Shown: in pieces, positions 1 to 64,000 of the stretch
Layout of the letters: the number at the start of each line of letters is the position of its first letter
Numbering within the stretch: the first letter of the stretch is position 1
Assembly (NCBI GenBank): GCA_963765495.1
Contig: CAVXWP010000008.1
Coordinates: forward strand, 128,001-192,000
From: Blastocatellia bacterium
Lineage (GTDB): Bacteria; Acidobacteriota; Blastocatellia; UBA7656
Length of the DNA stretch: 64,000 nt
Direction: 5' to 3'
Made by a program: the position numbers and the translations under genes
The notes under the pieces: generated by a model
Databases searched by the model: none
Told to the model about the DNA's origin: nothing
Seen by the model: only the letters and a program-made list of their open reading frames with translations

Positions 1-113
1 TAATCCGCTGCATCCGCGTCATCCGCGGTCTATTTCAATTCGCCTTGTATTCAATTTAACCTGGCAAAACGCCTGATGCATGTTGTCCGCAATTCAAAAA
101 CTGAATGACCCTG
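1..113. mobile_element. Right part of a MITE copy (nonamer-periodic arm plus terminal repeat AAAACTGAATGACCCTG), truncated by the window edge
   Basis: Bases 1-37 match the right arm at 33350-33398 and 23750-23775. Bases 97-113 are the reverse complement of CAGGGTCATTCAGTTTT at 23649. Confidence 0.75.
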
Positions 114-126
114 TACTTGGGGCGGT

Positions 127-855
127 TTAGCTGCCGGGTACGATCTTTTTCCATTTCTCGGGATGTTCAGCGCCTCGACCATCGCAATTCGGTTTGGCTC
201 GCAGCTCTTTCAGCACAGGCTTGTCCGCTTCAAAACCATAGACGGCCAGCGTTCCGCAGTCGCCCGGCCCGCGAAATTTATTTAGCACCCGAAGCTCTTT
301 TGTCTTTGCGTCAAAGGTCGGCAAGCCCCAGACCTCGGTGCTCCTGGTTGGGGTCAGAGACTTCTCGTCCTGAGATTCATAAATATCGAAAGTGAGAAGC
401 TCGCTCGTGGGCTGATCCTTTGTCTCATCATAAAAATAATAGTGTTGATAGCCCTGATAAGCGCCGCCCGTGCAGACCACTTCGACAAGATATTTCCTGT
501 CTGCAAGCTCATAAAACTCAAGCCCTCCATAACTCTTATCCGGGTAATCAAACGCCTGTTCGCACTCATCGGGCCATTTGAGTACTTCGCGCCACGCCTT
601 GCGGTCTTCATAGGTCAACCCGGTCTTCTTCAGGGCAGACGATTTTCCGGCCTCCTGTTTTGACGATGGAGACGGGGCAGGAGCGGCATTTTGATTAGCC
701 TCTGTGGCCTCGGGAGGCGCTCCATCCTGATGCGCGCAACTACTGGTTGCCGCGAGTATCAGGAGTGCGAGAAATATGACCGCGCGCCCGGTCCCGTATC
801 GCCGGGGCGCGTCTGATCCTCTTTTCCCCAGACTCGAAATCATAAGTGACAGCAT
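127..855 (-). CDS. DUF1176-like lipoprotein
   Basis: Hydrophobic segment ending LAATSSC (lipobox-like); C-x2-GAYQ and RGPGDCG motifs. Confidence 0.7.
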   Translation of the reverse strand: MLSLMISSLGKRGSDAPRRYGTGRAVIFLALLILAATSSCAHQDGAPPEATEANQNAAPAPSPSSKQEAGKSSALKKTGLTYEDRKAWREVLKWPDECEQAFDYPDKSYGGLEFYELADRKYLVEVVCTGGAYQGYQHYYFYDETKDQPTSELLTFDIYESQDEKSLTPTRSTEVWGLPTFDAKTKELRVLNKFRGPGDCGTLAVYGFEADKPVLKELRAKPNCDGRGAEHPEKWKKIVPGS

Positions 856-885
856 ATCATAACGACCTTGAGTCGTCCGCTGATT

Positions 886-1872
886 CTATCTAAGCCTTAT
901 CATCACCCACATCAGGATCACGTGCGTAGACCAGATTAATAGCGCGTATGGCAACTGAAATTTAATCACGCCGTTCTGGTCGCGCATATTCAGGAGCGCC
1001 GTTGGAACTATATTGAAGTTCGCCGCCATAGGCGTCATCAATGTGCCGCTCGACCCCGCCGTCAGAGTTATTATCGCAACCATAGCCGGGTCCACGTTGA
1101 ACGGAATTACGATCAAAGGTATCAGCACGCCCGTGGCGATTACCGGGAAGGCGGCAAATGAATTTCCCATGACTATGGTGAAGAGCGCCATTCCCAGACA
1201 GTTGGCCAGCACGAGCAGAAAGAGGCTGCCTTCCGGGATGATCCAGTGAATCCCCCCGGCGATCAAATCTCCGATCTTTGCAGCCGTGAATATGACTCCA
1301 AGCGAGGCCAGCAACTGGGGCAGAATGCTGACGGCTCCCATCGAGTCGTTTATTCGGCGGCCTTCGTTCATCATAGTGGTCCAGGTTCCTCCGGTGAGCC
1401 CTTTCCCCCAGAGCATCCCGGCGATGCCGCCGAATCCAAGCCCGACAAGCGCGCCCCGATTTACATCGAGCCCGAACAGACGAAAGACCACCGCAAATCC
1501 GAAAGTCACGAGCGGTATCACAAGCACGGGAAGAAATATTCTGTCTCCGAGCCGCCGCGCTTCGGTCTCCTGCTCGGTCTTTGTCGCTTCGTTATAGCTG
1601 CCGCGATGGACGCGGCCCGCGCCGTCAATTGCGACCATCACCAGAACAAGGATTCCAGTCAGCCAGTTCGGCATCAGGTGCCCTGCTATAAAAATGATCC
1701 CAAGTGTGAGCCAGAAGATGCCCGTACCGATCCTGCGCGGGTTTCCACGGTCGGAAATCGTCATTCCGGCGAAGATCAGCAGGACTATCCCGGTCAGAAC
1801 GTAGACCGTGTTCAGGCTGAAGATATAGTCGGCGACAGTCGTCAAAGATAGGGCCGTAATCTGCATAATCAT
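886..1872 (-). CDS. DUF979 family membrane protein (putative 5-oxoproline transporter component)
   Basis: Polytopic membrane protein; [18 protein letters not shown] and [15 protein letters not shown] motifs; overlaps its DUF969 partner by 4 bp. Confidence 0.85.
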
Positions 1873-2645
1873 GTCCCTGCGCTTTCATTGATCGCCGCCT
1901 GCTCTCCGGCCTCGGACTTTTGGTAATGGCGGTCGAGGAGCTTGAATTGTAGGGCTCCATAAATGACCGAGATAGTCGTTATGGGGATTGCGAAGAGCAC
2001 TAACCGCCAGACGCTCACCTCATAGCCAAGTCCTTTCAGGACGCCGAAGACCAGCAGTATGCCCGGCTGTACGGGCGAGAGGTTCTGGCCATAGAAATTA
2101 CCGTAATTTTCGCTGGCCGAATCCGCCGCCTTTATTAGCTCGATCTTTTCTTCGGGCAAATCGTCAGCGGTTTTGGCTCCCGTCATCGCCTCGGCCGCGC
2201 CCACAGACATTGGAAAGATCAGAGGGCGCACGAAAGAAGGATGGCCGTTTAAGCGTATGCCCAGAATCCCGTGAAGCACACGGAAGAGTTGATAAACGAT
2301 TGCCAGACGACCGACCGTGGCGACGCGGATTCGGCGTATGAGACGAGCCGATTGTTCCTGTAGCCCGTATCGCTCGGCAAGACCTATCGCGGGCAGCGTG
2401 ATGATGAAGAGCGTCATCAGACGGTTTTCAGTGAATGCTCTCCCGAGCGTATTTATGATGCCTTCCTGCCCTGCTTTTGTCAGATAAGACAATCCGGCAA
2501 ATATGCCTTCGCTCGAAAAAAGAGGCAGTCCGGCAAGCAACCCCGTCACGAGCGCGGCTGATACGACGACCAGCGTAGTCCGCAGTTTGAGTGCGAGCCC
2601 TACAACTACGATTGCTATACCGAGCAGCTTGAACCATTCAGGCAT
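1869..2645 (-). CDS. DUF969 family membrane protein
   Basis: [25 protein letters not shown] and [10 protein letters not shown] motifs. Confidence 0.85.
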
Positions 2646-2741
2646 GGCTGGAATTTCTCCCTAAGTAGAGTTTTATTTGAGTCGAATTGTGTTATCGGGG
2701 AAGAGGATCAAATCAATCTTGATGCGAGCAACCCGCAACAT

Positions 2742-2830
2742 CTGAAATTTGAGTTTTGAGATCTGAAATCTCAAAGCCTGAAACTCAAAACCTGAAACTC
2801 AAAACTCAAAAACTCAAAACTCAAAACTTT
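2742..2830. repeat. Heptamer-periodic imperfect palindrome (TGAAAYY/CTCAAAA class)
   Basis: TTTGAGTTTTGAG followed by a CTGAAACTCAAAA / CTCAAAA tandem run. Confidence 0.75.
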
Positions 2831-2831
2831 T

Positions 2832-3719
2832 TCACACCAACTGTCCGGCGCTGATTGCGGCTCCGACTATTGCTATATCGTCGCTTGTGGTAATAACCTC
2901 GACCGTACTGCCCTGAAGCGGGCTCATTTTGACCATATCGCCCAGGTAAATCTGTACCAGCTTCACATCGGTAAACCTTGCGTTCGGGCCTGAGACATAG
3001 AACTTGCCCGGTCCCTCCAGATGGATACTCGTGGCGGTTGCGGCTGCCAGTGCCCTGTGCCAGAGTTCCACAAAACCGCCACAGCGAGCATCGCCTTCTT
3101 TAGCGTGCTCGAATACTTCTTCCGGCTCAAGATCGAGGAAACGCAAACGCATGGCGCGATGGCCCATGATGCCTTCCAGATGCCCGACCCCACCGCACCG
3201 GCAGAAATTCTCTTTGCTGTCGAGCGTTACTACAGTGTGGCCGCCTTCCCCCACATTATGCGATGTAGGGTAATGGCCGTATCCGATCCCGCTTCCAAGA
3301 AACCATACGCGAATAAGCTTATCGAGGTGGCCGCGAGTGGCCGCAATCCCTGCCGCCATCGCGTCGGCGTCATTGAGTACGAGAACCTGCACTGCACCCT
3401 CTCCGCGGTTGATTGCGGACGCAAGCGCGGCACCGAGATTCTGCCCCTTGGTCTGCGGAAGGTTGGGCGAGTCTTCAACCTTCCCTTCACAGATGATGCC
3501 GGGAAACCCCACTCCTACCGCTGTGATCGGCTCATCCTGACAGCATACGGCGATCTGGTCCGCGATATGCTGAACGATCTCTTCCGTAGGCATCTCTGTC
3601 AGACAGCCCGCGTTGCCTCCCCTTTCGGGAAAGACCCGCACCGGGCCTGCCAGTTGATGGTTCTCCACAAGCCCCACAGCGATATGCTCGGCTGCCAGCA
3701 CGCCGATAGTTCGTCCCAT
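2832..3719 (-). CDS. ROK family protein (sugar kinase-like, atypical N-terminus)
   Basis: GVGFPG, LNDADA, GSGIG, GEGGH and CRCGGVGHLE motifs. Confidence 0.85.
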   Translation of the reverse strand: MGRTIGVLAAEHIAVGLVENHQLAGPVRVFPERGGNAGCLTEMPTEEIVQHIADQIAVCCQDEPITAVGVGFPGIICEGKVEDSPNLPQTKGQNLGAALASAINRGEGAVQVLVLNDADAMAAGIAATRGHLDKLIRVWFLGSGIGYGHYPTSHNVGEGGHTVVTLDSKENFCRCGGVGHLEGIMGHRAMRLRFLDLEPEEVFEHAKEGDARCGGFVELWHRALAAATATSIHLEGPGKFYVSGPNARFTDVKLVQIYLGDMVKMSPLQGSTVEVITTSDDIAIVGAAISAGQLV

Positions 3720-3766
3720 ACTTTAACCTCTTCAAAAGTGATTCGCTCAATGATCGGTGAAGCTTG

Positions 3767-3788
3767 ATCCGTGATTCGTATCACGGAT
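3767..3788. repeat. Short CGTGAT-class hairpin remnant
   Basis: ATCCGTGAT-TCGT-ATCACGGAT, a 9-bp stem. Confidence 0.55.
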
Positions 3789-3798
3789 TGCTTTTCAT

Positions 3799-5196
3799 TC
3801 AAAAAGAACTGAGCCTCGACAGCTTGTTCAACCCGTTAAAGGCGGCGGCTTTGTAGCATTCGGCCAGAGTCGGATAGTTGAACACAGTGTCTATGAAGTA
3901 ATCCATCGTACCTTTGAGGATCATGACCGCCTGACCGATGTGCAAAAGCTCCGAAGCCCCTTCGCCAATTATGTGAATGCCGAGCAGTTGCTTTGTCTCG
4001 CGATGAAAAATGATCTTCAATCTGCCGGTAGTGTCGCCGCGAATCTGCCCGCGCGCTATCTCGCGGTAATAGGCTATACCCACTTCGTAAGGCACGTCTT
4101 CATCCGTCAACTGCTCTTCGGTCTTTCCGACGAATGAAATTTCGGGAATCGTATAGATTCCGTAGGGGTAATTTGCCGGGTCGGATTCGATGCTGATTCC
4201 GAACGCGTTGGCTACGGCCATTCGCCCCTGTTGCATCGAGACCGATGCGAGGCTTGGAAACCCTATAACATCGCCTACGGCGTAGATGTGCGGCTGAGGG
4301 GTGCGATACTGTTCGTCAACCGCGATGCGGCCACGCGAATCGGCTTCCAGTCCGGCTGCCTCCAGATTCAGTTCCTTCACATTGCCCTGACGTCCTACGG
4401 CGTACAAAAGCGCGTCGCCGGAAATCTTCTTTTTGCTTTCAAGGTTGGCAATCACCGTGCCGTCGGGCGCTTCTTCTACGCTTGCGACCTCTTCGTTCAA
4501 TCGCATGGTCATGCGATTGTCGCGCAGATGATAAGAGAGCGCTTCGATTATTTCCGTATCGGCAAACCCGAGTATGCGCGGCTGCTTTTCGATGAGAATG
4601 ACCCGCGAGCCGAGCGCTGAAAACATAGAAGCGTACTCGACACCGATGACACCGCCGCCCACAACAATGAGCGTCTTTGGAATGGCAGGCATGTTAAAGA
4701 CCTGATCGCTGTTGATGATGGTCGTGCCGTTTAGAGCGACGGTCGAAGAGGCGGCGGGCGAAGTCCCTGTGGCAATCACTATGAAATCGGCTTCGTATTC
4801 CGATTGCCCGCGCGAATTCGTCACGCGAATACGATGCGGGTCCAGAAAACTGCCTCCGCCCGTCAGCATCTCTACCTCATTGCGCGAAAGCTGGGCCTGG
4901 GTCACATCTATCTCCGTCTTTATGACGTGCTGCACGCGGAAAGAGAGATCGGCTATAGTGATTCTCTCCTTCACGCGATAGTTCATACCGTAGATACTCT
5001 GGTATTGATAGCCCGACAGATGCATCACGGCTTCGCGCATGGATTTGCTCGGGATAGTGCCGGTGTTTATGCAGGCCCCGCCTATCACCTCGCGCCGCTC
5101 GATGAGTGCCACTTTTTTGCCGAGTTTTGCGCCCTGAATGGCGGCGCGCTGCCCGGCCGGTCCTGAACCAATTACTATGAGATCGTACTTTTGCAT
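3799..5196 (-). CDS. sthA: Soluble pyridine nucleotide transhydrogenase
   Basis: GSGPAG and GGGVIG Rossmann motifs; GGACINTGTIPSK (CxxxxT, single Cys); C-terminal VFNYPTLAECYK. Confidence 0.92.
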   Translation of the reverse strand: MQKYDLIVIGSGPAGQRAAIQGAKLGKKVALIERREVIGGACINTGTIPSKSMREAVMHLSGYQYQSIYGMNYRVKERITIADLSFRVQHVIKTEIDVTQAQLSRNEVEMLTGGGSFLDPHRIRVTNSRGQSEYEADFIVIATGTSPAASSTVALNGTTIINSDQVFNMPAIPKTLIVVGGGVIGVEYASMFSALGSRVILIEKQPRILGFADTEIIEALSYHLRDNRMTMRLNEEVASVEEAPDGTVIANLESKKKISGDALLYAVGRQGNVKELNLEAAGLEADSRGRIAVDEQYRTPQPHIYAVGDVIGFPSLASVSMQQGRMAVANAFGISIESDPANYPYGIYTIPEISFVGKTEEQLTDEDVPYEVGIAYYREIARGQIRGDTTGRLKIIFHRETKQLLGIHIIGEGASELLHIGQAVMILKGTMDYFIDTVFNYPTLAECYKAAAFNGLNKLSRLSSF

Positions 5197-5213
5197 GGTC
5201 CTTCTTATGTGGA

Positions 5214-5243
5214 GATCTCAGATGTCAGACCTCAGATTTCAAA
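5214..5243. repeat. Short heptamer-periodic tract (TCAGATN class)
   Basis: GATCTCA-GATGTCA-GACCTCA-GATTTCA. Confidence 0.5.
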
Positions 5244-5250
5244 CCCGAGC

Positions 5251-5988
5251 TCAAAAGGCGCTCCGGTATAATGCGATCATATCGCTCCACGCCAGATCGG
5301 TCGCTTCGGGGTCATAGCGCGGACCTTCATCGCGCATGAAAGCGTGCTCGGCAGGATAAAGCCTTATTGAAAAATTCGTCCCCGTTTCTTCGAGCGCGTC
5401 CCTTATCTTATCACGTCCTTCTTCGGGTACGTGCGGATCGTTTGTGCCAAATACCATAAGCAGGTTGCCTTTAATTTCTCCGGCGCGCTCTAATGACCCG
5501 GCATCTTTATCCTGCCCCAGCCTGCCGTTATGAATGCCTGTTCCGTAAAAACAGACCGTGGCCTCAACATCGGGCTGGAGCGCGGCCCTGAAGGCCAGAT
5601 GTCCGCCGATGCAGAACCCGCCCGCGCCAAGCTTTCCTTCGGCTACCTGCTCGTGTCCTTTCAGATAATCGAGCACCGCGCGGCAATCGGCGTCGAAATG
5701 AGCAACAGGAGTGCGGGCGGCGTCTTCGAGTCCCTGATCACGTCCGGCGTCATCGAAGGCGATGGCTGTGCCGGGTGGTTCGATGCGGTGATAGATTTCC
5801 GGCGCGGCCACGACAAAGCCGTACCCGGCCAGCCGCGTCGTGGCGCGAAGCATAACCCCCGTGAGTTGAAATATATCCGAGTAAAAGATTATCCCCGGAT
5901 ATTTCCCTTCGGCGCGAGGGGCCGCCACAAACATTCGAAGCGGGCTGCCATCAACCTGAATATCCACGTACCGGGTGGTTATGACCAT
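5251..5988 (-). CDS. Dienelactone hydrolase family protein
   Basis: GFCIGG nucleophile elbow; DPHVP; HAFMRD. Confidence 0.9.
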   Translation of the reverse strand: MVITTRYVDIQVDGSPLRMFVAAPRAEGKYPGIIFYSDIFQLTGVMLRATTRLAGYGFVVAAPEIYHRIEPPGTAIAFDDAGRDQGLEDAARTPVAHFDADCRAVLDYLKGHEQVAEGKLGAGGFCIGGHLAFRAALQPDVEATVCFYGTGIHNGRLGQDKDAGSLERAGEIKGNLLMVFGTNDPHVPEEGRDKIRDALEETGTNFSIRLYPAEHAFMRDEGPRYDPEATDLAWSDMIALYRSAF

Positions 5989-6076
5989 AATGTGATCTCC
6001 TGAAAACAGGTGCGAAAAACCATGCGTTGTGAGATGGGTGATTGATTATGGAAGCGACTCACAGGTCCCTGATGCT

Positions 6077-6607
6077 CTACTTGTTTTTGCGAAACAGCCT
6101 CCGAAGCAACCCTGAGAACCATCTCAGGGTTGTTCGAAAAAAGCCATGTTTAGGCGGCGGTTCGTGCGCTTCGGTCCGGGCTTCGGCTTCGAGGGCGGTA
6201 AAGAATTGCGCAACCATCATTTTGGCTGCCCCCTGTATCATCCGCTGCCCCACTCCGGCTATCGTACCGCCGATCTTTACATCGCCATCATAGCTGACTA
6301 CGGTTATCCCCTCCCGCTCTTCCAGATTGATGTCTCCGGTTCCTTTCAGAAAACCGGGCTGCCCTTTCCCGTCCACAGCCAGACGCAAATGGCTGGGGGG
6401 GGCCAGATTCTCAAGTTGTACATTCCCTGTGAAGACGCCTTTGATCGAGCCTACGCCCGCGCGCAAGGTAGTCGAATAGCTGTTTTCGCCGGTCTTTTCG
6501 AGCTTTTCGCAACCCGGTATGCACCTCTGCAAAACCTCCGGGTCAATCATAGCCTGAAAGACGCGCTCGCGTGGGGCGTGGACTTCCTGTGAACCCTCTA
6601 TCTTCAT
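6077..6607 (-). CDS. coxG: CoxG-like SRPBCC protein
   Basis: DPEVLQRCIPGCE and GGTIAGVGQRMI motifs; last gene of the coxSLM-type operon. Confidence 0.88.
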   Translation of the reverse strand: MKIEGSQEVHAPRERVFQAMIDPEVLQRCIPGCEKLEKTGENSYSTTLRAGVGSIKGVFTGNVQLENLAPPSHLRLAVDGKGQPGFLKGTGDINLEEREGITVVSYDGDVKIGGTIAGVGQRMIQGAAKMMVAQFFTALEAEARTEAHEPPPKHGFFRTTLRWFSGLLRRLFRKNK

Positions 6608-6727
6608 ACGTGATACGTGATACCTGATGCGTGATGAGTGAATCGTGATACGTGATTATTAGAGGGCCTGGTTGATAAAGGCTAATTGCAAACCAGGCAA
6701 ATCACGGATCACGATTCACCCATCACG
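6608..6727. repeat. Heptamer-periodic palindromic element (CGTGATR ... TCACG)
   Basis: CGTGATA-type units on the left, TCACGGA/TCACGAT units on the right; internal core shared with the copies at 10148 and 29216. Confidence 0.8.
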
Positions 6728-6733
6728 CTCCCC

Positions 6734-7600
6734 TCATTTCGCGTTTGCCGCCGCTGCTTTGATGGCGCGGCGCGTATAGACCTGTGCCAGATGGCGACGA
6801 TAATCGGACGAAGCAAAGAGGTCGCCGTTTATGTCAACTCCATCAGCCGCGTGCCCGGCGGCCTCGGCCACGGTTTTATCGTCCAGAGCCTTGCCCGTGA
6901 GGGCGCTCTCAACCGCGCTTGCGCGGTAGGCCTTCGATGCGACCCCGGTAATGCTTATGCTCGCCGATTCGCACGCGCCCGTCTGATCCAGAGTCAGATT
7001 TACGGCGACGCCCACGACCGCAAACCCGGAAGCGGGTTGAGGCACTTTCAGATAAGCCTGTCCCGCGCCGTTCTGAGAGGCCGAAATGCGGATTTCGCGA
7101 AGTATCTCGCCCGGCTCAAGCGCGGTCGTGAGCATATCGACAAAGAAATCATCTGCGCTGATGGTGCGCTCGCCGCCTGCGCCCACGGCTACAAGTTCGG
7201 CCTTGAGTGCGATCATCGCGGCTGGCCAGTCGGCTGCCGGATCGGCGTGGGCAAGACTTCCGCCTATGGTCCCTTTGTTGCGGACCTGCACGTCACCGAT
7301 CTGCGAGGCGGTCGCGGGCAAAAGCGGGCATATCTCGGCAAGTCGTGTGGATGCCTCAAGCTGATGATGAGTAGTCATAGCGCCAATCAGAATCTGCCCG
7401 TCTTCCTCGCGAATATAGGCAAGGTCTTTGATGCGCCCGATATCGATCAGCAGTTGCGGCATCGCAAGCCGCAGCTTCATCGCCGGGATAAGGCTGTGCC
7501 CGCCCGCGAGCAATTTGGCATCGTCGGGATGCTCGGCCAGCAACTTCACAGCCTCGTCGAGCGTGGAAGCGATCACGTAATCAAACTGTGCAGGAATCAT
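6734..7600 (-). CDS. coxM: Mo-hydroxylase FAD subunit (CoxM/CutM-like)
   Basis: LAGGHSLIP and RNKGTIGGSLAHADPAAD motifs. Start placed at MIPAQFDY (GGAG upstream); the longer ORF only reads through the repeat. Confidence 0.88.
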   Translation of the reverse strand: MIPAQFDYVIASTLDEAVKLLAEHPDDAKLLAGGHSLIPAMKLRLAMPQLLIDIGRIKDLAYIREEDGQILIGAMTTHHQLEASTRLAEICPLLPATASQIGDVQVRNKGTIGGSLAHADPAADWPAAMIALKAELVAVGAGGERTISADDFFVDMLTTALEPGEILREIRISASQNGAGQAYLKVPQPASGFAVVGVAVNLTLDQTGACESASISITGVASKAYRASAVESALTGKALDDKTVAEAAGHAADGVDINGDLFASSDYRRHLAQVYTRRAIKAAAANAK

Positions 7601-7611
7601 GGTTTTCTCCC

Positions 7612-7686
7612 GGGGCCGGGGGCCGGGGGCCGGGGGCCGGTGAAAGTTTGCTCTCACTGGCCCCTGACACCTGACCTCCGGCCCCC
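7612..7686. repeat. G-rich heptamer-periodic palindromic element (GGGGCCG class)
   Basis: (GGGGCCG)x4, then GGCCCCT-GACACCT-GACCTCC-GGCCCC as the inverted arm. Confidence 0.75.
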
Positions 7687-7689
7687 GAA

Positions 7690-10089
7690 TCAGCTTTGCT
7701 GATTCACTATTCGCCAGATGTTTTCGGGTCTGACCGGCATATCGAGATGGCGCACGCCAAAAGGCGAGAGCGCGTCAACAACCGCGTTGACTATGGCCGG
7801 AGTAGCGCCTATGGTCCCGGCCTCGCCCACGCCTTTCACTCCCATCGGGTTTACGGGCGAGGGGGTCTCGGTGCGGTCGAGTTCGAGCCACGGAATCATA
7901 GCCGCTTTCGGCACCGCGTAATCCATCAGGGTGCCGGTCACAAGCTGGCCCTGTTCGTCGTAAACTACCTCTTCGTAGAGCGCCTGTCCGAGCGCCTGCA
8001 CGATCCCGCCGTGTATCTGTCCTTCGACCAGCATCGGGTTTATCACCTTGCCGCAATCGTCTACGGCGACATAGCGGAGGAATTTCAAATCTCCCGTATC
8101 GCGGTCTATCTCTACTACGGCGATGTGAGTGCCAAAGGGGAAGGTGAAATTTGCAGGCTCGAAAAAGTATGTTGCCGAAAGCCCCGGTTCCATCCCCGGC
8201 GGAATCTCTCTGGCCAGATGAGCCGCCAAAGCGATGTCTTGCAACGAGAGGCTCTTGCCGTCGGAAGGCTCAGGGATAGCGGCTGCCGGGGCCTGTCCGG
8301 CGGGAACGACGGGCTCGGGCACTTCTTCGGCAGCCGCCGCCTTCGCAGCCGCTTTAGAGTAGCGCCCTTCATTGAACAGGACGCTCGCTTCTTCTGCTCC
8401 AAGCATGTGAGCCGCGATCTTTGAGGCTTTCTCTTTCAACTTTTCGATAGCGATATATACGGCGGTTCCTCCCACGGCCGTTGCACGGCTGCCGAATGTG
8501 CCTATGCCGTATTGAACTATCGAGGTGTCGCCGTGAATGACCGTCACATCTTCGATACTGACGCCAAGTTCATCGGCGGCGATCTGCGCGAATGATGTCT
8601 CCTGGCCCTGCCCGTGCGGAGACGCGCCTGTCAGGATCGTCACTTTGCCTGTAGGCTCGATCCTCACCGTGGCGCTCTCCCACCCACCGGCGGGCATGGC
8701 CTGTGAAGGGCCAAGCGCGCATATCTCGACGTAGGTGGAAACACCTATTCCTATCAATCGCCCCTCATCGCGCGCCTTCTTCTGCTCTTCGCGGAGTTTT
8801 TTGTAATCCGACATCTCAAGCGCCTTGTGGAGTGCGCCTTCATAGTTGCCGCTATCGTAGAAGAGACCAGTCGCGGTCTTGAATGGAAATTCATCGGGGG
8901 CAGGGAAGTTCTTGCGGCGAACCTCGACCGGGTCCATCCCGAGTTCTGCGGCTACGAGATCAAGGGCGCGCTCGACCACGTATGTGGCTTCGGGGCGGCC
9001 TGCTCCTCGATAAGCATCGGTCGCCATCTTGTTTGTAAATACGCCGGTCACATTCATCTGAATGGCCGGAATCTTGTAGCAACCCGAAAGCATCAGCCCG
9101 GTCAGCGTAGGTATAGCCGGTGTGAGTAACTGATGATAAGCGCCGAGGTCTGCGAACACGTCATAGCGAAGTCCCGTGATGGTTCCGTCGTTTTTGCAGC
9201 CGATTTCGATATAGCCCACCTGTCCGCGACCGTGTATGGTCGCCTGCATGTTTTCGCGCCTTGTTTCAATCCATTTCACGGGCTTTCCGAGTTGCATCGA
9301 AATCCAGCCAAGGAGCGCTTCTTCGGCATAGACGTTTAGCTTTGAGCCAAACCCGCCGCCCACTTCCGGTGTAATAACCCGCAGCTTGTTTTCAGGCATG
9401 CCGATCATCAGGGCTAGCTGGGTTCTGAGAAGATGAGGTATCTGCGTGGAAGACCAGATGGTGAGTTCCTGTTCGCCGGGCAAGTACCGGGCAAGCACGC
9501 CGCGCGGCTCCATTGCGATTGGCGCGAGGCGCTGATGCACGACCCTCTGTTTTATTATGTGGTCTGACTGGCCAAGAGCCGCGTCAATATCGCCTTCGCC
9601 CGCCGTGAGTTTATAAGCGATGTTGTCGCCGTATTCTTCATAGATGACGGGGCCGCCTTTTGCCGCCTCTTCCACATCGACGACCGCGTCCAGATCCTCG
9701 TAATCAACCATTATCAAATCAATCGCATCGCGGGCGGCGTAACGGTCGCTGGCGACCACGGCGGCTATGGGATGGCCTACGAAGACTACGTGGTCTGAGG
9801 CGAGCACTCGATAATCGGGGACCTTCAAATCAGGCAGAGCGCCCGCGCAGGGGACGGGGCCGATCTTTTCGGCTACATCCTTGCCGGTGTAGACGGCGAC
9901 CACCCCGGGCGCGTGCGCGGCTTCGCTCGTATCAATGCTTGTTATGCGCGCGTGGGCATACATCGAACGAAGGAATGCGACATAAAGCGTGTCGGGCAGC
10001 TTTATGTCATCAACGTAGTGACCGATGCCCTGAATCAAACGCGGGTCTTCTGTTCGTTTAACCCTCTGTCCAACGTATTTGTTTGCCAT
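7690..10089 (-). CDS. coxL: Xanthine oxidase-family molybdopterin large subunit, form II CoxL-like
   Basis: VGGGFGSK, AYRGAGRPE (form II type), HGQG and GVKGVGE motifs; S-L-M-G gene order. Confidence 0.85.
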   Translation of the reverse strand: MANKYVGQRVKRTEDPRLIQGIGHYVDDIKLPDTLYVAFLRSMYAHARITSIDTSEAAHAPGVVAVYTGKDVAEKIGPVPCAGALPDLKVPDYRVLASDHVVFVGHPIAAVVASDRYAARDAIDLIMVDYEDLDAVVDVEEAAKGGPVIYEEYGDNIAYKLTAGEGDIDAALGQSDHIIKQRVVHQRLAPIAMEPRGVLARYLPGEQELTIWSSTQIPHLLRTQLALMIGMPENKLRVITPEVGGGFGSKLNVYAEEALLGWISMQLGKPVKWIETRRENMQATIHGRGQVGYIEIGCKNDGTITGLRYDVFADLGAYHQLLTPAIPTLTGLMLSGCYKIPAIQMNVTGVFTNKMATDAYRGAGRPEATYVVERALDLVAAELGMDPVEVRRKNFPAPDEFPFKTATGLFYDSGNYEGALHKALEMSDYKKLREEQKKARDEGRLIGIGVSTYVEICALGPSQAMPAGGWESATVRIEPTGKVTILTGASPHGQGQETSFAQIAADELGVSIEDVTVIHGDTSIVQYGIGTFGSRATAVGGTAVYIAIEKLKEKASKIAAHMLGAEEASVLFNEGRYSKAAAKAAAAEEVPEPVVPAGQAPAAAIPEPSDGKSLSLQDIALAAHLAREIPPGMEPGLSATYFFEPANFTFPFGTHIAVVEIDRDTGDLKFLRYVAVDDCGKVINPMLVEGQIHGGIVQALGQALYEEVVYDEQGQLVTGTLMDYAVPKAAMIPWLELDRTETPSPVNPMGVKGVGEAGTIGATPAIVNAVVDALSPFGVRHLDMPVRPENIWRIVNQQS

Positions 10090-10109
10090 AGTTCTTCTCC
10101 CTGATTCGT

Positions 10110-10239
10110 GGAGAGTGATACGTCTAATGATACGCGATGCGCGATGCGTGATTTACCTGATTTACACTTTGTCGTTAAAGAGCGGGCTCACCTGAAGTCA
10201 CGGATCACGGATCACGCATCATTAGACGTATCACTCTCC
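10110..10239. repeat. Heptamer-periodic palindrome closed by a perfect 22-bp inverted repeat
   Basis: 10110-10131 GGAGAGTGATACGTCTAATGAT is the exact reverse complement of 10218-10239. Confidence 0.9.
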
Positions 10240-10719
10240 TGCGGCAGCCTGACTCTTCATCTTGCGGGCGGCGTATTGGACGGCTTCGACTATGTTTTGA
10301 TAGCCGGTACATCGGCACAGATTGCCTTCGAGGCCGTGTCTGATCTCTTCATCGCCGGGGTCGGGGTTGTGCTCCAGAATTTGCGCCGCCGCTATTATCA
10401 TGCCGGGCGTACAGTAGCCACATTGCAAACCGTGCTGTTCCCAGAATCCTTCCTGAACCGGATGAAGCTGTCCGTCGGTGGCAAGCCCTTCGATAGTCTT
10501 TACGCTTGCGCCGTCGGCCTGTACGGCAAGGATTGTGCACGATTTGACCGCCTGATTATCCAGCATCACCGTACAGGCTCCGCAGATGGATGTTTCGCAG
10601 CCCACGTGCGTTCCGGTGAGGCCGAGCACCTCTCTGAGGTAGTGGACCAGCAACAGGCGCGGCTCGATTTCGTGCCGGTGATCGGCTCCATTCACATTTA
10701 TGGTGATAGCTTTTTTCAT
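10231..10719 (-). CDS. coxS: [2Fe-2S] small subunit (CoxS/CutS-like)
   Basis: [19 protein letters not shown] and NLCRCTGY motifs. Confidence 0.92.
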
Positions 10720-10982
10720 CTAAGCCACCTCGCTTGATTTTAACATCCGGCCCGTGGCGTGGCGGCCGGTTTATCGGGTCTGAAAAGTCAATATTGCAGT
10801 AGCTTTAACAAGCCATAAATCGTTTCTCCCCGGTTGGCCGCATACTAGCACTTGGGAAAACGAGATTCAAGCGCGCGCCTTGCGCGGAGAGCTAATTCCT
10901 TCTCAACTTTCAGTGATTTCCTAATCTATCAACAGATCAGGCTGAAGACTATCGGGCGCTGAATTTCTTATAAGCTTTATTG

Positions 10983-11843
10983 TCAAAGCAAGTCCGGTAC
11001 CTTGACCGCCTTCGCCCGGTCCTTTTCTATCTGTTTGGCCTCGTCCCACAGGGCGTCCATCTCCGTGTGATCCGAATCCGATGGCTTGCGCCCCTGCTCT
11101 CTGAGGCGGGCTTCGATATGGCGGAATCGTCGTCGGAACTTTCTGTTGGAACCTTTGAGCGCGCTTTCCGGGTCAACGCCGAGCAGCCGGGCCACGTTCA
11201 CGGCTACAAAGAGCAGGTCTCCGACTTCGCCCGCGATTTCCTGATGATTTGCTTCTTCGCTTGAGACGGCCATCTTTAACTCTTCGACCTCTTCGTCGAG
11301 TTTCTCAAGAACCGAAGCGACATCGGGCCAGTCAAAATCTACGCGGGCAACTTTTGTGGTCATCTGAAAGGCTTCCATCACGGCGGGAAGCCTGGTCGAA
11401 ACACTGTCGAGCATCGAAGTGTTCTCATCCGTCGCTTTGCCTTTGGCTTTTAGCTCGGCCTCCTTTATGGCCTCCCAGTTGCGGAGCACTTCGCCCGACG
11501 TCTCGGCTTTGTCTTCGCCAAAGACGTGGGGGTGACGTCGAATCATCTTAGACGATACGCGATTCGTAACATCCGCGATGGTAAAACGGTCCTCTTCGGC
11601 GGCTATCTGGCTGTGAAAGACTACCTGCAACAAGAGGTCCCCGAGCTCGCCCATAAACTCTTCGTCATTGCCTTCGTCGATGGATTCGATCACCTCGTAG
11701 GCTTCTTCGAGCAGCATAGGTTTCAGGCTTTCGTGTGTCTGTTCGCGGTCCCACGGGCAGCCTCCCGGCGCTCTCAGTCGCGCTATCAACTCCACCAGAT
11801 CGCCGAAGCTCTTGCCCCCATTCTTCTCAGATGAATCATTCAT
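10983..11843 (-). CDS. mazG: Nucleoside triphosphate pyrophosphohydrolase MazG
   Basis: GCPWDREQT, EEAYEV, ELGDLLLQVVFH and RRHPHVFG motifs, plus a second domain with EVGDLLF. Confidence 0.95.
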   Translation of the reverse strand: MNDSSEKNGGKSFGDLVELIARLRAPGGCPWDREQTHESLKPMLLEEAYEVIESIDEGNDEEFMGELGDLLLQVVFHSQIAAEEDRFTIADVTNRVSSKMIRRHPHVFGEDKAETSGEVLRNWEAIKEAELKAKGKATDENTSMLDSVSTRLPAVMEAFQMTTKVARVDFDWPDVASVLEKLDEEVEELKMAVSSEEANHQEIAGEVGDLLFVAVNVARLLGVDPESALKGSNRKFRRRFRHIEARLREQGRKPSDSDHTEMDALWDEAKQIEKDRAKAVKVPDLL

Positions 11844-11957
11844 ACCTCGAATTTACAGGAACCCCTCCGGCCTGAGCAAGGCATCGGTCGGTGAAGAGAC
11901 TTGACACTTTCCCACAAACCAGACTTATTCTTCATGAAGGTCAAAAACTTTAAGCCT

Positions 11958-13055
11958 ATGAAACGACATTCCAGCGACACGAAGAGAACCGAAATTGGCG
12001 AGTATGATCCATTCGTCCGAGGGCGATTCCCCGTTGGCGTGCGTACGATCCAGGCGTTTGACACGGTACGAAACCGACTTTTTCCTTGTGAGATATGGTA
12101 TCCGGCGGCTGCGCAACACGCGGATCAGGATACTGCACCAGACACCCGAGATTTCTTCACCGTTCCGCCAGACGACACACTACGGAGTCAAATGGCTGTG
12201 CGCGATGCCGCAGCCCTGCCCGGAACCTATCCGTTGATCATTTATTCGCATGGCAGCGCGCGAGGTGCGCGACGGATGGCCACGTTTCTTACGACACACC
12301 TGAGCAGCCGGGGGTATGTGGTCGCGGCCCTGGATCATTCTGAGGTTGTGGCCGCTGAACTCGCCCCCGGAAAGAATGAGACAAAGGAAGAAAAGAGGGC
12401 TCGGGCGGAGGCCGTGATTGCCAACCGTGTGCCTGATATACGAGTTCTCCTCGATCATCTGCTTGAGGGCGCAGCGTGGGAGTCGGGAATCAGCATAGAC
12501 CCTGCTCAGATCGCAATTGTGGGATACAGTTTCGGAGGATGGACAGCACTTGCCGCGACTGCCGTCGAGTGGCGCATCCGGGCAGTGGTGGCGCTCGTGC
12601 CTGCCGGTAGCTCCAGGCCGAAACCCGGGATTCTTCCGGTGAAACTGACATTCAATTGGGGCCGTGATGTGCCTGCGCTTTATCTGGTTGCCGAAAACGA
12701 TACTATGACCCCGCTTGTCGGGATGTATGAGCTGTTTGCAAGGACTCCGGCAACAAAACAGATGGTCATCTTGCGCAGCGCCGACCACCTACATTTCCTG
12801 GACAATGCCGAGCAAGAGCACGAGTCAGCGCGGACAATGGAGTGGCCCGAAGAGTTAGCCTGGATTCCAAAGGAGATGCGGCCAATTGCGGAACTCTGCT
12901 CGGGGGAACAGGCTCACATATTCGCGCGTGGACTCACGCTCTCTCACATGGATGCCATATTGAGACGACGCGAAGAAGCGCAGCGCTTTTTGCTTGGGGA
13001 TATTAAAGCCGAACTTGCAATGCGAGGCGTCGATGCGATTGTGTATAAGCCCTGA
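11958..13055 (+). CDS. Alpha/beta hydrolase (PAF-acetylhydrolase/chlorophyllase-like)
   Basis: PLIIYSHG, GYVVAALDH, GYSFGG and ADHLHF motifs; start uncertain (11901-11958). Confidence 0.8.
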   Translation: MKRHSSDTKRTEIGEYDPFVRGRFPVGVRTIQAFDTVRNRLFPCEIWYPAAAQHADQDTAPDTRDFFTVPPDDTLRSQMAVRDAAALPGTYPLIIYSHGSARGARRMATFLTTHLSSRGYVVAALDHSEVVAAELAPGKNETKEEKRARAEAVIANRVPDIRVLLDHLLEGAAWESGISIDPAQIAIVGYSFGGWTALAATAVEWRIRAVVALVPAGSSRPKPGILPVKLTFNWGRDVPALYLVAENDTMTPLVGMYELFARTPATKQMVILRSADHLHFLDNAEQEHESARTMEWPEELAWIPKEMRPIAELCSGEQAHIFARGLTLSHMDAILRRREEAQRFLLGDIKAELAMRGVDAIVYKP

Positions 13056-13200
13056 CAAGGCTGACGCGCATTAAGACTCTCTTCACACCTTCAACCACAT
13101 CTGGCCGATGAAAGCGTCAGGGGGCAGGAACTTTTCTGCGCCGACAGTGTCTAAATCTGCGAGTTCTTCTTCTAACTTTATTTTGATGATTGGAGGTGAA

Positions 13201-13650
13201 ATGAAATACGAAACTGCTCAGGGACCAATTCGTAGGATGCTTTCCTTTAAACCTGAACCGAACATTAATGTTACGCCGCTCATTGATGTCCTGCTTGTTC
13301 TTCTGATCATCTTTATGGTGATTCAGCCTCATAGAGAATCAAAGTTTGAGTCACAAATTCCCAAAAAGCCCAGAGAAAACCCCGAGGAGAGACCCACCCC
13401 GCCACCCGATCTCTTAGTGGTTGAGGTGAAGACGGGTGCCGGGCTTGACCAGACAGTCGAGTTGAACTCCACCCCAATGTCCTTGCTGGAATTGGGACCC
13501 GTACTCAAGGAAGTGCTTGAACAACGTCTGACCAGAACTGTTTACATCAAAGCTCCAAAAGAGAAACAGTATGGAGATGTTGTAGATGTTATTGATGTAT
13601 TGAAGGGAGCAGGCGCTCAACCGATAGGATTGCAGATAGATTATCTTTAA
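13201..13650 (+). CDS. exbD: Biopolymer transport protein ExbD/TolR family
   Basis: INVTPLIDVLLVLLIIFMV motif; GGAGG upstream of the ATG at 13201. Confidence 0.88.
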   Translation: MKYETAQGPIRRMLSFKPEPNINVTPLIDVLLVLLIIFMVIQPHRESKFESQIPKKPRENPEERPTPPPDLLVVEVKTGAGLDQTVELNSTPMSLLELGPVLKEVLEQRLTRTVYIKAPKEKQYGDVVDVIDVLKGAGAQPIGLQIDYL

Positions 13651-13655
13651 TCAAA

Positions 13656-15836
13656 TCATCTGATCTTATAAATCACATTGCCAAATTTATCACTGTAGAC
13701 CTGGTCAAGAAACTTGCTGCTGTACAGTTCCAGGATTGCCCAGTTCATTAGCTGTGCCTGATAATCCGGGCCGGCTTTGATCGGGAGACCGGAAATGTTC
13801 GGGTAATTCTCTCGCCCCATCTCTGCTACGAATGTGAATAACCCGTAAGCTACCCAGATGTAATTTACGCCTCGCCCTTTCATATCCTGGTTGAGTTCTT
13901 CTAACGACTTGTTGCGAATAAGCAGCCGCCGCCACTCGGTCGAATCCCAGTTTACATCCGCGATATAGTCGCGCTTGAGGTCGTAGCAGGTCTGGGCTCC
14001 GATCAACATCACACGCGACCCTTCAGGGGTTGAATTGTTTATGAAATAGGAAGGAGGATAGTAGTAAAAATTCCTCATATAATCGGTCCGTGAGATAGCG
14101 CCTGTCGTGAAGTTCAGGTCGTTTGAGTTCTTATATTGGCTGAGGCTCAATAAGATGGTGGGGCCAAGTGTACATGCCAGGGCGATGGTCGAGATCCACT
14201 TCTTTCTTGAATAAGGTGATTGATGCTGTATTGCCCAATCGGTGCGGGCAGTCAGCTCGATGATAGTATAGGCGCTGATCAACGTAAGTGCCGGATAAGT
14301 TGGCAATAGGAGTCGCGCTATCCAGGATGTCTGTATAGCGGCGAGAAAAAAGACCAGGCTGAATATCCCGAGCCATATTAACCATCGGACTCTGCCGACA
14401 AATACAAATAGCGGGGCAAATAAAAAGAGATAATTTGGGTAATGAAAATTTTCGGCCATGTTATAGGTATCCGACTTTGTGAAGTACTCCCAGAATCGAA
14501 GTGGGTGTCGACTTACCCGTCTTGATGCTGCTCTTGCCATCTCTATTTCCCGCTGTCTTACAAGCTCGGGCATCTCGCTGCGCGTCCTCGCATAATGGGC
14601 ATCCAGTTTGGCTTGATCGTCGGCATTAAAGTAGCGTACCTGCCCCGGAGCAAGCTCTGCCACCTCGCCTGTTACAAACGGATAGACAGGGTTTCCAAAC
14701 CAGATGAAATTCTTGATAAACCACGGTGAGGCCAATGCCGCAAGAATGGCTGAGTAGATTATCCCCCTCTTTATTATAGTTAGAGCGCCGTCCTTGCCCC
14801 GCGTGAAACTTTCTACCAGATACATGACGCCGAGCAGGATTATATAGATCCCGGCAGAGTACTTTATCCCAAGACTAAAACCTGAAAGCATCGCCGAGGC
14901 ATAAAGCCATCCCTTTTGGCGGGTCTCGAAATATGTCATCATCGCGTAGGCGGCCAAAAACAACATTCCAGCCAGCGAAACATCTATTCGAGATGTGATC
15001 GCTACTTCGACAACCATACCCGTGGCAAAGAAGCCAAACATCGCAAACAACCCGACGCGACGCGTAAGAAAACGCAGGCTGAATCCATAGAGCGCAAGCG
15101 AGCAAACCACGGCCAGGCACAGGCTGAAAAGTTTAGCCGCGATATCGGATTTGGCAATCAGGCAAATGGCGTAGATCATCTGGATCAGAAAGGGCATGTT
15201 ACCGGCCCAGTTGTCGGTTACAGGGAAGACGCGACCTCGTTCGACAAATAATTTTGTGACCGATAGATGATAAATGGCTTCATCAGGAGTATGCGGAGGC
15301 GTCAGGGTGCGCAAGGCAAGGATGAATATCAAAGTAACGAAGAGTAAAGTAAATAATAGATTAAACCTTGTCGACTTAATGCCTGCAATTCCTCTCTCAA
15401 TTGCCGTCAGCAGTGTTTCACCCTCTCGCCAGGATGGAATGATCAATAAGACGATGACCAGAACAACCGGGAGCGGTGTGAGAAGACCGGCAAGACCTAA
15501 TCCAAGTATCAGAAGGCCGAGTATTCCGACCCCTATCATTATTGAAAATGAAAGTTCTTCGGCAACATTCGCAAACTCAATTGATAAGAGTCTCGCGCTT
15601 TTGCGTCCAATCGCAAAGCATACACCTGTCAATCCGAGGGCCAGAGTTATATCAAATATTCGGTCAAATATTAGTGTCGCTCCCCTATAGTTCTCTCCCA
15701 GTCGTGTAAACTCGATGTGAGCGTAAAACAGCCCAGCTCCAATCAGCGCAGCCAGTATAAAGACCAGATAAGACGATATTCTGCTTCTATCCTTAACCAT
15801 GGGGTTCGCACTAATCATCGTGTTTAATCTATCCAT
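13656..15836 (-). CDS. ArnT/PMT-like GT-C fold membrane glycosyltransferase
   Basis: Many transmembrane helices; DEAIYHL, LGIKYS and PWFIKN..GNPVYP motifs. Confidence 0.7.
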   Translation of the reverse strand: MDRLNTMISANPMVKDRSRISSYLVFILAALIGAGLFYAHIEFTRLGENYRGATLIFDRIFDITLALGLTGVCFAIGRKSARLLSIEFANVAEELSFSIMIGVGILGLLILGLGLAGLLTPLPVVLVIVLLIIPSWREGETLLTAIERGIAGIKSTRFNLLFTLLFVTLIFILALRTLTPPHTPDEAIYHLSVTKLFVERGRVFPVTDNWAGNMPFLIQMIYAICLIAKSDIAAKLFSLCLAVVCSLALYGFSLRFLTRRVGLFAMFGFFATGMVVEVAITSRIDVSLAGMLFLAAYAMMTYFETRQKGWLYASAMLSGFSLGIKYSAGIYIILLGVMYLVESFTRGKDGALTIIKRGIIYSAILAALASPWFIKNFIWFGNPVYPFVTGEVAELAPGQVRYFNADDQAKLDAHYARTRSEMPELVRQREIEMARAASRRVSRHPLRFWEYFTKSDTYNMAENFHYPNYLFLFAPLFVFVGRVRWLIWLGIFSLVFFLAAIQTSWIARLLLPTYPALTLISAYTIIELTARTDWAIQHQSPYSRKKWISTIALACTLGPTILLSLSQYKNSNDLNFTTGAISRTDYMRNFYYYPPSYFINNSTPEGSRVMLIGAQTCYDLKRDYIADVNWDSTEWRRLLIRNKSLEELNQDMKGRGVNYIWVAYGLFTFVAEMGRENYPNISGLPIKAGPDYQAQLMNWAILELYSSKFLDQVYSDKFGNVIYKIR

Positions 15837-16003
15837 ATTTTTATTTGAATCCCCGCAGCCAGCCTAAACGCCAAACCGCTAGATGTAAAGTGTTTGATTT
15901 TACTGTCCTGCTTTAGGAGAAAAGCGAGGCCGGGCTGGGAAAGAGTGCGGAATGTAATGACAGGCCGTAATTGGACGGCCTGACCGGAAATTCCAATTCC
16001 GCT

Positions 16004-16954
16004 TTATTGGCTCGTTAGCTGGCTCAGGTAATATTCCATGAATTCATTCCGTCTGGGCTCCAGGCAAACGGTTACGGGCTTGCCGCGTTCCCGGTCTATG
16101 CGTGTGTAGCCTTGATCGTCAACGATAAGCGGCAGCTTTTCCTGCTTCACGAAGAAGCTGCCCGGGCTGGCCGTTTCGGCGACGGCAAGTTGATCGTGCA
16201 GCGTCATGCGCTGTGTCGGGCTGCTGAGCCACAAACGATAGAGACATTCCAGCGCATAGGTGAGCGGTGAATGGTGATCAGCCACGCGCTTGCGTTCTTC
16301 ATCGCTCAACTGCACGTGCGTAGTCGCATCCAGCGGCACAATCGTCAACGGCAAACCGGCGCTATAGACCAGTTGCGCATCCCTGGTGGATTGATAGACG
16401 TTCCATTCCCGCACGGGTTTGTCGGGGCTAAACGACGCGCCGTAAACACACCCGCTCATCAACACGACGCGCTTCACGTACCTGGCTAAATCGGGCTCTT
16501 TACGCAATGCGTCAGCGATGTTCTGCAACGGACCTACGGCGATCAGGGTAACCTGGCCCGGGTAACGTCTAACCGTTTCTACGATAAAGTCAGCGGCGGA
16601 TTTCCTGGCCGGTCGTTTGGCCGTAAAGTCTTCGGCCCATGAGAATTGCGGAGAAACATTATCGTTTGTCTTGCGCCCTACAAAAACGGGTATGTCGTCG
16701 TGGTTAGTAAGGTGTAGTAATTTGCACGCGACCTTTGCGCGTTCCGGAGTGTTGCCGTGTGTTATTGTGACGCCGAGCGGCTCAAAGCCCTGATATGAAA
16801 TCAAGAAGCCAAGAGCCCACGCGTCGTCAATGTCGTCGGCGATATCTGTGTCTAAAATTACCTTGACCCTGCCGCCTTGCGCCGCCCCGCTCGCAGGGCA
16901 TAAAGCAAGGAAAACAGCAGTAAACAGGTATAAAAACATGGTTCGTTTGGTCAC
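16004..16954 (-). CDS. Secreted nucleoside hydrolase
   Basis: Signal peptide; DTDIADDIDDA, GPLQN, EWN and LHD motifs. Confidence 0.85.
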   Translation of the reverse strand: MTKRTMFLYLFTAVFLALCPASGAAQGGRVKVILDTDIADDIDDAWALGFLISYQGFEPLGVTITHGNTPERAKVACKLLHLTNHDDIPVFVGRKTNDNVSPQFSWAEDFTAKRPARKSAADFIVETVRRYPGQVTLIAVGPLQNIADALRKEPDLARYVKRVVLMSGCVYGASFSPDKPVREWNVYQSTRDAQLVYSAGLPLTIVPLDATTHVQLSDEERKRVADHHSPLTYALECLYRLWLSSPTQRMTLHDQLAVAETASPGSFFVKQEKLPLIVDDQGYTRIDRERGKPVTVCLEPRRNEFMEYYLSQLTSQ

Positions 16955-16955
16955 T

Positions 16956-17912
16956 TTATTTCCTCAAAACAATATCCACGATCAATGGGAAATGGTCCGA
17001 CCCTACATCGGGGCCGACTGACCGATCTTTTATTCCGATCCCTTCCGATATCAGACAGAAATCAATCGGTATTCTATACAGGATTGAGTCTGTTGGCCAT
17101 GTAGAACAAATCCCTCTACCTTTTGAGCTGTCTACAAGGGCGGCCTTTTTTACCAGCTTTCCGAAAGAGTATGACCAGGGAGAGGTGTTCAAATCGCCCA
17201 GTAATAACTTCTGATCCGGTATCTGAGCCAGATATTCTGCAACCGCCTCGATCTGGTCATCTCTAAACCTCGAATAAATCCCGCTTATCGGGGGTGGAGG
17301 GTGTGTTCCAAGCACCGCTAGCCGTTGTTGGCCGACATCGAATTCCGCGCTGATCGAGGGCGCTCCAGTTTCGCCAAAATAGATGATCTCGCATTTATCA
17401 CAGACCAGCTTGCTGTAGAGGGCTATCCCGGAATTATCGTCACGAGGCTCGCACTTTCGATAGGGATATAGGGGATAAAGTTGCTCTAATTCTTCTACCC
17501 ATGCCCGATTGACCTCGGTTAGCAATATGATGTCCGGGTCTCTGGCTTTAATAAGCTCTCTGACGAGATCGTATCTTTGATTCGCGGAATTGACATTAAG
17601 CGATAACACTCTAAGCACCGTCCGATTATCATCGGCAGCCGGGGGGACTGGCAGGTAGTAGGGGAGAATAGAGACGAGATTTACTGCGGCACATAATCCA
17701 AAGAGGATAGATTCTCGAAAGCGCCGCAATAGCAGCAGGCATATTAATATCGGCAAAATTGACAGAAGGTATTGCACCCGAAAGTGTGAAAAGAGATCGA
17801 ATACCCAAAATAAACCTCCGGCGAAACCCAGAATTGTGAGCAGGCAGATGATAGTACCGGGAGCAGTTAATAGCCCATATACTACAATCTGTTTGCCGGG
17901 AAACTTGCGCAT
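16956..17912 (-). CDS. Endonuclease/exonuclease/phosphatase family membrane protein
   Basis: Three N-terminal TM helices; SLNV, LTEV, GDLN, IDF and GSDHFP motifs. Confidence 0.88.
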   Translation of the reverse strand: MRKFPGKQIVVYGLLTAPGTIICLLTILGFAGGLFWVFDLFSHFRVQYLLSILPILICLLLLRRFRESILFGLCAAVNLVSILPYYLPVPPAADDNRTVLRVLSLNVNSANQRYDLVRELIKARDPDIILLTEVNRAWVEELEQLYPLYPYRKCEPRDDNSGIALYSKLVCDKCEIIYFGETGAPSISAEFDVGQQRLAVLGTHPPPPISGIYSRFRDDQIEAVAEYLAQIPDQKLLLGDLNTSPWSYSFGKLVKKAALVDSSKGRGICSTWPTDSILYRIPIDFCLISEGIGIKDRSVGPDVGSDHFPLIVDIVLRK

Positions 17913-17974
17913 ATGGCCTATTTCCGATTAGCCTGCCTTGAAACTCCGTTTGTTCCAATCTTCTGCATTTCGAT

Positions 17975-18275
17975 TTAGTGTAGAGACTCCTCACAAAACG
18001 CATCTATGGCAGCCGGTATGTCCGCAGTCGAGGCGGGTATCACCGTGCAATTGGGTATGCTGGAAGCGTAGAGGTCCGAGACTTCAGCCGGATGGATCGG
18101 GTCGTCGCCACGCACAAGCAATGTCGGAACGCGCAGAGAGTTTAAGTCTTGGGCGGAGGCAAAGGGCTGCGCGCCCGAAACGATAAAGTGGCTCGTCGCC
18201 ACTACGCTGGCCGGGTCGAATCCTTCTAACATCGCGAGCGCCTTCTCTCTAACTTCCGGCGGCAGGTTCGAAATT
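17975..18275 (-). pseudogene. 3' remnant of an alpha/beta hydrolase gene
   Basis: The frame reads ISNLPPEVREKALAMLEGFD...LRVPTLLVRGDDPIHP, a hydrolase C-terminus with no nucleophile-bearing N-terminal half; it overlaps the tail of the upstream gene. Confidence 0.6.
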
Positions 18276-18699
18276 TTCTTAGCTCCGTTTCAATATACTC
18301 CTGCATTTCAACGTCTATCCTTGCTCCGGCAAGGCTGAGCAAAAACCGCTCTATCGCACTCTCATTATCTTTGTAAAACTTCGCCTCTCGTCCTTCTCCA
18401 TAGGTGACATTACCTTTGTAGAGTCTGATTTGAGTTGTCTCTTTTGACTCCGAATCAGACACCTCAAGAATAAAGCCACGATAGCCCAGTTTATCGGAGA
18501 AAAAAGCATTCCTGGCAGGAGGAAGATTCTTGAGCTTTTCCAGAAGTGTATGTGCCTCCGATTCATCGAGGACCCAGGCAGGGTTAGGTCGCCCGCTGAA
18601 CACATCCAAAGTAACTCTGACATTAGTAACTCTGACATTGGTGCTTGTCTGTGAGGGAACCAATTGGAACAACAAGAGAACGCAGGAAATAACGAGCAT
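18226..18699 (-). CDS. Secreted hypothetical protein (LDVFSGRPNP / LGYRGF motifs); C-terminus probably altered by a deletion
   Basis: Signal peptide; GAGGAG RBS; 15-bp internal tandem duplication (TNVRV x2). Confidence 0.65.
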   Translation of the reverse strand: MLVISCVLLLFQLVPSQTSTNVRVTNVRVTLDVFSGRPNPAWVLDESEAHTLLEKLKNLPPARNAFFSDKLGYRGFILEVSDSESKETTQIRLYKGNVTYGEGREAKFYKDNESAIERFLLSLAGARIDVEMQEYIETELRKFRTCRRKLERRRSRC

Positions 18700-18751
18700 A
18701 ATGTCTACTCCTCAGAGCCAACAGTGTTTGATCCGAACCCTTCATCTCAAT

Positions 18752-20923
18752 TCAACGTGAGTTTGTATATTGGTTCCATTTCTTCATATCCTCTTGTGAG
18801 GCGGGCTTCAGGCTGAGGGCCGCCCCTCCCCCGTTTGCCAGGGCTATCTTTAACACTGTCTGATCATTTACAAGAAAATGTTGTATCTGATATGCCATCG
18901 GGTTCTTATCCCAACTGGCATCGGCGGTGTCGCCGTAAATCGTGGCCACATACCATCGCTTTGGAGCGAGATAATTTAACGCTATGCTGGCCGTGCGCCC
19001 GTGCTCGTCCGTTATTGCGCCGATGTACCATTCGTCCTTGTTCTTCGCCTTTCGAGCGATGGTCAGATAATCACCGGGCTCGGCTTCTAAAATCCTGGTA
19101 TCGTCCCAATCCACGGCTACGTCTCTGATAAACTGGAACGCATCCATATGCCGCTCATAGTTTTCGGGCAGATCGGCCGCCATCTGCAAGGGGCTGTACA
19201 TGGTTACGTACAGAGCCAGTTGTTTGGCCAGGGTCGTGCGTACCGTGCTCCGTACCTGCCCTTTCTTTTCGGGCGAATATTCATCGAACCTGATCTGAAA
19301 AATCCCCGGCGTATAATCCATCGGCCCACCCATCAGACGCGTGAAAGGCAGGATCGTTTCGTGTTCAGGAGGGTTGCCCGTGCTTGACCACCCTGAGTTA
19401 AACTCATTGCCTCTGGCCGCTTCACAAGCCAGCCAGTTCGGATATGTGCGTTGCAACCCCGTGGGCCGCACAGGCTCATGCGCATCGAGCATGATCTTAT
19501 ATCGGGCGGTCATTTCAGCCACCCTCACGTAATGATTCACCATCCACTGGCCGTCGTGATGCTCGCCTCGTGGAATGATTCTGCCGACATACCCGGTCTT
19601 TACGGAGTCGTATCCGTGCTCTTTCATGAAGCGATAGGCGTCCTCCATTCGGCGTTCGTAATTTGTGGCCGATCCCGACGTCTCGTGATGCATTATGAGC
19701 TTTACCCCTTTTGAGGCAGCATACTTTTCAAGCTCCGTGACATTGAAGTCGGGGTAGGGAGTTACAAAGTCGAATACATCTTCCTTCCAGTGGCCGAACC
19801 AGTCCTCCCAGCCCACATCCCAGCCTTCCACAAGCACGCCGTCAATGCCGTTCTTTGCGGCAAAATCTATATACCGCTTCGTGTTCTCAGTCGTTGCCCC
19901 GTGTTTACCGTTGGGTTTCAGGCTCGACCAGTCGGTCTCTTCCAGATTTATGTTGCTTGTGTCGGAGTAGTTCCACGTATACTTGCCTATGTGCATCCCC
20001 CACCAGATGCCAATAAATTTTTGCGGCTTGATCCAGCCTGTATCTTTTAGTTTGGAAGGCTCGTTCAAATTCAAAATGAGCTTGGAAGCCAGAATATCGG
20101 CCGCCTTATCGCTCACCACAATCGTGCGCCAGGGAGTCGTGGCCGGCGCTTGCATATATGCCTTGTTGCCTACGGGGTCTGGGACCAGTTGTGAAGTGAG
20201 TCCGAATGTCTGCTTGTTCACTAAAAGATCCATGGCCGGATAATTGATGAGCGCCGCTTCGTGTATGTTTATGTAGAGACCGTCGGCGGTCTTCATCATC
20301 AAGGGGGTCTGCACGGCATTGGGAGCGATGATGGACCTGACGGCGATCTCTGTCGAGGCCTCGCCCCTTGTGGCATCTACCTCGCTGAGCCGGGTCGTTG
20401 AGTAGGCATACTCGTTGGTGTCGTAATCGCCGGGTATCCAGAAGGTCTTATGATCGCCTATAAGATTGAATTCGGTCCTTTCATCAGAAACAATAAAATA
20501 CTTCAGGTTGTCCTGTTCGGGGAATTCATAGCGAAATCCCAGCCCGTCATCAAACAATCGGAATCTTATAATCATCTTTCGGTTGTTGACCGAGGGCTGT
20601 TGAAGCGTGAGCGTAAGTTCCCGATAATGATTTCGAATCCGTTTTACCTCTCCCCATACCGGCTCCCAGGTCTGGTCGAGTTGCGATGTGTCTGTTTTGA
20701 GCAGCGTGAACCCTCTGGTCAAGCCGGGCTGGTCTTTTAATTCGATACCCAGCTTGCTTTTTAGAATAACCGGCCTTCCCGCAAATGAGAGTTGATAGAT
20801 AGGCTCGCCCTCGGGTGTCATCTCGATTGATAGAGATAATTTCCCGCCGGGAGACTCGATCTGCTGGGCGTAGGCGTTAAGACTGAGGAACAAAAAAAAT
20901 AGAAACAACACAGTTTTTCGCAT
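18752..20923 (-). CDS. Glycoside hydrolase family 97 (SusB-like alpha-glucosidase)
   Basis: Signal peptide; IHEAAL, TPWRTI, IMHHETSG, HEPVRPTG, EAARGNE and GPMDYTPG motifs. Confidence 0.93.
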   Translation of the reverse strand: MRKTVLFLFFLFLSLNAYAQQIESPGGKLSLSIEMTPEGEPIYQLSFAGRPVILKSKLGIELKDQPGLTRGFTLLKTDTSQLDQTWEPVWGEVKRIRNHYRELTLTLQQPSVNNRKMIIRFRLFDDGLGFRYEFPEQDNLKYFIVSDERTEFNLIGDHKTFWIPGDYDTNEYAYSTTRLSEVDATRGEASTEIAVRSIIAPNAVQTPLMMKTADGLYINIHEAALINYPAMDLLVNKQTFGLTSQLVPDPVGNKAYMQAPATTPWRTIVVSDKAADILASKLILNLNEPSKLKDTGWIKPQKFIGIWWGMHIGKYTWNYSDTSNINLEETDWSSLKPNGKHGATTENTKRYIDFAAKNGIDGVLVEGWDVGWEDWFGHWKEDVFDFVTPYPDFNVTELEKYAASKGVKLIMHHETSGSATNYERRMEDAYRFMKEHGYDSVKTGYVGRIIPRGEHHDGQWMVNHYVRVAEMTARYKIMLDAHEPVRPTGLQRTYPNWLACEAARGNEFNSGWSSTGNPPEHETILPFTRLMGGPMDYTPGIFQIRFDEYSPEKKGQVRSTVRTTLAKQLALYVTMYSPLQMAADLPENYERHMDAFQFIRDVAVDWDDTRILEAEPGDYLTIARKAKNKDEWYIGAITDEHGRTASIALNYLAPKRWYVATIYGDTADASWDKNPMAYQIQHFLVNDQTVLKIALANGGGAALSLKPASQEDMKKWNQYTNSR

Positions 20924-21073
20924 AGACTCTTAAATCCTTTCCACCCTTTTCAATTAGCCATAAACAGAGGGGCCTTCTGGACCGATTCCAGGACACCTAA
21001 CCTAATACCCACAGGGTTGAAAATCAATAGCAGGACGAAAATATCGAGTCGTTCGCTTTAGCTCCGATAAAGC

Positions 21074-21868
21074 TCACAATGTCTTGCGGGCCGTCACTAT
21101 CAGAACCGGCATTGCAAAGGCTACTTTGCCATCGGCGGTCACAAACGGTTGGAGGGATTCCTCCGCCTCCTTCAGGAGTTTATCGAACTGCTCATTATCA
21201 AGCAGCCCGCCCAGGGTCCATACACACGCCCTTTCTGTAGAGACCAGAGACTTGATCGACGCAAAATTAACCATCCCGTTGTGCCGCGTGACAATTGCGT
21301 CAGGGATGTCTGCATCGGCGCAGAGGGCAAGCAACCGTTCCGGCTCTCCACACACGAAGGGGGCACGAAAAGCCTCTGCCACTTGCTCTCCAAAGAGGCG
21401 ATGCAGCAACTCGGCCAGCACTGCGTAGCCGGGGGAGTGGTCGATTGCATCGCATACGGCTACCGCCAGCCGCCCGCCCGGTCGCAGCACGCGCATCATT
21501 TCGCGCAGGGATGTGCGCTGGTCCTCAAAGAACATGAAACCGAACTGGCTGACCACCGCATCGAAACTGTCGTCGGCAAACGGCAAAGACTCGGCCCGGC
21601 CATCCTGCCACTCTATGCTTGAACTCTTTTGCCGGGCTACCGCGAGCATATCTTGATTAGGATCGACCCCCACGACCGCCCCGTCTTTTCCCACACGCTC
21701 TGCGGCGGCACAAGCCAGCACCCCGGTTCCACAGGCGACATCGAGTACACGCTGTCCCGGTGCTGCTCCTGCAACCTCGGCTACTACGTTCCCCCACTGC
21801 TTAAATAATGCCGGAACGAATAACTTGTCATACACTTCGGCGGGTGTGCGTTCGACCCGATTATCCAT
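21074..21868 (-). CDS. Class I SAM-dependent methyltransferase (UbiE-like)
   Basis: VLDVACGTG, LPFADDSFD and RVLRPGG motifs; GGAGG RBS. Confidence 0.9.
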   Translation of the reverse strand: MDNRVERTPAEVYDKLFVPALFKQWGNVVAEVAGAAPGQRVLDVACGTGVLACAAAERVGKDGAVVGVDPNQDMLAVARQKSSSIEWQDGRAESLPFADDSFDAVVSQFGFMFFEDQRTSLREMMRVLRPGGRLAVAVCDAIDHSPGYAVLAELLHRLFGEQVAEAFRAPFVCGEPERLLALCADADIPDAIVTRHNGMVNFASIKSLVSTERACVWTLGGLLDNEQFDKLLKEAEESLQPFVTADGKVAFAMPVLIVTARKTL

Positions 21869-21944
21869 CTGTTACCTCCTTTTACTCTCGACCGGTTTGT
21901 ATCGACCTGACTATAAGCCAGAGCGGGTAGTAGATTCCTATAAA

Positions 21945-22077
21945 CAGAAAAAGGATCAGGATGGGAAAAGAATTTTTGAGTATCGAATTCATGATCGGCA
22001 CGGGAACCGGGCCACAAAAGATCGCGCATACGAACCCATTCAAAACGGTCTTCCAGACGAATTTGTCTTACCTGCAT
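21945..22077 (-). pseudogene. 5' remnant of an AAC(6')-I-like GNAT acetyltransferase
   Basis: MQVRQIRLEDRFEWVRMRDLLWPG..DH resembles AAC(6')-I N-termini; similarity ends after about 43 codons. Confidence 0.55.
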
Positions 22078-22164
22078 GCCTGAACTCTCTATAGCTGACT
22101 GACATAGCAAAGGCCACTGATTCTTAACGGGATGTAGCCTGATCCCGCCGATCTCGGGATGAGT

Positions 22165-22842
22165 TTATTTCATAAGGTATGGACCAATAATTTTTCGCCA
22201 TACCTCGTATCCTTCTCTGTTCATATGTAATCCGTCAGGCCCAAAAATTGAGGCGCGTGGCTTTCCGTCTTCTCCCAGCATCGAACTGAATACATCAATA
22301 AAAATCAAATTCTTATCACCTTTCGAATATTCCCGGATCAAATCGTTTGCCTCTTTCATTTTTTGGAGCAAGGCTATTCGTGCGAGACTTGGCTTTATTG
22401 AAATAAAAGCGATCTTCACCCCGGGAAGCCCCGCTCGCACTATGGCGACGAACTTCTTATAAGCCTCAAAAACTTCTTGAGTCGTTTTCCCGTTTGCCAG
22501 ATCGTTATCCCCAGCGTAGAGAACTATCATGCGGGGTTTATAAGGGAATACGATCCGGTCAGCGAAATATGTCGAATCGGCAATCTCCGACCCGCCAAAC
22601 CCTCTATTGAGCAGCTTGATGCCGGGGAAATCTTCTTGAAGAGTGGTCCACAATCTAATAGAAGAACTGCCGATAAACAGAACAGCACCTTTAGTCGGAG
22701 GGTTTAGCCGATCCGACTCCTCGAATTTTTTGATTTCAGATTCCCAGGTATTTTCCTGCAATCTGTTTGGGTGACATCCGGCCCTGATGCCAGGAACAGC
22801 AAGGAAAAGGGAGGAGACAAAGAGAAGAAAATACTTAATCAT
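22165..22842 (-). CDS. SGNH/GDSL hydrolase, secreted
   Basis: GSSSI, NRGFGGS, YAGDND and DGLH motifs. Confidence 0.9.
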   Translation of the reverse strand: MIKYFLLFVSSLFLAVPGIRAGCHPNRLQENTWESEIKKFEESDRLNPPTKGAVLFIGSSSIRLWTTLQEDFPGIKLLNRGFGGSEIADSTYFADRIVFPYKPRMIVLYAGDNDLANGKTTQEVFEAYKKFVAIVRAGLPGVKIAFISIKPSLARIALLQKMKEANDLIREYSKGDKNLIFIDVFSSMLGEDGKPRASIFGPDGLHMNREGYEVWRKIIGPYLMK

Positions 22843-22920
22843 TATTCACTCGCCCGTGTTGGATTTTTATTTCGGATGGAAAAGTATAATGAAGAAGGGC
22901 CGTCAGATGCCAGGAGGAGT

Positions 22921-23096
22921 GTAGATAAGTAAAAGGGGAATAGGCCGGGACGGACGCGGATCGGGCGGATTTTCACGGAGCTGATCCTATTGGATTTAAT
23001 CCGTGTAAATCCGCCAAAATCCGTGTCATCCGTGGCCTATTTCAACTCACCTTTGCTTCAAATCAACTTTTACCATTTCTTTCGCCTATTGCTCGC
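22921..23096. repeat. Degenerate copy of the nonamer-periodic palindrome / MITE body
   Basis: GAATAGGCC..CGGAT arms and the CTATTTCAACTCACCTTTGC..TCAACTTTT tail match 23680-23826; no intact terminal repeats. Confidence 0.8.
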
Positions 23097-23131
23097 AGAG
23101 CCATCAAGAGATGCGATCCGTTTCCGCTCTG

Positions 23132-23536
23132 TTAATTCTGAAACCAGATGGCAAAGACGTGTTGCGTGTCGAGATATTCCTTGACCCCGCTAATCTTGTT
23201 GTCGCGGATCGACACAAGGAAATGATATTGCTGTTCATAGACGCGGCCGTTACGTAACTCGCCGTAGGATTCAACCTCCAAAGCCACCTTGTCACCCTCA
23301 GCAATCAAACTCTTCACCGTCATTTTCAGCCCGTCAGGTAGCTGGTCCATCATGTTTTTTAGAAGGCGAGAAATCCGCTCCTTACTGTATTCTCCGGCTG
23401 CTGGTAGGTCTCCCGGTTTGCCGGAAATCCACCATGTTGCGTCGTCTGCCATCAGGTCCAGCGCACCTGCGACATCGTTGGAGTTAAAACGGTCAAAGAA
23501 CTCGCGCGCCAACTGCTTGTTTTCTTCGATGCTCAT
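23132..23536 (-). CDS. NTF2/SnoaL-like protein
   Basis: SIEENKQL, ADDATWW, IAEGDKV and KEYLDT motifs. Confidence 0.88.
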   Translation of the reverse strand: MSIEENKQLAREFFDRFNSNDVAGALDLMADDATWWISGKPGDLPAAGEYSKERISRLLKNMMDQLPDGLKMTVKSLIAEGDKVALEVESYGELRNGRVYEQQYHFLVSIRDNKISGVKEYLDTQHVFAIWFQN

Positions 23537-23648
23537 TTACGATTCTCCAGTTTCGTTATGATGTAGGAATGAGGATAGATTCTATGTGGAACAGGAGGGG
23601 AATTCAATTTGAACCGGCCAATCGCAAAGGGGAATAGTATTCCTGTTG

Positions 23649-23851
23649 CAGGGTCATTCAGTTTTCCAACATGTAGAAAGGGATAAGGGAAATAGGCCGC
23701 GGATGACGCGGATGCGACGGATTTTCGCGGATCTGATTTTATATGAGCTAATCCGCGTTATCCGCAGCCTATTTCAACTCGCCTTTGCGTCAACTCAACT
23801 TTTAATATTTTTTCCGCCTATTGCCCTCAACTCAAGAACTGAATGGCCCTG
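23649..23851. mobile_element. 203-bp MITE with CAGGG...CCCTG terminal inverted repeats and a 10-bp target-site duplication (ISAs1-like ends)
   Basis: Left end CAGGGTCATTCAGTT, right end AACTGAATGGCCCTG; ATTCCTGTTG at both 23639-23648 and 23852-23861; internal CGGAT nonamer palindrome at 23689-23775. Confidence 0.9.
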
Positions 23852-23881
23852 ATTCCTGTTGGATTGTCTGTGCCGATACAG

Positions 23882-24727
23882 CTATCCGGTCGGTTCAGTG
23901 AGAAGCCACTTGATGCGAGTGTAGGCAATACGGAATCCCTGCCGCTCGGCATTTCGCTGTGAGGCGCTGCCCGGTAAAGCACACATCATCGCTATGTCGC
24001 ACCCCTGCTTTGCGGCGTATTGCAGACGGCTCTCCAGAAGCGCCAGTTGTGCGCCGTTCTTACGCGCTTCCGGGACTGTGCTCGCCCCGGCCATCAACGC
24101 CACACCTTCGCAGATACTCATTGCTCCGGTGGCTATGGGGACGCCGTCAAGACTTGCCATAAACGATAGGCCCCCTTCTTTCTTTGCGCCGATCTGAGCC
24201 AGCTCAAGTATTACATCCCTGTACTCGGGAAACTCACTCCATCCTCTCGCCGATGTCTGTGCCCATATCTCTTCTTCACCATCCTGAGCCAATCGCACTT
24301 GAACCCTTCTGTTGTGTGATCCCGTTAGCTGAAGGTCGTGATTGATCGGACGGAACATGACGCTTGTGAACTCAATCGCGTGATACCCTCTTTCATTGAG
24401 CAACGGCAAGAGCGTAGGATCAGCCAGGGGGCTTATCTCATGAAAGACCGGCGCTCCCCTTTCTCGAAAGAATTGCTCGATTGTCTCTAGATCGGTCCGG
24501 GTGACAGCCTGGAAAATGCCTAGCCCAAAGGTCTGGGTTAGCGGCGATTTCACTCCGTCATACATGGCGTAAGCGCCTGCGACTTCCTTCCATCGCGCGC
24601 CGCTATCTGGAAATAATCTGGCTCGGGTTTCGACAAAGGTAAGATTGCCGTGGGCCTCGGTTCTTTCAAGGCGACGCGCCAGAGTTAAGTCGGAAAAGAG
24701 AAATGATTGATTCTCAGCAAGCTCCAT
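23882..24727 (-). CDS. GNAT family N-acetyltransferase
   Basis: GASTVPEARKNGAQ acetyl-CoA motif A; PGSASQRNAERQGF. Confidence 0.85.
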   Translation of the reverse strand: MELAENQSFLFSDLTLARRLERTEAHGNLTFVETRARLFPDSGARWKEVAGAYAMYDGVKSPLTQTFGLGIFQAVTRTDLETIEQFFRERGAPVFHEISPLADPTLLPLLNERGYHAIEFTSVMFRPINHDLQLTGSHNRRVQVRLAQDGEEEIWAQTSARGWSEFPEYRDVILELAQIGAKKEGGLSFMASLDGVPIATGAMSICEGVALMAGASTVPEARKNGAQLALLESRLQYAAKQGCDIAMMCALPGSASQRNAERQGFRIAYTRIKWLLTEPTG

Positions 24728-24852
24728 AGCTGGGGTCCCAAATATAAAAAGTCAATAAAGCATATAGCAGATTCTTGAGTACCTGCGCCATCTGTCTACA
24801 TCAAAAGATATTGTTATCGGTAGAGATGAAAATGCGCGTGAAGAGACGATTT

Positions 24853-24913
24853 TTTGACAGGATTAACAAGATTGCTGAGAGATAACTGGTAACACCCTGT
24901 TAATCCTGTCAAA
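24853..24913. repeat. Nonamer-periodic palindrome, GACAGGATT class
   Basis: Perfect 16-bp inverted repeat TTTGACAGGATTAACA / TGTTAATCCTGTCAAA. Confidence 0.8.
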
Positions 24914-24928
24914 CTCTGCGTCTTGTAA

Positions 24929-25657
24929 TCAGGCCTCGGCTGCCAATGCTTTTTCCGCTGCCTCTCGTTCACCTGCAACCTGTGAATAAACCAGCCCGGC
25001 TGTAGCGGCTCCTATGATTGGCGCAACCCAGAATAACCAGAGTTGTGAAAGGGCCCATCCACCCACGAAAATTGCCGGTCCGGTACTGCGGGCCGGGTTT
25101 ACCGATGTATTGGTCACGGGGATGCTGATCAGATGTATCAGAGTCAACCCCAGCCCTATCGCAATCGGGGCCAGCCCGGCTGGTGCCCGTTTATCTGTCG
25201 ATCCAAGAATAATCATCAAAAACATGAAAGTAAGGACCGCCTCCGAGACAAACCCCGCCAGCAGGGTGTAGCCTCCGGGGGAGTGCTCGCCATATCCATT
25301 GGATGCAAACCCGCCGCTCAGACTAAATCCTGCCTTACCGCTGGCAATCAAATAGAGCACCCCCGCGCCCGCAATTGCCCCTAACACCTGAGAAATGATG
25401 TAGGGTAACAAGTCCGATCCCGGGAATCGCTTCCCAACCCATAAACCAATCGATACTGCCGGGTTCAAGTGACACCCGGAGATGTGGCCGATTGCAAATG
25501 CCATGGTTAAAACTGTAAGGCCGAATGCGAAAGCTACTCCAAGCAGGCCTATTCCTAAACCTGGAAAAGCCGCAGCCAGTACAGCGCTTCCACAGCCGCC
25601 AAGAACCAACCAGAAAGTGCCCAGAAACTCTGCTGCCGTCCGTTGCGAAAGTGACAT
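24929..25657 (-). CDS. aqpZ: Aquaporin Z
   Basis: [11 protein letters not shown] and [13 protein letters not shown] motifs; [11 protein letters not shown] loop. Confidence 0.95.
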
Positions 25658-25904
25658 GATGATCTCCTTTCGGTGTTGTTTTGAAGCGATGAAAGTGAAT
25701 ACATGGAAGAGAGAAGGTCAAAAGCTAATCCGTACGCTTGAGAATTGCGATATAGAGGCAGAGAGATTTCGGCGGCCTGATGTTGAATAAAGGTGATCAT
25801 CGGCAGCATTATCGTCAGTGTGTCAGAGGATTGCAACAGTGAAAGGTAGAAAATAGATCAGCTTCGGGCAAGGCAAATTGGCCAAAACAACCGACGAGTT
25901 ATCC

Positions 25905-26615
25905 TCATCTTATCGAAAGAAGTTCAGACACCTTCTTGAATTCATATCCCTGTTTCTTAAGCCCCTCTATAATTCCTTTTACCGCTTGAAGGGATGGCTC
26001 CCGTCCTCCATACATCGTGTGCAACAGGATTATCGACCCCGGTCGCGTCCTTTCGAGCACATATTCGACTATTCTGTTTGATTCGCCCGCGATCTCGGGG
26101 TAAGAATCCGGCTCTATATCCCACATGATTGTCTTGCGGTTTTGCCTGCTCAAATAGTAAGGAAGGAGCACCAGTTTTTTCCCATACGGTGGTCGAAACA
26201 GTATTGATCCCTCTTGTCCTGTCTCGTGTATAAGCCTGTCGGTCCGTTCGATCTCATCACGAATAAATGAAGGGGATTTTAATACCATACGTTCGTGCGA
26301 ATAAGAGTGATTGCCAAGCTCATGGCCTTCACTAACGATCAGCTTCCCGAGTTCGGGATGTTGCTCCAACTCTGCCCCGATAACAAAGAAGGTTGCCTTA
26401 ACCTGTTCCTGCCCAAGGATCGAGAGAAGTTCGTGTGTCGGGGCAGGAGTCGGGCCATCATCGAATGTGAGAGCCACAACTCTTTCTGATGTTTCGACTC
26501 TGGGAATGATCTCACCAAAAAGCTGATATGACCGGGCGCTGGAAAGTTTCCAGGCAGATATGGCGAGGGTCAGAAAAAGTGCGAGGGATAAAAAGATATA
26601 ATGGCGTTTTTTCAT
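25905..26615 (-). CDS. Polysaccharide deacetylase (CE4/NodB)
   Basis: TFDDGP, HSYSH, FRPPYG and IILLH motifs; N-terminal anchor. Confidence 0.92.
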   Translation of the reverse strand: MKKRHYIFLSLALFLTLAISAWKLSSARSYQLFGEIIPRVETSERVVALTFDDGPTPAPTHELLSILGQEQVKATFFVIGAELEQHPELGKLIVSEGHELGNHSYSHERMVLKSPSFIRDEIERTDRLIHETGQEGSILFRPPYGKKLVLLPYYLSRQNRKTIMWDIEPDSYPEIAGESNRIVEYVLERTRPGSIILLHTMYGGREPSLQAVKGIIEGLKKQGYEFKKVSELLSIR

Positions 26616-26659
26616 GGCTCCTTTGTAGCGCGTAGGGTTTCAGGGGTTGCCTGATGGAG

Positions 26660-26746
26660 AAATCCGTCTCTATCCGTCCGACCCGCGTTTATCCGAGACC
26701 CGTTCCCGTTTCCCTTATCTACATTTTGCAAAACTGAATGACCCTG
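26660..26746. mobile_element. Partial inverted copy of the MITE (one terminal repeat plus one nonamer arm)
   Basis: The reverse complement CAGGGTCATTCAGTTTTGCAAAATGTAGATAAGGGAAAC... aligns with 23649-23730. Confidence 0.75.
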
Positions 26747-26828
26747 CCACTGGAAACCGCTCGCACTTTGGTGCTAGCATAAGCTTTTTCAAAGGCTGTC
26801 TAAATTCCAGACTATGGATAAGAGGGAT

Positions 26829-27466
26829 ATGGAAGAAGAAAAAGCATCGGAGTTCAAGATAACTGATCATCGGAAATTCAATCCTGACGGTTCTCCGCGA
26901 GAGCAGGGTGAAGCGACAGAGCCAAAAGACACACAGAAGGTCGAAGCTGAAAATAGGCCGGAGGCAGATATACAACAGCCACATTTCGACCTTCGGCTGA
27001 TGTCGAGCCTTCGGCTGATGTCGAGCCTTCGGCTGATGTCGAGCCTTCGGCTGATGCCAATAATGTCGTCTCTTTCCCGGGCGAAGGAGCAAGGAAAAAA
27101 GAGCCGCCCGCGCCTGCTGCTACAACATCTGCCGAACAGGATGAACGAGAGGCGGCGGCCCGCAGCGCTGCCCATCGCTCATACGAGCAGGCAAATGAAG
27201 GCGCAAAATCGCGATTGCCGGAAGCGAGTTTTTTGACATTGCTCAATATGCTTGCCGTCGAGGCGGCCATGCATCTCGGCCTGATCGAAAATCCGATGGG
27301 AGGCGAAACTCCCATCGACATCGAAGCGGCCCGGCACCTGCTTGACCTTCTGGGCATGTTGCAAGAGAAGACACGCGGTAATCTCTCAGCCGAAGAAGAC
27401 CGTTTGCTTGACAACTTACTGGCCGACCTGCGAATGCAATACGTCGTGATTTCAAAGAGGCAATGA
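26829..27466 (+). pseudogene. DUF1844 family protein, frameshifted by a 1-bp deletion near 26990 (possibly a sequencing error)
   Basis: The N-terminus FKITDHRKF and the C-terminus ASFLTLL..ARHLLDLLGMLQEKTRGNL..LRMQYV lie in different frames; restoring one G in the first 18-bp repeat joins them. Confidence 0.8.
26986..27056 (+). repeat. 18-bp tandem repeat x4 (EPSADV)
   Basis: TCGAGCCTTCGGCTGATG x3, preceded by a 17-bp copy lacking the G. Confidence 0.95.
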
Positions 27467-28218
27467 GGATCACCTTTCTCGGCACAGGCACGTCGGTTGG
27501 GGTTCCCACCGTGGGCTGTGATTGCGGGACTTGCCTGTCGATTGACCCGCGAGACAATCGCCTGCGCACGTCTGTGCTGATCGAGCACGACGGGCACAAT
27601 ATCATAATCGACGCCTCTACGGATTTTCGTCAGCAGGCATTGCGTGAAAAGCTAACCCGGCTGGATGCAATACTGTTTACTCACGCTCACGCCGATCATT
27701 GCTTTGGCCTCGACGACGCGCGGCCTCTCATGTTTCGTCACGGGGCGATCCCCTGTTTTGCAACTGAAATCACCTGGCAGGGCCTGCGCCGCATTTATGC
27801 TTATGTGTTCGAGCCTTCGCCATACCCCGGCGTCCCCCGCATCATTCCCAATAGAATCGAGGGCTCATTCACCCTCTTCAGGCTTCCGGTAGAGCCCCTG
27901 ACGGTCATACATGGGCGGTTGGCTGTGACTGCCTATCGCATAGGCGGATTCGCCTATGTGACCGATTGCAATCTGATCCCCGACGAGACACTGGCCGGGC
28001 TCAAGGATTTGGACCTCCTCGTCATAGATGCGCTCAGATTCAAACCGCACCCGACGCACATGACTTTGGACCAGTCGCTCGGCTACATTGATATGCTCAA
28101 GCCCCGGCGCGCACTGCTTACGCACATTTCGCACGACATAAAGCACGCGGAGACGAGCGAGAGTTTGCCTTCGGGGGTCGAAATCGCTTACGACGGATTA
28201 AAGGTGGAACTTAATTGA
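27463..28218 (+). CDS. MBL-fold phosphodiesterase (PhnP-like)
   Basis: LGTGTSVGVP, CDC and THAHADH motifs. Confidence 0.9.
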   Translation: MRITFLGTGTSVGVPTVGCDCGTCLSIDPRDNRLRTSVLIEHDGHNIIIDASTDFRQQALREKLTRLDAILFTHAHADHCFGLDDARPLMFRHGAIPCFATEITWQGLRRIYAYVFEPSPYPGVPRIIPNRIEGSFTLFRLPVEPLTVIHGRLAVTAYRIGGFAYVTDCNLIPDETLAGLKDLDLLVIDALRFKPHPTHMTLDQSLGYIDMLKPRRALLTHISHDIKHAETSESLPSGVEIAYDGLKVELN

Positions 28219-29174
28219 TGAATGTCTTCCGCGATCTCAAAAATGACGAGATCAAAACACCTTCTATACTGACTTTCGGCGTCTTCGATGGTCTGCATCT
28301 GGCTCATCAGCAGATCATGAACAGGGTGATCGAGCGCGCCCGCGCGACGGGTCTTGCCTCAACCGTAGTCACCTTCGAACCGCACCCGCGAGCCGTCCTG
28401 CGCCCGGAAACGGCCCCGCCTCTGCTTCACACATTCGAGCAAAAGATGGAAGGGATGGAGCGGCTCGGCATAGATCAGGCCGTGGTGCTCAATTTTACAA
28501 AAGAGCTGGCTCAGGTAAGCGCGACCGATTTTCTGACCGGGATTATTTTTGGCAGGCTCGATGCCCGGGAGGTCTATCTGGGTCACGGATTCGCCTTCGG
28601 ACATAATCGAGAAGGTCGCTTTGAATTGCTCAAGCAGGTAGCAGATCGGCTCGGTCGCGTGGCCGAAGAGGTTCCCGAAGTCTCTATCCGAAATCACCGC
28701 GTAAGTTCTACGCTGGTTCGCCGCCTGCTTGTCAGCGGGCGCGTGAATCTTGCGCGCCGATTGCTTGGCAGGCCCTACGGTGTGGAGAGCCGCGTCATTG
28801 AGGGCCGAAAGATTGCCGGATCGCAACTCGATTACGCGACGGCCAACCTCAAGCCCCACAATCGCGTGCTGCCGGCAAACGGCGTTTACGTGACCCTGAC
28901 CCTGATCGAAGGCCAGTGGTGGCGCTCGATCACAAACATAGGCAATAAGCCTACGTTTGGCGGCGACCCCGAAGTCACCGTCGAGACTCACGTGCTCGAT
29001 TTCGACCGCCAGTTGTACGGGGAAAAGATTCGCGTTCGCTTCCTGCACCGGCTGCGCGCCGAAACGAAATTCGAATCCGTCGATGCGCTCCGCTCTCAGA
29101 TCGCCCGCGATTACAGACGTACGCTCAGATACTTCGAGCGGGAATGCGTCGAGAGACATTTCGATTATCGCTAA
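28215..29174 (+). CDS. ribF: Bifunctional riboflavin kinase/FAD synthetase
   Basis: GVFDGLHLAHQ, TFEPHP, VSSTLVR, TANL, GVY and VETHVLDF motifs. Confidence 0.93.
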   Translation: MMNVFRDLKNDEIKTPSILTFGVFDGLHLAHQQIMNRVIERARATGLASTVVTFEPHPRAVLRPETAPPLLHTFEQKMEGMERLGIDQAVVLNFTKELAQVSATDFLTGIIFGRLDAREVYLGHGFAFGHNREGRFELLKQVADRLGRVAEEVPEVSIRNHRVSSTLVRRLLVSGRVNLARRLLGRPYGVESRVIEGRKIAGSQLDYATANLKPHNRVLPANGVYVTLTLIEGQWWRSITNIGNKPTFGGDPEVTVETHVLDFDRQLYGEKIRVRFLHRLRAETKFESVDALRSQIARDYRRTLRYFERECVERHFDYR

Positions 29175-29186
29175 TCAAACGCTCAA

Positions 29187-29281
29187 TGATTCGTGATTCG
29201 TGATCCGTGATCCGTGATTTACCTGATTTGCAATTTGCGCTAAATAAGCAAGCTTCCTTAAAATCACGAATCACGAATCAC
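29187..29281. repeat. Heptamer-periodic palindromic element
   Basis: (CGTGATY)x4 ... (AATCACG)n; shared core GTGATTTACCTGATTTGCA. Confidence 0.8.
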
Positions 29282-31331
29282 TCTTGCCTATCTGCACGAG
29301 ATTGTCGTAAAAAGTGGCTCCCCCGCTTATATCGGTTAGCGCCTGTGAGACCGTTTGATTGACGTTGCCTAGACCGGGGCTGAGCTTGTTCCACCATATG
29401 GAGAGCGCCACGGCGACACCCGGTTTCACGCGCTCCGATATTCGAGCCACAAGCAGGCACTCGCCTCTATCGTTCCACACCCGCGCCATATCACCATCCG
29501 ACAGATTGCGACTTGCCGCATCAGCCGGATTCAGTTCTATGAAAGGCTGGCGCTCGCTTCTCAGAAAAGTGGTCAGGTGCGAAAAAGAGGTGTTAAGAAA
29601 CGAATTCGCGGGCGGGCTTATTAATTGAATTGGGAAACGCGCTGCAAGCTTGGGCGCGCTTTCGGGCGATTCTCTCGGCGGTATGTAATCGGGTAAGGGG
29701 TCGAGCCCTGCCCATTCCATCGCCTCAGAATAAAACTCGCATTTGCCAGATGGAGTGCTGTAGCCGCCTTCGGCAAACGGCGCGAACGTCAAAGGAAGAT
29801 TGAGCCTTGCCCAGCCGTCGCGCTTCAAGCGTTCGAGCGTAATGCCTTCGAGCACAGGGCTCCCCGACCCAAGCGCCTGCCGAATGATGTCTTCATCCGT
29901 GTCCTTGAAGCAGCCTTCCTCAAATCCCATCCGATCAGCCAGCAACCTGAAGACCTCCGAGTTTGGTTTCGCTTCGCCAAGCGGCGCGATGGCCGGCTCG
30001 TTGTAAACCAGATAATAGTGGCCGTAGGGTTTCACAATATCGCGGTGTTCGAGTTGCGTAGTCGCGGGCAGCAATATGTCGGCATAATCTGCCGTGTCGG
30101 TCTGGAACTGCTCGTGGACCACCGTGAAAAGGTCTTCGCGCTTAAACCCTTCGATTACTTTTGATTGGTCGGGCGCGATTGCGGCCGGGTTTGAATTGTA
30201 TACATAGATTGCCCGAACCGGCGGGTCGAGCCGGGTGAGCGCCTCGCCCAGCCGCGACATGTTTACCGTGCGCGGATTGCCTCGGATCAGATCGGGCCTT
30301 TGAAGTTTTGCATCGTCAAAGGCGAACATCCCGCTGCTCGACAGCAGCACGCCTCCGCCCGCATCGCGCCACGCACCCGTGAGCGCAGGCAGGCAGGCGA
30401 TTGAGCGAACAGCCATGCCCCCGCCCGCGTGACGTTGCAGGCCGTAATTTACCCGTATCACGGCCGGGCGCGTATTCGCGTACTGGCGGGCAAACTCTAT
30501 GATCTCGCCTTCCCGCAGGCCGCAGATGGAAGCCGCGCGCGAGGGTGGGAACTCCGCCACACGCTCGCGCAGCTTATCAAACCCAATCGTATGTTGATCG
30601 ATATACTGACGGTCTTCGAGCCCTTCACTCAAGATCACATTCATAACGGCAAGGGCGAAAGCTGCATCCGTGCCGGGGCTGAGTTGTATCAACTGATGGC
30701 AGTGATCGAGCGTGTGATTGCGGTAAGGATCAATGCCGATCAGGCGAGCGCCGTTTTCCACGGCTTCCTTGATTTCTGGCCACAGATGAATGTTTGATGA
30801 AAGCGTATTCGTTCCCCACAACACGATCAACCGGGCGAGATGGAAGTTCTCCATGTCTGTTCCGATGGTCGCGCCTACGGTAAATCGCATCGCGTCTCCG
30901 CCTGTAGATGAACAGATCGTGCGAGCCAGCAAACTTGCGCCGAGACGGTGAAAGAAACGACGGTCCATGCTCGACCCGTTGACGGTTCCCATTGTTCCGC
31001 CATAGCTGAAAGGGAGGATAGATTCGGGGCCGTCTGCGGAATCGCTTGTCTCTTGAAATCGACGGGCGATAATCTCTAGAGCCTCGTCCCAGGTGATGCG
31101 CTCGAACCGGCCTTCGCCTTTCTTGCCTATGCGGCGCTGCGGGTAGAGCAGGCGGCCCTCGTTGTAAACCCGTTCGAGATAGCGCGTCACTTTCGTGCAG
31201 AGAAAACCTCGGGTAGTCGGATGATCGGGGTCGCCCGACACGCGAGTGGCGCGACCGTCTTCGACTTCGACAAGCATCGCGCAGGTGTCGGGGCAATCGT
31301 GCGGACAGGCGGCATGGATGATACTCTTCAT
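29271..31331 (-). CDS. Molybdopterin oxidoreductase (DMSO reductase superfamily, uncharacterised subgroup)
   Basis: CPHDCPDTC Fe-S motif; GFLCTK, NSNP and TDTADYADILLPA motifs. Confidence 0.88.
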   Translation of the reverse strand: MKSIIHAACPHDCPDTCAMLVEVEDGRATRVSGDPDHPTTRGFLCTKVTRYLERVYNEGRLLYPQRRIGKKGEGRFERITWDEALEIIARRFQETSDSADGPESILPFSYGGTMGTVNGSSMDRRFFHRLGASLLARTICSSTGGDAMRFTVGATIGTDMENFHLARLIVLWGTNTLSSNIHLWPEIKEAVENGARLIGIDPYRNHTLDHCHQLIQLSPGTDAAFALAVMNVILSEGLEDRQYIDQHTIGFDKLRERVAEFPPSRAASICGLREGEIIEFARQYANTRPAVIRVNYGLQRHAGGGMAVRSIACLPALTGAWRDAGGGVLLSSSGMFAFDDAKLQRPDLIRGNPRTVNMSRLGEALTRLDPPVRAIYVYNSNPAAIAPDQSKVIEGFKREDLFTVVHEQFQTDTADYADILLPATTQLEHRDIVKPYGHYYLVYNEPAIAPLGEAKPNSEVFRLLADRMGFEEGCFKDTDEDIIRQALGSGSPVLEGITLERLKRDGWARLNLPLTFAPFAEGGYSTPSGKCEFYSEAMEWAGLDPLPDYIPPRESPESAPKLAARFPIQLISPPANSFLNTSFSHLTTFLRSERQPFIELNPADAASRNLSDGDMARVWNDRGECLLVARISERVKPGVAVALSIWWNKLSPGLGNVNQTVSQALTDISGGATFYDNLVQIGKSDS

Positions 31332-31453
31332 AATTGTCCTCTACGCTTTAGAAGAATACATGTTTGCAAGCACGATTGAAACTACGGATCGGTTGTAAGG
31401 CCCAACCGGGCATAGTATTCTGATGAGCATTCCAGTCCGGGGAGAGATCGCGT

Positions 31454-32830
31454 ATGAAGTTGTGGGGCGGCAGATTTAAGGGGGAAGCCGATGCGGGGTT
31501 CGCTCGTTTCAATGCTTCTTTTGGTTTTGACCGGCGTTTGATCGAAGCCGACATCACGGGGAGTCTGGCTCACGCCGAAGCATTGGCCGCGGCCGGTATC
31601 CTCACCCGAGATGAGGCAAGGCAGATCGAAGCGGGGCTGACGGAGATTTTGAGGCGAGCGCAACAGGAGCCGGATTATCTTGATAGCCGCGATGCGGAAG
31701 ACGTGCACAGCTTTGTCGAGGCCGAGCTTGTTCAGGCTATAGGAGACGCAGGCTATAAACTCCACACGGGCCGCAGCCGCAACGATCAGGTGGCGACCGA
31801 CCTCAGACTCTTTCTGCGGGCCGCGCTCGATGATCTGTCGCATCTCATTCGTGAATTTCAGACCGCGCTCGTAGAGCTTGCCGAAGCAAACCGCGACGCG
31901 GTGCTTCCCGGCTACACTCATCTTCAGCGCGCGCAGCCTGTCTTGTTCGCACATTATCTGCTTGCGTATTTCGAAATGGCGAAGCGCGACCGTGCGAGAC
32001 TTGGAGAGATAAGAGCGCGTGTGAACATCCTGCCGCTTGGAGCCGGGGCGCTCGCGGGCACAGGGTTCCCACTCGACCGCGAGATGGTAGCGCGTAGGTT
32101 AGGCTTTGACGCCGTTTCCGCTAACAGTCTGGACGCCGTGAGCGACCGCGATTTCGTGATCGAACTGGTTGCTGCCGCCGCGCTCGTTATGGTTCACATC
32201 AGCCGCATGGCCGAAGACCTGATAATCTATTCTTCCTCGGAGTTCGCCTTTATAGAGCTATCGGATGCTGTTTCAACCGGGTCTTCATTGATGCCTCAGA
32301 AGAAGAACCCTGATTCGCTGGAACTGATTCGCGGCAAGGCGGGTCGCATATTCGGTCACAACGCGGCTTTGCTCGCTACGATGAAGGGGTTGCCGCTGGC
32401 CTACAACAAGGACATGCAGGAAGACAAGGAAGCATTATTTGACACGCTCGATACTCTTCAAGGTTCGCTTGGCGTGATGACTACCGTGTTGCGAAATATC
32501 AGAGTGAATGAAGAGCGAATGCGCGCAGCCGCTTTGAGCGGGTACTCGAACGCAACCGATCTTGCGGATTATCTTGTCAGATGCGGGCTCGAATTTCGAA
32601 TCGCTCACGAAGTCGTCGGCCGGGTTGTAGGCTACGCTATTGGGGAAGGCAGGTCTTTGAGTGAATTGAGGTTGGAAGAGTACAGGCGGTTTTCTGAGTT
32701 GTTTGATGACACTTTGTTTGAGGCGATAAGGCTGGAATCGTCGCTTGCGAGCAAATCGGTGACTGGCGGTACGTCGCCTGAGAGGGTGAGCGAGGCGCTC
32801 GTCAGGGCAAGGAATGAGTTGAGCCGTTGA
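31454..32830 (+). CDS. argH: Argininosuccinate lyase
   Basis: KLWGGRF, HTGRSRNDQ, PGYTHLQRAQP and GSSLMPQKKNP motifs. Confidence 0.97.
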   Translation: MKLWGGRFKGEADAGFARFNASFGFDRRLIEADITGSLAHAEALAAAGILTRDEARQIEAGLTEILRRAQQEPDYLDSRDAEDVHSFVEAELVQAIGDAGYKLHTGRSRNDQVATDLRLFLRAALDDLSHLIREFQTALVELAEANRDAVLPGYTHLQRAQPVLFAHYLLAYFEMAKRDRARLGEIRARVNILPLGAGALAGTGFPLDREMVARRLGFDAVSANSLDAVSDRDFVIELVAAAALVMVHISRMAEDLIIYSSSEFAFIELSDAVSTGSSLMPQKKNPDSLELIRGKAGRIFGHNAALLATMKGLPLAYNKDMQEDKEALFDTLDTLQGSLGVMTTVLRNIRVNEERMRAAALSGYSNATDLADYLVRCGLEFRIAHEVVGRVVGYAIGEGRSLSELRLEEYRRFSELFDDTLFEAIRLESSLASKSVTGGTSPERVSEALVRARNELSR

Positions 32831-32842
32831 TCCTATTAAAGA

Positions 32843-33398
32843 AATTTGAAATAGGCCGCGGATGCCGCGGATGCGGCGGATTTTCGCGGATCTGATCATG
32901 TCTTCAAAGACATGGTCATGAGCAGCTCAAACTCTTCTTGGCATTTGTAAAAACTCTGCGCCGGAATTCAGGCATTGGCCCAAAGTTGAGCAATAGACCA
33001 ATCTCAATTTCTGTTGCTTTCAAATAATTCACCAACTGAGCTTCGTGGGCCTCGCAAATCACATCGGCTACTTTTAACTCCAAAATCACTATGTCTGCAA
33101 CCACTATATCAGCATAGTATTCGCCCACGAGTTGTCCTTGATAGTGAACCTTTATAGGCTGCTGCTGTCTGGCGGGTAGTCCTAATTTCCGCAATTCCAG
33201 TGTCAGAGCATTCTCATAGACCTTTTCGAGAAATCCATATCCCAAGGAGTTGTATGTTCTAAAGAAAGCCTTGATAATCCGGTCTGTCAGGTCTCTTTGC
33301 ACAAGCATAAATCCCTCCTGAACGTCTACAAGTGACGCAGAGACGACTAATCCGCGAAAATCCGCCGCATCCGCGTCATCCGCGGCCTATTTCAAATT
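32843..33398. mobile_element. GxxExxY gene cassette bounded by 49-bp nonamer-periodic inverted repeats
   Basis: 32843-32891 versus the reverse complement of 33350-33398: 48/49 identical. Confidence 0.8.
32916..33308 (-). CDS. GxxExxY protein (PD-(D/E)XK nuclease superfamily)
   Basis: GFLEKVY, YADIVV...ILELK, QLVNYL and GLLLNFG motifs; 130 aa; GGAGG RBS. Confidence 0.93.
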   Translation of the reverse strand: MLVQRDLTDRIIKAFFRTYNSLGYGFLEKVYENALTLELRKLGLPARQQQPIKVHYQGQLVGEYYADIVVADIVILELKVADVICEAHEAQLVNYLKATEIEIGLLLNFGPMPEFRRRVFTNAKKSLSCS

Positions 33399-33428
33399 GC
33401 ACACCTGGGATTTAAGGAAAAAATGAAG

Positions 33429-33472
33429 TAGACGGAACGGGCCATCCTACAAAGGCCGACCCGTTCCGTCTA
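33429..33472 (-). terminator. Probable intrinsic terminator of the BNR-repeat gene
   Basis: 13-bp stem TAGACGGAACGGG / CCCGTTCCGTCTA followed by a T-rich run on the minus strand. Confidence 0.65.
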
Positions 33473-33474
33473 TC

Positions 33475-36400
33475 TTAGCGAGGCACCTCAATGGGTTTGC
33501 CCGCGAGCAGTGTCGGGACATTATTCTGTCTGAGCTTTTCATTCCATCCGGCGACCGTCTTGCTCAAAAAGTTGTTCACATCCGCAAGCGTTTTCTGTAA
33601 CTCGGTTTGAAGCGATGTGAAGTACTCTTTCTGAGCCGGCGTAGGCGCGGCGTTCGTGCTGTCTATTGTGAAAAACAGCGAACCAATTTTATCGACCAGA
33701 CGCGGCCCGCTCCCCAGATCGTCGTCGTCACTTTCGCCCGCCCGCGCCAGACGGTCAATCATGTCATTCACCTGCTTTTTGTAATCTGCAAACGCCTTCT
33801 TCAAATCCTCCGGCGCATCGGGCATCTGATCCTTGACGGTCTTTTCCCGCTGGCCGAGTTGCTCGCTTATACTGTCGAGTGCGTGCAAGGCGTCGTTTCC
33901 AGCTGACTGCATGTCGCGCAGCTTCATCGCGTAATCGAATGTTGATTCGAGCGCGGTTGTCTCTACCTGTACCGTGGGATCGAGGCGAACCTCCACGCGT
34001 TTTTCTACGGACTTATCCCCGACCATCAATTTTACGGTGTAGGTTCCCGGCAAGGCGCGGGCTCCTCGTGGCCCGCCGAAAAAGCTGTCCTGCTCCTCAC
34101 CGCTCGGCGGGCGGCGCTGGTGCGCGCCTTCATAGCTCAGGTTCCACGACGCGCGGTTCATTCCTTTCTCTTTCGAAACCTTCTCAATTTCGCGTATCAC
34201 CTTGCCTTTTTGGTCGAGAATCTGAATCTTCACTTTAGTCTTATCGTCGGGCTTCTCCTTCAAATAGTAAGTGATCAGCGCGCCGTAGGCCGGGTTCGGC
34301 CCCGTAAAGACCGCATCGGCTATGCCGTATCTCGTGAATCTTGTCGTATATCGCAGGGCCGGGCGTATGTCGAACATATATAAATCGCTGTTCAACACAT
34401 CGGCGCTCGCCTGCTGGATGGGGGTGGCATCATCGAGTATCCAGACGCTCCGCCCGTGCGTGGCCAGTATCAAATCGTTCTCTCGCGGATGAATGTATAT
34501 GTCGTGAACCGCTACCGTAGGCAGGTTCTTCAGATTGAGCGAAACCCACTCTTTGCCACCCGTATAGGAAGCAAAAAGGCCAAGCTCCGTACCCGCATAA
34601 ATCAGATTGGTGTTCTTCGGGTCTTCGCGCACTACCCAGACATATGCGCCTTCGGGCAGATTGCCCGATATGTCGGTCCAGTTCTTTCCGCTGTCGGTTG
34701 TCTTGTAGATGTAGGGCTTGAAGTCATCAAGCATGTGGCGGTCGAATGAAACGTATGCCGTGTCGGCGCTTGTGCGTGAAGGCTCTACGTGCGAGATCAA
34801 AGGCGCTGTGCCCAATCCCTTTACGTTGCGCACAAGATTGTTCCACGTCTGTCCCGCGTCGGTGGTCAGTTGCAGGTTGCCGTCATCGGTGCCCGCCCAG
34901 ATCATCCCCTTTTTCACGGGAGATTCGGCTATGCTGATTATCGTGTTGTTATATTCGGCGGCTGTGTTTTCAATTGAGACAGGTCCGCCCGCGTTCTTCT
35001 GCTTTTCGGGATCATTAGTAGTCAGGTCCCCGCTTATCTTCTGCCACGTCCTGCCGAAATCCGTAGACTTGAACAAGACATTTCCGCCCAGATAGACCGT
35101 GTTCTTATCGTGCGACGAGATGTGTATGGGCGCGTTCCAGTTAAAGCGGTATTTCGCATTGCTTGCCGGGCCTCCCCCGTCTTCGGCTGCCGGGGTGATG
35201 GATTGCTGCTCGCGGTTCTGCATATCGGTTAACACGATGCTGCCGCCCTGCGCTTCGGAAATGTAGAGGTCGGGATTGTCGGGATGGTTGTACATATAAA
35301 ACCCGTCGCCGAAACTCACCATCCGCCAGTCATCGTTTAATATCCCGGCAGGCTCGCGTGTGCGGCTGGGTCCGGTCCAGCTACCGTTGTCTTGCAGACC
35401 GCCCATTACATAATAAAAAGGCTGCCGGTTGTCGGCGTAGATCTGGTAGAACTGCCCAAGCGGCATGTTGTTCACATATTGCCAGGTCTCGCCCTTATTG
35501 TGAGAGACGGCTACGCCACCGTCCTGCCCCTGCCACATGTAATTCGGGTCCTTCGGATCAATCCAGAAGGCGTGATAATCAACGTGCGTGCGCGTAGACA
35601 TGGGCTTGAAAGTGTGCCCTCCGTCAATCGACAGATAGAGGGTTGAGGCTACGCCGTAGACCCGGTTCTCGTCTGTAGGGTCAACTCTCACCCGCGTGTA
35701 ATAAAACCCGCGCTGAACAATGCGCTGATCTTTTGACACCTGTTTGAATGTCTCGCCTTTGTCATCGGAACGGTAAAGCGATCCTTCCTTTGATTCGACT
35801 ATGGCATAAACGACATTCGGATTGCTGGGCGCGGCACGCACTCCGATGCGGCCAAGCAGTTTTGGCAACCCTTCGGTGATCTTCTTCCACGTGCGCCCGC
35901 CGTCGATGGATTTGTAGAGGCCGCCTTTTTCGCCGCCGCTTTCAAACGTCCAGGGCTTGCGCAAAAAATGCCACATCCCGGCGTAAAGTATATTCGGATT
36001 TTCCGGGTCCATAGCCAGATCGCTCACGCCGTGTTCCGGGTCGATATAGAGCGTCTTTTGCCAGGACTTGCCTCCGTCAGTGGTCATAAAGACCCCGCGC
36101 TCCGGGTTTGGGCCAAAGGCGTGGCCGAGCGCGCCGACATAGACCGTGTTCGGGTCGCGAGGGCTGACGATGATGGCAGAAATGCGTTCGGTCTCTTTCA
36201 ATCCCATGTGTTGCCAGGACTTGCCTCCGTCGTTTGATCTGTAGACGCCGTCGCCGAAAGAGACGCTATTTCGAACGTTCGTTTCACCCGTGCCTGCCCA
36301 GATCACATCCGAGTTGTTCGGGTCTACGGCGAGATCGCCTATCGAAATCGTCCCCTGTCGCTCAAAGATTGGGGTCCAACTCATGCCGCCGTTTGTGGTC

Positions 36401-36660
36401 TTCCATATCCCGCCCGAAGCCGTGCCTACGTAAACCAGATTGGGATTTCCGGCAACGCCTTCGACATCGGCGGTGCGACCGCCCATATTGGCCGGGCCTA
36501 TCGAGCGCCATTCGAGGTGTTCGAAGGCTTTGACATCGATGGCCCCGTTCTTTGAATCGTTTTCGGCGTGACGTTGTGCAAGGGAAGTGAGCGGCATGCT
36601 GTAGAGGAAAGCCGCTATTAGGACGACGTACCTTACCTGGCGCAATCGGTGAATACGCAT
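33475..36660 (-). CDS. Secreted BNR/Asp-box (sortilin/VPS10-like) glycosyl-hydrolase-like protein
   Basis: WRSIGP..GGR, many S/T-x-D-x-G-x-T-W repeats, GGLQDNG, and a helical C-terminus. Confidence 0.85.
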   Translation of the reverse strand: MRIHRLRQVRYVVLIAAFLYSMPLTSLAQRHAENDSKNGAIDVKAFEHLEWRSIGPANMGGRTADVEGVAGNPNLVYVGTASGGIWKTTNGGMSWTPIFERQGTISIGDLAVDPNNSDVIWAGTGETNVRNSVSFGDGVYRSNDGGKSWQHMGLKETERISAIIVSPRDPNTVYVGALGHAFGPNPERGVFMTTDGGKSWQKTLYIDPEHGVSDLAMDPENPNILYAGMWHFLRKPWTFESGGEKGGLYKSIDGGRTWKKITEGLPKLLGRIGVRAAPSNPNVVYAIVESKEGSLYRSDDKGETFKQVSKDQRIVQRGFYYTRVRVDPTDENRVYGVASTLYLSIDGGHTFKPMSTRTHVDYHAFWIDPKDPNYMWQGQDGGVAVSHNKGETWQYVNNMPLGQFYQIYADNRQPFYYVMGGLQDNGSWTGPSRTREPAGILNDDWRMVSFGDGFYMYNHPDNPDLYISEAQGGSIVLTDMQNREQQSITPAAEDGGGPASNAKYRFNWNAPIHISSHDKNTVYLGGNVLFKSTDFGRTWQKISGDLTTNDPEKQKNAGGPVSIENTAAEYNNTIISIAESPVKKGMIWAGTDDGNLQLTTDAGQTWNNLVRNVKGLGTAPLISHVEPSRTSADTAYVSFDRHMLDDFKPYIYKTTDSGKNWTDISGNLPEGAYVWVVREDPKNTNLIYAGTELGLFASYTGGKEWVSLNLKNLPTVAVHDIYIHPRENDLILATHGRSVWILDDATPIQQASADVLNSDLYMFDIRPALRYTTRFTRYGIADAVFTGPNPAYGALITYYLKEKPDDKTKVKIQILDQKGKVIREIEKVSKEKGMNRASWNLSYEGAHQRRPPSGEEQDSFFGGPRGARALPGTYTVKLMVGDKSVEKRVEVRLDPTVQVETTALESTFDYAMKLRDMQSAGNDALHALDSISEQLGQREKTVKDQMPDAPEDLKKAFADYKKQVNDMIDRLARAGESDDDDLGSGPRLVDKIGSLFFTIDSTNAAPTPAQKEYFTSLQTELQKTLADVNNFLSKTVAGWNEKLRQNNVPTLLAGKPIEVPR

Positions 36661-36784
36661 TGTCTACCTCCTGAAAGAGATTATCCGAATAAACAGCTTG
36701 CGTCGAAGGTGAAGAATAAACCACCACACAGCCCTCCGTCCAACAGGCCCGCGTCAGAAAAGGGAGGCGGTCAAATGAAGGTAA

Positions 36785-36885
36785 TGCGTGATGCGTGAAG
36801 AGTGAGAAAGAATTAGACCGGGTTGACAAGATTTAATGGATATTTAAAATCCTCATCTCTGGGAATCTTGTTAATCCTGTCAAAA
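36785..36885. repeat. Heptamer remnant plus GACAGGATT-class nonamer palindrome
   Basis: TGCGTGATGCGTGA; GACCGGGTTGACAAGATT ... AATCTTGTTAATCCTGTC. Confidence 0.7.
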
Positions 36886-36899
36886 AAGACTGCGACGTT

Positions 36900-37793
36900 T
36901 CAGGCATCCCCGGTGATCATCGTTCCCGCGCCTTCATTGGTGAAGACTTCATAAAGCAGCGCGTTTCGCTTCGAGCCGTTGATGATATGGGCGCTGCGGA
37001 CTCCTCTTCGAATCAGGCGGGCGATGGCAGCAATCTTGGGAAGCATCCCAGATGAGACAACCCGTTCCGCGACGAGGCGTTCGGCCTCTTCGACGGTCAG
37101 CCGGGAAATCCTGCTCGAAGGGTCATCGCGGTCGAGGAGGATGCCGTCTACATCGGTCATCATGATGAGCTTTTCAGCTTTGAGGTGAGCGGCTATTTCG
37201 GCGGCAATCGTGTCGGCGTTGATGTTATAAATATTGCCCTGCTCGTCTGCGCCAAGCGAAGAGATCACGGGGATATAAGCGTTTTCAATCAGCAGTTGAG
37301 GCAGGCGGGTGTTGATCTCGACTATGTCGCCGACGTGGCCGAAGTCCACGGTTTCGACCTCGCCCGTTTCTTGATTCAACACGTTTTGAATCTCGCGTCT
37401 GCGGGCCTGAATAATATTGCCGTCAACACCCGACAGCCCCACCGTTTCTGCCCCCGCCCCGCGAAGCGCCGAGAGTATATCCAGGTTGATCTGTCCGGCG
37501 AAGACCATCTTTGCTATTTCGAGAGTTTCCCGATCAGTCACGCGCCTGCCGTTTACAATGCGTTGAGCTACACCCAGCCGCTCGGCAACCGTTGTGAGTT
37601 GCTTGCCCCCGCCATGTATTACCGCTACGAGAATGCCTACCTGCTGACAGAGCGTAATCTCTTCGGCGAGCGAGGAGAGTTGATCCGGGTTTTCAGTGAT
37701 CTTGCCGCTCAGCTTCACGACAAAGATTTTCTTCTTGAATCGCTGAATGTAGGGCAGCGCCTCGCGCAGCAGGTCTAATCTTTCGCTGATCAT
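36900..37793 (-). CDS. argB: N-acylglutamate kinase
   Basis: EALPYI, VVKLSG, IHGGG, GRRVTD, NINAD and GMLPK motifs. Start placed at MISERL; the upstream extension is repeat read-through. Confidence 0.93.
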   Translation of the reverse strand: MISERLDLLREALPYIQRFKKKIFVVKLSGKITENPDQLSSLAEEITLCQQVGILVAVIHGGGKQLTTVAERLGVAQRIVNGRRVTDRETLEIAKMVFAGQINLDILSALRGAGAETVGLSGVDGNIIQARRREIQNVLNQETGEVETVDFGHVGDIVEINTRLPQLLIENAYIPVISSLGADEQGNIYNINADTIAAEIAAHLKAEKLIMMTDVDGILLDRDDPSSRISRLTVEEAERLVAERVVSSGMLPKIAAIARLIRRGVRSAHIINGSKRNALLYEVFTNEGAGTMITGDA

Positions 37794-37799
37794 AATTTT

Positions 37800-37886
37800 G
37801 TGATTAGTGATGCGTGAATCGTGATGCGTGATCGGTTGTCTCAATTCAAAGCGTCTCTCCGGTCACGAATCACGATTCACGCATCA
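37800..37886. repeat. Heptamer-periodic palindromic element
   Basis: GTGATGC/GTGAATC units opposite TCACGAA/TCACGAT/TCACGCA units; includes the argF' stop codon. Confidence 0.8.
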
Positions 37887-38894
37887 TCCCAGTATCGAGG
37901 CCAGCACGGCCTTTTGCACGTGCAGGCGGTTTTCGGCCTCGTCAATGCTCGCGTTGGTCGGCCCGTCGAGCACGCCGTCGGTCACTACTACGTTGCGGCG
38001 CACGGGCAAACAATGCATAAACCAGCCGTTACGGGTCGAACGCATCGCTTCTTCGTCTATCCGCCAGTGACGATACTTCTGGCGCAGGCTGATGTCCATA
38101 TCCGCGCGCCCGTAGAAATCCTTCCCGCCCCAGCTTTTTGCATAAACAATTTGAGCGCCTGTCACGGCTTCTGTGAAATCGCGCGAAATCTGTACACGCC
38201 CTCCGCTCGCATCAGCCGCAGTTTGGATCTCTGCCATCGCATCCGAGCCGAGATCATATTCGGGAGGGCAGGCGATTGTGAGATCGAGCCCGAACTGGGC
38301 CGCCACCAGCGCAAACGAATTAGGCACAGCCATAGGCAGAGGTTTTGGATGATATGCCCACGAAAGGACTACGGGTTGGCTGGCCAGGTCGCCAAGTTTT
38401 TCGCGTATGGTCATAATATCGGCCAGCGCCTGAAACGGATGATGACGCGATGATTCGAGATTAAAGACAGGCACATCGCTGTATCTGGCAAATCCTCGCA
38501 CTACCAGATCGGCCGATTCATGCTCGTAGTCGAGCATCTCTGGAAAGGCCCGGACGCCGATTGCCGCCACATAGCGCGAAAGCACCCTCGCGGCTTCCTT
38601 GATGTGCTCGGTTTTGTCCGCGTCCATCACTACGCCTTCGCGGTATTCCAGGCTCCACGAGCCCTTGCCTACGTCGAGCGTCACAGCGTTGCCGCCCAGA
38701 TCGTAAACGGCTATCTCCATCGACGCGCGCGTTCGCAGAGAAGGGTTGAAGAAGACGAGCGCCACACTGCGTCCGGCAAGCACTCGCTCGGCGTGCTCAC
38801 CGGCTTTGAACCTCGCGGCCAGGTCGATGAGCGAGGTCAACTCTCCGCGAGTGAAATCTGCCGTGCTGAGAAAATCTTTCTCTTTGATATTCAT
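37884..38894 (-). CDS. argF': N-acetyl/N-succinyl-ornithine carbamoyltransferase (ArgF')
   Basis: FFNPSLRT, MDADKTEH, WAYHPKPLP proline-rich loop, KSWG and HCLPVRRN motifs. Confidence 0.9.
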   Translation of the reverse strand: MNIKEKDFLSTADFTRGELTSLIDLAARFKAGEHAERVLAGRSVALVFFNPSLRTRASMEIAVYDLGGNAVTLDVGKGSWSLEYREGVVMDADKTEHIKEAARVLSRYVAAIGVRAFPEMLDYEHESADLVVRGFARYSDVPVFNLESSRHHPFQALADIMTIREKLGDLASQPVVLSWAYHPKPLPMAVPNSFALVAAQFGLDLTIACPPEYDLGSDAMAEIQTAADASGGRVQISRDFTEAVTGAQIVYAKSWGGKDFYGRADMDISLRQKYRHWRIDEEAMRSTRNGWFMHCLPVRRNVVVTDGVLDGPTNASIDEAENRLHVQKAVLASILG

Positions 38895-38933
38895 TGGCGT
38901 GAACGAATCTCCAATGTATCGACCTCTTATGAT

Positions 38934-40112
38934 TTAAGCGCTGATCGCTGACAGTTCATCAAGAAACAAATCTATTTCGGGCCGGCGAAGTGTGAGCGGC
39001 GGCAGAAGTCTCAGAACGCTTATGTCGTCGGCAAGCCCGGTGATGATCTTGCGCTCAAGCAAACCCTGCTGAAACGGTTTTGCGTTGCCGCTTTTGAATT
39101 TGATACCGATCAGATAGCCGAGTCCTCTGGTCTCTTCTACCGAGGGAAGCTCTCTCAGCTTTGCAAAAAGATATTCGGAATTAGCGCGGACGTTTTCAAG
39201 CAATCGCTCGTCAAGGATTACATCAATCGTGGCCTCGAGCGCGGCTGAAGCAAGCGGCCCTCCGCCGAATGTGGTCCCGAGGTCGCCAGTCTTGATTTCT
39301 CCCGCTATCTCTTCGGTCACGAGAAGCGCACCCATCGGCACTCCGCTCGCAATGCCTTTCGCCATTGTGACCATATCCGGCAAGATACCGAAACGGCCCG
39401 CAAAAAAGAACTCGCCCGTCCGCCCCATCCCCGTCTGTACTTCGTCGTAGATGAGCATCGAGCCTCTCTTATCGCAAAGCTCGCGAAGTGATTTATAGAA
39501 ATCGGGACCGGCCATTCGAGCGCCGCCCATCGATTGAACAGGCTCAAGGATCACCCCGGCAGTTTCGTCATCAACGAGTTCCGCAATCGCCTCGATGTCG
39601 CCAAACGGCGCGTATACGTGGCCTTCAAGCAAAGGCGATACGCCCTCGCGGTATTTCGGCAGCCCCGTAGCCGAAAGCGACCCCGGCGTGCGTCCGTGAA
39701 ATCCGCCTTCGAACGAGATCATCTTTATCCGGCCCGTGAGCTTTCGCGCGATCTTCATCGCGTTTTCATTCGCCTCTGTGCCCGAGTTGACGAAGAAAAC
39801 CTTTGTGAAAATTTCGGGTGAAATCTCGACAAGTTTCTTTGCGGCGCGCGCGCGAACATCGTTGTAAACAAGATTGGAATAGAAGATCAATCGCCCGGCC
39901 TGCTCGGCTATCGCGCGAACTACGCGGGGGTGCGAGTGACCCGTGGATACGACCGCATGCCCGCCGTACAAATCCAGATAACGGTCGCCTTCTTCGGTCG
40001 TGACCCAGACATCTGTGCCGCTTTCGATGGCGAAAGGGAATTTCTTGTAGGTCGCCACCTGATATCGCTCTTCCATTTCCAGTATGGATTCTCGTTCAAG
40101 CTGTGTAGTCAA
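38934..40112 (-). CDS. argD: Acyl-ornithine aminotransferase
   Basis: NSGTEANE, FHGRT, DEVQTGMGRTG, TMAKG and TTFGG motifs. Confidence 0.92.
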   Translation of the reverse strand: MTTQLERESILEMEERYQVATYKKFPFAIESGTDVWVTTEEGDRYLDLYGGHAVVSTGHSHPRVVRAIAEQAGRLIFYSNLVYNDVRARAAKKLVEISPEIFTKVFFVNSGTEANENAMKIARKLTGRIKMISFEGGFHGRTPGSLSATGLPKYREGVSPLLEGHVYAPFGDIEAIAELVDDETAGVILEPVQSMGGARMAGPDFYKSLRELCDKRGSMLIYDEVQTGMGRTGEFFFAGRFGILPDMVTMAKGIASGVPMGALLVTEEIAGEIKTGDLGTTFGGGPLASAALEATIDVILDERLLENVRANSEYLFAKLRELPSVEETRGLGYLIGIKFKSGNAKPFQQGLLERKIITGLADDISVLRLLPPLTLRRPEIDLFLDELSAISA

Positions 40113-40147
40113 TTCGACACCTCTTTATCAACACAAGCGCTATCAAT

Positions 40148-41179
40148 TCACGGATTCGTTCCTGCCAGTTGCAGCCCTGCTCGTTCTTCCAGGCCGAACA
40201 TCAGATTCATATTTTGCACGGCCTGTCCGGCTGCGCCCTTTACCAGATTGTCGAGCGCCACAAATACAATTACCGTGTCGCCGTTTGCCGCCCAGCCTAT
40301 GTCTACAAAATTCGTACCCTTTACACAGTTAATGTCAGGCGATCCGTTCACAAGGCGTATGAAGAACTCATCGCCGTAATACTCGTTTAATAACTGGCCC
40401 ACCTGATCGCGTGTGGTCGGCTCTTTCACGCTTATGTAGATCGAAGCGAAGATGCCTCGCACGGTCGGGATCGAATGGGTTTGAAAAACCAGGCTGCCCG
40501 TCGCCGGCCATTCGGGGTTGATCGAGTCGAGCAGTTGCTCGACTTCGGGTTGATGCTGATGCTCAAAAACCTTGTAGGCATAAAAACTATTGGCCCGCTT
40601 CGGATGATGAGTGTTGGCCGCAGGTTTTGCGCCGGAGCCTGACGAGCCGGTCTTCAAATCGGCGATGATCTTTCCCGTCGCAAGACCTGTCGCTACAAAG
40701 GGATAGAGGCCGAGTTCGAGCGCGGTCGCAAAACATCCGGGATTCGCGATTCGATTGGCCTGTTTGATCCGGCTGCGATTTACTTCACTCAGGCCGTAGA
40801 CAAATTCCTTTTGAATCCCGATAGCCGTATGATCGCGACCGTAAAACTGCTTGAAAGTATCGGCATCGCTCAGGCGAAAATCGCCCGACAGATCTATGAG
40901 CTTTACACTCGAAGGCACGGCGGGGGCTATCTCCATAGCCTGCCCGTGAGGCAGAGCAAGAAAGACGCAATCGAGCCCTCCGAGTTCGCGCGGGTCGGGC
41001 ATCGCCTCAAATGACAGGTCAGTGAGCTTCGAAAGATTTGGATGAACCGCATCGACTCGCTTGCCCGCGTGCTCGCCCGCCGTGACCCTTCGTATATTCG
41101 CCTCGGGATGAAAAAGCAGGATGCGAAGAAGCTCGCTTCCGCCGTACCCCGATCCACCCAGTATGCCTACATTGACCAC
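40148..41179 (-). CDS. argC: N-acyl-gamma-glutamyl-phosphate reductase
   Basis: GGSGYGG, ALPHG, IANPGC and DNLVKGAAGQAVQN motifs. Confidence 0.95.
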   Translation of the reverse strand: MVNVGILGGSGYGGSELLRILLFHPEANIRRVTAGEHAGKRVDAVHPNLSKLTDLSFEAMPDPRELGGLDCVFLALPHGQAMEIAPAVPSSVKLIDLSGDFRLSDADTFKQFYGRDHTAIGIQKEFVYGLSEVNRSRIKQANRIANPGCFATALELGLYPFVATGLATGKIIADLKTGSSGSGAKPAANTHHPKRANSFYAYKVFEHQHQPEVEQLLDSINPEWPATGSLVFQTHSIPTVRGIFASIYISVKEPTTRDQVGQLLNEYYGDEFFIRLVNGSPDINCVKGTNFVDIGWAANGDTVIVFVALDNLVKGAAGQAVQNMNLMFGLEERAGLQLAGTNP

Positions 41180-42258
41180 TTCGCCAGCTTCTCCTTTATC
41201 AGATTTGCCAGGTCCTCTCCGTGATTCACGGCGTTGGCCGCCGCAAGCCCAAGCTCGGTCCTGATATAATCGGCCCCCATCTCTGAATCAGTGACAGGGC
41301 CGCTCACTACATCTATCTTTACTCCGTGACCGGCCAGCAATTCGCGGCCTCCCCACGCGCCTACGAAATCGCCCGCGCAGAAGACAAGCGCAGCCGTGGA
41401 CTCCATCAATTCCGCATCATTAAAGATGCTCTCTACGCCGTAGCCACCAAGTATGCCGTCGCCAAGCTCGATCACCACGCAATCAGGCTCGACCGAGTCA
41501 AGCTCGCGGATGACGCCTTTCGAGATAGGGGCCAGATCGCCGAGCTTTACCGTCGAGGGCAACCCGCAATCGAGAAAACTCAACGTCTTTACCGCGCCGT
41601 GATCCTGCATGTTGAGCGTATCGCGCAGGCAGGCTACTCCCGCGAGCTTTGCCGCCGCTACTCGAAGACCGGCGCGAGCCAGATGCTTTATGATCTCGGT
41701 CGCGGCATAGGTCTTACCTGAATTCATGCAGGTCCCCGCCACAAGGATGAGTGGCACCTTTACATCAAGCGTGTCGAGAGGGGATATAGCTCCTTCTGCG
41801 ATGTTGAGTATCCGTCCGTCACGCACGGGCATGCCAAGCACCTCAACTTCTATGGCATTGTTGAGACTGTGGTGATGCCCCACACAACGGCCTATCAGCC
41901 CGCCCAGGTTTAACAGGTGCAGGCGGTCGCCCGTTTCTATTGCATCGGGGACATCGCCCACAAAGCCTTTGAGCGCACGGCGGTATCCCAGCACACCGGC
42001 TACAATGTCGCCCGGATTGATCTTTGCCATGCGGCCCGTTATCAATTCGAGCGTGTTGTAGGTCGCATTGTCGGTCAGCGTGCGAACAACAACGACATTG
42101 CCCGGACGCGACTCGCACTCGGTAGTGATTTCCAACTCGTGGCCGAGCCCGAGATTCACCGTGGCCGAGGCTATTTTATCCACCCGCACAAGCCTTAAAT
42201 CCGTTCCCTGTGCGACGACTGGCTTCCCGTCTACTTCAATCAATTGCCCGCTCAACAT
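41167..42258 (-). CDS. DUF1611/DgcN-like P-loop protein; candidate N-acylglutamate synthase
   Basis: GTCMNSGKT, AKLAG, D..LPST and IELGDG motifs; its 3' end overlaps the argC start by 13 bp. The function is inferred from context. Confidence 0.65.
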   Translation of the reverse strand: MLSGQLIEVDGKPVVAQGTDLRLVRVDKIASATVNLGLGHELEITTECESRPGNVVVVRTLTDNATYNTLELITGRMAKINPGDIVAGVLGYRRALKGFVGDVPDAIETGDRLHLLNLGGLIGRCVGHHHSLNNAIEVEVLGMPVRDGRILNIAEGAISPLDTLDVKVPLILVAGTCMNSGKTYAATEIIKHLARAGLRVAAAKLAGVACLRDTLNMQDHGAVKTLSFLDCGLPSTVKLGDLAPISKGVIRELDSVEPDCVVIELGDGILGGYGVESIFNDAELMESTAALVFCAGDFVGAWGGRELLAGHGVKIDVVSGPVTDSEMGADYIRTELGLAAANAVNHGEDLANLIKEKLAKWSM

Positions 42259-42289
42259 TCTCTTTCTCCTTGCTGTAATGTGAGGACAT

Positions 42290-42366
42290 TGATGCGTGAT
42301 GCGTGACCTTTCAGGTAGATGGCTGTTTACCAGCTAAACGCAAATTTCACGCATCACGCATCACGC
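42290..42366. repeat. Heptamer-periodic palindromic element
   Basis: TGATGCGTGATGCGTGA ... TCACGCATCACGCATCACGC; supplies the last codons and stop of argG. Confidence 0.8.
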
Positions 42367-43574
42367 CTCCCCGCTAACTTTCTCATCCTCAAACGAAGCG
42401 CATTGAGCTTTATAAACCCTTCTGCATCGCGCTGATTGTAAACCGTGTCTCGTTCAAATGTGGCAAATGCTTCTGAATAAAGCGAAAGCGGCGAACGCCT
42501 GCCGACAACCGTGCAATTGCCCTTGTAGAGCTTTAGCCGCGCCGTGCCTGTGACGTTCTTTTGCGTCTGATCAAGAAGCGCGCGTATCGCTTCAAATTCC
42601 GGCGAATACCAGAAGCCGTAATAGATCATCTCGGCCACCCGCTCGTTTAGCGAATTCTTCAGGTGGGCGACTTCACGGTCGAGCGTGAGCGATTCCACCG
42701 CCCTGTGCGCTGCCTGCAAAATGGTCATGCCCGGTGTCTCGTAAACGCCGCGAGACTTCATCCCGACAAATCGGTTCTCAACCAGATCCACCCGCCCAAT
42801 GCCATGCTCGCCGCCTATGCGGTTGAGCCGGTCGAGAAGAATCGCGGGCGAAAGCGGCTCGCCGTCAACCGCCACGGGGATGCCTGAGTCGAATTCCACC
42901 TCTACATAGACGGGCGCATCCGGGGCCTGTTCGGGCGAGCGGGTGAGAATGAAAATCTCATCGGGCGGCTCGGCCCACGGGTCTTCTAAAATCCCGCCTT
43001 CGTAACTTATGTGCATCAGGTTGCGATCTATCGAATATGGTTTCTCTTTTGTCGCGGTGACAGGAATATCGTGACGTTCGGCATAGGCTATCAGGTCGGA
43101 GCGCGACTTGAATTGCCATTCGCGCCATGGCGCTATCACTTGAATATCCGGTTCGAGCGCGTAATAGGTAAGCTCGAACCTCACCTGATCGTTTCCTTTG
43201 CCCGTAGCCCCGTGAGCCACCGCCCCGGCTCCTTCCTTGCGCGCAATCTCTATCTGTTTCTTTGCGATCAAAGGACGGGCAAGCGAAGTGCCCAGAAGAT
43301 AAACGCCTTCGTAAACCGCGTTGGCCTTTAGAGCGGTGAATACAAAATCGCGCACGAATTCCTCGCGCAGGTCTTCGACGTATAACTTCGATGCGCCCGT
43401 CGCGTATGCCTTTTCTTCAAGCCCGCCAAGCTCTTCGGCCTGCCCTACATCGGCCGCGAAACAGATCACTTCCGAACCATAGTTTTCTTTTAGCCAGCGC
43501 AGTATGACCGATGTGTCCAGCCCTCCCGAATATGCCAGCACTACCTTCTCAATTTTCTTCTCTTCCGATTGCAT
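42354..43574 (-). CDS. argG: Argininosuccinate synthase
   Basis: [23 protein letters not shown] and SRGVYETPG motifs. Confidence 0.97.
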
Positions 43575-43593
43575 TAAATAGTTCCTCCAGATT

Positions 43594-44076
43594 TCACCAC
43601 GACCACAGCGCTCTACTACCCGCCTTTGAAGATCGCCCCTCGGCCCGCTTCGCAGTCTGAGCGGGGCGCGAAAACAGTTTGACGATCTTCTTCATCGTCA
43701 GGCGCTGAGCAGCCTGATTTTTTACCGCTATGATGATCGTATCGTCGCCTGCCACCGTGCCTACGATCTCCGCAATATCCGCTCGATCAATCGCAAGCGC
43801 GGCCGGCTGTGCCTGACCCGTCTCTGTCTTCACGACAATGATGTTATCGCCCGCCGTATCGATAGCCATAACGGGTCCGCCTACAGGAATCGCCGCCTGT
43901 GGCGCAGTGTAGCGCCCATCCACCTTCGCCAATCCTATCTCGACGATGTCTCGCGAAATACTCGATTGAGTAACCTTGAAACCTCGGCGGGCGACCTCGC
44001 GCGCAAGCTCCTGCTGTGTCGCCACCGGCTTCTTGCTGATAATATCCAGTATCTCCTGTTGCCGCTTCCTCTTCAT
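43594..44076 (-). CDS. argR: Arginine repressor
   Basis: [14 protein letters not shown] and GTVAGDDT motifs. Confidence 0.95.
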
Positions 44077-44088
44077 ATTACCCGTTTC

Positions 44089-44167
44089 TATGCGCTATTA
44101 TTGCATATTATGCGCATATTACTGCTAAAGATGCATAAACTTAGCATATGCGTTTGCCGATGGTCAA
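44089..44167 (-). promoter_or_regulatory. Sigma70-type promoter of the arg operon overlapped by probable ARG boxes
   Basis: Minus strand reads TTGACC-N18-TAAGTT with a TG extension; repeated imperfect palindromes TGCATATTATGCG and ATGCATAAACTTAGCAT. Confidence 0.65.
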
Positions 44168-44372
44168 ATCATTTAAGGAGAAACAGCAGGGGTGAATTTA
44201 GGGTGAGGGGCAGATCAGGAATCGAAATGAAGGAAAGGGAGGCCAGACGAGGCCTCCTCGATCACTAAAGAGCATCCAGGCGAATCACTTCGAAAAAAGG
44301 GTTAAGACTCTTTTAAAGGGACGAAACAGACCGGGGCTTGCTTTCCCGGATATACAAACAGGCTTGAAAATA

Positions 44373-44549
44373 TTAATAGCCCTTATCGCGGAAAACGAGC
44401 AAATAGACTCCGGCCCCGATAATCGGGAAGCACAGGATTAGAACGATCACTACGACCTTTGTCGCCGTATCGCGGTTTGAGCGCAACACATCACTTATGG
44501 CGAAAATGTCGAGTAAGATTGACGCCATAGTCAAAATCCAACTGAACAT
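44373..44549 (-). CDS. 58-aa PLDc_N-like two-TM small protein (absent from the ORF track)
   Basis: MFSWILTMASILLDIFAISDVLRSNRDTATKVVVIVLILCFPIIGAGVYLLVFRDKGY; AAAGGAG RBS. Confidence 0.8.
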   Translation of the reverse strand: MFSWILTMASILLDIFAISDVLRSNRDTATKVVVIVLILCFPIIGAGVYLLVFRDKGY

Positions 44550-44735
44550 ATTGATCTGATCTCCTTTCGTAAGTCGGTATATCTTACACCCGTCCCGGCT
44601 ACTTTGCTTTATCTTTCACGTGCCGATGATCTGGTGAATACCCTTCGATAGGGCCGTGCCCGGCCATTTTACCATTGCCTCTAAGTTTACGTAGCTTTTC
44701 CATCGAAAGTTCTAGGTGTGATCACATAAGTTTAC

Positions 44736-44772
44736 AAAAAAAACGACCCGCGCTCATTTGCGCAGGTCGTTT
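44736..44772 (-). terminator. Intrinsic terminator of the S41 peptidase gene
   Basis: AAACGACC-GCGC...GCGC-GGTCGTTT stem with a T8 tail on the minus strand. Confidence 0.75.
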
Positions 44773-44802
44773 GGAATAAAGCTGTTCTTCAATGTCTTGA
44801 AA

Positions 44803-46455
44803 CTAATTTCTACGAGGCTCGCCGCCCGGAGATGCGGCGCGCAGTCGGCGGATGCCTTCGGCCATTATTTTTGCCTTTGGCATCTCGGCGATAGAGGTTT
44901 GCAATTGAGCGTCGCCGCCCAGCAATACCTGATATGCCGTATCCTGACCGTAGGCAGCGGTCACGGTCTCATATCGAATCTGCATCTTGATGTAGTCGGC
45001 GTCTTTGTCTACCCTTGCCGGGTCGAGTTTCAGGTCTTTATGCTCGCGCAGGAAATTCTTAAAGGCGGCAAGCACCTTCTCATCCACTACATAATCGTCT
45101 GAGGTGAGACGATGGTGATGATCAGCCGGGCGGGCGGACTTGAATTTCTCAAGACCGGTGATTTGACCGGCTACCAGAGGGCGTGTAAATGAAAAGACTG
45201 GCTCGAACCATTCGCGCTGCAACTCGAAGTAATGCTCCGGTATTTTGACCGCAACATCCGGGTCTATGCCGCCGCCGCCGTAAACGGTGCGCCCCGCATC
45301 GGTTCGTTTTTCGTCCGTGCGGTTAACGGCCTCTTTGTCGCCGCGTTTGAGGTAATAATCATAGAGCGAGCGGCCCGCGTATTCGCGCTGAATCAAGCGC
45401 CCGCTTGGTGTGTAATACTTGCCCGTTGTCAATATGAGAGCCGAGCCGTCCGACAACTCGAACGGATTCTGGACCAGCCCTTTGCCAAAGCTGTTTTCGC
45501 CGACTACGCGGGCGCGGTCGTGATCCTGGAGAGCGCCCGCGACGATCTCGGCCGCAGAAGCGGTGCCGCGATTGATGAGCACCACTATGGGATAATCGTC
45601 CGGCACGGGGTTGAAGGCTGCAAGCTCACGCGCTGGAAATACCGAAGGACGACCGCGCATAGAGACAATCTTTTGACCTTTATAAAGGAAGATGTTTGCG
45701 ACTTTCCATGCCTGATTGACAAGCCCGCCGGGATTTCCGCGCAGGTCGAGTATAAGCGATGTCATTCCCAACTGGCGAAGTTCCGTGAGCGCGTTTTGCA
45801 CCTCGTCGTAGGTAGTCGTGTTGAAGCCGCCCTGCAGGTTTATATATCCGACGCCGTTGTCGAGCAGGAAATAATTTGGGATTGAAGGAAGCGGAACCGA
45901 GCCTCGTTTCAGTTTAAATTCTATTGGCTTTTCCGAGCCGATCCGGGCGATCTTAACCGAAACGAAAGTGCCTTCCGGGCCTTTCAGCTTGCTTGAAACC
46001 TTTGAAACGCCCCAGCCAGCCGTTGACTCTCCGTCTATCGCTATTATCTCGTCGCCGTATCGGATTCCTGCGCGATAGGATGCCGTTCCCTCGGTCGGAG
46101 AGAGTATATAAACCTTGCCGTATCGCTGCCCGATTACAGAGCCAATACCGTAATAGCGGCTGCGCTGCTCATTTTGAAAAGTCTCCCACTGTTGCCGGTC
46201 GAAGTACATCGAATGCGGGTCGAGAGTATGCAGCATCCCGTTGATGGATGATTTGGTAATGCGATCCATATCAACTTCGCCCGCAAAATTATCTTTCGCC
46301 ACCAAAAGAGCGCCTGCAAAGTCCTCGGCGATCTTCTGTCTTGTAACGGTTTGGCCCTGGCTTTCGGAAGCCTGACGCTGTCCGGTGGACGCACCGGCGA
46401 ATGTTAGAGGCAGCCATATTGCTACTGCCAGCAACCAGTATTTTCTTGATTTCAT
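44803..46455 (-). CDS. S41A carboxy-terminal processing protease (CtpA/Prc family)
   Basis: Signal peptide; LDPHS, PDZ domain, DLRGNPGG, TASAAE, SFGKG and YYTPSGR motifs. Confidence 0.93.
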   Translation of the reverse strand: MKSRKYWLLAVAIWLPLTFAGASTGQRQASESQGQTVTRQKIAEDFAGALLVAKDNFAGEVDMDRITKSSINGMLHTLDPHSMYFDRQQWETFQNEQRSRYYGIGSVIGQRYGKVYILSPTEGTASYRAGIRYGDEIIAIDGESTAGWGVSKVSSKLKGPEGTFVSVKIARIGSEKPIEFKLKRGSVPLPSIPNYFLLDNGVGYINLQGGFNTTTYDEVQNALTELRQLGMTSLILDLRGNPGGLVNQAWKVANIFLYKGQKIVSMRGRPSVFPARELAAFNPVPDDYPIVVLINRGTASAAEIVAGALQDHDRARVVGENSFGKGLVQNPFELSDGSALILTTGKYYTPSGRLIQREYAGRSLYDYYLKRGDKEAVNRTDEKRTDAGRTVYGGGGIDPDVAVKIPEHYFELQREWFEPVFSFTRPLVAGQITGLEKFKSARPADHHHRLTSDDYVVDEKVLAAFKNFLREHKDLKLDPARVDKDADYIKMQIRYETVTAAYGQDTAYQVLLGGDAQLQTSIAEMPKAKIMAEGIRRLRAASPGGEPRRN

Positions 46456-46626
46456 AGTCGAGCGCTTTCTCCTTACCAGTGTTACAAGGAACGAAGCCAG
46501 AGGGTCCGCTCTTCGAATTAAAGCTTGCGAGCCACCCGCAAGATACCTCCAGAAAAATTCTACTGGAAGCCTGCGCGGAAAACAACTATTGCTTTGTCAA
46601 AGCCGTTGTTGTTTTCAATCAGAGGA

Positions 46627-47511
46627 TCATTTCTTGCGGATATGGAGGGGGTAAATACCTATTAGGCTGGAATCGGGCTTGCCTGGAACTCCTTCAACCT
46701 TGAGCGAATAGTCTCCCGCAGGAAAGAAGTTCGAATTGAAACCGATAGTTAATGAGTTATACCTGTCGGGTTTGAGCCCCGTGCTCCCCCAGAAGCGGTG
46801 ATTATCCGAAAGTATGGTAACGCGATAAGTCTTGTACCGGGTCTCTCCTTCCAGGGGCACCGAGATGACGAAGTTCTCAGATGTTCGAGACAGCGTGATT
46901 TCATTGACATTCGCAGGGTTCTGTCCGCCGCCTCCCCTTACAGAGGTCAATACGAAGATGGGAAGGTTTATGCCGGCTCGCATCCATGCCTGAGACGTGC
47001 CTGCCGATTCGGCTTGCTGTTTTCTCGCATCCTCAAGTTCAGCCTCAAGCCCCCGAAGCTGCTCGTTCAAGCTCTGTTCCGTTTCCTGATGTTGTTGCTC
47101 GGAAGAGGATGCAGCTTGTTGCTGCTCTTCAAAACGGCGTTGCCATTCGGCAGAAGCGTTTTTTGCCTGATCGGCTTCAAACTGCAATCCACGAATCCGG
47201 CTTATCAGAAACAATGAAATGAGCACGGCTACCAACAGCACGCCGTAAGCAGCAAACGCCCAGTTTTTTACGGAAGGCCATTCCCATGAGAACCAGCGCG
47301 ACCTCTTCCTCTCCCGCCCCTTTTCCTGCTTTACCTCTTCCAAAGCGAACTGCTTAAAGCCTTCTCTGAAATCTCTCGTCGTCTTTAAGCGATTTATACA
47401 CTCAGGACAGTCAATGAAATGCTCTTCGAACCGCTCGCTCTCCTCTGCGACCAGTCTCCCCATCAGGTACCGATCAATCAGATCGAATTGTTCAATATAC
47501 TTGTGATCCAT
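46627..47511 (-). CDS. Putative membrane anti-sigma factor (zf-HC2-like, TM, coiled coil, extracytoplasmic domain)
   Basis: YLMGRL..FEEHFIDCPEC; TM helix at about aa 83-103; Q/E-rich coiled coil; directly downstream of an ECF sigma. Confidence 0.75.
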   Translation of the reverse strand: MDHKYIEQFDLIDRYLMGRLVAEESERFEEHFIDCPECINRLKTTRDFREGFKQFALEEVKQEKGRERKRSRWFSWEWPSVKNWAFAAYGVLLVAVLISLFLISRIRGLQFEADQAKNASAEWQRRFEEQQQAASSSEQQHQETEQSLNEQLRGLEAELEDARKQQAESAGTSQAWMRAGINLPIFVLTSVRGGGGQNPANVNEITLSRTSENFVISVPLEGETRYKTYRVTILSDNHRFWGSTGLKPDRYNSLTIGFNSNFFPAGDYSLKVEGVPGKPDSSLIGIYPLHIRKK

Positions 47512-47612
47512 GATGTTCGCCTGATCTCAATAGTAAAGTGTAGTCAAAAACTCGTTCATTGCACTTAACTCCGAAAATACTTAGCACGCCAGTTGATGAA
47601 TTGGCTTCTTTC

Positions 47613-48212
47613 TTAATGATCGTCCGACCCGGGTTCACCCGTAAGTTTCAGAAAAAGCTCCCTGAAGCGCTGGTGCGCTCTGAAAATAATGCGACTGAAC
47701 TGCACTCTGCTGAAGTGAAGATCGGCACAGATCGTTTCCTTCTCCTGTTCAAGGATGTAGTAACGAAAAAGGAGATCCTTATCCCGTTGAACGGTCATCT
47801 CGCTAATTACCTTTCGAACGACTTCGGCTTTCTCCTTCTCAAGCAATTGCTGGGAAGGATCGGATGAGGGGGCTGTCAGACCCTCGGCCGCGTCTATGTC
47901 TTCAGCCTTTATTGCCGACCGCATCTTTCGAACAAAATCAATGGCGATAAATTTAGCCGTTTGACAGATAAAGCCCGAGAGTCTTTCAGGCTCGCGGACA
48001 TCTCCGTGTCGGATTTTTTCGAGCACCTTTATCAAAGTTTCCTGGCGCAGGTCTTCCGCTATAGTGTGATTGCGAACAACCTGGTAGATGATATTGTACA
48101 CGCCCTCCTGATATCGGAGAACCATCTCCTCTTCGGCCTCGTGATCCTGCTGCATGATTCGCGCGACCAATTCCACTAATGAGGTTTTATCATTCAACTG
48201 AATCACATCCAT
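47613..48212 (-). CDS. ECF sigma-70 factor
   Basis: AEDLRQETL in region 2; IIFRAHQRFR in region 4; start 48212 or 48263. Confidence 0.85.
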   Translation of the reverse strand: MDVIQLNDKTSLVELVARIMQQDHEAEEEMVLRYQEGVYNIIYQVVRNHTIAEDLRQETLIKVLEKIRHGDVREPERLSGFICQTAKFIAIDFVRKMRSAIKAEDIDAAEGLTAPSSDPSQQLLEKEKAEVVRKVISEMTVQRDKDLLFRYYILEQEKETICADLHFSRVQFSRIIFRAHQRFRELFLKLTGEPGSDDH

Positions 48213-48288
48213 TACTTGTTTGCGAAACGGCCTCCTGATGCCTTTGCTGTCTGTTAAACCCAACCTAAATTAACGTGTCGTTTATTAC

Positions 48289-50841
48289 CTATTTATTACC
48301 TATAACGATGAAAGGTGCCCAATAATAGGGATGTCGCGTTTCCTTGCCGCTCTTTAGCATCTGGAGCTTTGCCTCGCGGAGCGCGGCGGCGCTGCCCGTC
48401 TTATCAAGCAAGTGGCGATAAAAATCTTTCATCAGATGGCTGGTCGAGATATCGCTGACATCCCAAAGACTTGCGACAACTGACCGTGCTCCCGCATAGA
48501 GAAAGGCGCGGCTCAACCCAACTATACCTTCCCCGGAATACAGACGTCCGCGCCCGGTTTGACAGGCGCTCAAGACTACCAGATCGCAATCCAGATCCAA
48601 TTCGGCAATCTCGCTTGCTTCCAGGAAACCGTCTTCCTGCGGGTCCATGTCCTGTGTGAGGACAACGGCGGATCGTGAGGGATCACTCACATCAACAAGA
48701 CTGTGTGTGGCAAAATGCAAGCGCCTGTAACGACGCAAGGGCTCTGCTTTAACCGCTTCTTCCGTGCAGTCCTTCCCCAGATAGACCCGTCGATGATCCG
48801 GCTTAAACAGCCCGGCAATTTCCTGAACCTCATCACGCGTCCTGGGGAGCGCGGAAAGATTATATCCGTCAGAAATTCTCATGGCTTGTCTTAGGACGTC
48901 TGCTTCGTCGCCGTTACGTTTTATTTTAGATGTCTGCGGCGCGAAGATTGGATCGCCAAAGGCGAGCAGGTCGAGTTTATCGTCGAGTTTATCGTCGAGT
49001 TTATCGCCGGGTTCATCTCCTTTCTTTGAAGCCCTCAACAAAGAGAGCATGCTCGCCGATGGGAGATAGCTGATTTCATGTTCCTCTATGAGAGAGTGCC
49101 CCTCCTGGTTAAGAGTCTCAAAAGGCAGATAGTAAAGAATGCCATCAGGGACAATGATAAACTTCTTGCCCGGTGCGAGTCGCTCGGCTAATCTGCCAAA
49201 TAATATCGCGGAGAGCCTTGCGGCTAAATCCCGCTGTCTGGCAAGCTCTCTATCGAGAAACAGATTATTGGGTCTGGTTGTAATGATGCTCAGGTACTGC
49301 TCGACCGCTTTTTCAATCTCCTGTCGTCCCGGCAAAATTTCCATTGAGACTTCATCTGGGGAAATCAGCCAGAGGAATGAATGTGACTCGCCTAAGAAGT
49401 ACTCTAACACACACCCATCATCCTGTCTCAGATTCTCTTGAATCTGCTCGACGCCAGCGGTCCGAAACCACGCGAATCTATCTTTGGTGTGTTGCATTTC
49501 GGTCTTTAGCTGTTCTTCCTTCAATTTGAATTCAGCCTCTTGAATGTCGGCTTCAATTTTTGCGCGTTGTTTTAGGCTTAATTGTGGGGAGAGCAACTGT
49601 ATGCGGAGGTCGGCCAGGGATCGGGATATCTCGCCGATTCTGCTGTCGTAATCAAGAAGTCTGGACGGTCCGTTTGTGTGTCGCGCCATTATCACAGAGA
49701 GGATGGCTCGAGATCTGGCCTGCTCGGTTTGGTTATAGGCTTCATTTATGCGACCCTGTTCGATCAAGAGTTCCACAAGCTCTCCATAAGGCGCGCGGCG
49801 CTCTTCGCCGAAAGCAATTGCCCCCGATTCTGTAGATTTGGTGACCGACAGCCAGATTCCTTCGATACGACCGATTGCGCGGAAGTATGATTTCACAGCC
49901 TCCTCTTTCAGGCCGTTTGCGCGTTGTGAACGAGCCAGTTCGAGAAAAGCTCGCCACTGCCATTCCCAGACTCCTCGCTTTTCGCCTTCGCTTGTGACCT
50001 GCTTAAATTGGATGGCAGCTAATTCAACGGCCTGTTGAGCGGCGTCCAGGGCTGCTTCCTTCTGCCCGGAAGCCAGACAGAGATCGGAAATTGAGGAAAG
50101 AACCCTGCCTTTTCCCTCTGCATTCGCTGTCTTTTGATAGATCGCGAGTGCCTCATTAAAGGCCGTGCGCGCCGCATCCTTCAGACCCTGCTGCTGAGCT
50201 ATACGACCAGACAGATGTAATAAAGCTGCTTCCATGTCAGCGTTCTTTTGCAGGCGATTCAATTGCCTTGCCTGTTCAATGAATGTGAAGGCCCGTCCTG
50301 TCTCCTTCGATTGATAGGAAAGCGCCGCCAATCCGACTAATGCTTCCGTCTGCGTATAGGCATCCCTGGCCCTGCGGGCCTGATCGAGTGCTTTCACGTA
50401 GTAACGCCCGGCAAGGTCGAAATTGTAGAGTTCAGCAAAAATTTTTGCGATGGAAGTAAAGGCAAGAGCTTTTATGCGGCTGGGAAGCGGTTTTACCTCA
50501 AGCGCCCGGTCGTAATAGTAAAGTGATTCCTGAAAGCGCTTCCTCTCTCTATAGGCATCACCGACCAGAAGAGCCGAATGCGCGGCCTTTTCAGGTTCTC
50601 GCAATTCAATCCATACTCGCATGGCTTCCAGAAGCCGTTCGCGTGCACCACTTTGATCGCTTGTTTCGGAGAGGCTAAGGGCATCTCTTACCAACTCTTC
50701 TGCCTTGCTAGCCGTTTCCGATTGACGGGCTGTTATTTTCGCCTCAGCACTACGGCCAGGAGCAAGAGATACTGTAGCGATCCAGAGAGCCAGACTCACC
50801 GCAAAAATTGTTATGCAGTTTGAAGAAAATTGTCGTATCAA
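48289..50841 (-). CDS. Secreted TPR-CHAT (caspase-like) protease
   Basis: Signal peptide; TPR repeats; IVPDG.L..LPFE, LHFATHS, LVVLSACQTG, SLWDVSD and HPYYWAPF motifs. Confidence 0.92.
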   Translation of the reverse strand: MIRQFSSNCITIFAVSLALWIATVSLAPGRSAEAKITARQSETASKAEELVRDALSLSETSDQSGARERLLEAMRVWIELREPEKAAHSALLVGDAYRERKRFQESLYYYDRALEVKPLPSRIKALAFTSIAKIFAELYNFDLAGRYYVKALDQARRARDAYTQTEALVGLAALSYQSKETGRAFTFIEQARQLNRLQKNADMEAALLHLSGRIAQQQGLKDAARTAFNEALAIYQKTANAEGKGRVLSSISDLCLASGQKEAALDAAQQAVELAAIQFKQVTSEGEKRGVWEWQWRAFLELARSQRANGLKEEAVKSYFRAIGRIEGIWLSVTKSTESGAIAFGEERRAPYGELVELLIEQGRINEAYNQTEQARSRAILSVIMARHTNGPSRLLDYDSRIGEISRSLADLRIQLLSPQLSLKQRAKIEADIQEAEFKLKEEQLKTEMQHTKDRFAWFRTAGVEQIQENLRQDDGCVLEYFLGESHSFLWLISPDEVSMEILPGRQEIEKAVEQYLSIITTRPNNLFLDRELARQRDLAARLSAILFGRLAERLAPGKKFIIVPDGILYYLPFETLNQEGHSLIEEHEISYLPSASMLSLLRASKKGDEPGDKLDDKLDDKLDLLAFGDPIFAPQTSKIKRNGDEADVLRQAMRISDGYNLSALPRTRDEVQEIAGLFKPDHRRVYLGKDCTEEAVKAEPLRRYRRLHFATHSLVDVSDPSRSAVVLTQDMDPQEDGFLEASEIAELDLDCDLVVLSACQTGRGRLYSGEGIVGLSRAFLYAGARSVVASLWDVSDISTSHLMKDFYRHLLDKTGSAAALREAKLQMLKSGKETRHPYYWAPFIVIGNK
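48970..49006 (-). repeat. 12-bp in-frame tandem repeat x3 (DKLD)
   Basis: GTCGAGTTTATC x3. Confidence 0.9.
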
Positions 50842-50902
50842 GGGTTACCCATCTTTCAAATGGTTGGTCATTGTATCATCGCGCTGATTCTATTGAGAAT
50901 AC

Positions 50903-50957
50903 GATAAAGCTCTTTAGGACCGGGTTATGAACTAACCCGGTCCTAAAGAGCTTTATC
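50903..50957. repeat. Perfect 25-bp-stem hairpin
   Basis: GATAAAGCTCTTTAGGACCGGGTTA-TGAAC-TAACCCGGTCCTAAAGAGCTTTATC. Confidence 0.95.
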
Positions 50958-50996
50958 ACAGTCACAAACAGGAAGGCCGCAGCCCGACAGAGCGTC

Positions 50997-51785
50997 TTAC
51001 TTTACAATGGACCCGCAACCGAAGGAGTCGGGAGGGAACGAGGGATTGAGATCAATCTTTGTGAAGAACAGGTCATAAAGCAGCGCGCCATCGAGCGAGA
51101 CGTGCTGGAGGAATGGTAGCTGAATGCCGTCTACCTCACGATAATCGGCAAAATCTATTACCAGTGTATGCTGATTGCGGATCATCTGAACCCTTTGAAT
51201 GACATGCCAGCTATCCACCAGCACTACCCAAATGCCTGAGGCAGTCTTTATTTCGAACTTATCCTGATTGCCTTCTACGGGGCCAAGATATACGGCGCGT
51301 AATCTGGCATCTTGAATCTGTTTGAGGATCGGGATAAGCCCGAAGGATTCTACGCTGAACTTTACCGCCCTTGATTCCGATTCATCCAATTGATTGGATG
51401 CGTTCACCAGATTACCTTCTTCGAATTCCGAACGGCAGGCCACCTGTTCGCCGACGATGTCAATTTGTTCCCTCAATTGATGTGGAGCAACCTTGTCGCG
51501 CTTGAAAGTGTTGCCGTCGGTTGAAACCGTGATCTTTCGCTCAAAATACCCCGGCAGGTCGCTTCCGGGGTTCACGTGGTAATACATCAACTTTCTGGCT
51601 TCTGCCACATAGGAAACCAGTGCGTCAGGGGTCTGCAAGACGTTGTGTGCCTGCAGTACCTCATCAATACTTGAAACAGGCCCCGCTGTATTTGCCTTCC
51701 CGGCAAATGCAATCGCGATCCCTGTCGTAAGCAGGCCGATTATGGCCATAGCAAGCATGATTTTTTTCATTTGTACTCCTTTCAT
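50997..51785 (-). CDS. Secreted hypothetical protein (LolA-like beta-sheet tail)
   Basis: Signal peptide; C-terminal FADYREVDGIQLPF..IDLNPSFP pattern. Confidence 0.65.
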   Translation of the reverse strand: MKGVQMKKIMLAMAIIGLLTTGIAIAFAGKANTAGPVSSIDEVLQAHNVLQTPDALVSYVAEARKLMYYHVNPGSDLPGYFERKITVSTDGNTFKRDKVAPHQLREQIDIVGEQVACRSEFEEGNLVNASNQLDESESRAVKFSVESFGLIPILKQIQDARLRAVYLGPVEGNQDKFEIKTASGIWVVLVDSWHVIQRVQMIRNQHTLVIDFADYREVDGIQLPFLQHVSLDGALLYDLFFTKIDLNPSFPPDSFGCGSIVK

Positions 51786-51891
51786 CCGTGCAAATTAGAC
51801 GGTCGGGCAGTCACGCCCGGCAGATAGCGAGTCTCTGTCCGACCTTTTGGAGCAAACATGGAGCAAGTGATTTACTAAAGAGCAGTCGGTT

Positions 51892-52161
51892 TTAACCCAG
51901 ACAATGGTCAATGCAGGAGGCATATATATCCTCGCATGTTGGGTCTGAACTGATGCCGTTGTGTGACAGACACACTAAATACGCTTCCTGGCACATTTGC
52001 AAACAGGCGCCTTGAGCGAGAGCCGTAGAATAGGGCTTTGCCAGCCCTATGGTCATTACTAAAAGGATCGCCAGAGCGAGGATGGCAAATGCTTTCCGGG
52101 TAGATTCGTAGAGACTCGACAGAGGCGATGTCCCTCTATTTTTGGCTTGAGCCTTGTTCAT
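51892..52161 (-). CDS. Small secreted six-Cys peptide precursor
   Basis: AAAGGAG RBS; hydrophobic signal ending ALA; mature part CX3CX6C-X11-CX6CX3C. Confidence 0.75.
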   Translation of the reverse strand: MNKAQAKNRGTSPLSSLYESTRKAFAILALAILLVMTIGLAKPYSTALAQGACLQMCQEAYLVCLSHNGISSDPTCEDIYASCIDHCLG

Positions 52162-52548
52162 ATCAATCTCCTTTCAGTTTTTCCTGGCGGTCAATCTCCG
52201 CCGGTTCACCGGGGTTATTGGCTGATAAGGAGGCTGGGGGGACATAGGCGAGAGAAAATTTTTCGCACTCGGTAAAAACAGATAAGAGTTGACATTGATA
52301 TGAGGCCCGGGTGTCTGGATGCTTTGACAGTGATTTACATTCAAATCGAATCAGCAGATTTCATTAAAGAGACGCGTGGTGGTATGCCGGGCACGCTCAT
52401 GCCACTTTACAGGTGTAAAGCCCTTACTTTGTCAGCCTATTCTTGATGAGCGATTTGTGTGCGCCTTTGGCGGGGATTCAATCCAGAGAGGACGAGTTTA
52501 GTCCCGGAAGCCCGCGAGGGACACTCTTCGCTGTGGGAGGGAATCAGG

Positions 52549-53271
52549 ATGAAAGATGGGGAGACCAACTTGTGGAAACGTTACCATGAGCACGACCCGG
52601 AAGCGCTTGAGGATTTGGTGAAGCACTATATAGGTCTGGTGCGATTCTGGACTAAGAAGATGACCGGAATAGCTCCGTGGGTGGAAAGGGAAGACCTGAT
52701 GCAAGAGGGATTGATCGCCCTGACAAAGGCAATCCCGGAATTTGAGCCCGATAGAGGAAACGATTTCAGCACCTATGCCGGACCCTGGATTCGCGGGGCA
52801 CTTCTTGCTTATCTGCAAAGTGGGCGCAATTTGCCTCGCCTTCAGTATGAGAACTTTAGGAGAATAGATCAGGCACAGGAAGCCCTTATACGCAGGAAGG
52901 GAGACAAACCAACCCTGGCGGAGATCGCTCAGGAGGCCGGATTGACCGAGCAGCAGGTGCATAGGGCGATTGATGCGATGGCCGTCGCCACGCCGGAGGG
53001 ATTTATAGATTGCGATACAGGTTCAAGTGTGAGAAGTTACAGGGACGAAGGTCCTGAAAATACAATTCTGATTCGTGAATTGTTGTTGAATTTAAATGAA
53101 AGGGAGAGATGGGTATTGGCAGAATTTTATGATCTGGGCTACACGGATCGCGAGATCGCCGACCGGCGCAACCTGACGCCGGACCATGTTAAGAAGATTC
53201 GTCACCGGGCACTGGAAAAACTTGGTAAACTGCTTGATAAGAAACTGGGAGGGCAGCGCCATGAAGACTGA
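52549..53271 (+). CDS. Group-3-like sigma-70 factor (FliA/SigB-type)
   Basis: EDLMQEGLIAL, F.P.RG..FSTYA..WIRG, PTLAEIA, and region 4 EIA..VKKIRHRALEKL; GGAGG RBS. Confidence 0.85.
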   Translation: MKDGETNLWKRYHEHDPEALEDLVKHYIGLVRFWTKKMTGIAPWVEREDLMQEGLIALTKAIPEFEPDRGNDFSTYAGPWIRGALLAYLQSGRNLPRLQYENFRRIDQAQEALIRRKGDKPTLAEIAQEAGLTEQQVHRAIDAMAVATPEGFIDCDTGSSVRSYRDEGPENTILIRELLLNLNERERWVLAEFYDLGYTDREIADRRNLTPDHVKKIRHRALEKLGKLLDKKLGGQRHED

Positions 53272-53911
53272 AGATCTGGAAAGGGCATTAAGGGATGCGA
53301 AGTTCCACCACCTGGTCGATGATGTGCTCATTTCCTACCGGGACCAAAAACTGGATGGAATCAGCCGCAGACAGGCCGAGGCGCACCTCGATCTCTGCCT
53401 GATCTGCGAGAGGCGTCTTTTGCTTCTTCAAGAAGAGCTATTGGCGCTCGATGATCAAGATATGCATCCCGAGGAAGCGGCTTTGGTGGAGCGGGTATTG
53501 AATCAGATGCGCATAGGACAATCTTCGACTTCAGAGCCCCGAGGCCCCGGCCCTTCGATGAAGGATCGTGTGAACGTGTATATGCAACAGGCATCGGCGA
53601 GTTGGCAAGCCTGTGTGTTGCATATAATACCTGTGCGAGAAGCCGCACCCGGCGACGAGATCTGGCGATGGGAGAGCGAGGATGGCGGGTTTGTGGCCTA
53701 TGCCATCATGAAATCTGCCGACAACCTGGCTTTCCATTTTTCTTCCACAGACCCGGCCCTGGAAGGCGCGCCTCTGAGAATCAAGGCAGGCTCCCTGAGT
53801 CAAGAGACAATATTGAGACGCATCTCTGAGACAGATATTTCCGCTGAAATCGTAATCTCGCGCGATAAACACCCAAATAGTTTCGACGACATCTCCTTCG
53901 AAACCGACTGA
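53261..53911 (+). CDS. Putative cytoplasmic zinc-finger anti-sigma-like protein
   Basis: H..(EA)HLDLCLIC HxxxCxxC motif; overlaps the sigma stop codon; no TM helix. Confidence 0.65.
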   Translation: MKTEDLERALRDAKFHHLVDDVLISYRDQKLDGISRRQAEAHLDLCLICERRLLLLQEELLALDDQDMHPEEAALVERVLNQMRIGQSSTSEPRGPGPSMKDRVNVYMQQASASWQACVLHIIPVREAAPGDEIWRWESEDGGFVAYAIMKSADNLAFHFSSTDPALEGAPLRIKAGSLSQETILRRISETDISAEIVISRDKHPNSFDDISFETD

Positions 53912-54724
53912 TGCAGCCCTTGCCCGGGAGGGTATTTAGCCGTTCCTCTACTTCGGGATTGACCGCGCAGATGCTTTCATAGAGTGAAAACCCAGACAAT
54001 GCAAGGCAGTTCTTCACGGCTCTCTATTGCAAATCCAAAAATTGAAAAGAAAAATTCTTCCCGCATGCGATATTTGTCACCCGCTTCGCACTTTACCTAT
54101 GAAAGTCTACAACCCGGACTGTGAACCTGGAAGAATTCAAGAGTAGAAACAGCTTCCAGGCTTTCAGATACAGGGGAAATGTAGTTTAATCTGTAATACT
54201 TTCGATGCTATTGATCATTAGCAAGTTTTACTTCCGGGCTATTAAATGAAAAGTTGTTGGCGAGGGTAGTGACTACGTATTGAGAGCCCCTGTAGTTGAG
54301 GGATATTCCAATGCGACCCAGAGGGTTCCCTTGCTCAATTATTTTTCGGATATAGCCGCGCCGTAGGTATGCCGAACAGGGTAGACTGACGGGCGTTTGC
54401 TAGCGCGCCCGATGTCACCCTCTATAGAAAGAAAGTCATAATAGTTCTCAAACTGGTCTGTCGAGGTCCCGAGGAACCACTCTTTGATTGATGTATAAGC
54501 TTCACGTTCCTTCGCGCACTTGCAAGCGGCAGGTTCTCGCAAGTGCGCGAAGTACGCAAAGATTTTCCTGAGAATTAAATTAGCCTTGGAATTGCTCTGG
54601 GATAGCTCTGTATTTCGAGACGGCATTCTTGACACTGCGATCATCCAGCCCATAAAATCGTTGCCTGGGTCGGTCCCCGCTGTGAACGCAGGAATTCTTT
54701 ATTCGATGTTACTGGGGGTATCCT

Positions 54725-56134
54725 TTGAGACTGCGACTGCTTCTCAACCTGGCACTCATCATGGCTGTTATCGCTCTGGAGTCTCATTCTTCAGGGGCAG
54801 CATTCCCTCGTCCAACCATCGGTAATGATGATCGCGTGCCCCAGGAGCTTGAGGTTTTTCAAGGATATCTCGACCCGGCCCCGGATGGAATGGATGTGCG
54901 TTATGTATGGACTCTGCCCGGAGGTCACGGGGAAAACGTACGCATCGCTGATATTGAACTAAACTGGAACCTTCAGCATAACGATCTACTCGAAGTCTCA
55001 AACAGGACATTTCTGCTCGTCAAAGGGATAGACCCGAACCCGGAGATCAATCTACAACACGGGACCGCAGTGCTGGGCGAACTGGCCGCCGCCGATGACG
55101 GCATAGGCGTGACGGGAATCGCGCACGCCGCACAGATAGGGCTGGTCAATCCCGTAGGAGCCGGTGTGAGTCTGAAAGTGGCCGATGCCATCAAACAGGC
55201 CATGAGAAAGCTTGCCGCGGGCGATGTGGTGTTGATCGAAATGCAATCGCCTAACGGACCCCACTTTGATCCTCGCACCGGACTCGGGCTTGCTCCGATT
55301 GAGATAGAGCAGGATGTGTTTGATGCGATACAGGAAGCGACATCACGTGGTATAACCGTGGTCGAACCGGCGGGCAACGGATTCGAAAATCTTGATGACG
55401 CGGCATTTGGCGGCAAATTCAACCGAAACAACCGCGATTCGGGAGCAATAATGGTAGGGGCAGGGTTGCCGCCCGAAGGCATCTATGGCCCGGGGCCGGA
55501 CCGCGTACGGACCGAGGAATCCAACTACGGCTCGCGTGTGGACGTTCAAGGGTGGGGTCGCTTCGTCACGACTTGCGGGTATGGTGATCTGCGTCACGAG
55601 CAGGGCGTCAATAACTGGTACACAACGCTTTTCGGAGGAACTTCGGGCGCTGCCGCGATGGTAGCGGGTGCGGCGGCCATTATACAAAGCGTGGTCAAGC
55701 AGCGAGGCCGCGAGCCGCTCACGGCGGTTCAATTGCGGCGCTTACTCGCTTCAACCGGCACGCCGCAAGCGGGAAACACAAACCAATCAATAGGTCCTCG
55801 TCCGAATCTTCGCGCCGCAATCGAAATGCTCGATACCGATCCGAGCGAATTAGCGCCACGGATTACGGCGATCAAATACAAAAAGACGGCGGGAAAATTT
55901 GTCATTGACGGCGAAAATTTCGTCTTAAATGAATCCATCCTTGAAATAGACGGCCAGCCAGTCATGCGCATAAAGTTTCCTGTCGATTATAGGCTGCCCG
56001 GCGGCGTCGCTTTGCGCATGAAGACTAAAGATAATGTGAGCGCGCTGGTTCCAACAGGCGTTGAAGTTTCATTGACAATTCTCAATCCAACAACCGGGAA
56101 GCGCTCCGAGCCGTTTCCATTTACCAGACCGTGA
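54725..56134 (+). CDS. Secreted S8 subtilisin-family peptidase with Ig/IPT-like tail
   Basis: IADIE, HGTAVLG, PAGNG and GGTSGA catalytic motifs. Confidence 0.9.
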   Translation: MRLRLLLNLALIMAVIALESHSSGAAFPRPTIGNDDRVPQELEVFQGYLDPAPDGMDVRYVWTLPGGHGENVRIADIELNWNLQHNDLLEVSNRTFLLVKGIDPNPEINLQHGTAVLGELAAADDGIGVTGIAHAAQIGLVNPVGAGVSLKVADAIKQAMRKLAAGDVVLIEMQSPNGPHFDPRTGLGLAPIEIEQDVFDAIQEATSRGITVVEPAGNGFENLDDAAFGGKFNRNNRDSGAIMVGAGLPPEGIYGPGPDRVRTEESNYGSRVDVQGWGRFVTTCGYGDLRHEQGVNNWYTTLFGGTSGAAAMVAGAAAIIQSVVKQRGREPLTAVQLRRLLASTGTPQAGNTNQSIGPRPNLRAAIEMLDTDPSELAPRITAIKYKKTAGKFVIDGENFVLNESILEIDGQPVMRIKFPVDYRLPGGVALRMKTKDNVSALVPTGVEVSLTILNPTTGKRSEPFPFTRP

Positions 56135-56166
56135 CCTCTCACGGGGCTCAATCACTCCGGCTGGTG

Positions 56167-56202
56167 ATTTGAAATCTCAAATTTCAGATTGCCAAATCTC
56201 AG
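56167..56202. repeat. Short heptamer-periodic tract (AAATCTC class)
   Basis: TTTGAAATCTCAAATTTCAGATTGCCAAATCTCAG; includes the SDR stop codon. Confidence 0.55.
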
Positions 56203-56975
56203 ATGATCGTGCCGCCGCCGTCTACAACCAGAGTGTGCCCCGTGATGTAACCCGATGCCGGTGAGGCCAGAAAGACTGCCACGCCTTTCAATTCGCCTTC
56301 ATTGCCTACTCGGCCCATCGGGACACCGGCTTCTATTTGCGTCTGCGCGGCTTCCAGGACTCGCTCCGTCATTCGGGAAGGGAAGAAGCCCGGGGCAATC
56401 GCATTGACTCTTATGCCGTGGCGCGCCCACTTTGCGGCAAGCTCGCGGGTCAGCGCGATCAAGCCGCCCTTGGCCGCGACATAGCCCGAGATGTGCTGCC
56501 CGTCTTCCATGGAGCCGAGCAGACCGGCTACCGATGCCACGTTTATGATGTTGCCGCTTTTGTGCTTGAGCATTTCGCGTCCGGCCCGCTGTGCGAAAAG
56601 AAACGCGCCCGTCAGGTCTATGTCGATTACCTGTTTCCATTTGTCGAGTGGCATCTGTTCGGCGGGAGCGCCCCAGGTGACGCCCGCATTGTTTACGAGA
56701 ATATCTATACCACCGAATCGCTCAACCGTGTTGTCGACGACTCTCTGAACATCATCAGGGTTAACGACATCGCATAATTCTCCTTCACATTCAAAGCCCC
56801 GGCTCTTAAACTCTTCCACCGTGGGCGTGAGCCACTGTTGGCGGCGGGCAAGCAGCATAAGCGAAGCGCCTGCTTCGGCCAGTCCTTCGGCCATCTCTTT
56901 GCCGAGCCCGCGCGAGCCGCCCGTGACAAGCGCGACTTTGCCTGAAAGGTCAAATAACTCCTTCAAAGTTTGCAC
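56199..56975 (-). CDS. SDR oxidoreductase (gluconate 5-dehydrogenase-like)
   Basis: TGGSRGLG, NNAG, YVAAK and NAIAPG motifs. Confidence 0.9.
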   Translation of the reverse strand: MQTLKELFDLSGKVALVTGGSRGLGKEMAEGLAEAGASLMLLARRQQWLTPTVEEFKSRGFECEGELCDVVNPDDVQRVVDNTVERFGGIDILVNNAGVTWGAPAEQMPLDKWKQVIDIDLTGAFLFAQRAGREMLKHKSGNIINVASVAGLLGSMEDGQHISGYVAAKGGLIALTRELAAKWARHGIRVNAIAPGFFPSRMTERVLEAAQTQIEAGVPMGRVGNEGELKGVAVFLASPASGYITGHTLVVDGGGTII

Positions 56976-57115
56976 CTATAGATCTCCTTTTTAGCGTTTG
57001 TTCTTCTGATTGCGAATAGGCCGATTAAAACGGCAACAAAATACTACTATTCCCGACTGGTTTCAAGCGCCGGGTTTGAAAGGGCTTATGAGGTAAGAGT
57101 CATTGCCGAACGGCA

Positions 57116-58108
57116 TCAGGCAACCGAGCCGGCGCAACTCGACCCGGCTCCCGCCGTACAGCCAAAACAGTGATTGGCCGTATGGATTCGTCTTTGAGCC
57201 AGCTTCCTCAGATCAAGGTCCTCAAGCTTATTAAGCTCCGCAATAGTCCGCGGCATCCCGTTTGATAAAGGCAGTTCGAGCATCTGATTGAAGTCGCAGT
57301 CATAGAGCCGTCCATCCCAGCCTACGCTGATAAGGGCGCGACACATAAGACTCTCGACCGTAGCCGGGTTAAAGCCTGTCACAAGTTTACGCATGTAACG
57401 GTCATAATTTCCCGAGCGGCGCAGATAGCTGAGAAAACGACTGATAGGCATGTTTGTAATAGTGTAGAGGTGGTTGAACCCGACCGAATATCGCGCAGCA
57501 AGTTCACGTTTGAAATCGCGCTCGATGCCTGCCTGATCGGGCGGCAAGTAAGCGCCTACGGGGTTATAAACGAGGTTGAGCGTCAAACCCGAATCTTGCT
57601 TGCCGTACCCCACATCATTGAGTCGTCGAATCGCCCTGATGCTGTCGTCAAAGACTCCCTGTCCGCGCTGGGCATCGGTCTGCTGGGCGAGGAAGTAAGG
57701 CAGGCTTGCGATGACCTCTACCGCATTATCTCTGAAAAACTCAGGCAGGTGTTGCTTTCCCTCCACGAATTGAACCGTGAGGTTGTGGCGAACGAGCACG
57801 TTTGTGCCAAGCGCCCGCGCTCGCCCAACCAGATACTCGAAATTCGGATTAAGTTCAGGCGCGCCGCCTGTAATATCCAATGTGGAAACACCAAGCCGTT
57901 TAATAGCTTCGATGATCTGTTGCGTGGTCTCGCCTGTCATGATTTCCGTGCGCGCTGGACCCGCATCTACGTGGCAATGCTTGCACGCCTGATTGCAGAG
58001 CTTGCCTACGTTGACCTGCAACGTAGAGATTTCGACCGCGACAAGCTCCCCCAGCCCGTGCAAATCAAGCGTCTCGTCAAATGAGATTATGGGCAGCGTC
58101 TTTGTCAT
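57116..58108 (-). CDS. arsS: ArsS-family radical SAM protein (arsenosugar biosynthesis family)
   Basis: QVNVGKLCNQACKHCHVDAGP, DITGGAPE, YDCDFNQML and C-terminal HCFGCTAGAGSSC motifs. Confidence 0.85.
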   Translation of the reverse strand: MTKTLPIISFDETLDLHGLGELVAVEISTLQVNVGKLCNQACKHCHVDAGPARTEIMTGETTQQIIEAIKRLGVSTLDITGGAPELNPNFEYLVGRARALGTNVLVRHNLTVQFVEGKQHLPEFFRDNAVEVIASLPYFLAQQTDAQRGQGVFDDSIRAIRRLNDVGYGKQDSGLTLNLVYNPVGAYLPPDQAGIERDFKRELAARYSVGFNHLYTITNMPISRFLSYLRRSGNYDRYMRKLVTGFNPATVESLMCRALISVGWDGRLYDCDFNQMLELPLSNGMPRTIAELNKLEDLDLRKLAQRRIHTANHCFGCTAGAGSSCAGSVA

Positions 58109-58165
58109 CCCAATCCTTAAAACCAGCATCTGATAACGGCTCTGTGATTTATCTTTTTGGTTTCT

Positions 58166-58495
58166 CTACATTGAAACCTTATCTACGGCGTTATGGGTCT
58201 GGATGCCGTGAATTAGCGCGGCCCCGCCCCTTATGGCCGAGGCCATGTGAATGGCTTCTGTCATCTGCTCCATATTGGAGCCTGATTCGAGACAGGATTT
58301 AGCATAAGCGTCAATGCAATAAGGGCATTGGAGCGCGTGCGCCACGGCGAGCCCGATGAGAGCTTTCTCTCTGCGCGAGAGAGCCCCGTCCTCTTGAGCC
58401 GCGTTGTACCAGTCCATGAATTTTTGAAAAAGATCGGGTCTGTGTTTGCCTATTTCACCGAACCGCTCAAGGTCGTCCTCTTCGTAATAGTGCAT
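58166..58495 (-). CDS. ArsS-associated CMD/AhpD-like protein
   Basis: REKALIGLAVAHALQCPYCIDAY and AIRGGAALIHG motifs. Confidence 0.88.
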   Translation of the reverse strand: MHYYEEDDLERFGEIGKHRPDLFQKFMDWYNAAQEDGALSRREKALIGLAVAHALQCPYCIDAYAKSCLESGSNMEQMTEAIHMASAIRGGAALIHGIQTHNAVDKVSM

Positions 58496-58859
58496 CCTCG
58501 AATCCTCCGAAACAGATCGTCAAAAGTATTTTTAGATGATACCGATAATCCTGACTCGAAGAAAGCTCGCCTTGACCGGGCGTCTTAAAGTGATGCGATA
58601 AGACAGTACTGGTGTAGCTTATTAAGACAGGGGCTTGATTGGAAGAAGAAAACAGCCCGGTCGCAAATATTAATAATTTCCCGAAAAACGGCATGTTCCA
58701 AGCAAATCAGCGGATGTGATCCTCTGTGGCACAATGGTTGATAGGTATAGAAGCGAGTTCGGAAATTAAATCGAACACTCACAAGCGTCCACAACTAGCG
58801 CGCTCGTATACAGACTAATACTTTAACATAGGCGTGGATTAGTAAAGACGGTTGTGACA

Positions 58860-58883
58860 GGGGGGCTGAAAGGCCCCCTTTTG
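58860..58883 (+). terminator. Orphan plus-strand terminator-like hairpin
   Basis: GGGGGC-TGAAAG-GCCCCC followed by TTTT. Confidence 0.55.
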
Positions 58884-58973
58884 CCTGTTTATCGAAGACC
58901 GCGTATTGCTTGTGCGCGCAGGCGCGACTATTACATTATATGGAAGGGAATTGCTGCGGATCGGAGCGACCGC

Positions 58974-59015
58974 CCCTGGATGAAATTCTCTGGATGAAAT
59001 CCTGTGGATGAATTG
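58974..59015 (+). repeat. 14-bp-period direct repeat x3 (TGGATGAA core) upstream of the SOD gene
   Basis: CCTGGATGAAATTC TCTGGATGAAATCC TGTGGATGAATTGC. Confidence 0.7.
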
Positions 59016-59116
59016 CCGACCGCGCATTTATCAATCATAATGCAGCGAGGGCTGCAAAGAATCGAATCAGTCCCATTACCGAAAGGGGCGATTTTGCAAA
59101 CAAAGGAGATTACTAA

Positions 59117-59758
59117 ATGAACAACAAAAAGACCTACCAGGCGAAGCAGTTCAACCTGAGCGGGCTTAACGGCATTTCCGATCAGACCCTTGAGATGCAC
59201 TTCAAGCTCTATGAGGGCTATGTCAAAAACACAAACACGCTCAATGAAAAGATAGCCGACCTCGTAAAGGGCGGCTCGGTTGGCGAGTCGGACATGGTGG
59301 CCTTCTCCGAGTTGTCTCGCCGTCTGGGTTTCGAATACAACGGGATGGTGTTGCACGAATATTATTTCGGCAATATGAAAAAAGACGGATCGGGCGATGC
59401 AGAGAAGAATTCGGCTTTCAACAGTGCGGTCGAGTCAAACTTTGGCAGTTACGATGTGTGGAAGGCCGACTTCACAAGCGTAGGCAAGATGCGCGGCATC
59501 GGCTGGGTCATCTGCTTTCAGGACCCGACAAACGGATACCTGTCAAACCACTGGATAGCCGAGCACGAAGTAGGCAACATAGCCGGATTCAATCCAGTGC
59601 TGGTTATGGACGTATGGGAACACGCTTACCTGCTCGACTACAAACCGGCCGAGCGACCGAAGTATATCGAAGCCTTCTTCTCAAACATTGACTGGGCTGT
59701 TGTTGACGAGCGTCTGAAGATCGGCTCTCAGGCTCGCCCGGCCAGCGGAAATCGGTAG
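59117..59758 (+). CDS. sod: Fe/Mn superoxide dismutase family (divergent, ChrC-like)
   Basis: MHFKLY, LHEYYF and DVWEHAY metal-ligand motifs. Confidence 0.88.
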   Translation: MNNKKTYQAKQFNLSGLNGISDQTLEMHFKLYEGYVKNTNTLNEKIADLVKGGSVGESDMVAFSELSRRLGFEYNGMVLHEYYFGNMKKDGSGDAEKNSAFNSAVESNFGSYDVWKADFTSVGKMRGIGWVICFQDPTNGYLSNHWIAEHEVGNIAGFNPVLVMDVWEHAYLLDYKPAERPKYIEAFFSNIDWAVVDERLKIGSQARPASGNR

Positions 59759-59788
59759 ACCGGAAAGATAGCCACTCAAGACCACCTG

Positions 59789-59820
59789 AAAAAAGGGCCT
59801 GACATTGTGTTAGGCCCTTT
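59789..59820 (+). terminator. Intrinsic terminator of the SOD gene
   Basis: AAAGGGCCTGACA-TTG-TGTTAGGCCCTTT. Confidence 0.75.
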
Positions 59821-59844
59821 GGCTTTACGTGAAGCCTGAATTTT

Positions 59845-59918
59845 AGACAGGATAAACAAGATTCACAGGATTCCAAAAGAGCATAAGAAAAATCTCGTAA
59901 ATCCAGTAAATCCAGTCT
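59845..59918. repeat. GACAGGAT-class nonamer palindrome
   Basis: GACAGGATA-AACAAGATT-CACAGGATT ... AATCTCGTA-AATCCAGTA-AATCCAGTC. Confidence 0.75.
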
Positions 59919-60080
59919 GATCTTTTTCACGCGCGAATGGGATTTCTTTCGAAGATGAGATAAACTCTATTCTTAGCGATACGTGATGATCCTGAAAATC
60001 CATTAATACAGGCTTGAAGGCCGGGCGTTACCAGAGGAAAGCGATTATGGAACACTTGCGCTCGGTAAAAAATTTGACAC

Positions 60081-60611
60081 ATGGCTGAAAACAAGAGACA
60101 AAAAACTCTCATTCGAATGGTTGTGAATGGGGAATCTATCGAAGTGGCGTTCGCGCCTCATAAGACGCTGCTTGAAGTTCTGCGCGAAGACCTCAACCTG
60201 ACCGGAACAAAGCACGGATGCGAACTTGGCGAGTGCGGAACCTGTGCGGTGCTTGTTGACGGGGTGCCTGTCTTATCCTGCCTCGCGCTTGGGCTCGATA
60301 TGGAAGACCGAGAGGTTGATACGGTAGAAGGTATGGCAAGAGGCGGGCAACTCCATCCTTTACAGGTGGCCTTTGCCGATCTGGGCGCGGCGCAATGCGG
60401 CTATTGCACGCCGGGTTTTTTGCTTACCGCGCAGGAGTTACTTGAAAAGAACCCTGACCCGAATAGAGAGAGCATTAAAGAGGCGCTGTCAGGCAATCTC
60501 TGCCGCTGCACGGGCTATCTGAAGATATACGAAGCTGTAGAACTGGCCGCCGCCCGCATGCGCGGGGAAGAAGCCGAGCCTGCGAGGGAGACTATCTTTG
60601 GCTATGAATAA
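60081..60611 (+). CDS. [2Fe-2S] subunit (HcrC/CoxS-like)
   Basis: [18 protein letters not shown] and NLCRCTGY motifs. Confidence 0.92.
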   Translation: MAENKRQKTLIRMVVNGESIEVAFAPHKTLLEVLREDLNLTGTKHGCELGECGTCAVLVDGVPVLSCLALGLDMEDREVDTVEGMARGGQLHPLQVAFADLGAAQCGYCTPGFLLTAQELLEKNPDPNRESIKEALSGNLCRCTGYLKIYEAVELAAARMRGEEAEPARETIFGYE

Positions 60612-63039
60612 CGGGAATAATGGAAAACCATTAAAGGTTGTGGGCAAGCCTTTTCGAAAGGTGGATGCGCGGGCCAAATGTACGGGGCAGACGCTTTTTG
60701 CCGATGATATAGTTCTGCCGCGCATGCTCTTTGCAAAGCTCCTGCGAAGCCACGTTCCGCACGCCCTGATAAAACGCATTGATGTGTCGAAGGCGGTCGA
60801 ACTCGAAGGCGTTGTTGCCGTTATCACAGGCCGCGATTTGCCTGTTCCATACGGCATTCTGCCTGTGAGTCAGGACGAGCACGCGCTGTGCATCGACAAG
60901 GTGCGTTTCATAGGCGACCCGGTAGCCGCAATCGCCGCCGTTGATGAGGACACGGCATTTGAGGCTATGGACCTGATAGAGGTCGAATACGAACCGCTCG
61001 AACAGATTGCCTCAATCGAAGACGCGCTCAGTATTGAAGAGCCTCGTATTCACGAATACGGCAGCAGCGGAAACATCCATAAAAAAGTCTCACTCGAATT
61101 CGGCGATCTCGAAGAAGGGTTCAGGGAAGCCGATCTCGTGCGCGAAGATGTCTTCTTTTACGAGGGAAACACGCATCTGCCTATGGAGCAGCACGCGGCC
61201 CTCGCTCATTACGACTCGGATGATAAGCTCACGCTTTGGAGCTCGACTCAGACTCCTCATTATGTTCATCGCGCGCTTGCAAAGACACTTGAAATCCCCG
61301 CGAGCCACATTCGCGTGATTGCCACTCCGAACGGCGGCGGGTTTGGCGGCAAAAGCGATCCGTTCAATCACGAGATAGCCGTTTCGAAACTGGCTATGAT
61401 CACCGGCCGACCCGTCAAGATCACGCTCACACGCGAAGAGGTCTTTTATTGTCATCGCGGACGACACCCGGTGCTGATGTGGGTCAAGACCGGAGTCAAG
61501 CGCGACGGCGCTATAACGGCCATGCATTTTCGCACTGCGCTTGACGGCGGCGCATACGGCAGCTACGGCGTGGCGAGCACCTTCTATACGGGCGCGCTCC
61601 AGACCGTTACATACAAGATTCCTCGATACAAATTCGAAGGCGTGCGCTGTTTTACAAACAAGCCTCCCTGCGGACCAAAACGCGGGCACGGCACTCCGCA
61701 GCCGCGATTCGCGCTCGAAGCCCATCTCGACAAGATTGCCGAAGAGCTTGGCCTTGACCCGTTTGATATTCGCCGCAATCATCTGGTTCCTGCCGATTCG
61801 GTGACGGCTAATTATTTGCGCATAGGCAGTATGGGCCTGGGCCGCTGCATCGACAAAATAGTTGAGGCTTCCGGCTGGAAAAACAAATTCGGAAAGCTTC
61901 CTTACGGTCGCGGCATAGGCATGGCCTGTAGCTCATACCTGAGCGGCGCGGGGTTGCCGATTTACTGGAATAACATGCCGCATTCAGGCGTTCAGCTTCG
62001 ACTCGACCGTCAGGGAGGCGTGTGCGTAATGTGCGGGTCTACCGACATCGGGCAGGGGTCGGATTCCATACTTGCCTACATCGTAGCCGAAGTGCTTGGC
62101 ATCGACCCGTTCGATATTCGCGTGCTGACTGCCGATACCGATCTGACGCCGGTTGATCTGGGCAGCTATTCAAGCCGCGTCACCTTGATGACCGGCAACG
62201 CCGCCTTGCAGGCAGCCGAGCGCGCCCGTGAACTTCTGACTATCGCCGCCGCTGAAAAGCTCGGCGCGCCGATCGAGAATATCTCTTTTGCCGAGCGCCG
62301 CGTATTCGATGTAGAGAATCCCGACACGAGCCTGACCTTTGCCGAAGCCGTTCAGCTTGCCGAAGCGAAATACGGAACCATAGGAACGGTTGGTTCCTAT
62401 ACGCCTCCGCGTTCTCCTGGCAAGTTCAAAGGAGCAGGCGTAGGCCCTTCTCCCGCTTACAGCTATTCGGCGGCGACTGTTGAAGTAGATGTTGATCCAG
62501 AGACGGGCATCATCACGGTCGAGCGCGTCTGGATAGCCCACGACATAGGCCGTTCCATCAATCCTACGCTCGTAATGGGGCAGGTCGAAGGCAGCGTGTA
62601 TATGGGGCTGGGAGAAGCCCTGATGGAAGAGATGACCTATCGCGGCAATCGAAACGTGGTTCACAAATTTCCGTCTCTGCTCGAATATAAGAGCCCGACG
62701 ACGCTTGAGATGTGCGATGTGAAGACGATCCTGGTCGAAGACCCGGACCCCAACGGCCCGTTCGGAGCGAAGGAGGCAGGGCAGGGGCCGCTGCTTCCGA
62801 TACCGCCCGCGCTCGTCAATGCGGTCTATGACGCGGTAGGCGTTCGCATCGATGAAGTCCCGGCCAGTCCTGAAAAAGTGCTGGCTGCGATTCGCGCAAA
62901 GGCTCAGGGCAAGGAAGGCCGTTTCGGGCCAAAGACTTTTCCCGACATCGAGTGGCCCGCGCCTTTGAAAGTGCAGACGCCCGAAGAAGGAGGCGACGGG
63001 CGCGAGATGCCGCGCGAGGCCGTCCACGCGAGGGATTAG
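60604..63039 (+). CDS. Xanthine oxidase-family Mo subunit, 4-hydroxybenzoyl-CoA reductase alpha (HcrA)-like
   Basis: GGGFGGK, KRGHG, DIGQGS, GSYSSRVT, GQVEGSV and GAKEAGQG motifs. Confidence 0.82.
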   Translation: MNNGNNGKPLKVVGKPFRKVDARAKCTGQTLFADDIVLPRMLFAKLLRSHVPHALIKRIDVSKAVELEGVVAVITGRDLPVPYGILPVSQDEHALCIDKVRFIGDPVAAIAAVDEDTAFEAMDLIEVEYEPLEQIASIEDALSIEEPRIHEYGSSGNIHKKVSLEFGDLEEGFREADLVREDVFFYEGNTHLPMEQHAALAHYDSDDKLTLWSSTQTPHYVHRALAKTLEIPASHIRVIATPNGGGFGGKSDPFNHEIAVSKLAMITGRPVKITLTREEVFYCHRGRHPVLMWVKTGVKRDGAITAMHFRTALDGGAYGSYGVASTFYTGALQTVTYKIPRYKFEGVRCFTNKPPCGPKRGHGTPQPRFALEAHLDKIAEELGLDPFDIRRNHLVPADSVTANYLRIGSMGLGRCIDKIVEASGWKNKFGKLPYGRGIGMACSSYLSGAGLPIYWNNMPHSGVQLRLDRQGGVCVMCGSTDIGQGSDSILAYIVAEVLGIDPFDIRVLTADTDLTPVDLGSYSSRVTLMTGNAALQAAERARELLTIAAAEKLGAPIENISFAERRVFDVENPDTSLTFAEAVQLAEAKYGTIGTVGSYTPPRSPGKFKGAGVGPSPAYSYSAATVEVDVDPETGIITVERVWIAHDIGRSINPTLVMGQVEGSVYMGLGEALMEEMTYRGNRNVVHKFPSLLEYKSPTTLEMCDVKTILVEDPDPNGPFGAKEAGQGPLLPIPPALVNAVYDAVGVRIDEVPASPEKVLAAIRAKAQGKEGRFGPKTFPDIEWPAPLKVQTPEEGGDGREMPREAVHARD

Positions 63040-63053
63040 AAAGGGAACTAGTT

Positions 63054-63629
63054 ATGGCTACACATTCAATGCCTCGTTACACCCCGGAAGAGTACCTTGA
63101 AATGGAACGCAAGGCCGAGTTCAAGAGCGAGTATCTGGACGGGGCTATCTTTGGGATGGTTGGGGCGAGCGAGCCGCACAACCTGATTGTTGCAAATGTG
63201 CTTGCCCGTATCCATTGGCAGTTACTAAATAGTCCTTGTAGGGTTTACTCAAACGACATGCGTGTTGACATCAGAGAGCACGGGATGTTTGCTTACCCGG
63301 ATGTGGTGGCGCTGTGCGACAAGCCTGTCTTTTCTTGTGAGAGAAAGGACAACCTGCTCAATCCGGCGTTGATCGTCGAAGTGCTTTCCAAATCGACCGA
63401 AGGTTATGACCGGGGAGAGAAATTTGTCCGTTATCGCAGAATAGAATCCCTCGTAGATTATGTTTTGACCGCTCAGGACAGGCATCATCTGGAGCATTAC
63501 GTCAGACAGGATCGAGGCTGGTTGTTTACAGAGACAAACAGCCTGGAGGATTCGATTCACCTGTCTTCTATCAACTGTGACCTGCCTGTGAAAGAGATTT
63601 ACGACAAGGTTGATATGGCCGCGCAATGA
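63054..63629 (+). CDS. Uma2 family endonuclease-like protein
   Basis: YTPEEYL..E, SEYLDG, YPDVV and IVEVLSKST..DRGEK motifs. Confidence 0.9.
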   Translation: MATHSMPRYTPEEYLEMERKAEFKSEYLDGAIFGMVGASEPHNLIVANVLARIHWQLLNSPCRVYSNDMRVDIREHGMFAYPDVVALCDKPVFSCERKDNLLNPALIVEVLSKSTEGYDRGEKFVRYRRIESLVDYVLTAQDRHHLEHYVRQDRGWLFTETNSLEDSIHLSSINCDLPVKEIYDKVDMAAQ

Positions 63630-63668
63630 TCTGATGGATGACCCGACGCGGGAGAGACTAATACCGTT

Positions 63669-64000
63669 ATGATGAGGCTCCCTAAATTTGAATATCGCAT
63701 ACCGCGAGAGATTTCAGACGCGGTAAGGATGCTTGCCGACGCGGGCGGGCAGGGGCAGTTTGTCGCCGGAGGCACGGACCTCTACCCGAATATGAAGCGG
63801 CGGCAACAGACACCCGCCACCGTTATTTCCATTATGCGGATACCTTCGCTGGGCGAGATTCGCGGAGACGGAAAATCGGGGATGGTGATCGGGTCATCGG
63901 TTTCGCTTACGGAAATTTGCGAACACCCGACTATCAATCGCGATTACCCGGTTGTGGCCAGCGCGGCCCGCCAGATCTCTACACCGATACTTCGAAACAT
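63669..64000 (+). CDS. FAD-binding subunit (HcrB/CoxM-like), truncated by the window end; absent from the ORF track
   Basis: MMRLPKFEY...VAGGTDLYPNMKRRQ...ISTPILRN. Confidence 0.88.
   Translation, partial: MMRLPKFEYRIPREISDAVRMLADAGGQGQFVAGGTDLYPNMKRRQQTPATVISIMRIPSLGEIRGDGKSGMVIGSSVSLTEICEHPTINRDYPVVASAARQISTPILRN

Follow-up and report, generated by a model that had tools for sequence, protein, structure and literature searches.

The window, by which we mean the whole 64,000-nucleotide stretch of DNA analysed here, contains a complete and intact cassette at 32843-33398 in which the gene of a GxxExxY protein is enclosed by two inverted arms, each built from short periodic CGGAT units. Across many phyla, genes of the GxxExxY family normally come as such a combination of gene and arms and, as judged by sequence comparison, divergence of the arm motif accompanies that of the protein. 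We consider it about an even bet (probability roughly 0.5) that the unit is an armed selfish cassette, with arms that are probably binding arrays for the protein encoded between them. The genome also contains more than a hundred gene-less palindromes of the same arm type, which can be explained without visible action of the nuclease.

Architecture of the cassette

The cassette, an insert of 556 bp, is intergenic and has argH on one side and, on the other, a hairpin that stands ahead of a convergent gene; the neighbouring genes are argH and this convergent gene, which encodes a 1061-aa exported protein (Table 1). The two arms, of 49 nt each and 458 nt apart, are complementary at 48 of 49 positions (98%), confirming the report in the initial annotation of near-identical arms with CGGAT units at a 9-10-nt period around a GxxExxY gene. 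The outer end of each arm reads AATAG(G/A)(C/A)C and is followed by four units of the ACRCGGAT type at intervals of 9-10 nt, those of the left arm beginning at 32859, 32868, 32877 and 32887 (spacing 9-9-10 nt). The left arm runs on into CTGAT at its inner end (the arm-model match covers 32844-32896), and on the plus strand the right arm has TAATCCG before its inner end. The 25-mer GAAATAGGCCGCGGATGCCGCGGAT, allowing up to three mismatches, occurs six times in the window versus 0 times in each of 100 shuffles. A single arm is a direct array, with a folding z of -1.9 and an equally good fold in 8 of 200 shuffles.

Table 1. Coordinates in the window of the cassette, its parts and the related features
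Feature	Position	Strand	Remarks
Gene-less palindrome, right arm at window start	1..37	.	Genome C8:127931-128036; crosses window start
Gene-less palindrome, 107 bp, diverged arms	22937..23043	.	Hairpin -35.2 kcal/mol, z -7.4
Gene-less palindrome, 87 bp	23689..23775	.	Strong hairpin, z -6.4; MITE core
Decayed solo arm, ATCCG units	26660..26706	.	No hairpin fold
Left arm	32843..32891	+	Gene's 3' side; outer end AATTTGAAATAGGCC, then four CGGAT units
3' untranslated spacer, stop codon to arm	32892..32915	-	Read from sequence
GxxExxY gene, 130 aa	32916..33308	-	Sole ORF between the arms
5' leader, arm to start codon	33309..33349	-	Read from sequence
Right arm	33350..33398	-	Gene's 5' side; reverse complement of the left arm with one mismatch
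Context hairpin outside the element	33429..33472	.	20-nt stem, between cassette and stop codon of the convergent gene

The 5' leader of the gene carries a Shine-Dalgarno-like AGGAGGG at 33313-33319, and the 3' spacer contains a hairpin with a 7-bp stem, CATGTCT-TCAA-AGACATG, at 32897-32914. A consensus scan of 32700-33600 returned no sigma-70-like promoter, and no Rfam family was found in the window. Reading of the sequence on either side of the arms revealed no direct repeat or target duplication, in agreement with the initial annotation, and terminal inverted repeats of the MITE type are likewise absent from the gene-bearing cassette, which in both respects is unlike a MITE or other DDE transposon.

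A minimal PD-(D/E)XK protein under purifying selection

The encoded protein matches the PF13366 profile with 134.7 bits (cut-off 22, E 2.5e-39) and the TIGR04256 GxxExxY profile with 130.1 bits (cut-off 35, E 4.7e-38), and a profile search identified it as the only PF13366 gene product of the 7.3-Mb genome. Residues G25, E28, Y31, E77, K79, Q91 and Y95 are invariant in 20 aligned sequences, and D67 is present in at least 90%. The predicted structure (pLDDT 91.7) is an alpha/beta nuclease core of PD-(D/E)XK fold, for which the nearest folds returned by Foldseek are Cas4 SSO0001, alkaline exonuclease and Hjc (TM 0.42-0.55, identity 12-19%). A sequence search of solved structures gave nothing below E 0.2, and the PADLOC and PHROGs model libraries each yielded 0 matching families. 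The likeness to Cas4/RecB nucleases and to Hjc lies in the fold and in the motif order E...D...ExK...QxxxY, which is common to both. Unlike Cas4, the protein is a 130-aa minimal core that has only two cysteines, C85 and C129 (neither conserved), and no four-cysteine Fe-S cluster, and the cassette does not lie in a CRISPR-cas neighbourhood.

The PF13366/GxxExxY family is very large, with at least 7998 matches of E <1e-5 among 8000 scored candidates; its function is given as unknown in the available text of a superfamily survey (PMC3424549). In a viral collection only three relatives were found, and ACGGAT arms accompany one of the three. Purifying selection acts on the protein, dN/dS being 0.11-0.17 among the syntenic copies of three relatives (G003, G013 and G021). 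In these copies the arms are conserved and the sequence just beyond the arm end has diverged.

Periodic arms accompany GxxExxY genes in many phyla

Bracketing inverted repeats (score of at least 14) were present at 50 of the 72 testable GxxExxY loci, which came from many phyla, versus 1 of 107 control ORFs neighbouring the gene at the same loci, while explicit C[GAT]GA[TA] arrays on both sides were found at 27/72 and 0/107, respectively. A family-level sample gave a similar picture, 31 of 44 GxxExxY loci being armed. Clear arms were missing at 22 of the 72 cross-phylum and 13 of the 44 family-level loci, and at two loci (L008 of G030 and L132 of G029) the whole palindrome stands beside the GxxExxY gene, not around it. 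No sampled GxxExxY locus shows similarity to LSU rRNA or lies within a 23S gene.

The sequence of the arm unit follows the protein. Proteins of 54-66% identity, from Bacteroidota, Ignavibacteria, Chloroflexota, Desulfobacterota and others, come with the same ACRCGGAT unit and AATAGAAC outer end, and more distant GxxExxY proteins are accompanied by other units (CAGGATT, CACGAAG, CGCCAAGA and CGCGAAA). The sharing of arm 6-mers increases with protein identity (rho 0.33, a value reached by 0 of 2000 permutations); a test for arm/protein co-variation had been suggested at the outset. Comparison of the two arms of each of 33 cassettes showed that unit positions are better kept than spacers (0.92 vs 0.79), and spacers of the same cassette resemble each other more than those of different cassettes do (0.66 vs 0.41). 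The data support the view that gene and arms are linked by more than chance. It should be emphasized that the link between protein and arms appears in the sequences as co-occurrence and co-divergence, which common descent as a unit would also produce. None of the papers searched ties GxxExxY genes to flanking arrays; the supplements of PMC2700814 may show enclosed genes.

The layout extends to genes of a second fold family. Four-helix-bundle genes of PF05635 have the periodic-arm layout in 4 of 4 cases in this genome and in 25 of the 27 testable cases in relatives. These genes stand outside rRNA and, as they have the same layout with no nuclease motif, the arms may be a generic vehicle.

The cassette site in related genomes

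Abundant CGGAT arrays go mainly with the presence of a close homologue of the protein, the median being 32 arrays in the eight relatives with a homologue at E<=1e-40 versus 1 in the other 32 relatives. The association has exceptions: one genome (G025) contains 20 CGGAT arrays while lacking a PF13366 gene, another (G029) has 462 with a homologue of just 53% identity, and arrays or other periodic hairpins occur in four relatives without any PF13366 gene. At the argH 3' site, where a comparison of empty and filled states had been suggested, both states were found across related genera, along with sites occupied by other periodic hairpins. In total the 3' end of argH hosts at least nine periodic-hairpin families in these genera, CGGAT and eight others, and in a relative that has no cassette there (G009) a hairpin like that at 33429-33472 stands directly 3' of argH. 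The cassette unit comes and goes at given chromosomal sites. Of the outcomes that, according to the initial annotation, would refute its proposal, the two examined here, a lack of arm enrichment around GxxExxY genes and a lack of presence/absence polymorphism, did not materialize.

Gene-less palindromes and the MITE that carries some of them

A genome-wide search with an arm model seeded from the cassette's own 17-mer returned 315 arms, arranged as 103 gene-less palindromes, 1 gene-bearing palindrome and 107 solo arms; the identity of arms to the consensus was rechecked with the seed excluded. Exact copies of the 17-mer account for 24 of its 220 genome matches, and arm identities are about 0.7. 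Almost all of the palindromes (94/104) are intergenic. A preference for gene 3' ends was considered and rejected, as tandem, divergent and convergent spacers hold 55, 22 and 17 copies, roughly matching their shares of spacer length (60/25/15%). In the gene-less copies an 11-20-nt loop occupies the place of the gene, with the same CTGA and TAATC junctions. The inner asymmetry, CTGAT on one side and TAATCCG on the other, is present at all four sister sites in the window, as initially described, and among the 103 gene-less copies it is full in 54, partial in 41 and absent in 8.

The arms of one gene-less element are no more alike than those of different elements (0.71 vs 0.73). Among the 104 palindromes the gene-bearing copy ranks first in arm matching, by a narrow lead (0.91 versus 0.89 for the next). 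Its candidacy as a 'master copy' is weakened by the comparison that leaves out the search seed, in which the right arm ties for first place (13 ties among 208 arms) and the left arm falls at the median. Among the sequencing runs listed, no RNA run and a single DNA run, a metagenome, contain the stretch. Excision of the cassette was also considered, on the strength of a contig from this DNA metagenome run that joins 32895 to 33348 via 12 other letters (side 26, 90% likeness); the contig is read as another gene-less palindrome that matches both arms, in preference to excision.

Much of the gene-less population is embedded in larger repeats. A MITE of 217-222 bp, which has CAGGGYCATTCAGTT as its terminal inverted repeats and target-site duplications of 9 bp, contains at least 20 of the 104 palindromes as its core; such terminal repeats together with 9-bp duplications point to a DDE transposase. 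When the five most similar palindrome pairs were examined, four proved to be repeats of 212-222 bp, and 79 of the 104 palindromes have at least one outer flank module in common with other copies. The four gene-less sister sites listed in the initial annotation all exist, but those at 1-37 and 23689-23775 are not bare arms, because they are cores of the larger MITE. The right end of the first MITE lies near 111-113 of the window, and the second extends over ~23649-23851, its terminal inverted repeats being CAGGGTCATTCAGTT and its 9-bp duplication ATTCCTGTT. A further MITE end (AAACTGAATGACCCTG) is found at ~26729-26745, after the decayed solo arm. The youngest gene-less copies moved within this 217-222-bp MITE, and the genome shows that an ordinary MITE can inflate the number of shells. 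With respect to an autonomous partner of the MITE, a search for terminal-repeat pairs 0.4-6 kb apart gave two matches, both around ordinary genes, and within 1.5 kb of any contig end there was no strong terminal-repeat match, the closest being two with three mismatches (C3 and C14).

A true Y1 RAYT coexists in the genome with its own REP, a 22-mer that is exact in 22 of 33 matches. Y1 transposases were rejected as drivers of the CGGAT arms, both PF01797 genes being located on other contigs and devoid of CGGAT arms.

Discussion

In the reading that we favour, the selfish cassette would consist of the gene for a small RecB/Cas4-like PD-(D/E)XK nuclease, its own ribosome-binding site and the two inverted arms. 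The four-plus-four units would be the recognition array of the protein, with about one protomer seated on each unit along a single face of the helix, and the nuclease would bind at or between arrays matching its type, where it would probably also cut. Rejoining DNA is beyond a hydrolytic nuclease alone, so that host repair would be needed for the cassette to be copied or retained, a possible route being homing-like copying into related arrays, in which the arms provide the homology. The gene-less palindromes would be shells that have lost the ~440-bp interior and have multiplied here largely as passengers in the MITE and other composite repeats. Free-standing homing endonuclease genes offer a parallel in that a given site either has or lacks a small nuclease gene and, under the homing model, in that the flanks could serve as homology. 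Unlike the flanks of these genes, those of the cassette are periodic inverted arrays found across phyla, not a split host-gene target.

Other explanations of the layout have to be weighed against this reading. Intervening sequences of 23S rRNA that contain an S23p (PF05635) ORF occur in Coxiella and Leptospira. In the available text of PMC4990558 such an element, of 428 nt and with an S23p ORF, is described as selfish, and the cassette shares with it the form of a 430-560-bp insert in which one small ORF is closed by pairable inverted repeats. It could be argued that the arms likewise serve to pair the ends of a transcript from which host RNase III trims the cassette, rendering the insertion harmless, with the protein having a separate role and movement being due to something else. 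This is consistent with the armed genes of the S23p family outside rRNA, with the location of cassettes and hairpins at or over stop codons within transcription units, with the strong hairpins formed by gene-less copies and with the greater similarity of spacers within cassettes. A stem, however, could do without periodic units, and still both the periodicity and a unit sequence specific to each clade are kept across phyla, and unit positions are conserved beyond the needs of pairing. The cassette differs from the rRNA elements in having units 9-10 nt apart, not 7, in an ORF of another fold family and in its location outside rRNA, which holds for every GxxExxY locus sampled. We regard insulation of the RNA as an unlikely primary function of the arms. 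The initial annotation proposed a different precedent, an analogue of the REPIN/RAYT system in which the single-copy nuclease excises, copies or maintains the palindromes and the gene-less ones are its non-autonomous dependants. Indeed, a single-copy gene lies between inverted copies of a dispersed repeat, about 100 gene-less doublets are mostly intergenic, the gene-bearing copy has the best-matched arms and no target duplication, and arrays are frequent mainly alongside a close homologue. The enzyme, however, belongs to PF13366 and not to the HUH/Y1 transposases (PF01797); PD-(D/E)XK chemistry is hydrolytic, and strand transfer is not expected of it. Each arm comprises four directly arrayed units, in contrast to the short imperfect palindrome of a REP, and the CGGAT population is diverged and partly spread by the MITE, lacking the uniform master-sequence character that the genome's real REP displays far more strongly. 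The shared flank modules, the MITE-sized repeats among the most similar pairs, the absence of any greater likeness between arms of the same gene-less element and the persistence of arrays in G025 without the gene also argue against it. The part of the initial proposal that posited gene-less derivatives stands, while RAYT-like spreading by the nuclease finds no support in view of the hitch-hiking in MITEs, the PF13366-free arrays and the armed four-helix-bundle genes, and is in our judgement improbable.

The palindromes may instead have come first, as an independent repeat family into the centre of which a homing-type nuclease gene was inserted, the arms being the two halves of its split target. 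PD-(D/E)XK homing endonucleases exist, the gene occupies the exact place of the loop with identical junctions, and a single palindrome of the 104 is filled. This history is nevertheless quite improbable, in that most genomes, even those poor in arrays, have the gene in armed form, clade-specific arm units follow the protein across phyla, and a chance target would not be periodic in every clade. Finally, the arrays could be host sites that bind a global regulator such as IHF/HU, the position of the gene being incidental. Paired tandem octa- and heptanucleotide arrays in Geobacter metallireducens are annotated in this way (PMC2700814), and they resemble the present arms in having 3-5 tandem short units, in occurring as opposite-strand pairs at variable distance and in numbering dozens of copies; unlike the arms described here, they are given no link to an enclosed gene in the available text of that paper. 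The unit sequence, however, varies between cassettes of one genome and follows the enclosed gene, the sites are distributed over intergenic types in proportion to length, and orthologous sites may either have or lack the element; a role as host regulatory sites is very improbable indeed.

The selfish-cassette reading can be extended, tentatively and with more doubt than confidence, to a large undescribed superclass of such elements, in which GxxExxY proteins and the unrelated four-helix-bundle 'IVS proteins' would each read their own arm unit, one protomer per unit. The 23S intervening sequences and many of the hairpins built of heptamer-to-decamer repeats in bacterial genomes would then be special cases or empty shells. 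If the superclass is real, GxxExxY proteins would be small nucleases in which specificity has been reset many times (to CGGAT, CAGGATT, CACGAAG, CGCCAAGA and others). The layout itself hands the family a concrete candidate partner, the repeated unit beside each gene. Should the protein read its own arms, periodic hairpin repeats that have been recorded as putative regulator sites would be explained, a link would exist between dispersed hairpin repeats and the intervening sequences of rRNA, and small nucleases that differ naturally in sequence preference would become available as a set. The genome analysed here is useful in this respect, as a single intact gene coexists in it with about 100 shells and with a true RAYT/REP system.

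Gene-and-arm units recur across phyla

The GxxExxY (PF13366) gene of the window and the inverted arms that enclose it (together, the cassette) form a discrete unit that recurs non-randomly across phyla. With sampling restricted to a single genome for each species, 80 loci spread over many phyla were recovered whose proteins share 54-66% identity with the query. For the 72 with testable flanks, the upstream 300 nt were aligned with the downstream 300 nt in reverse complement, with 107 other ORFs of the tested loci, at least 700 nt away, as controls. An inverted-repeat score of at least 14 was reached by 50/72 GxxExxY genes against 1/107 control ORFs, and a score of at least 18 by 35 against one, while C[GAT]GA[TA] arrays lay on both sides of 27/72 genes and of 0/107 controls. 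The sharing of arm 6-mers increases with protein identity (rho 0.33, reached by 0 of 2,000 permutations), which shows that arms and gene travel and diverge as one unit, a co-divergence that by itself would fit recognition as well as common descent. The initial annotation had proposed to test whether GxxExxY genes at large are flanked by periodic inverted repeats and whether arm and protein co-vary. In a family-level sample 31 of 44 loci were armed.

Arms from Bacteroidota, Ignavibacteria, Chloroflexota, Geobacter and others consist of AATAGAAC followed by ACRCGGAT units, the motif of the window cassette, and more distant proteins are accompanied by ACACAGAT, CGCAGAT, CAGGATT, CACGAAG, CGCCAAGA or CGCGAAA. 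Between the two arms of the same cassette agreement is 0.92 at unit positions and 0.79 at other positions (33 cassettes), and spacers agree at 0.66 within versus 0.41 between cassettes, all values that local alignments inflate. No paper tying GxxExxY genes to flanking arrays was found in the literature searched; the available portion of one study discusses heptamer direct repeats of Beggiatoaceae without a tie to the arm-bracketed genes treated here (PMC4679880). The only high-scoring control ORF (L119:1257-2042, score 22.5) lies between AAGGCGC-type arrays and may itself be an armed gene of a different kind.

The cassette and its gene-less derivatives

Each arm of the window cassette reads as AATTTGAAATAGGCC followed by four CGGAT units spaced 9, 9 and 10 nt apart, and an arm 25-mer (up to three mismatches) occurs six times in the window versus never in 100 shuffles. 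In profile searches the enclosed ORF matches PF13366 (E 2.5e-39) and TIGR04256 GxxExxY (E 4.7e-38), and AGGAGGG lies 7 bases upstream of its ATG. Near-identical arms (48/49), three gene-less copies, one single arm and the lack of a target-site duplication had all been described from the sequence by eye, and each was recovered here; direct repeats outside the arms are absent at the cassette borders.

Coordinates of the cassette and related features (window positions unless a contig or locus is named; G000, the genome holding the window; C, its contigs; L, loci of other genomes)
Feature	Position	Details
Window	G000:C8:128001-192000	assembly of 7.3 Mb, 17 contigs
Left arm	32843-32891	49 nt, 98% complementary to right arm (inverted-repeat search)
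Right arm	33350-33398	49 nt, separated from left arm by 458 nt (inverted-repeat search)
GxxExxY ORF	32916-33308	minus strand; 130 aa; sole sizeable ORF between arms
Sister site	1-37	confirmed
Sister palindrome	22937-23043	complete; strong predicted hairpin (folding z -7.4)
Sister palindrome	23689-23775	complete; strong predicted hairpin (folding z -6.4)
Sister site	26660-26706	lone arm, decayed
MITE copy	about 23649-23851	core is palindrome 23689-23775
MITE copy	window start to about 113	core is the palindrome whose right arm is 1-37
GGCAGTA shells	G000:C1:955295-955470, C2:241745-241925, C1:585935-586100	plus about 16 others
PF05635 genes	G000:C1:724990-725430 (in L154), C1:1070893-1071326, C7:193580-194040, C1:951860-952300	
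RAYT-like Y1 transposase gene	G000:C17:143999-144617	flanked by inverted REPs (GGGGCAGGGCTTGTCCCTGCCC)
argH 3'-end hairpins, nine relatives	L023, L026, L027, L028, L035, L037, L041, L043, L046	TAGGATY (G014), GTGCTGA (G006 and G023), CAGGATT (G040), GCAGGGGT (G001), GGCGAAKGG (G004), ACACAGAT (G017), CACAGAG (G019), CACGAAG, one arm (G024)

G000 holds exactly one PF13366 gene. An arm profile search recovered 315 arms, of which 107 stand alone and the rest form 104 convergent pairs, and the pairs resolve into 103 gene-less palindromes (70-120 bp) and the one gene-bearing copy (554 bp). By crude ORF calling 94/104 pairs are intergenic; 55 lie in tandem, 22 in divergent and 17 in convergent spacers, roughly what the lengths of these spacers would lead one to expect. 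The palindrome population is old, median arm identity in gene-less elements being 0.71 within an element versus 0.73 between elements. Among the 104 pairs, arm matching is highest in the gene-bearing copy (0.91 versus a median of 0.74; next best 0.86-0.89). The nearness of its arms to the consensus is partly circular, as the profile was seeded from the cassette's own 17-mer; with the seed excluded, the right arm shares first rank among 208 arms and the left arm falls on the median.

Some palindromes at separate G000 loci are 95-98% identical, and of five such pairs inspected, four share this identity over exactly 212-222 bp. These repeats represent a MITE of 217-222 bp that ends in terminal inverted repeats (CAGGGYCATTCAGTT) and is flanked by clear 9-bp target duplications; short forms measure about 142 bp, and the core is the CGGAT palindrome or its 31-nt collapsed version. 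Both terminal repeats are found near 20/104 palindromes (full copies) and one near 15/104. At least one outer flank module common to other copies is shared by 79/104, and only 25/104, the gene-bearing copy included, have unique flanks on both sides. Gene-less derivatives have thus hitch-hiked in a MITE, for which the G000 assembly yielded no autonomous or transposase partner.

Gain and loss at the argH site

The cassette has been both gained and lost at fixed sites. The comparison covered 40 relatives (G001-G040), all from outside the genus of G000, 29 of which carry 1-7 GxxExxY homologues each. CGGAT arrays (three units, 3-5-nt spacers) number 367 in G000 versus 0 for the reversed control pattern, with a median of 32 in the eight relatives with a best homologue at E<=1e-40 versus 1 in the other 32; array number follows homologue closeness (rho 0.59), the relatives not being independent, so that p-values overstate the association. 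Exceptions are G029, with 462 arrays, a homologue only 53% identical and a whole palindrome at the gene 3' end, and G025, with 20 arrays and without a PF13366 gene. At a G029 contig end (L132:1960-2014) an adapter-like stretch precedes a duplicated arm fragment, probably an assembly artefact.

Filled and empty states of the argH 3' site, a comparison proposed at the outset, were both seen among 30 argH loci. In G000 the cassette follows argH directly, beginning 12 nt past the stop codon, with its gene antisense to argH. In G003, G013 and G021 it is also downstream; here the gene reads in the direction of argH and an additional arm stands in tandem, and by eye the argH frame enters the arm and stops in the first unit. 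Since these junctions differ, the G000 cassette and the other three look like separate insertions. The arms of G003, G013 and G021 align well, and the likeness stops at the arm's outer CTAT. G002 and G020 carry the cassette about 700 bp upstream of argH, and it is absent from the remaining 24/30 loci. In G009 the convergent gene downstream appears, by eye, to be the same one, and argH is followed by nothing but a long hairpin, the empty state. Empty sites in many genera are not bare: in nine relatives, gene-less hairpins of eight other units adjoin or cover the argH stop codon, and in some themselves supply it.

Four-helix-bundle genes with the same design

A screen of G000 for gene-sized inverted repeats returned a four-helix-bundle gene with TTTTGAG arrays on both sides. 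In G000 all four members of PF05635 (the '23S rRNA IVS protein' family) are bracketed by inverted arrays of 7-nt units (GGGGCCA, TTTTGAG, GGGATGA and TTTTGGA/TTTAGAT), as are 25 of 27 testable PF05635 genes of relatives, every one having a unit of its own, and gene-less hairpins of such heptamers are common in G000. The armed layout is not confined to nuclease genes, and thus the enclosed protein may be a reader of the arrays rather than an enzyme moving the DNA.

About 19 hairpin shells of (GGCAGTA)n / (TACTGCC)n in G000, a nested or chimeric repeat, contain a single CGGAT arm and a stretch like the cassette 3' spacer (CTGATCATGGCTTCA). G000 has no GGCAGTA-armed gene; G009 and G020 carry four-helix-bundle genes with this unit.

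The GxxExxY protein

G23, G25, E28, Y31, E77, K79, Q91, Y95, N108 and F109 are invariant in a 20-member family alignment, and D67 is conserved in at least 90% of members; the order E...D...ExK...QxxxY is that of RecB/Cas4-type PD-(D/E)XK nucleases. The AlphaFold model has high confidence (pLDDT 91.7), with Cas4 SSO0001, an alkaline exonuclease and Hjc resolvase as nearest solved folds (TM 0.42-0.55, 11-19% identity); a sequence search of solved structures and the PADLOC and PHROGs libraries gave zero matches. The syntenic copies in G003, G013 and G021 have dN/dS of 0.11-0.17 at dS 0.3-0.7, showing that the protein is under purifying selection. The family is very large (at least 8,000 candidate homologues), and among the matches listed proteins 63-74% identical are named from Blastocatellia, Acidobacteriota, Bacteroidota, Flavobacteriales and Gemmataceae, names that point to a soil Blastocatellia as the most likely host. 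In the accessible part of a superfamily survey PF13366 is listed as 'Unknown' (PMC3424549), and 'GxxExxY' appears elsewhere, in text available in part, as an appended domain beside a reverse transcriptase.

In several relatives (L002:1880-1932; L010, minus strand, gene 3' end) the GxxExxY frame continues into the arm and translates the units as a short periodic tail such as ...YPPHPPHP or ...NPPNPPNP. A search of a viral contig collection found only three relatives; one (L186:1413-1883) is bracketed by ACGGAT-type arms, and the cassette can therefore reside in a predicted viral contig.

Possible roles of the arrays

We favour, at a probability of about 0.5, the reading that the arm units are a binding array for an oligomer of the encoded protein, with the nuclease cutting there and host repair copying the unit. 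The four units per arm, about one helical turn apart, would be the putative binding sites, and cleavage would fall at or between arrays. Because PD-(D/E)XK enzymes hydrolyse without strand transfer, copying would have to use host repair, in which related arrays could act as homology.

It could be argued instead that the arms act at the RNA level, like an IVS. The Coxiella IVS is described, in the portion of the source available, as a selfish element of 428 nt that carries an S23p ORF (PMC4990558), and the armed PF05635 genes belong to a family named after such elements; the GxxExxY cassette has the same layout around a predicted nuclease, and we consider this reading unlikely. That a homing gene entered a palindrome already in place, which has to be weighed against the joint divergence of arms and gene, seems quite improbable. 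That the arrays are sites of a host regulator is hardly credible; excerpts of a G. metallireducens study list tandem arrays of octa- and heptanucleotides, paired and lying on opposite strands, as putative sites of IHF/HU (PMC2700814).

The initial annotation had read the cassette as the full element of a REPIN/RAYT-like system with non-autonomous derivatives. One gene-bearing and 103 gene-less copies uphold the element and its derivatives; a strict RAYT-like role is unlikely, as shells hitch-hike in a MITE and non-nuclease genes are armed in the same way. The REP of G000's own RAYT-like Y1 gene, which has 33 matches, including inverted doublets spaced by about 68 nt, is also far more uniform (22/33 exact 22-mers) than the CGGAT arm (exact 17-mers in 24/220 seed matches). 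A separate IS200/IS605-type Y1 transposase gene (G000:C9:13560-14100), with flanking CCCCGCAGC hairpins, is apparently inserted within another transposase gene.

Follow-up and report, generated by a model that had tools for sequence, protein, structure and literature searches.

In regulated intramembrane proteolysis of the RseA/RseB/DegS/RseP type, a transmembrane anti-sigma factor is combined with a periplasmic site-1 protease and a LolA-fold periplasmic companion. Sigma factors of the FliA/WhiG (sigma28) type have FlgM or RsiG as partners. A related arrangement is DdvA/DdvS of Myxococcus xanthus, with an ECF sigma factor, a single-pass zinc-binding anti-sigma factor and a periplasmic TPR-CHAT region, proposed to be the site-1 protease acting before RseP (PMC11506125; PDB 8ROT). 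Note that DdvA self-cleavage is only proposed, that DdvA has been seen solely in its resting state, and that the proposed signal is a phage or periplasmic protein (PMC11506125). The signal activating periplasmic TPR-CHAT proteases is unknown and, hence, DdvA self-cleavage could not be tested (PMC11506125). In type III-E CASP, the stand-alone TPR-CHAT protein Csx29 grips the C-terminal domain of Csx30, cuts a loop, and relieves CASP-sigma (PMC10028731). Finally, ECF54 of Actinobacteria, which lacks an anti-sigma factor, has genes for a CHAT-TPR protein and for a subtilase in its neighbourhood, and proteolytic control is proposed (PMC7826278; PMC8999054).

We analysed a 64,000-nucleotide stretch of Blastocatellia DNA (the window). 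An initial annotation described six co-oriented genes between 44,803 and 52,161, and the six minus-strand ORFs and their domain calls are as it stated. Its limits fit less well. The genes are present, but the cassette continues to approximately 54,360 on one side, where a sigma28-like gene, a zinc-finger partner and a non-coding RNA were overlooked. The promoters were missed as well. On the other side the limits are too wide, since the S41 gene lies outside. The features are as follows.

44,803–46,455, minus: S41 protease (TIGR00225, 280.8 bits against a cut-off of 218.6)
46,627–47,511, minus: transmembrane zinc-finger anti-sigma factor (ZAS domain, TM segment, coiled coil, predicted periplasmic beta-sandwich with Arg192 loop)
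47,535–47,564, minus: predicted ECF-type promoter, copy 1, 54 nt before the anti-sigma start (de novo motif and scan; leave-one-out score 16.8)
47,613–48,263, minus: ECF sigma factor (PF04542; TIGR02937 above cut-off); the start may be an ATG about 50 nt inside
48,289–50,841, minus: TPR-CHAT caspase-like protease, putatively exported, of the short (~850 aa) clade type, with His713-Ser and Cys760
50,997–51,785, minus: secreted protein of predicted LolA-superfamily fold, accessory (structural model and Foldseek)
51,892–52,161, minus: secreted six-cysteine peptide precursor with hydrophobic leader, C-x3-C-x6-C ... C-x6-C-x3-C
52,215–52,264, minus: predicted peptide-operon promoter of sigma28-like geometry (A-tract, GTCC, 17 nt, GCCAATAA); predicted transcript from about 52,208
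52,379–52,408, plus: degenerate copy of the ECF-type promoter, 170 nt ahead of the sigma28-like gene (score 8.3; p 0.015 by shuffling)
52,549–53,271, plus: sigma factor of group 3, FliA/WhiG-like, transcribed divergently to the peptide gene; the reading frame is open from 52,459
53,261–53,911, plus: cytoplasmic protein resembling a zinc-finger anti-sigma factor (HxxxCxxC, TM segment absent), overlapping the sigma28-like stop
54,065–54,094, plus: second copy of the predicted ECF-type promoter, 199 nt ahead of the RNA core (motif scan)
54,243–54,354, plus: core of a conserved structured non-coding RNA with a multi-helix junction; predicted transcript from about 54,100

The S41 gene is a bystander. 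Its ORF is intact and adjoins the cassette in the window. At related loci it occurs in 0 of 60 cases, 53 of which have at least 3 kb downstream, and a hairpin and a terminator-like site set it apart. We rule it out as a cassette member, and the suggested S41 link falls with it. The subtilase gene at 54,725–56,134 was set aside as an ECF target; the RNA separates the two, a sigma70-like site (11/12) belongs to the gene itself, and it is found in 0 of 60 loci. Neither a CRISPR array nor array-like repeats occur within the window so, as far as the window goes, the CRISPR-independence first suggested holds. There was no Cas or CBASS-type PADLOC match among nine window proteins scanned, and a tRNA/tmRNA search found none. 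Similarly, a check of coding potential at 54,100–54,700 found no ORF with a conserved counterpart, and no flagellar genes lie near the sigma28-like gene.

To ask whether CHAT, ECF and transmembrane anti-sigma genes co-occur, we surveyed 60 GTDB loci, each with a relative of the window's anti-sigma factor, and built trees by neighbour joining. Note that these loci are related and counts from them are, therefore, not independent. An ECF sigma factor is present in 53 of the 60 and a CHAT protease in 49 (directly upstream in 43). Among the 53 ECF-bearing loci, 48 have CHAT, which supports the co-occurrence. The relatives are Acidobacteriota, and the cassette is conserved in soil Acidobacteria. In a Blastocatellia clade, marked by His-Ser CHAT proteins, it also carries the sigma28-like gene, the zinc-finger partner and the structured RNA; the divergent sigma28-like factor and its partner are found at all 12 clade loci of sufficient length. 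Two pairs of cassettes (L002/L004 and L016/L032) each come from a single genome. More widely, the anti-sigma profile matches 428 representative clusters at E ≤1e-30 and 3922 at 1e-10, the weaker ones possibly through the zinc finger only. We read the whole as a two-sigma cassette working by regulated proteolysis, a reading that we consider evenly balanced between right and wrong. One locus counts against it: L008 has the ECF, anti-sigma and RNA, and CHAT is absent within 10 kb either side.

Judged by domain and catalytic residues, the window's CHAT protein is a member of the CHAT (PF12770) caspase-like proteases (E 8.5e-75, 252 bits against a cut-off of 24). The dyad is intact, as first reported, with His713 in ATHS, instead of the usual HG, and Cys760 in SACQTG. 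Across 56 CHAT rows the Cys is kept in all and the His in 54; the two exceptions are a contig end and a frameshift fragment. The residue after the His is Ser in 16 of 16 clade proteins, which counts against the two-sigma reading, and Gly, Ala or Thr in others. Clade proteins are also shorter (~850 aa versus 1000–1250 aa in other loci). The only solved sequence matched by the CHAT domain is 8ROT (E 1.7e-6), and searching PDB with a profile made from the full CHAT alignment gave, among the matches listed, TPR matches only. The signal peptide claimed initially is a pattern reading (basic n-region, 15–19 hydrophobic residues, A-x-A). By hydropathy, 12 of 13 complete clade ORFs have a leader-like segment, and survey CHATs mostly start signal-peptide-like. 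One clade CHAT, L009, has a weak leader (1.47), which counts against the two-sigma reading. These N-termini suggest export to the periplasm.

The anti-sigma factor likewise has the architecture first described. Its zf-HC2 match is above cut-off, HxxxCxxC starts at residue 31, and one TM segment starts at about 85. In the AlphaFold2 model, a long helix runs to 169, followed by a beta-sandwich at 183–294. The protein is thus a single-pass ZAS-type anti-sigma beside an ECF gene; a TM-like segment was found in 53 of 53 ORFs tested, and RsiW (5wuq_C) is a structural match (Z 6.7, rmsd 3.8, 67 aligned). Fold searches with the terminal domain returned generic beta-sandwiches (best Z 8.7) and no specific relative. 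Arg192, at the start of a low-confidence loop in this domain, is kept in 137 of 150 diverse homologues, where mean column identity is 26%. Separases cleave after Arg within a disordered motif (PMC11506125). Our best candidate cut site is R192 in the predicted periplasmic loop, and not the coiled-coil stalk favoured by the initial annotation. Note that five Steroidobacteraceae/Gammaproteobacteria homologues have, by eye, an Arg at the same place, with no ECF or CHAT in the surrounding DNA examined, so Arg192 may instead be structural.

We modelled CHAT 36–850 with anti-sigma 176–294. The complex scored 0.43 (best of three controls 0.00). Of 157 solved complexes 116 attained the mark applied, as did 2 of 215 mismatches; at scores of 0.60 or below, however, only 18 of those 157 and both mismatches did so. 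Runs agreed in at least 87% of contacts, with partner pLDDT of at least 76. The model lends weak support to CHAT binding the periplasmic domain. By analogy with DdvA/DdvS, and from general knowledge of regulated intramembrane proteolysis, the exported TPR-CHAT protein would bind the anti-sigma beta-sandwich. A signal, bound by the TPR region, would turn CHAT into a site-1 protease cutting after Arg192, and a housekeeping RseP-type protease would complete cleavage to free the ECF. We consider this step probable.

A motif found de novo, TGNGATAR-N15-CACTT, is present at 16 of 31 distant loci, where 0.35 would be expected, and at 12 of 19 clade loci, where the expectation is 0.52. It precedes the anti-sigma gene in 33 of 53 ECF loci versus 0 of 7 loci without ECF. 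The other 20 ECF loci fall below threshold, which counts against the two-sigma reading. The motif also precedes 14 of 14 RNA copies and, at p<0.05, the sigma28-like gene in 7 of 13 loci; the remaining 6 have no significant site, again a point against. Before the peptide it occurs in 0 of 13 loci, contrary to the direct ECF control of the peptide operon first proposed. We infer that this promoter is read by the ECF. Its targets would then be its own anti-sigma gene, giving negative feedback, the structured RNA and, less strongly, the divergently oriented genes for the sigma28-like factor and its zinc-finger partner. This set of targets is likely.

The sigma28-like factor has regions 2, 3 and 4 and, at 108.4 against 189.6 for TIGR02479, is below the family cut-off. 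Its partner has an Arg loop before a beta-rich domain and no BLAST similarity to the transmembrane anti-sigma factor. A further point against the two-sigma cassette is that it leaves the relief of this partner unexplained, since a leaderless CHAT-like gene adjoins the partner in only two loci (L013 and L032). In the peptide promoter, GT is invariant (13/13), GC follows 21–22 nt further on in 11–12 of 13, and A stands at -11 in 11 of 13 and, likewise, at -8 in 11 of 13. This spacing matches that of the sigma28 elements (-36)TCTAAAG and (-15)GCCGATAA given in PMC12784957. The motif was found only in loci with the sigma28-like gene. When left out of the matrix, the sigma28-type half scores low in the window (5.7), L013 (1.8) and L019 (2.7), which counts against the assignment. 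Even so, this distribution points to the sigma28-like factor as reader of the peptide promoter. It would transcribe the peptide, the LolA-like gene and perhaps CHAT and ECF, so closing the loop; on balance, we lean towards this.

The RNA is present in 14 covarying copies, with two-sided changes in 25 of 39 pairs (0 of 500 shuffles as high) and z of -3.6 in the window. RNAalifold favours a three-way junction with helix 2 open. Because helix 2 never varies, the junction may be either three-way or four-way. No consensus structure was predicted for the 5' part. Rfam gave no match covering the element, either in the window at E ≤5 or in four loci at E ≤1, and plasmid and phage sequences gave none. 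A covariance-model search of the 60 loci and the window recovered only the 14 training copies. The covariation, and the lack of an Rfam match, mark this as an uncatalogued structured RNA.

The peptide has 89 residues, with Cys at 53/57/64/76/83/87, and varies between cassettes. No family was found in Pfam, NCBIfam or PADLOC (Atlas best 0.84). It is encoded at 13 of 60 loci overall and at all 13 clade loci of sufficient length. The LolA-like gene is present in 7 of 14 clade loci covering the interval. Its modelled product (pLDDT 88.9) is an open beta-barrel with helical lid, and the top Foldseek matches are LolA3 (E 3e-8), DUF1329, LolB and LolA; RseB is among weaker ones (E 3e-4). In model comparisons this is LolA superfamily at fold level only (TM ~0.5). 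A 35-bp hairpin between this gene and CHAT counts against a single operon and may uncouple the two.

What the peptide does is the most doubtful part. Across 11 cassettes the fastest-diverging parts are the peptide, the TPR region and the anti-sigma terminal domain (mean identity 0.38, 0.43 and 0.39, versus 0.60 for the CHAT catalytic domain), as expected for a specificity-coded triplet. The variable, disulfide-bonded peptide would be the likeliest ligand or modulator specific to each cassette and acting on the TPR region, which we propose only tentatively. Extended to a quorum or kin-recognition pheromone, with an exported caspase-like protease as receptor, the idea becomes unlikely. Each peptide would activate its own TPR-CHAT protein to cut the anti-sigma factor; the ECF would drive a new RNA class and the sigma28-like factor, and the latter more peptide, giving an autoinducing two-sigma loop with several orthogonal copies per genome, as in the two pairs above. 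Conversely, with the same protease, anti-sigma and ECF core, the peptide could be an output (a secreted effector, antimicrobial or CHAT feedback inhibitor). The trigger would be external, either a foreign or phage periplasmic protein or a lipid that the LolA-fold protein presents, in the way that RseB serves RseA. Most CHAT-ECF-anti-sigma triads do lack the peptide, and in the distant ones the genes behind the second ECF-type promoter encode unrelated proteins, most of them with leaders (beta-propellers, sulfatases, dihaem proteins). The RseB match and the signal proposed for DdvA fit too. Against this, the peptide accompanies the shorter CHAT at every long-enough clade locus, half of the clade loci lack the LolA-like gene, and PADLOC found no Cas or CBASS-type match among the nine window proteins scanned. 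We regard the output role as possible, and as doubtful as the ligand role.

Two other accounts change the core itself. CHAT might be a non-cutting receptor or shield on the anti-sigma ectodomain, gating housekeeping proteases, with His-Ser marking a weakened enzyme. The uniform His-Ser of the clade, the Arg kept where CHAT is not nearby, and the resting state of DdvA are compatible with this. Yet His and Cys are kept throughout, Gly, Ala, Ser and Thr alternate after the His across the family, and the catalytic domain is the best-conserved cassette part, so we hold it improbable. Least probable of all is the original version, in which the ECF reads the peptide operon, CHAT cuts the stalk and S41 trims the stub. 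Its strengths are the intact, adjacent S41 gene and the A-tract and GTCC half, strong in the window (leave-one-out 19.4), which could be an ECF -35/-10 pair of FecI-like consensus. However, that half was not found before cassette genes of ECF-only loci, despite alike ECF DNA-reading segments in ECF-only and sigma28-bearing groups, and another motif tracks the ECF in both. This version also leaves unexplained the fixed GCC element 17 nt downstream, and S41 is absent from related loci.

If the two-sigma reading is right, the cassette may represent a cell-to-cell signalling loop of a new kind. Its enzyme is separable, the cut site is predicted, a candidate ligand is encoded close by and promoters are defined, making TPR-CHAT activation directly testable in a laboratory strain. 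Our data also indicate that abundant soil bacteria have a large, so far unstudied family of signalling systems, and they indicate new promoter specificity for both ECF and group 3 sigma factors, and an uncatalogued structured RNA. The literature searched, with most subscription papers outside its coverage, held no description of the cassette, promoters or RNA. CRISPR-independent CHAT/anti-sigma/sigma systems have reportedly been found in Lysobacter, so a description of the three-gene core may already have been published.

Compared with FliA/WhiG, the sigma28-like factor shares regions 2, 3 and 4 and a -10 of GCCnATnA type at sigma28 spacing. It differs in the family score, a GTCC -35, a zinc-finger partner and the lack of flagellar genes nearby. 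With RseA/RseB/DegS/RseP the cassette shares a transmembrane anti-sigma factor, a putative periplasmic site-1 protease and a LolA-fold companion. Here, however, the site-1 enzyme would be a caspase-fold cysteine protease, and the LolA-fold protein is optional and nearer LolA3/DUF1329-type structures than RseB. ECF54 is also encoded near a CHAT-TPR protein. In contrast, it is actinobacterial and without anti-sigma; here, relatives are Acidobacteriota, the transmembrane anti-sigma is constant and a subtilase neighbour occurs in 0 of 60 loci. Type III-E CASP similarly pairs a stand-alone TPR-CHAT protein with a separate anti-sigma and a sigma factor, but is cytoplasmic, RNA-activated through Cas7-11 and lacks a transmembrane anti-sigma. 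The window's CHAT is not a Csx29 equivalogue (28.6 bits against a cut-off of 300), and no array is present. DdvA/DdvS shares the ECF, the single-pass zinc-binding anti-sigma and TPR-CHAT, here putatively periplasmic. In DdvA, TPR-CHAT is fused to the anti-sigma; in the window and related loci the genes are separate. DdvA/DdvS is from Myxococcota and controls a CBASS/CRISPR island; here, nine window proteins scanned gave no match of that kind, and the window has no array. Furthermore, the anti-sigma here combines a coiled coil with a beta-sandwich that bears an Arg loop. Predicted targets are the RNA, another sigma factor and, at other loci, secreted proteins. We conclude that the cassette is not a member of the DdvA/DdvS system, and that it would work like a split version of it.

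The cassette is real, conserved, and larger than the limits first drawn around it (44803-52161). The six minus-strand genes of the initial annotation are all present at the positions given. Family scans recovered CHAT with TPR repeats, the ECF sigma factor, a zf-HC2 anti-sigma factor and an S41 protease of the CtpA type; no Pfam family matched the peptide or the secreted protein of 262 aa. A confident model (pLDDT 88.9) gives the secreted protein a LolA-superfamily shape. In the AlphaFold2 model of the anti-sigma factor, a helical bundle that binds zinc is followed by a single long helix (81-169) through membrane and stalk, and then by a beta-sandwich. A single GTDB genome scan, with an alignment of 100 anti-sigma sequences as query, yielded 60 loci. 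The nearest relatives come from Blastocatellia, which suggests this group as the host. An ECF homologue lies upstream of the anti-sigma gene at 53 loci, within 1.5 kb at 52 and with an insertion at L015; the seven others are the scan's weakest matches. Within the available DNA, 49 of the 60 loci have CHAT, directly upstream in 43. The co-occurrence of the three genes is conserved. Five ECF loci lack CHAT: three run out no more than 1.1 kb upstream, another has only partial coverage, and the fifth, L008, has none over 10 kb on each side.

At about 8145-9206, L008 carries ECF, anti-sigma and a structured RNA, with no peptide or second sigma gene within 10 kb; its cassette is possibly disrupted. 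In the Steroidobacteraceae-like anti-sigma homologues of L054-L056, L058 and L059 the zinc ligands are gone, whereas the TM segment and an Arg loop persist; neither ECF nor CHAT is present in the available DNA. At L002, genes that by eye resemble those for phage tail sheath, together with a BTAD activator (360-3287), adjoin the cassette. Genes in pieces, namely CHAT of L002, L023, L032 and L053 and the zinc-finger gene of L002 and L009, are probably assembly frameshifts in metagenome-assembled genomes. In the window, a 12-nt tandem repeat in the CHAT gene (48970-49017) adds in-frame repeats to a loop preceding the catalytic strands. CHAT is separated from the LolA-like gene by a 35-bp inverted repeat (50893-50967), which could act in processing, stability or termination.

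The S41 protease, listed as a member with the caveat of coincidence, is a bystander and excluded. It occurs at none of the 60 loci, with 3 kb or more of downstream sequence at 53 of them; a hairpin and terminator-like site separate it from the cassette in the window. Further downstream (36900-44549, minus strand) is an ordinary cluster for arginine biosynthesis that includes ArgR and a small PLDc_N protein. An 18-nt tandem repeat (26990-27056) lies in an ORF that by eye is GrpE-like or heat-shock-adjacent.

The larger cassette is seen in one clade. Serine follows the catalytic His in 16 of 51 CHAT catalytic domains, the window's included. These His-Ser domains group together in 40/40 bootstrap rounds of a neighbour-joining tree (identity 63% within the group, 36% outside). 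All 13 His-Ser loci of sufficient reach have the cysteine peptide. All 12 reaching further have a divergent FliA/WhiG-like (sigma28-like) sigma gene and an overlapping zinc-finger gene without a TM segment. The remaining 45 loci yielded no copy of any of the three. The LolA-like gene is present at 7/14 clade loci. Features beyond the first limits, and second CHAT-type genes, are:

Window 52549-53271: FliA/WhiG-like sigma gene
Window 53261-53911: cytoplasmic zinc-finger gene
Window 54243-54354: conserved non-coding element (RNA), following a second ECF-type promoter in clade loci
Window 54725-56134 (+): secreted S8 subtilase with C-terminal beta domain, directly after the RNA
L004 2449-4341: second CHAT-type gene
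L011 1070-4522: second CHAT-type gene
L016 23-3298: second CHAT-type gene
L013 1740-3617: second CHAT-type gene
L032 2612-3745: second CHAT-type gene

The second CHAT-type genes converge on the cytoplasmic zinc-finger gene. Three encode leader-bearing TPR-CHATs and two are leaderless, one of these being fused to NB-ARC and given no CHAT score by Pfam. The subtilase has its own sigma70-like site (54629-54658) and is conserved beside the cassette at 0/60 loci. A conserved word located between the peptide and the sigma28-like gene in L005, L016, L017, L020, L032 and L004 resembles a DnaA box or an opposite-strand sigma70 promoter; the window lacks it.

A two-word unbiased search of upstream regions, leaving out 11 loci (near-duplicates or lacking ECF), found a sole motif, TGNGATAR-N15-CACTT. 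It occurs at 16/31 distant loci (0.35 expected) and 12/19 clade loci (0.52 expected). By leave-one-out score, it directly precedes the anti-sigma gene at 33/53 ECF loci, versus 0/7 without ECF. A second copy, in distant loci, precedes mostly unrelated leader-bearing proteins. ECF DNA-reading segments are alike in both groups, and we infer that the ECF reads this motif. Direct ECF induction of the peptide operon, as initially proposed, is not borne out. No ECF-type motif precedes the peptide at any of 13 loci (best score 2.9; background 95th percentile 6.2). Instead, an A-tract, GTCC, 17 nt and GCCnATnA lie 76-90 nt before its start, found only alongside the sigma28-like gene and fitting the -36/-15 sigma28 layout described in PMC12784957. 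In the window's copy the second half of this motif is divergent (matrix score 5.7), yet matches the sigma28 -10 word at 7/8 bases. Upstream of the sigma28-like gene, a degenerate ECF-type site is present at 7/13 loci, the window included (shuffle p<0.05). Judged from these sites, the proposed ECF control of the peptide is thus probably indirect.

The best reading, with about an even prospect of being right, is regulated proteolysis: an exported caspase-like site-1 protease, CHAT, would cut the anti-sigma factor and feed a two-sigma loop. The catalytic Cys is present in 56/56 CHAT rows and the His in 54/56; leader-like N-termini occur in 12/13 complete clade ORFs and most long-form CHATs. The cut had been placed in the coiled-coil stalk, where no residue is kept comparably to Arg192 of the periplasmic domain. 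This arginine is present in 137/150 diverse homologues and 51/54 locus rows, with two more displaced by one position. Usually Gly or Ser follows, then a loop modelled at low confidence. Arg192 is the best candidate P1, and separases likewise cut after Arg (as stated in PMC11506125). Counting against this, five distant homologues without nearby ECF or CHAT show Arg at the same place (by eye). Complex modelling lends weak support to CHAT binding the periplasmic domain (0.43, versus 0.00 for the best of three controls), the score covering the pair as a whole and not docking at Arg192. Contact agreement between runs was at least 87% and partner pLDDT at least 76. Note that 116/157 solved complexes and 2/215 mismatches reach the score mark; the low range in which 0.43 falls holds only 18 of those complexes and both mismatches. 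The protease could, alternatively, be a receptor that does not cut. The most variable parts of the cassette are the peptide, TPR region and anti-sigma terminal domain, and single genomes carry several cassettes; this suits cassette-specific ligands, but the peptide might just as well serve as an output or inhibitor.

The RNA occurs at 13/60 loci (12/15 His-Ser loci and L008), after the TM anti-sigma gene or the cytoplasmic zinc-finger one. An ECF-type promoter lies 149-272 nt upstream of 14/14 copies, three being recognised only by a relaxed pattern once the RNA was known. Two-sided changes affect 25/39 proposed pairs and 86% of cells pair, figures favoured by drawing the structure from the sequences scored. 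None of 500 shuffles scored as high, slid controls drop to 37-48%, and RNAalifold independently recovers three of the four helices. The element has no match in Rfam, plasmids or phages. The gene that follows lies on the opposite strand at several loci, making a free RNA more likely than a leader. Our guess is that it regulates the sigma28-like arm.

Our literature search found no description of the cassette. CRISPR-independent CHAT/anti-sigma/sigma systems have reportedly been described in Lysobacter, which makes the three-gene core less novel. Two parts, the arm of peptide and sigma28-like factor and the RNA, appear to be undescribed; the cassette is otherwise a variation on an already known kind of system. 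Closest in logic is DdvA/DdvS, and DdvA is the only solved-structure match of the window's CHAT domain. PMC11506125 calls DdvA the only characterised anti-sigma factor with TPR-CHAT, there fused to it. Other caspase-sigma neighbourhoods appear in PMC8195603 and a SAVED-CHAT preprint. ECF54 lies near CHAT and subtilase genes and has no anti-sigma factor (PMC8999054, PMC7826278). Csx29/Csx30/CASP-sigma differs in being cytoplasmic and CRISPR-bound.
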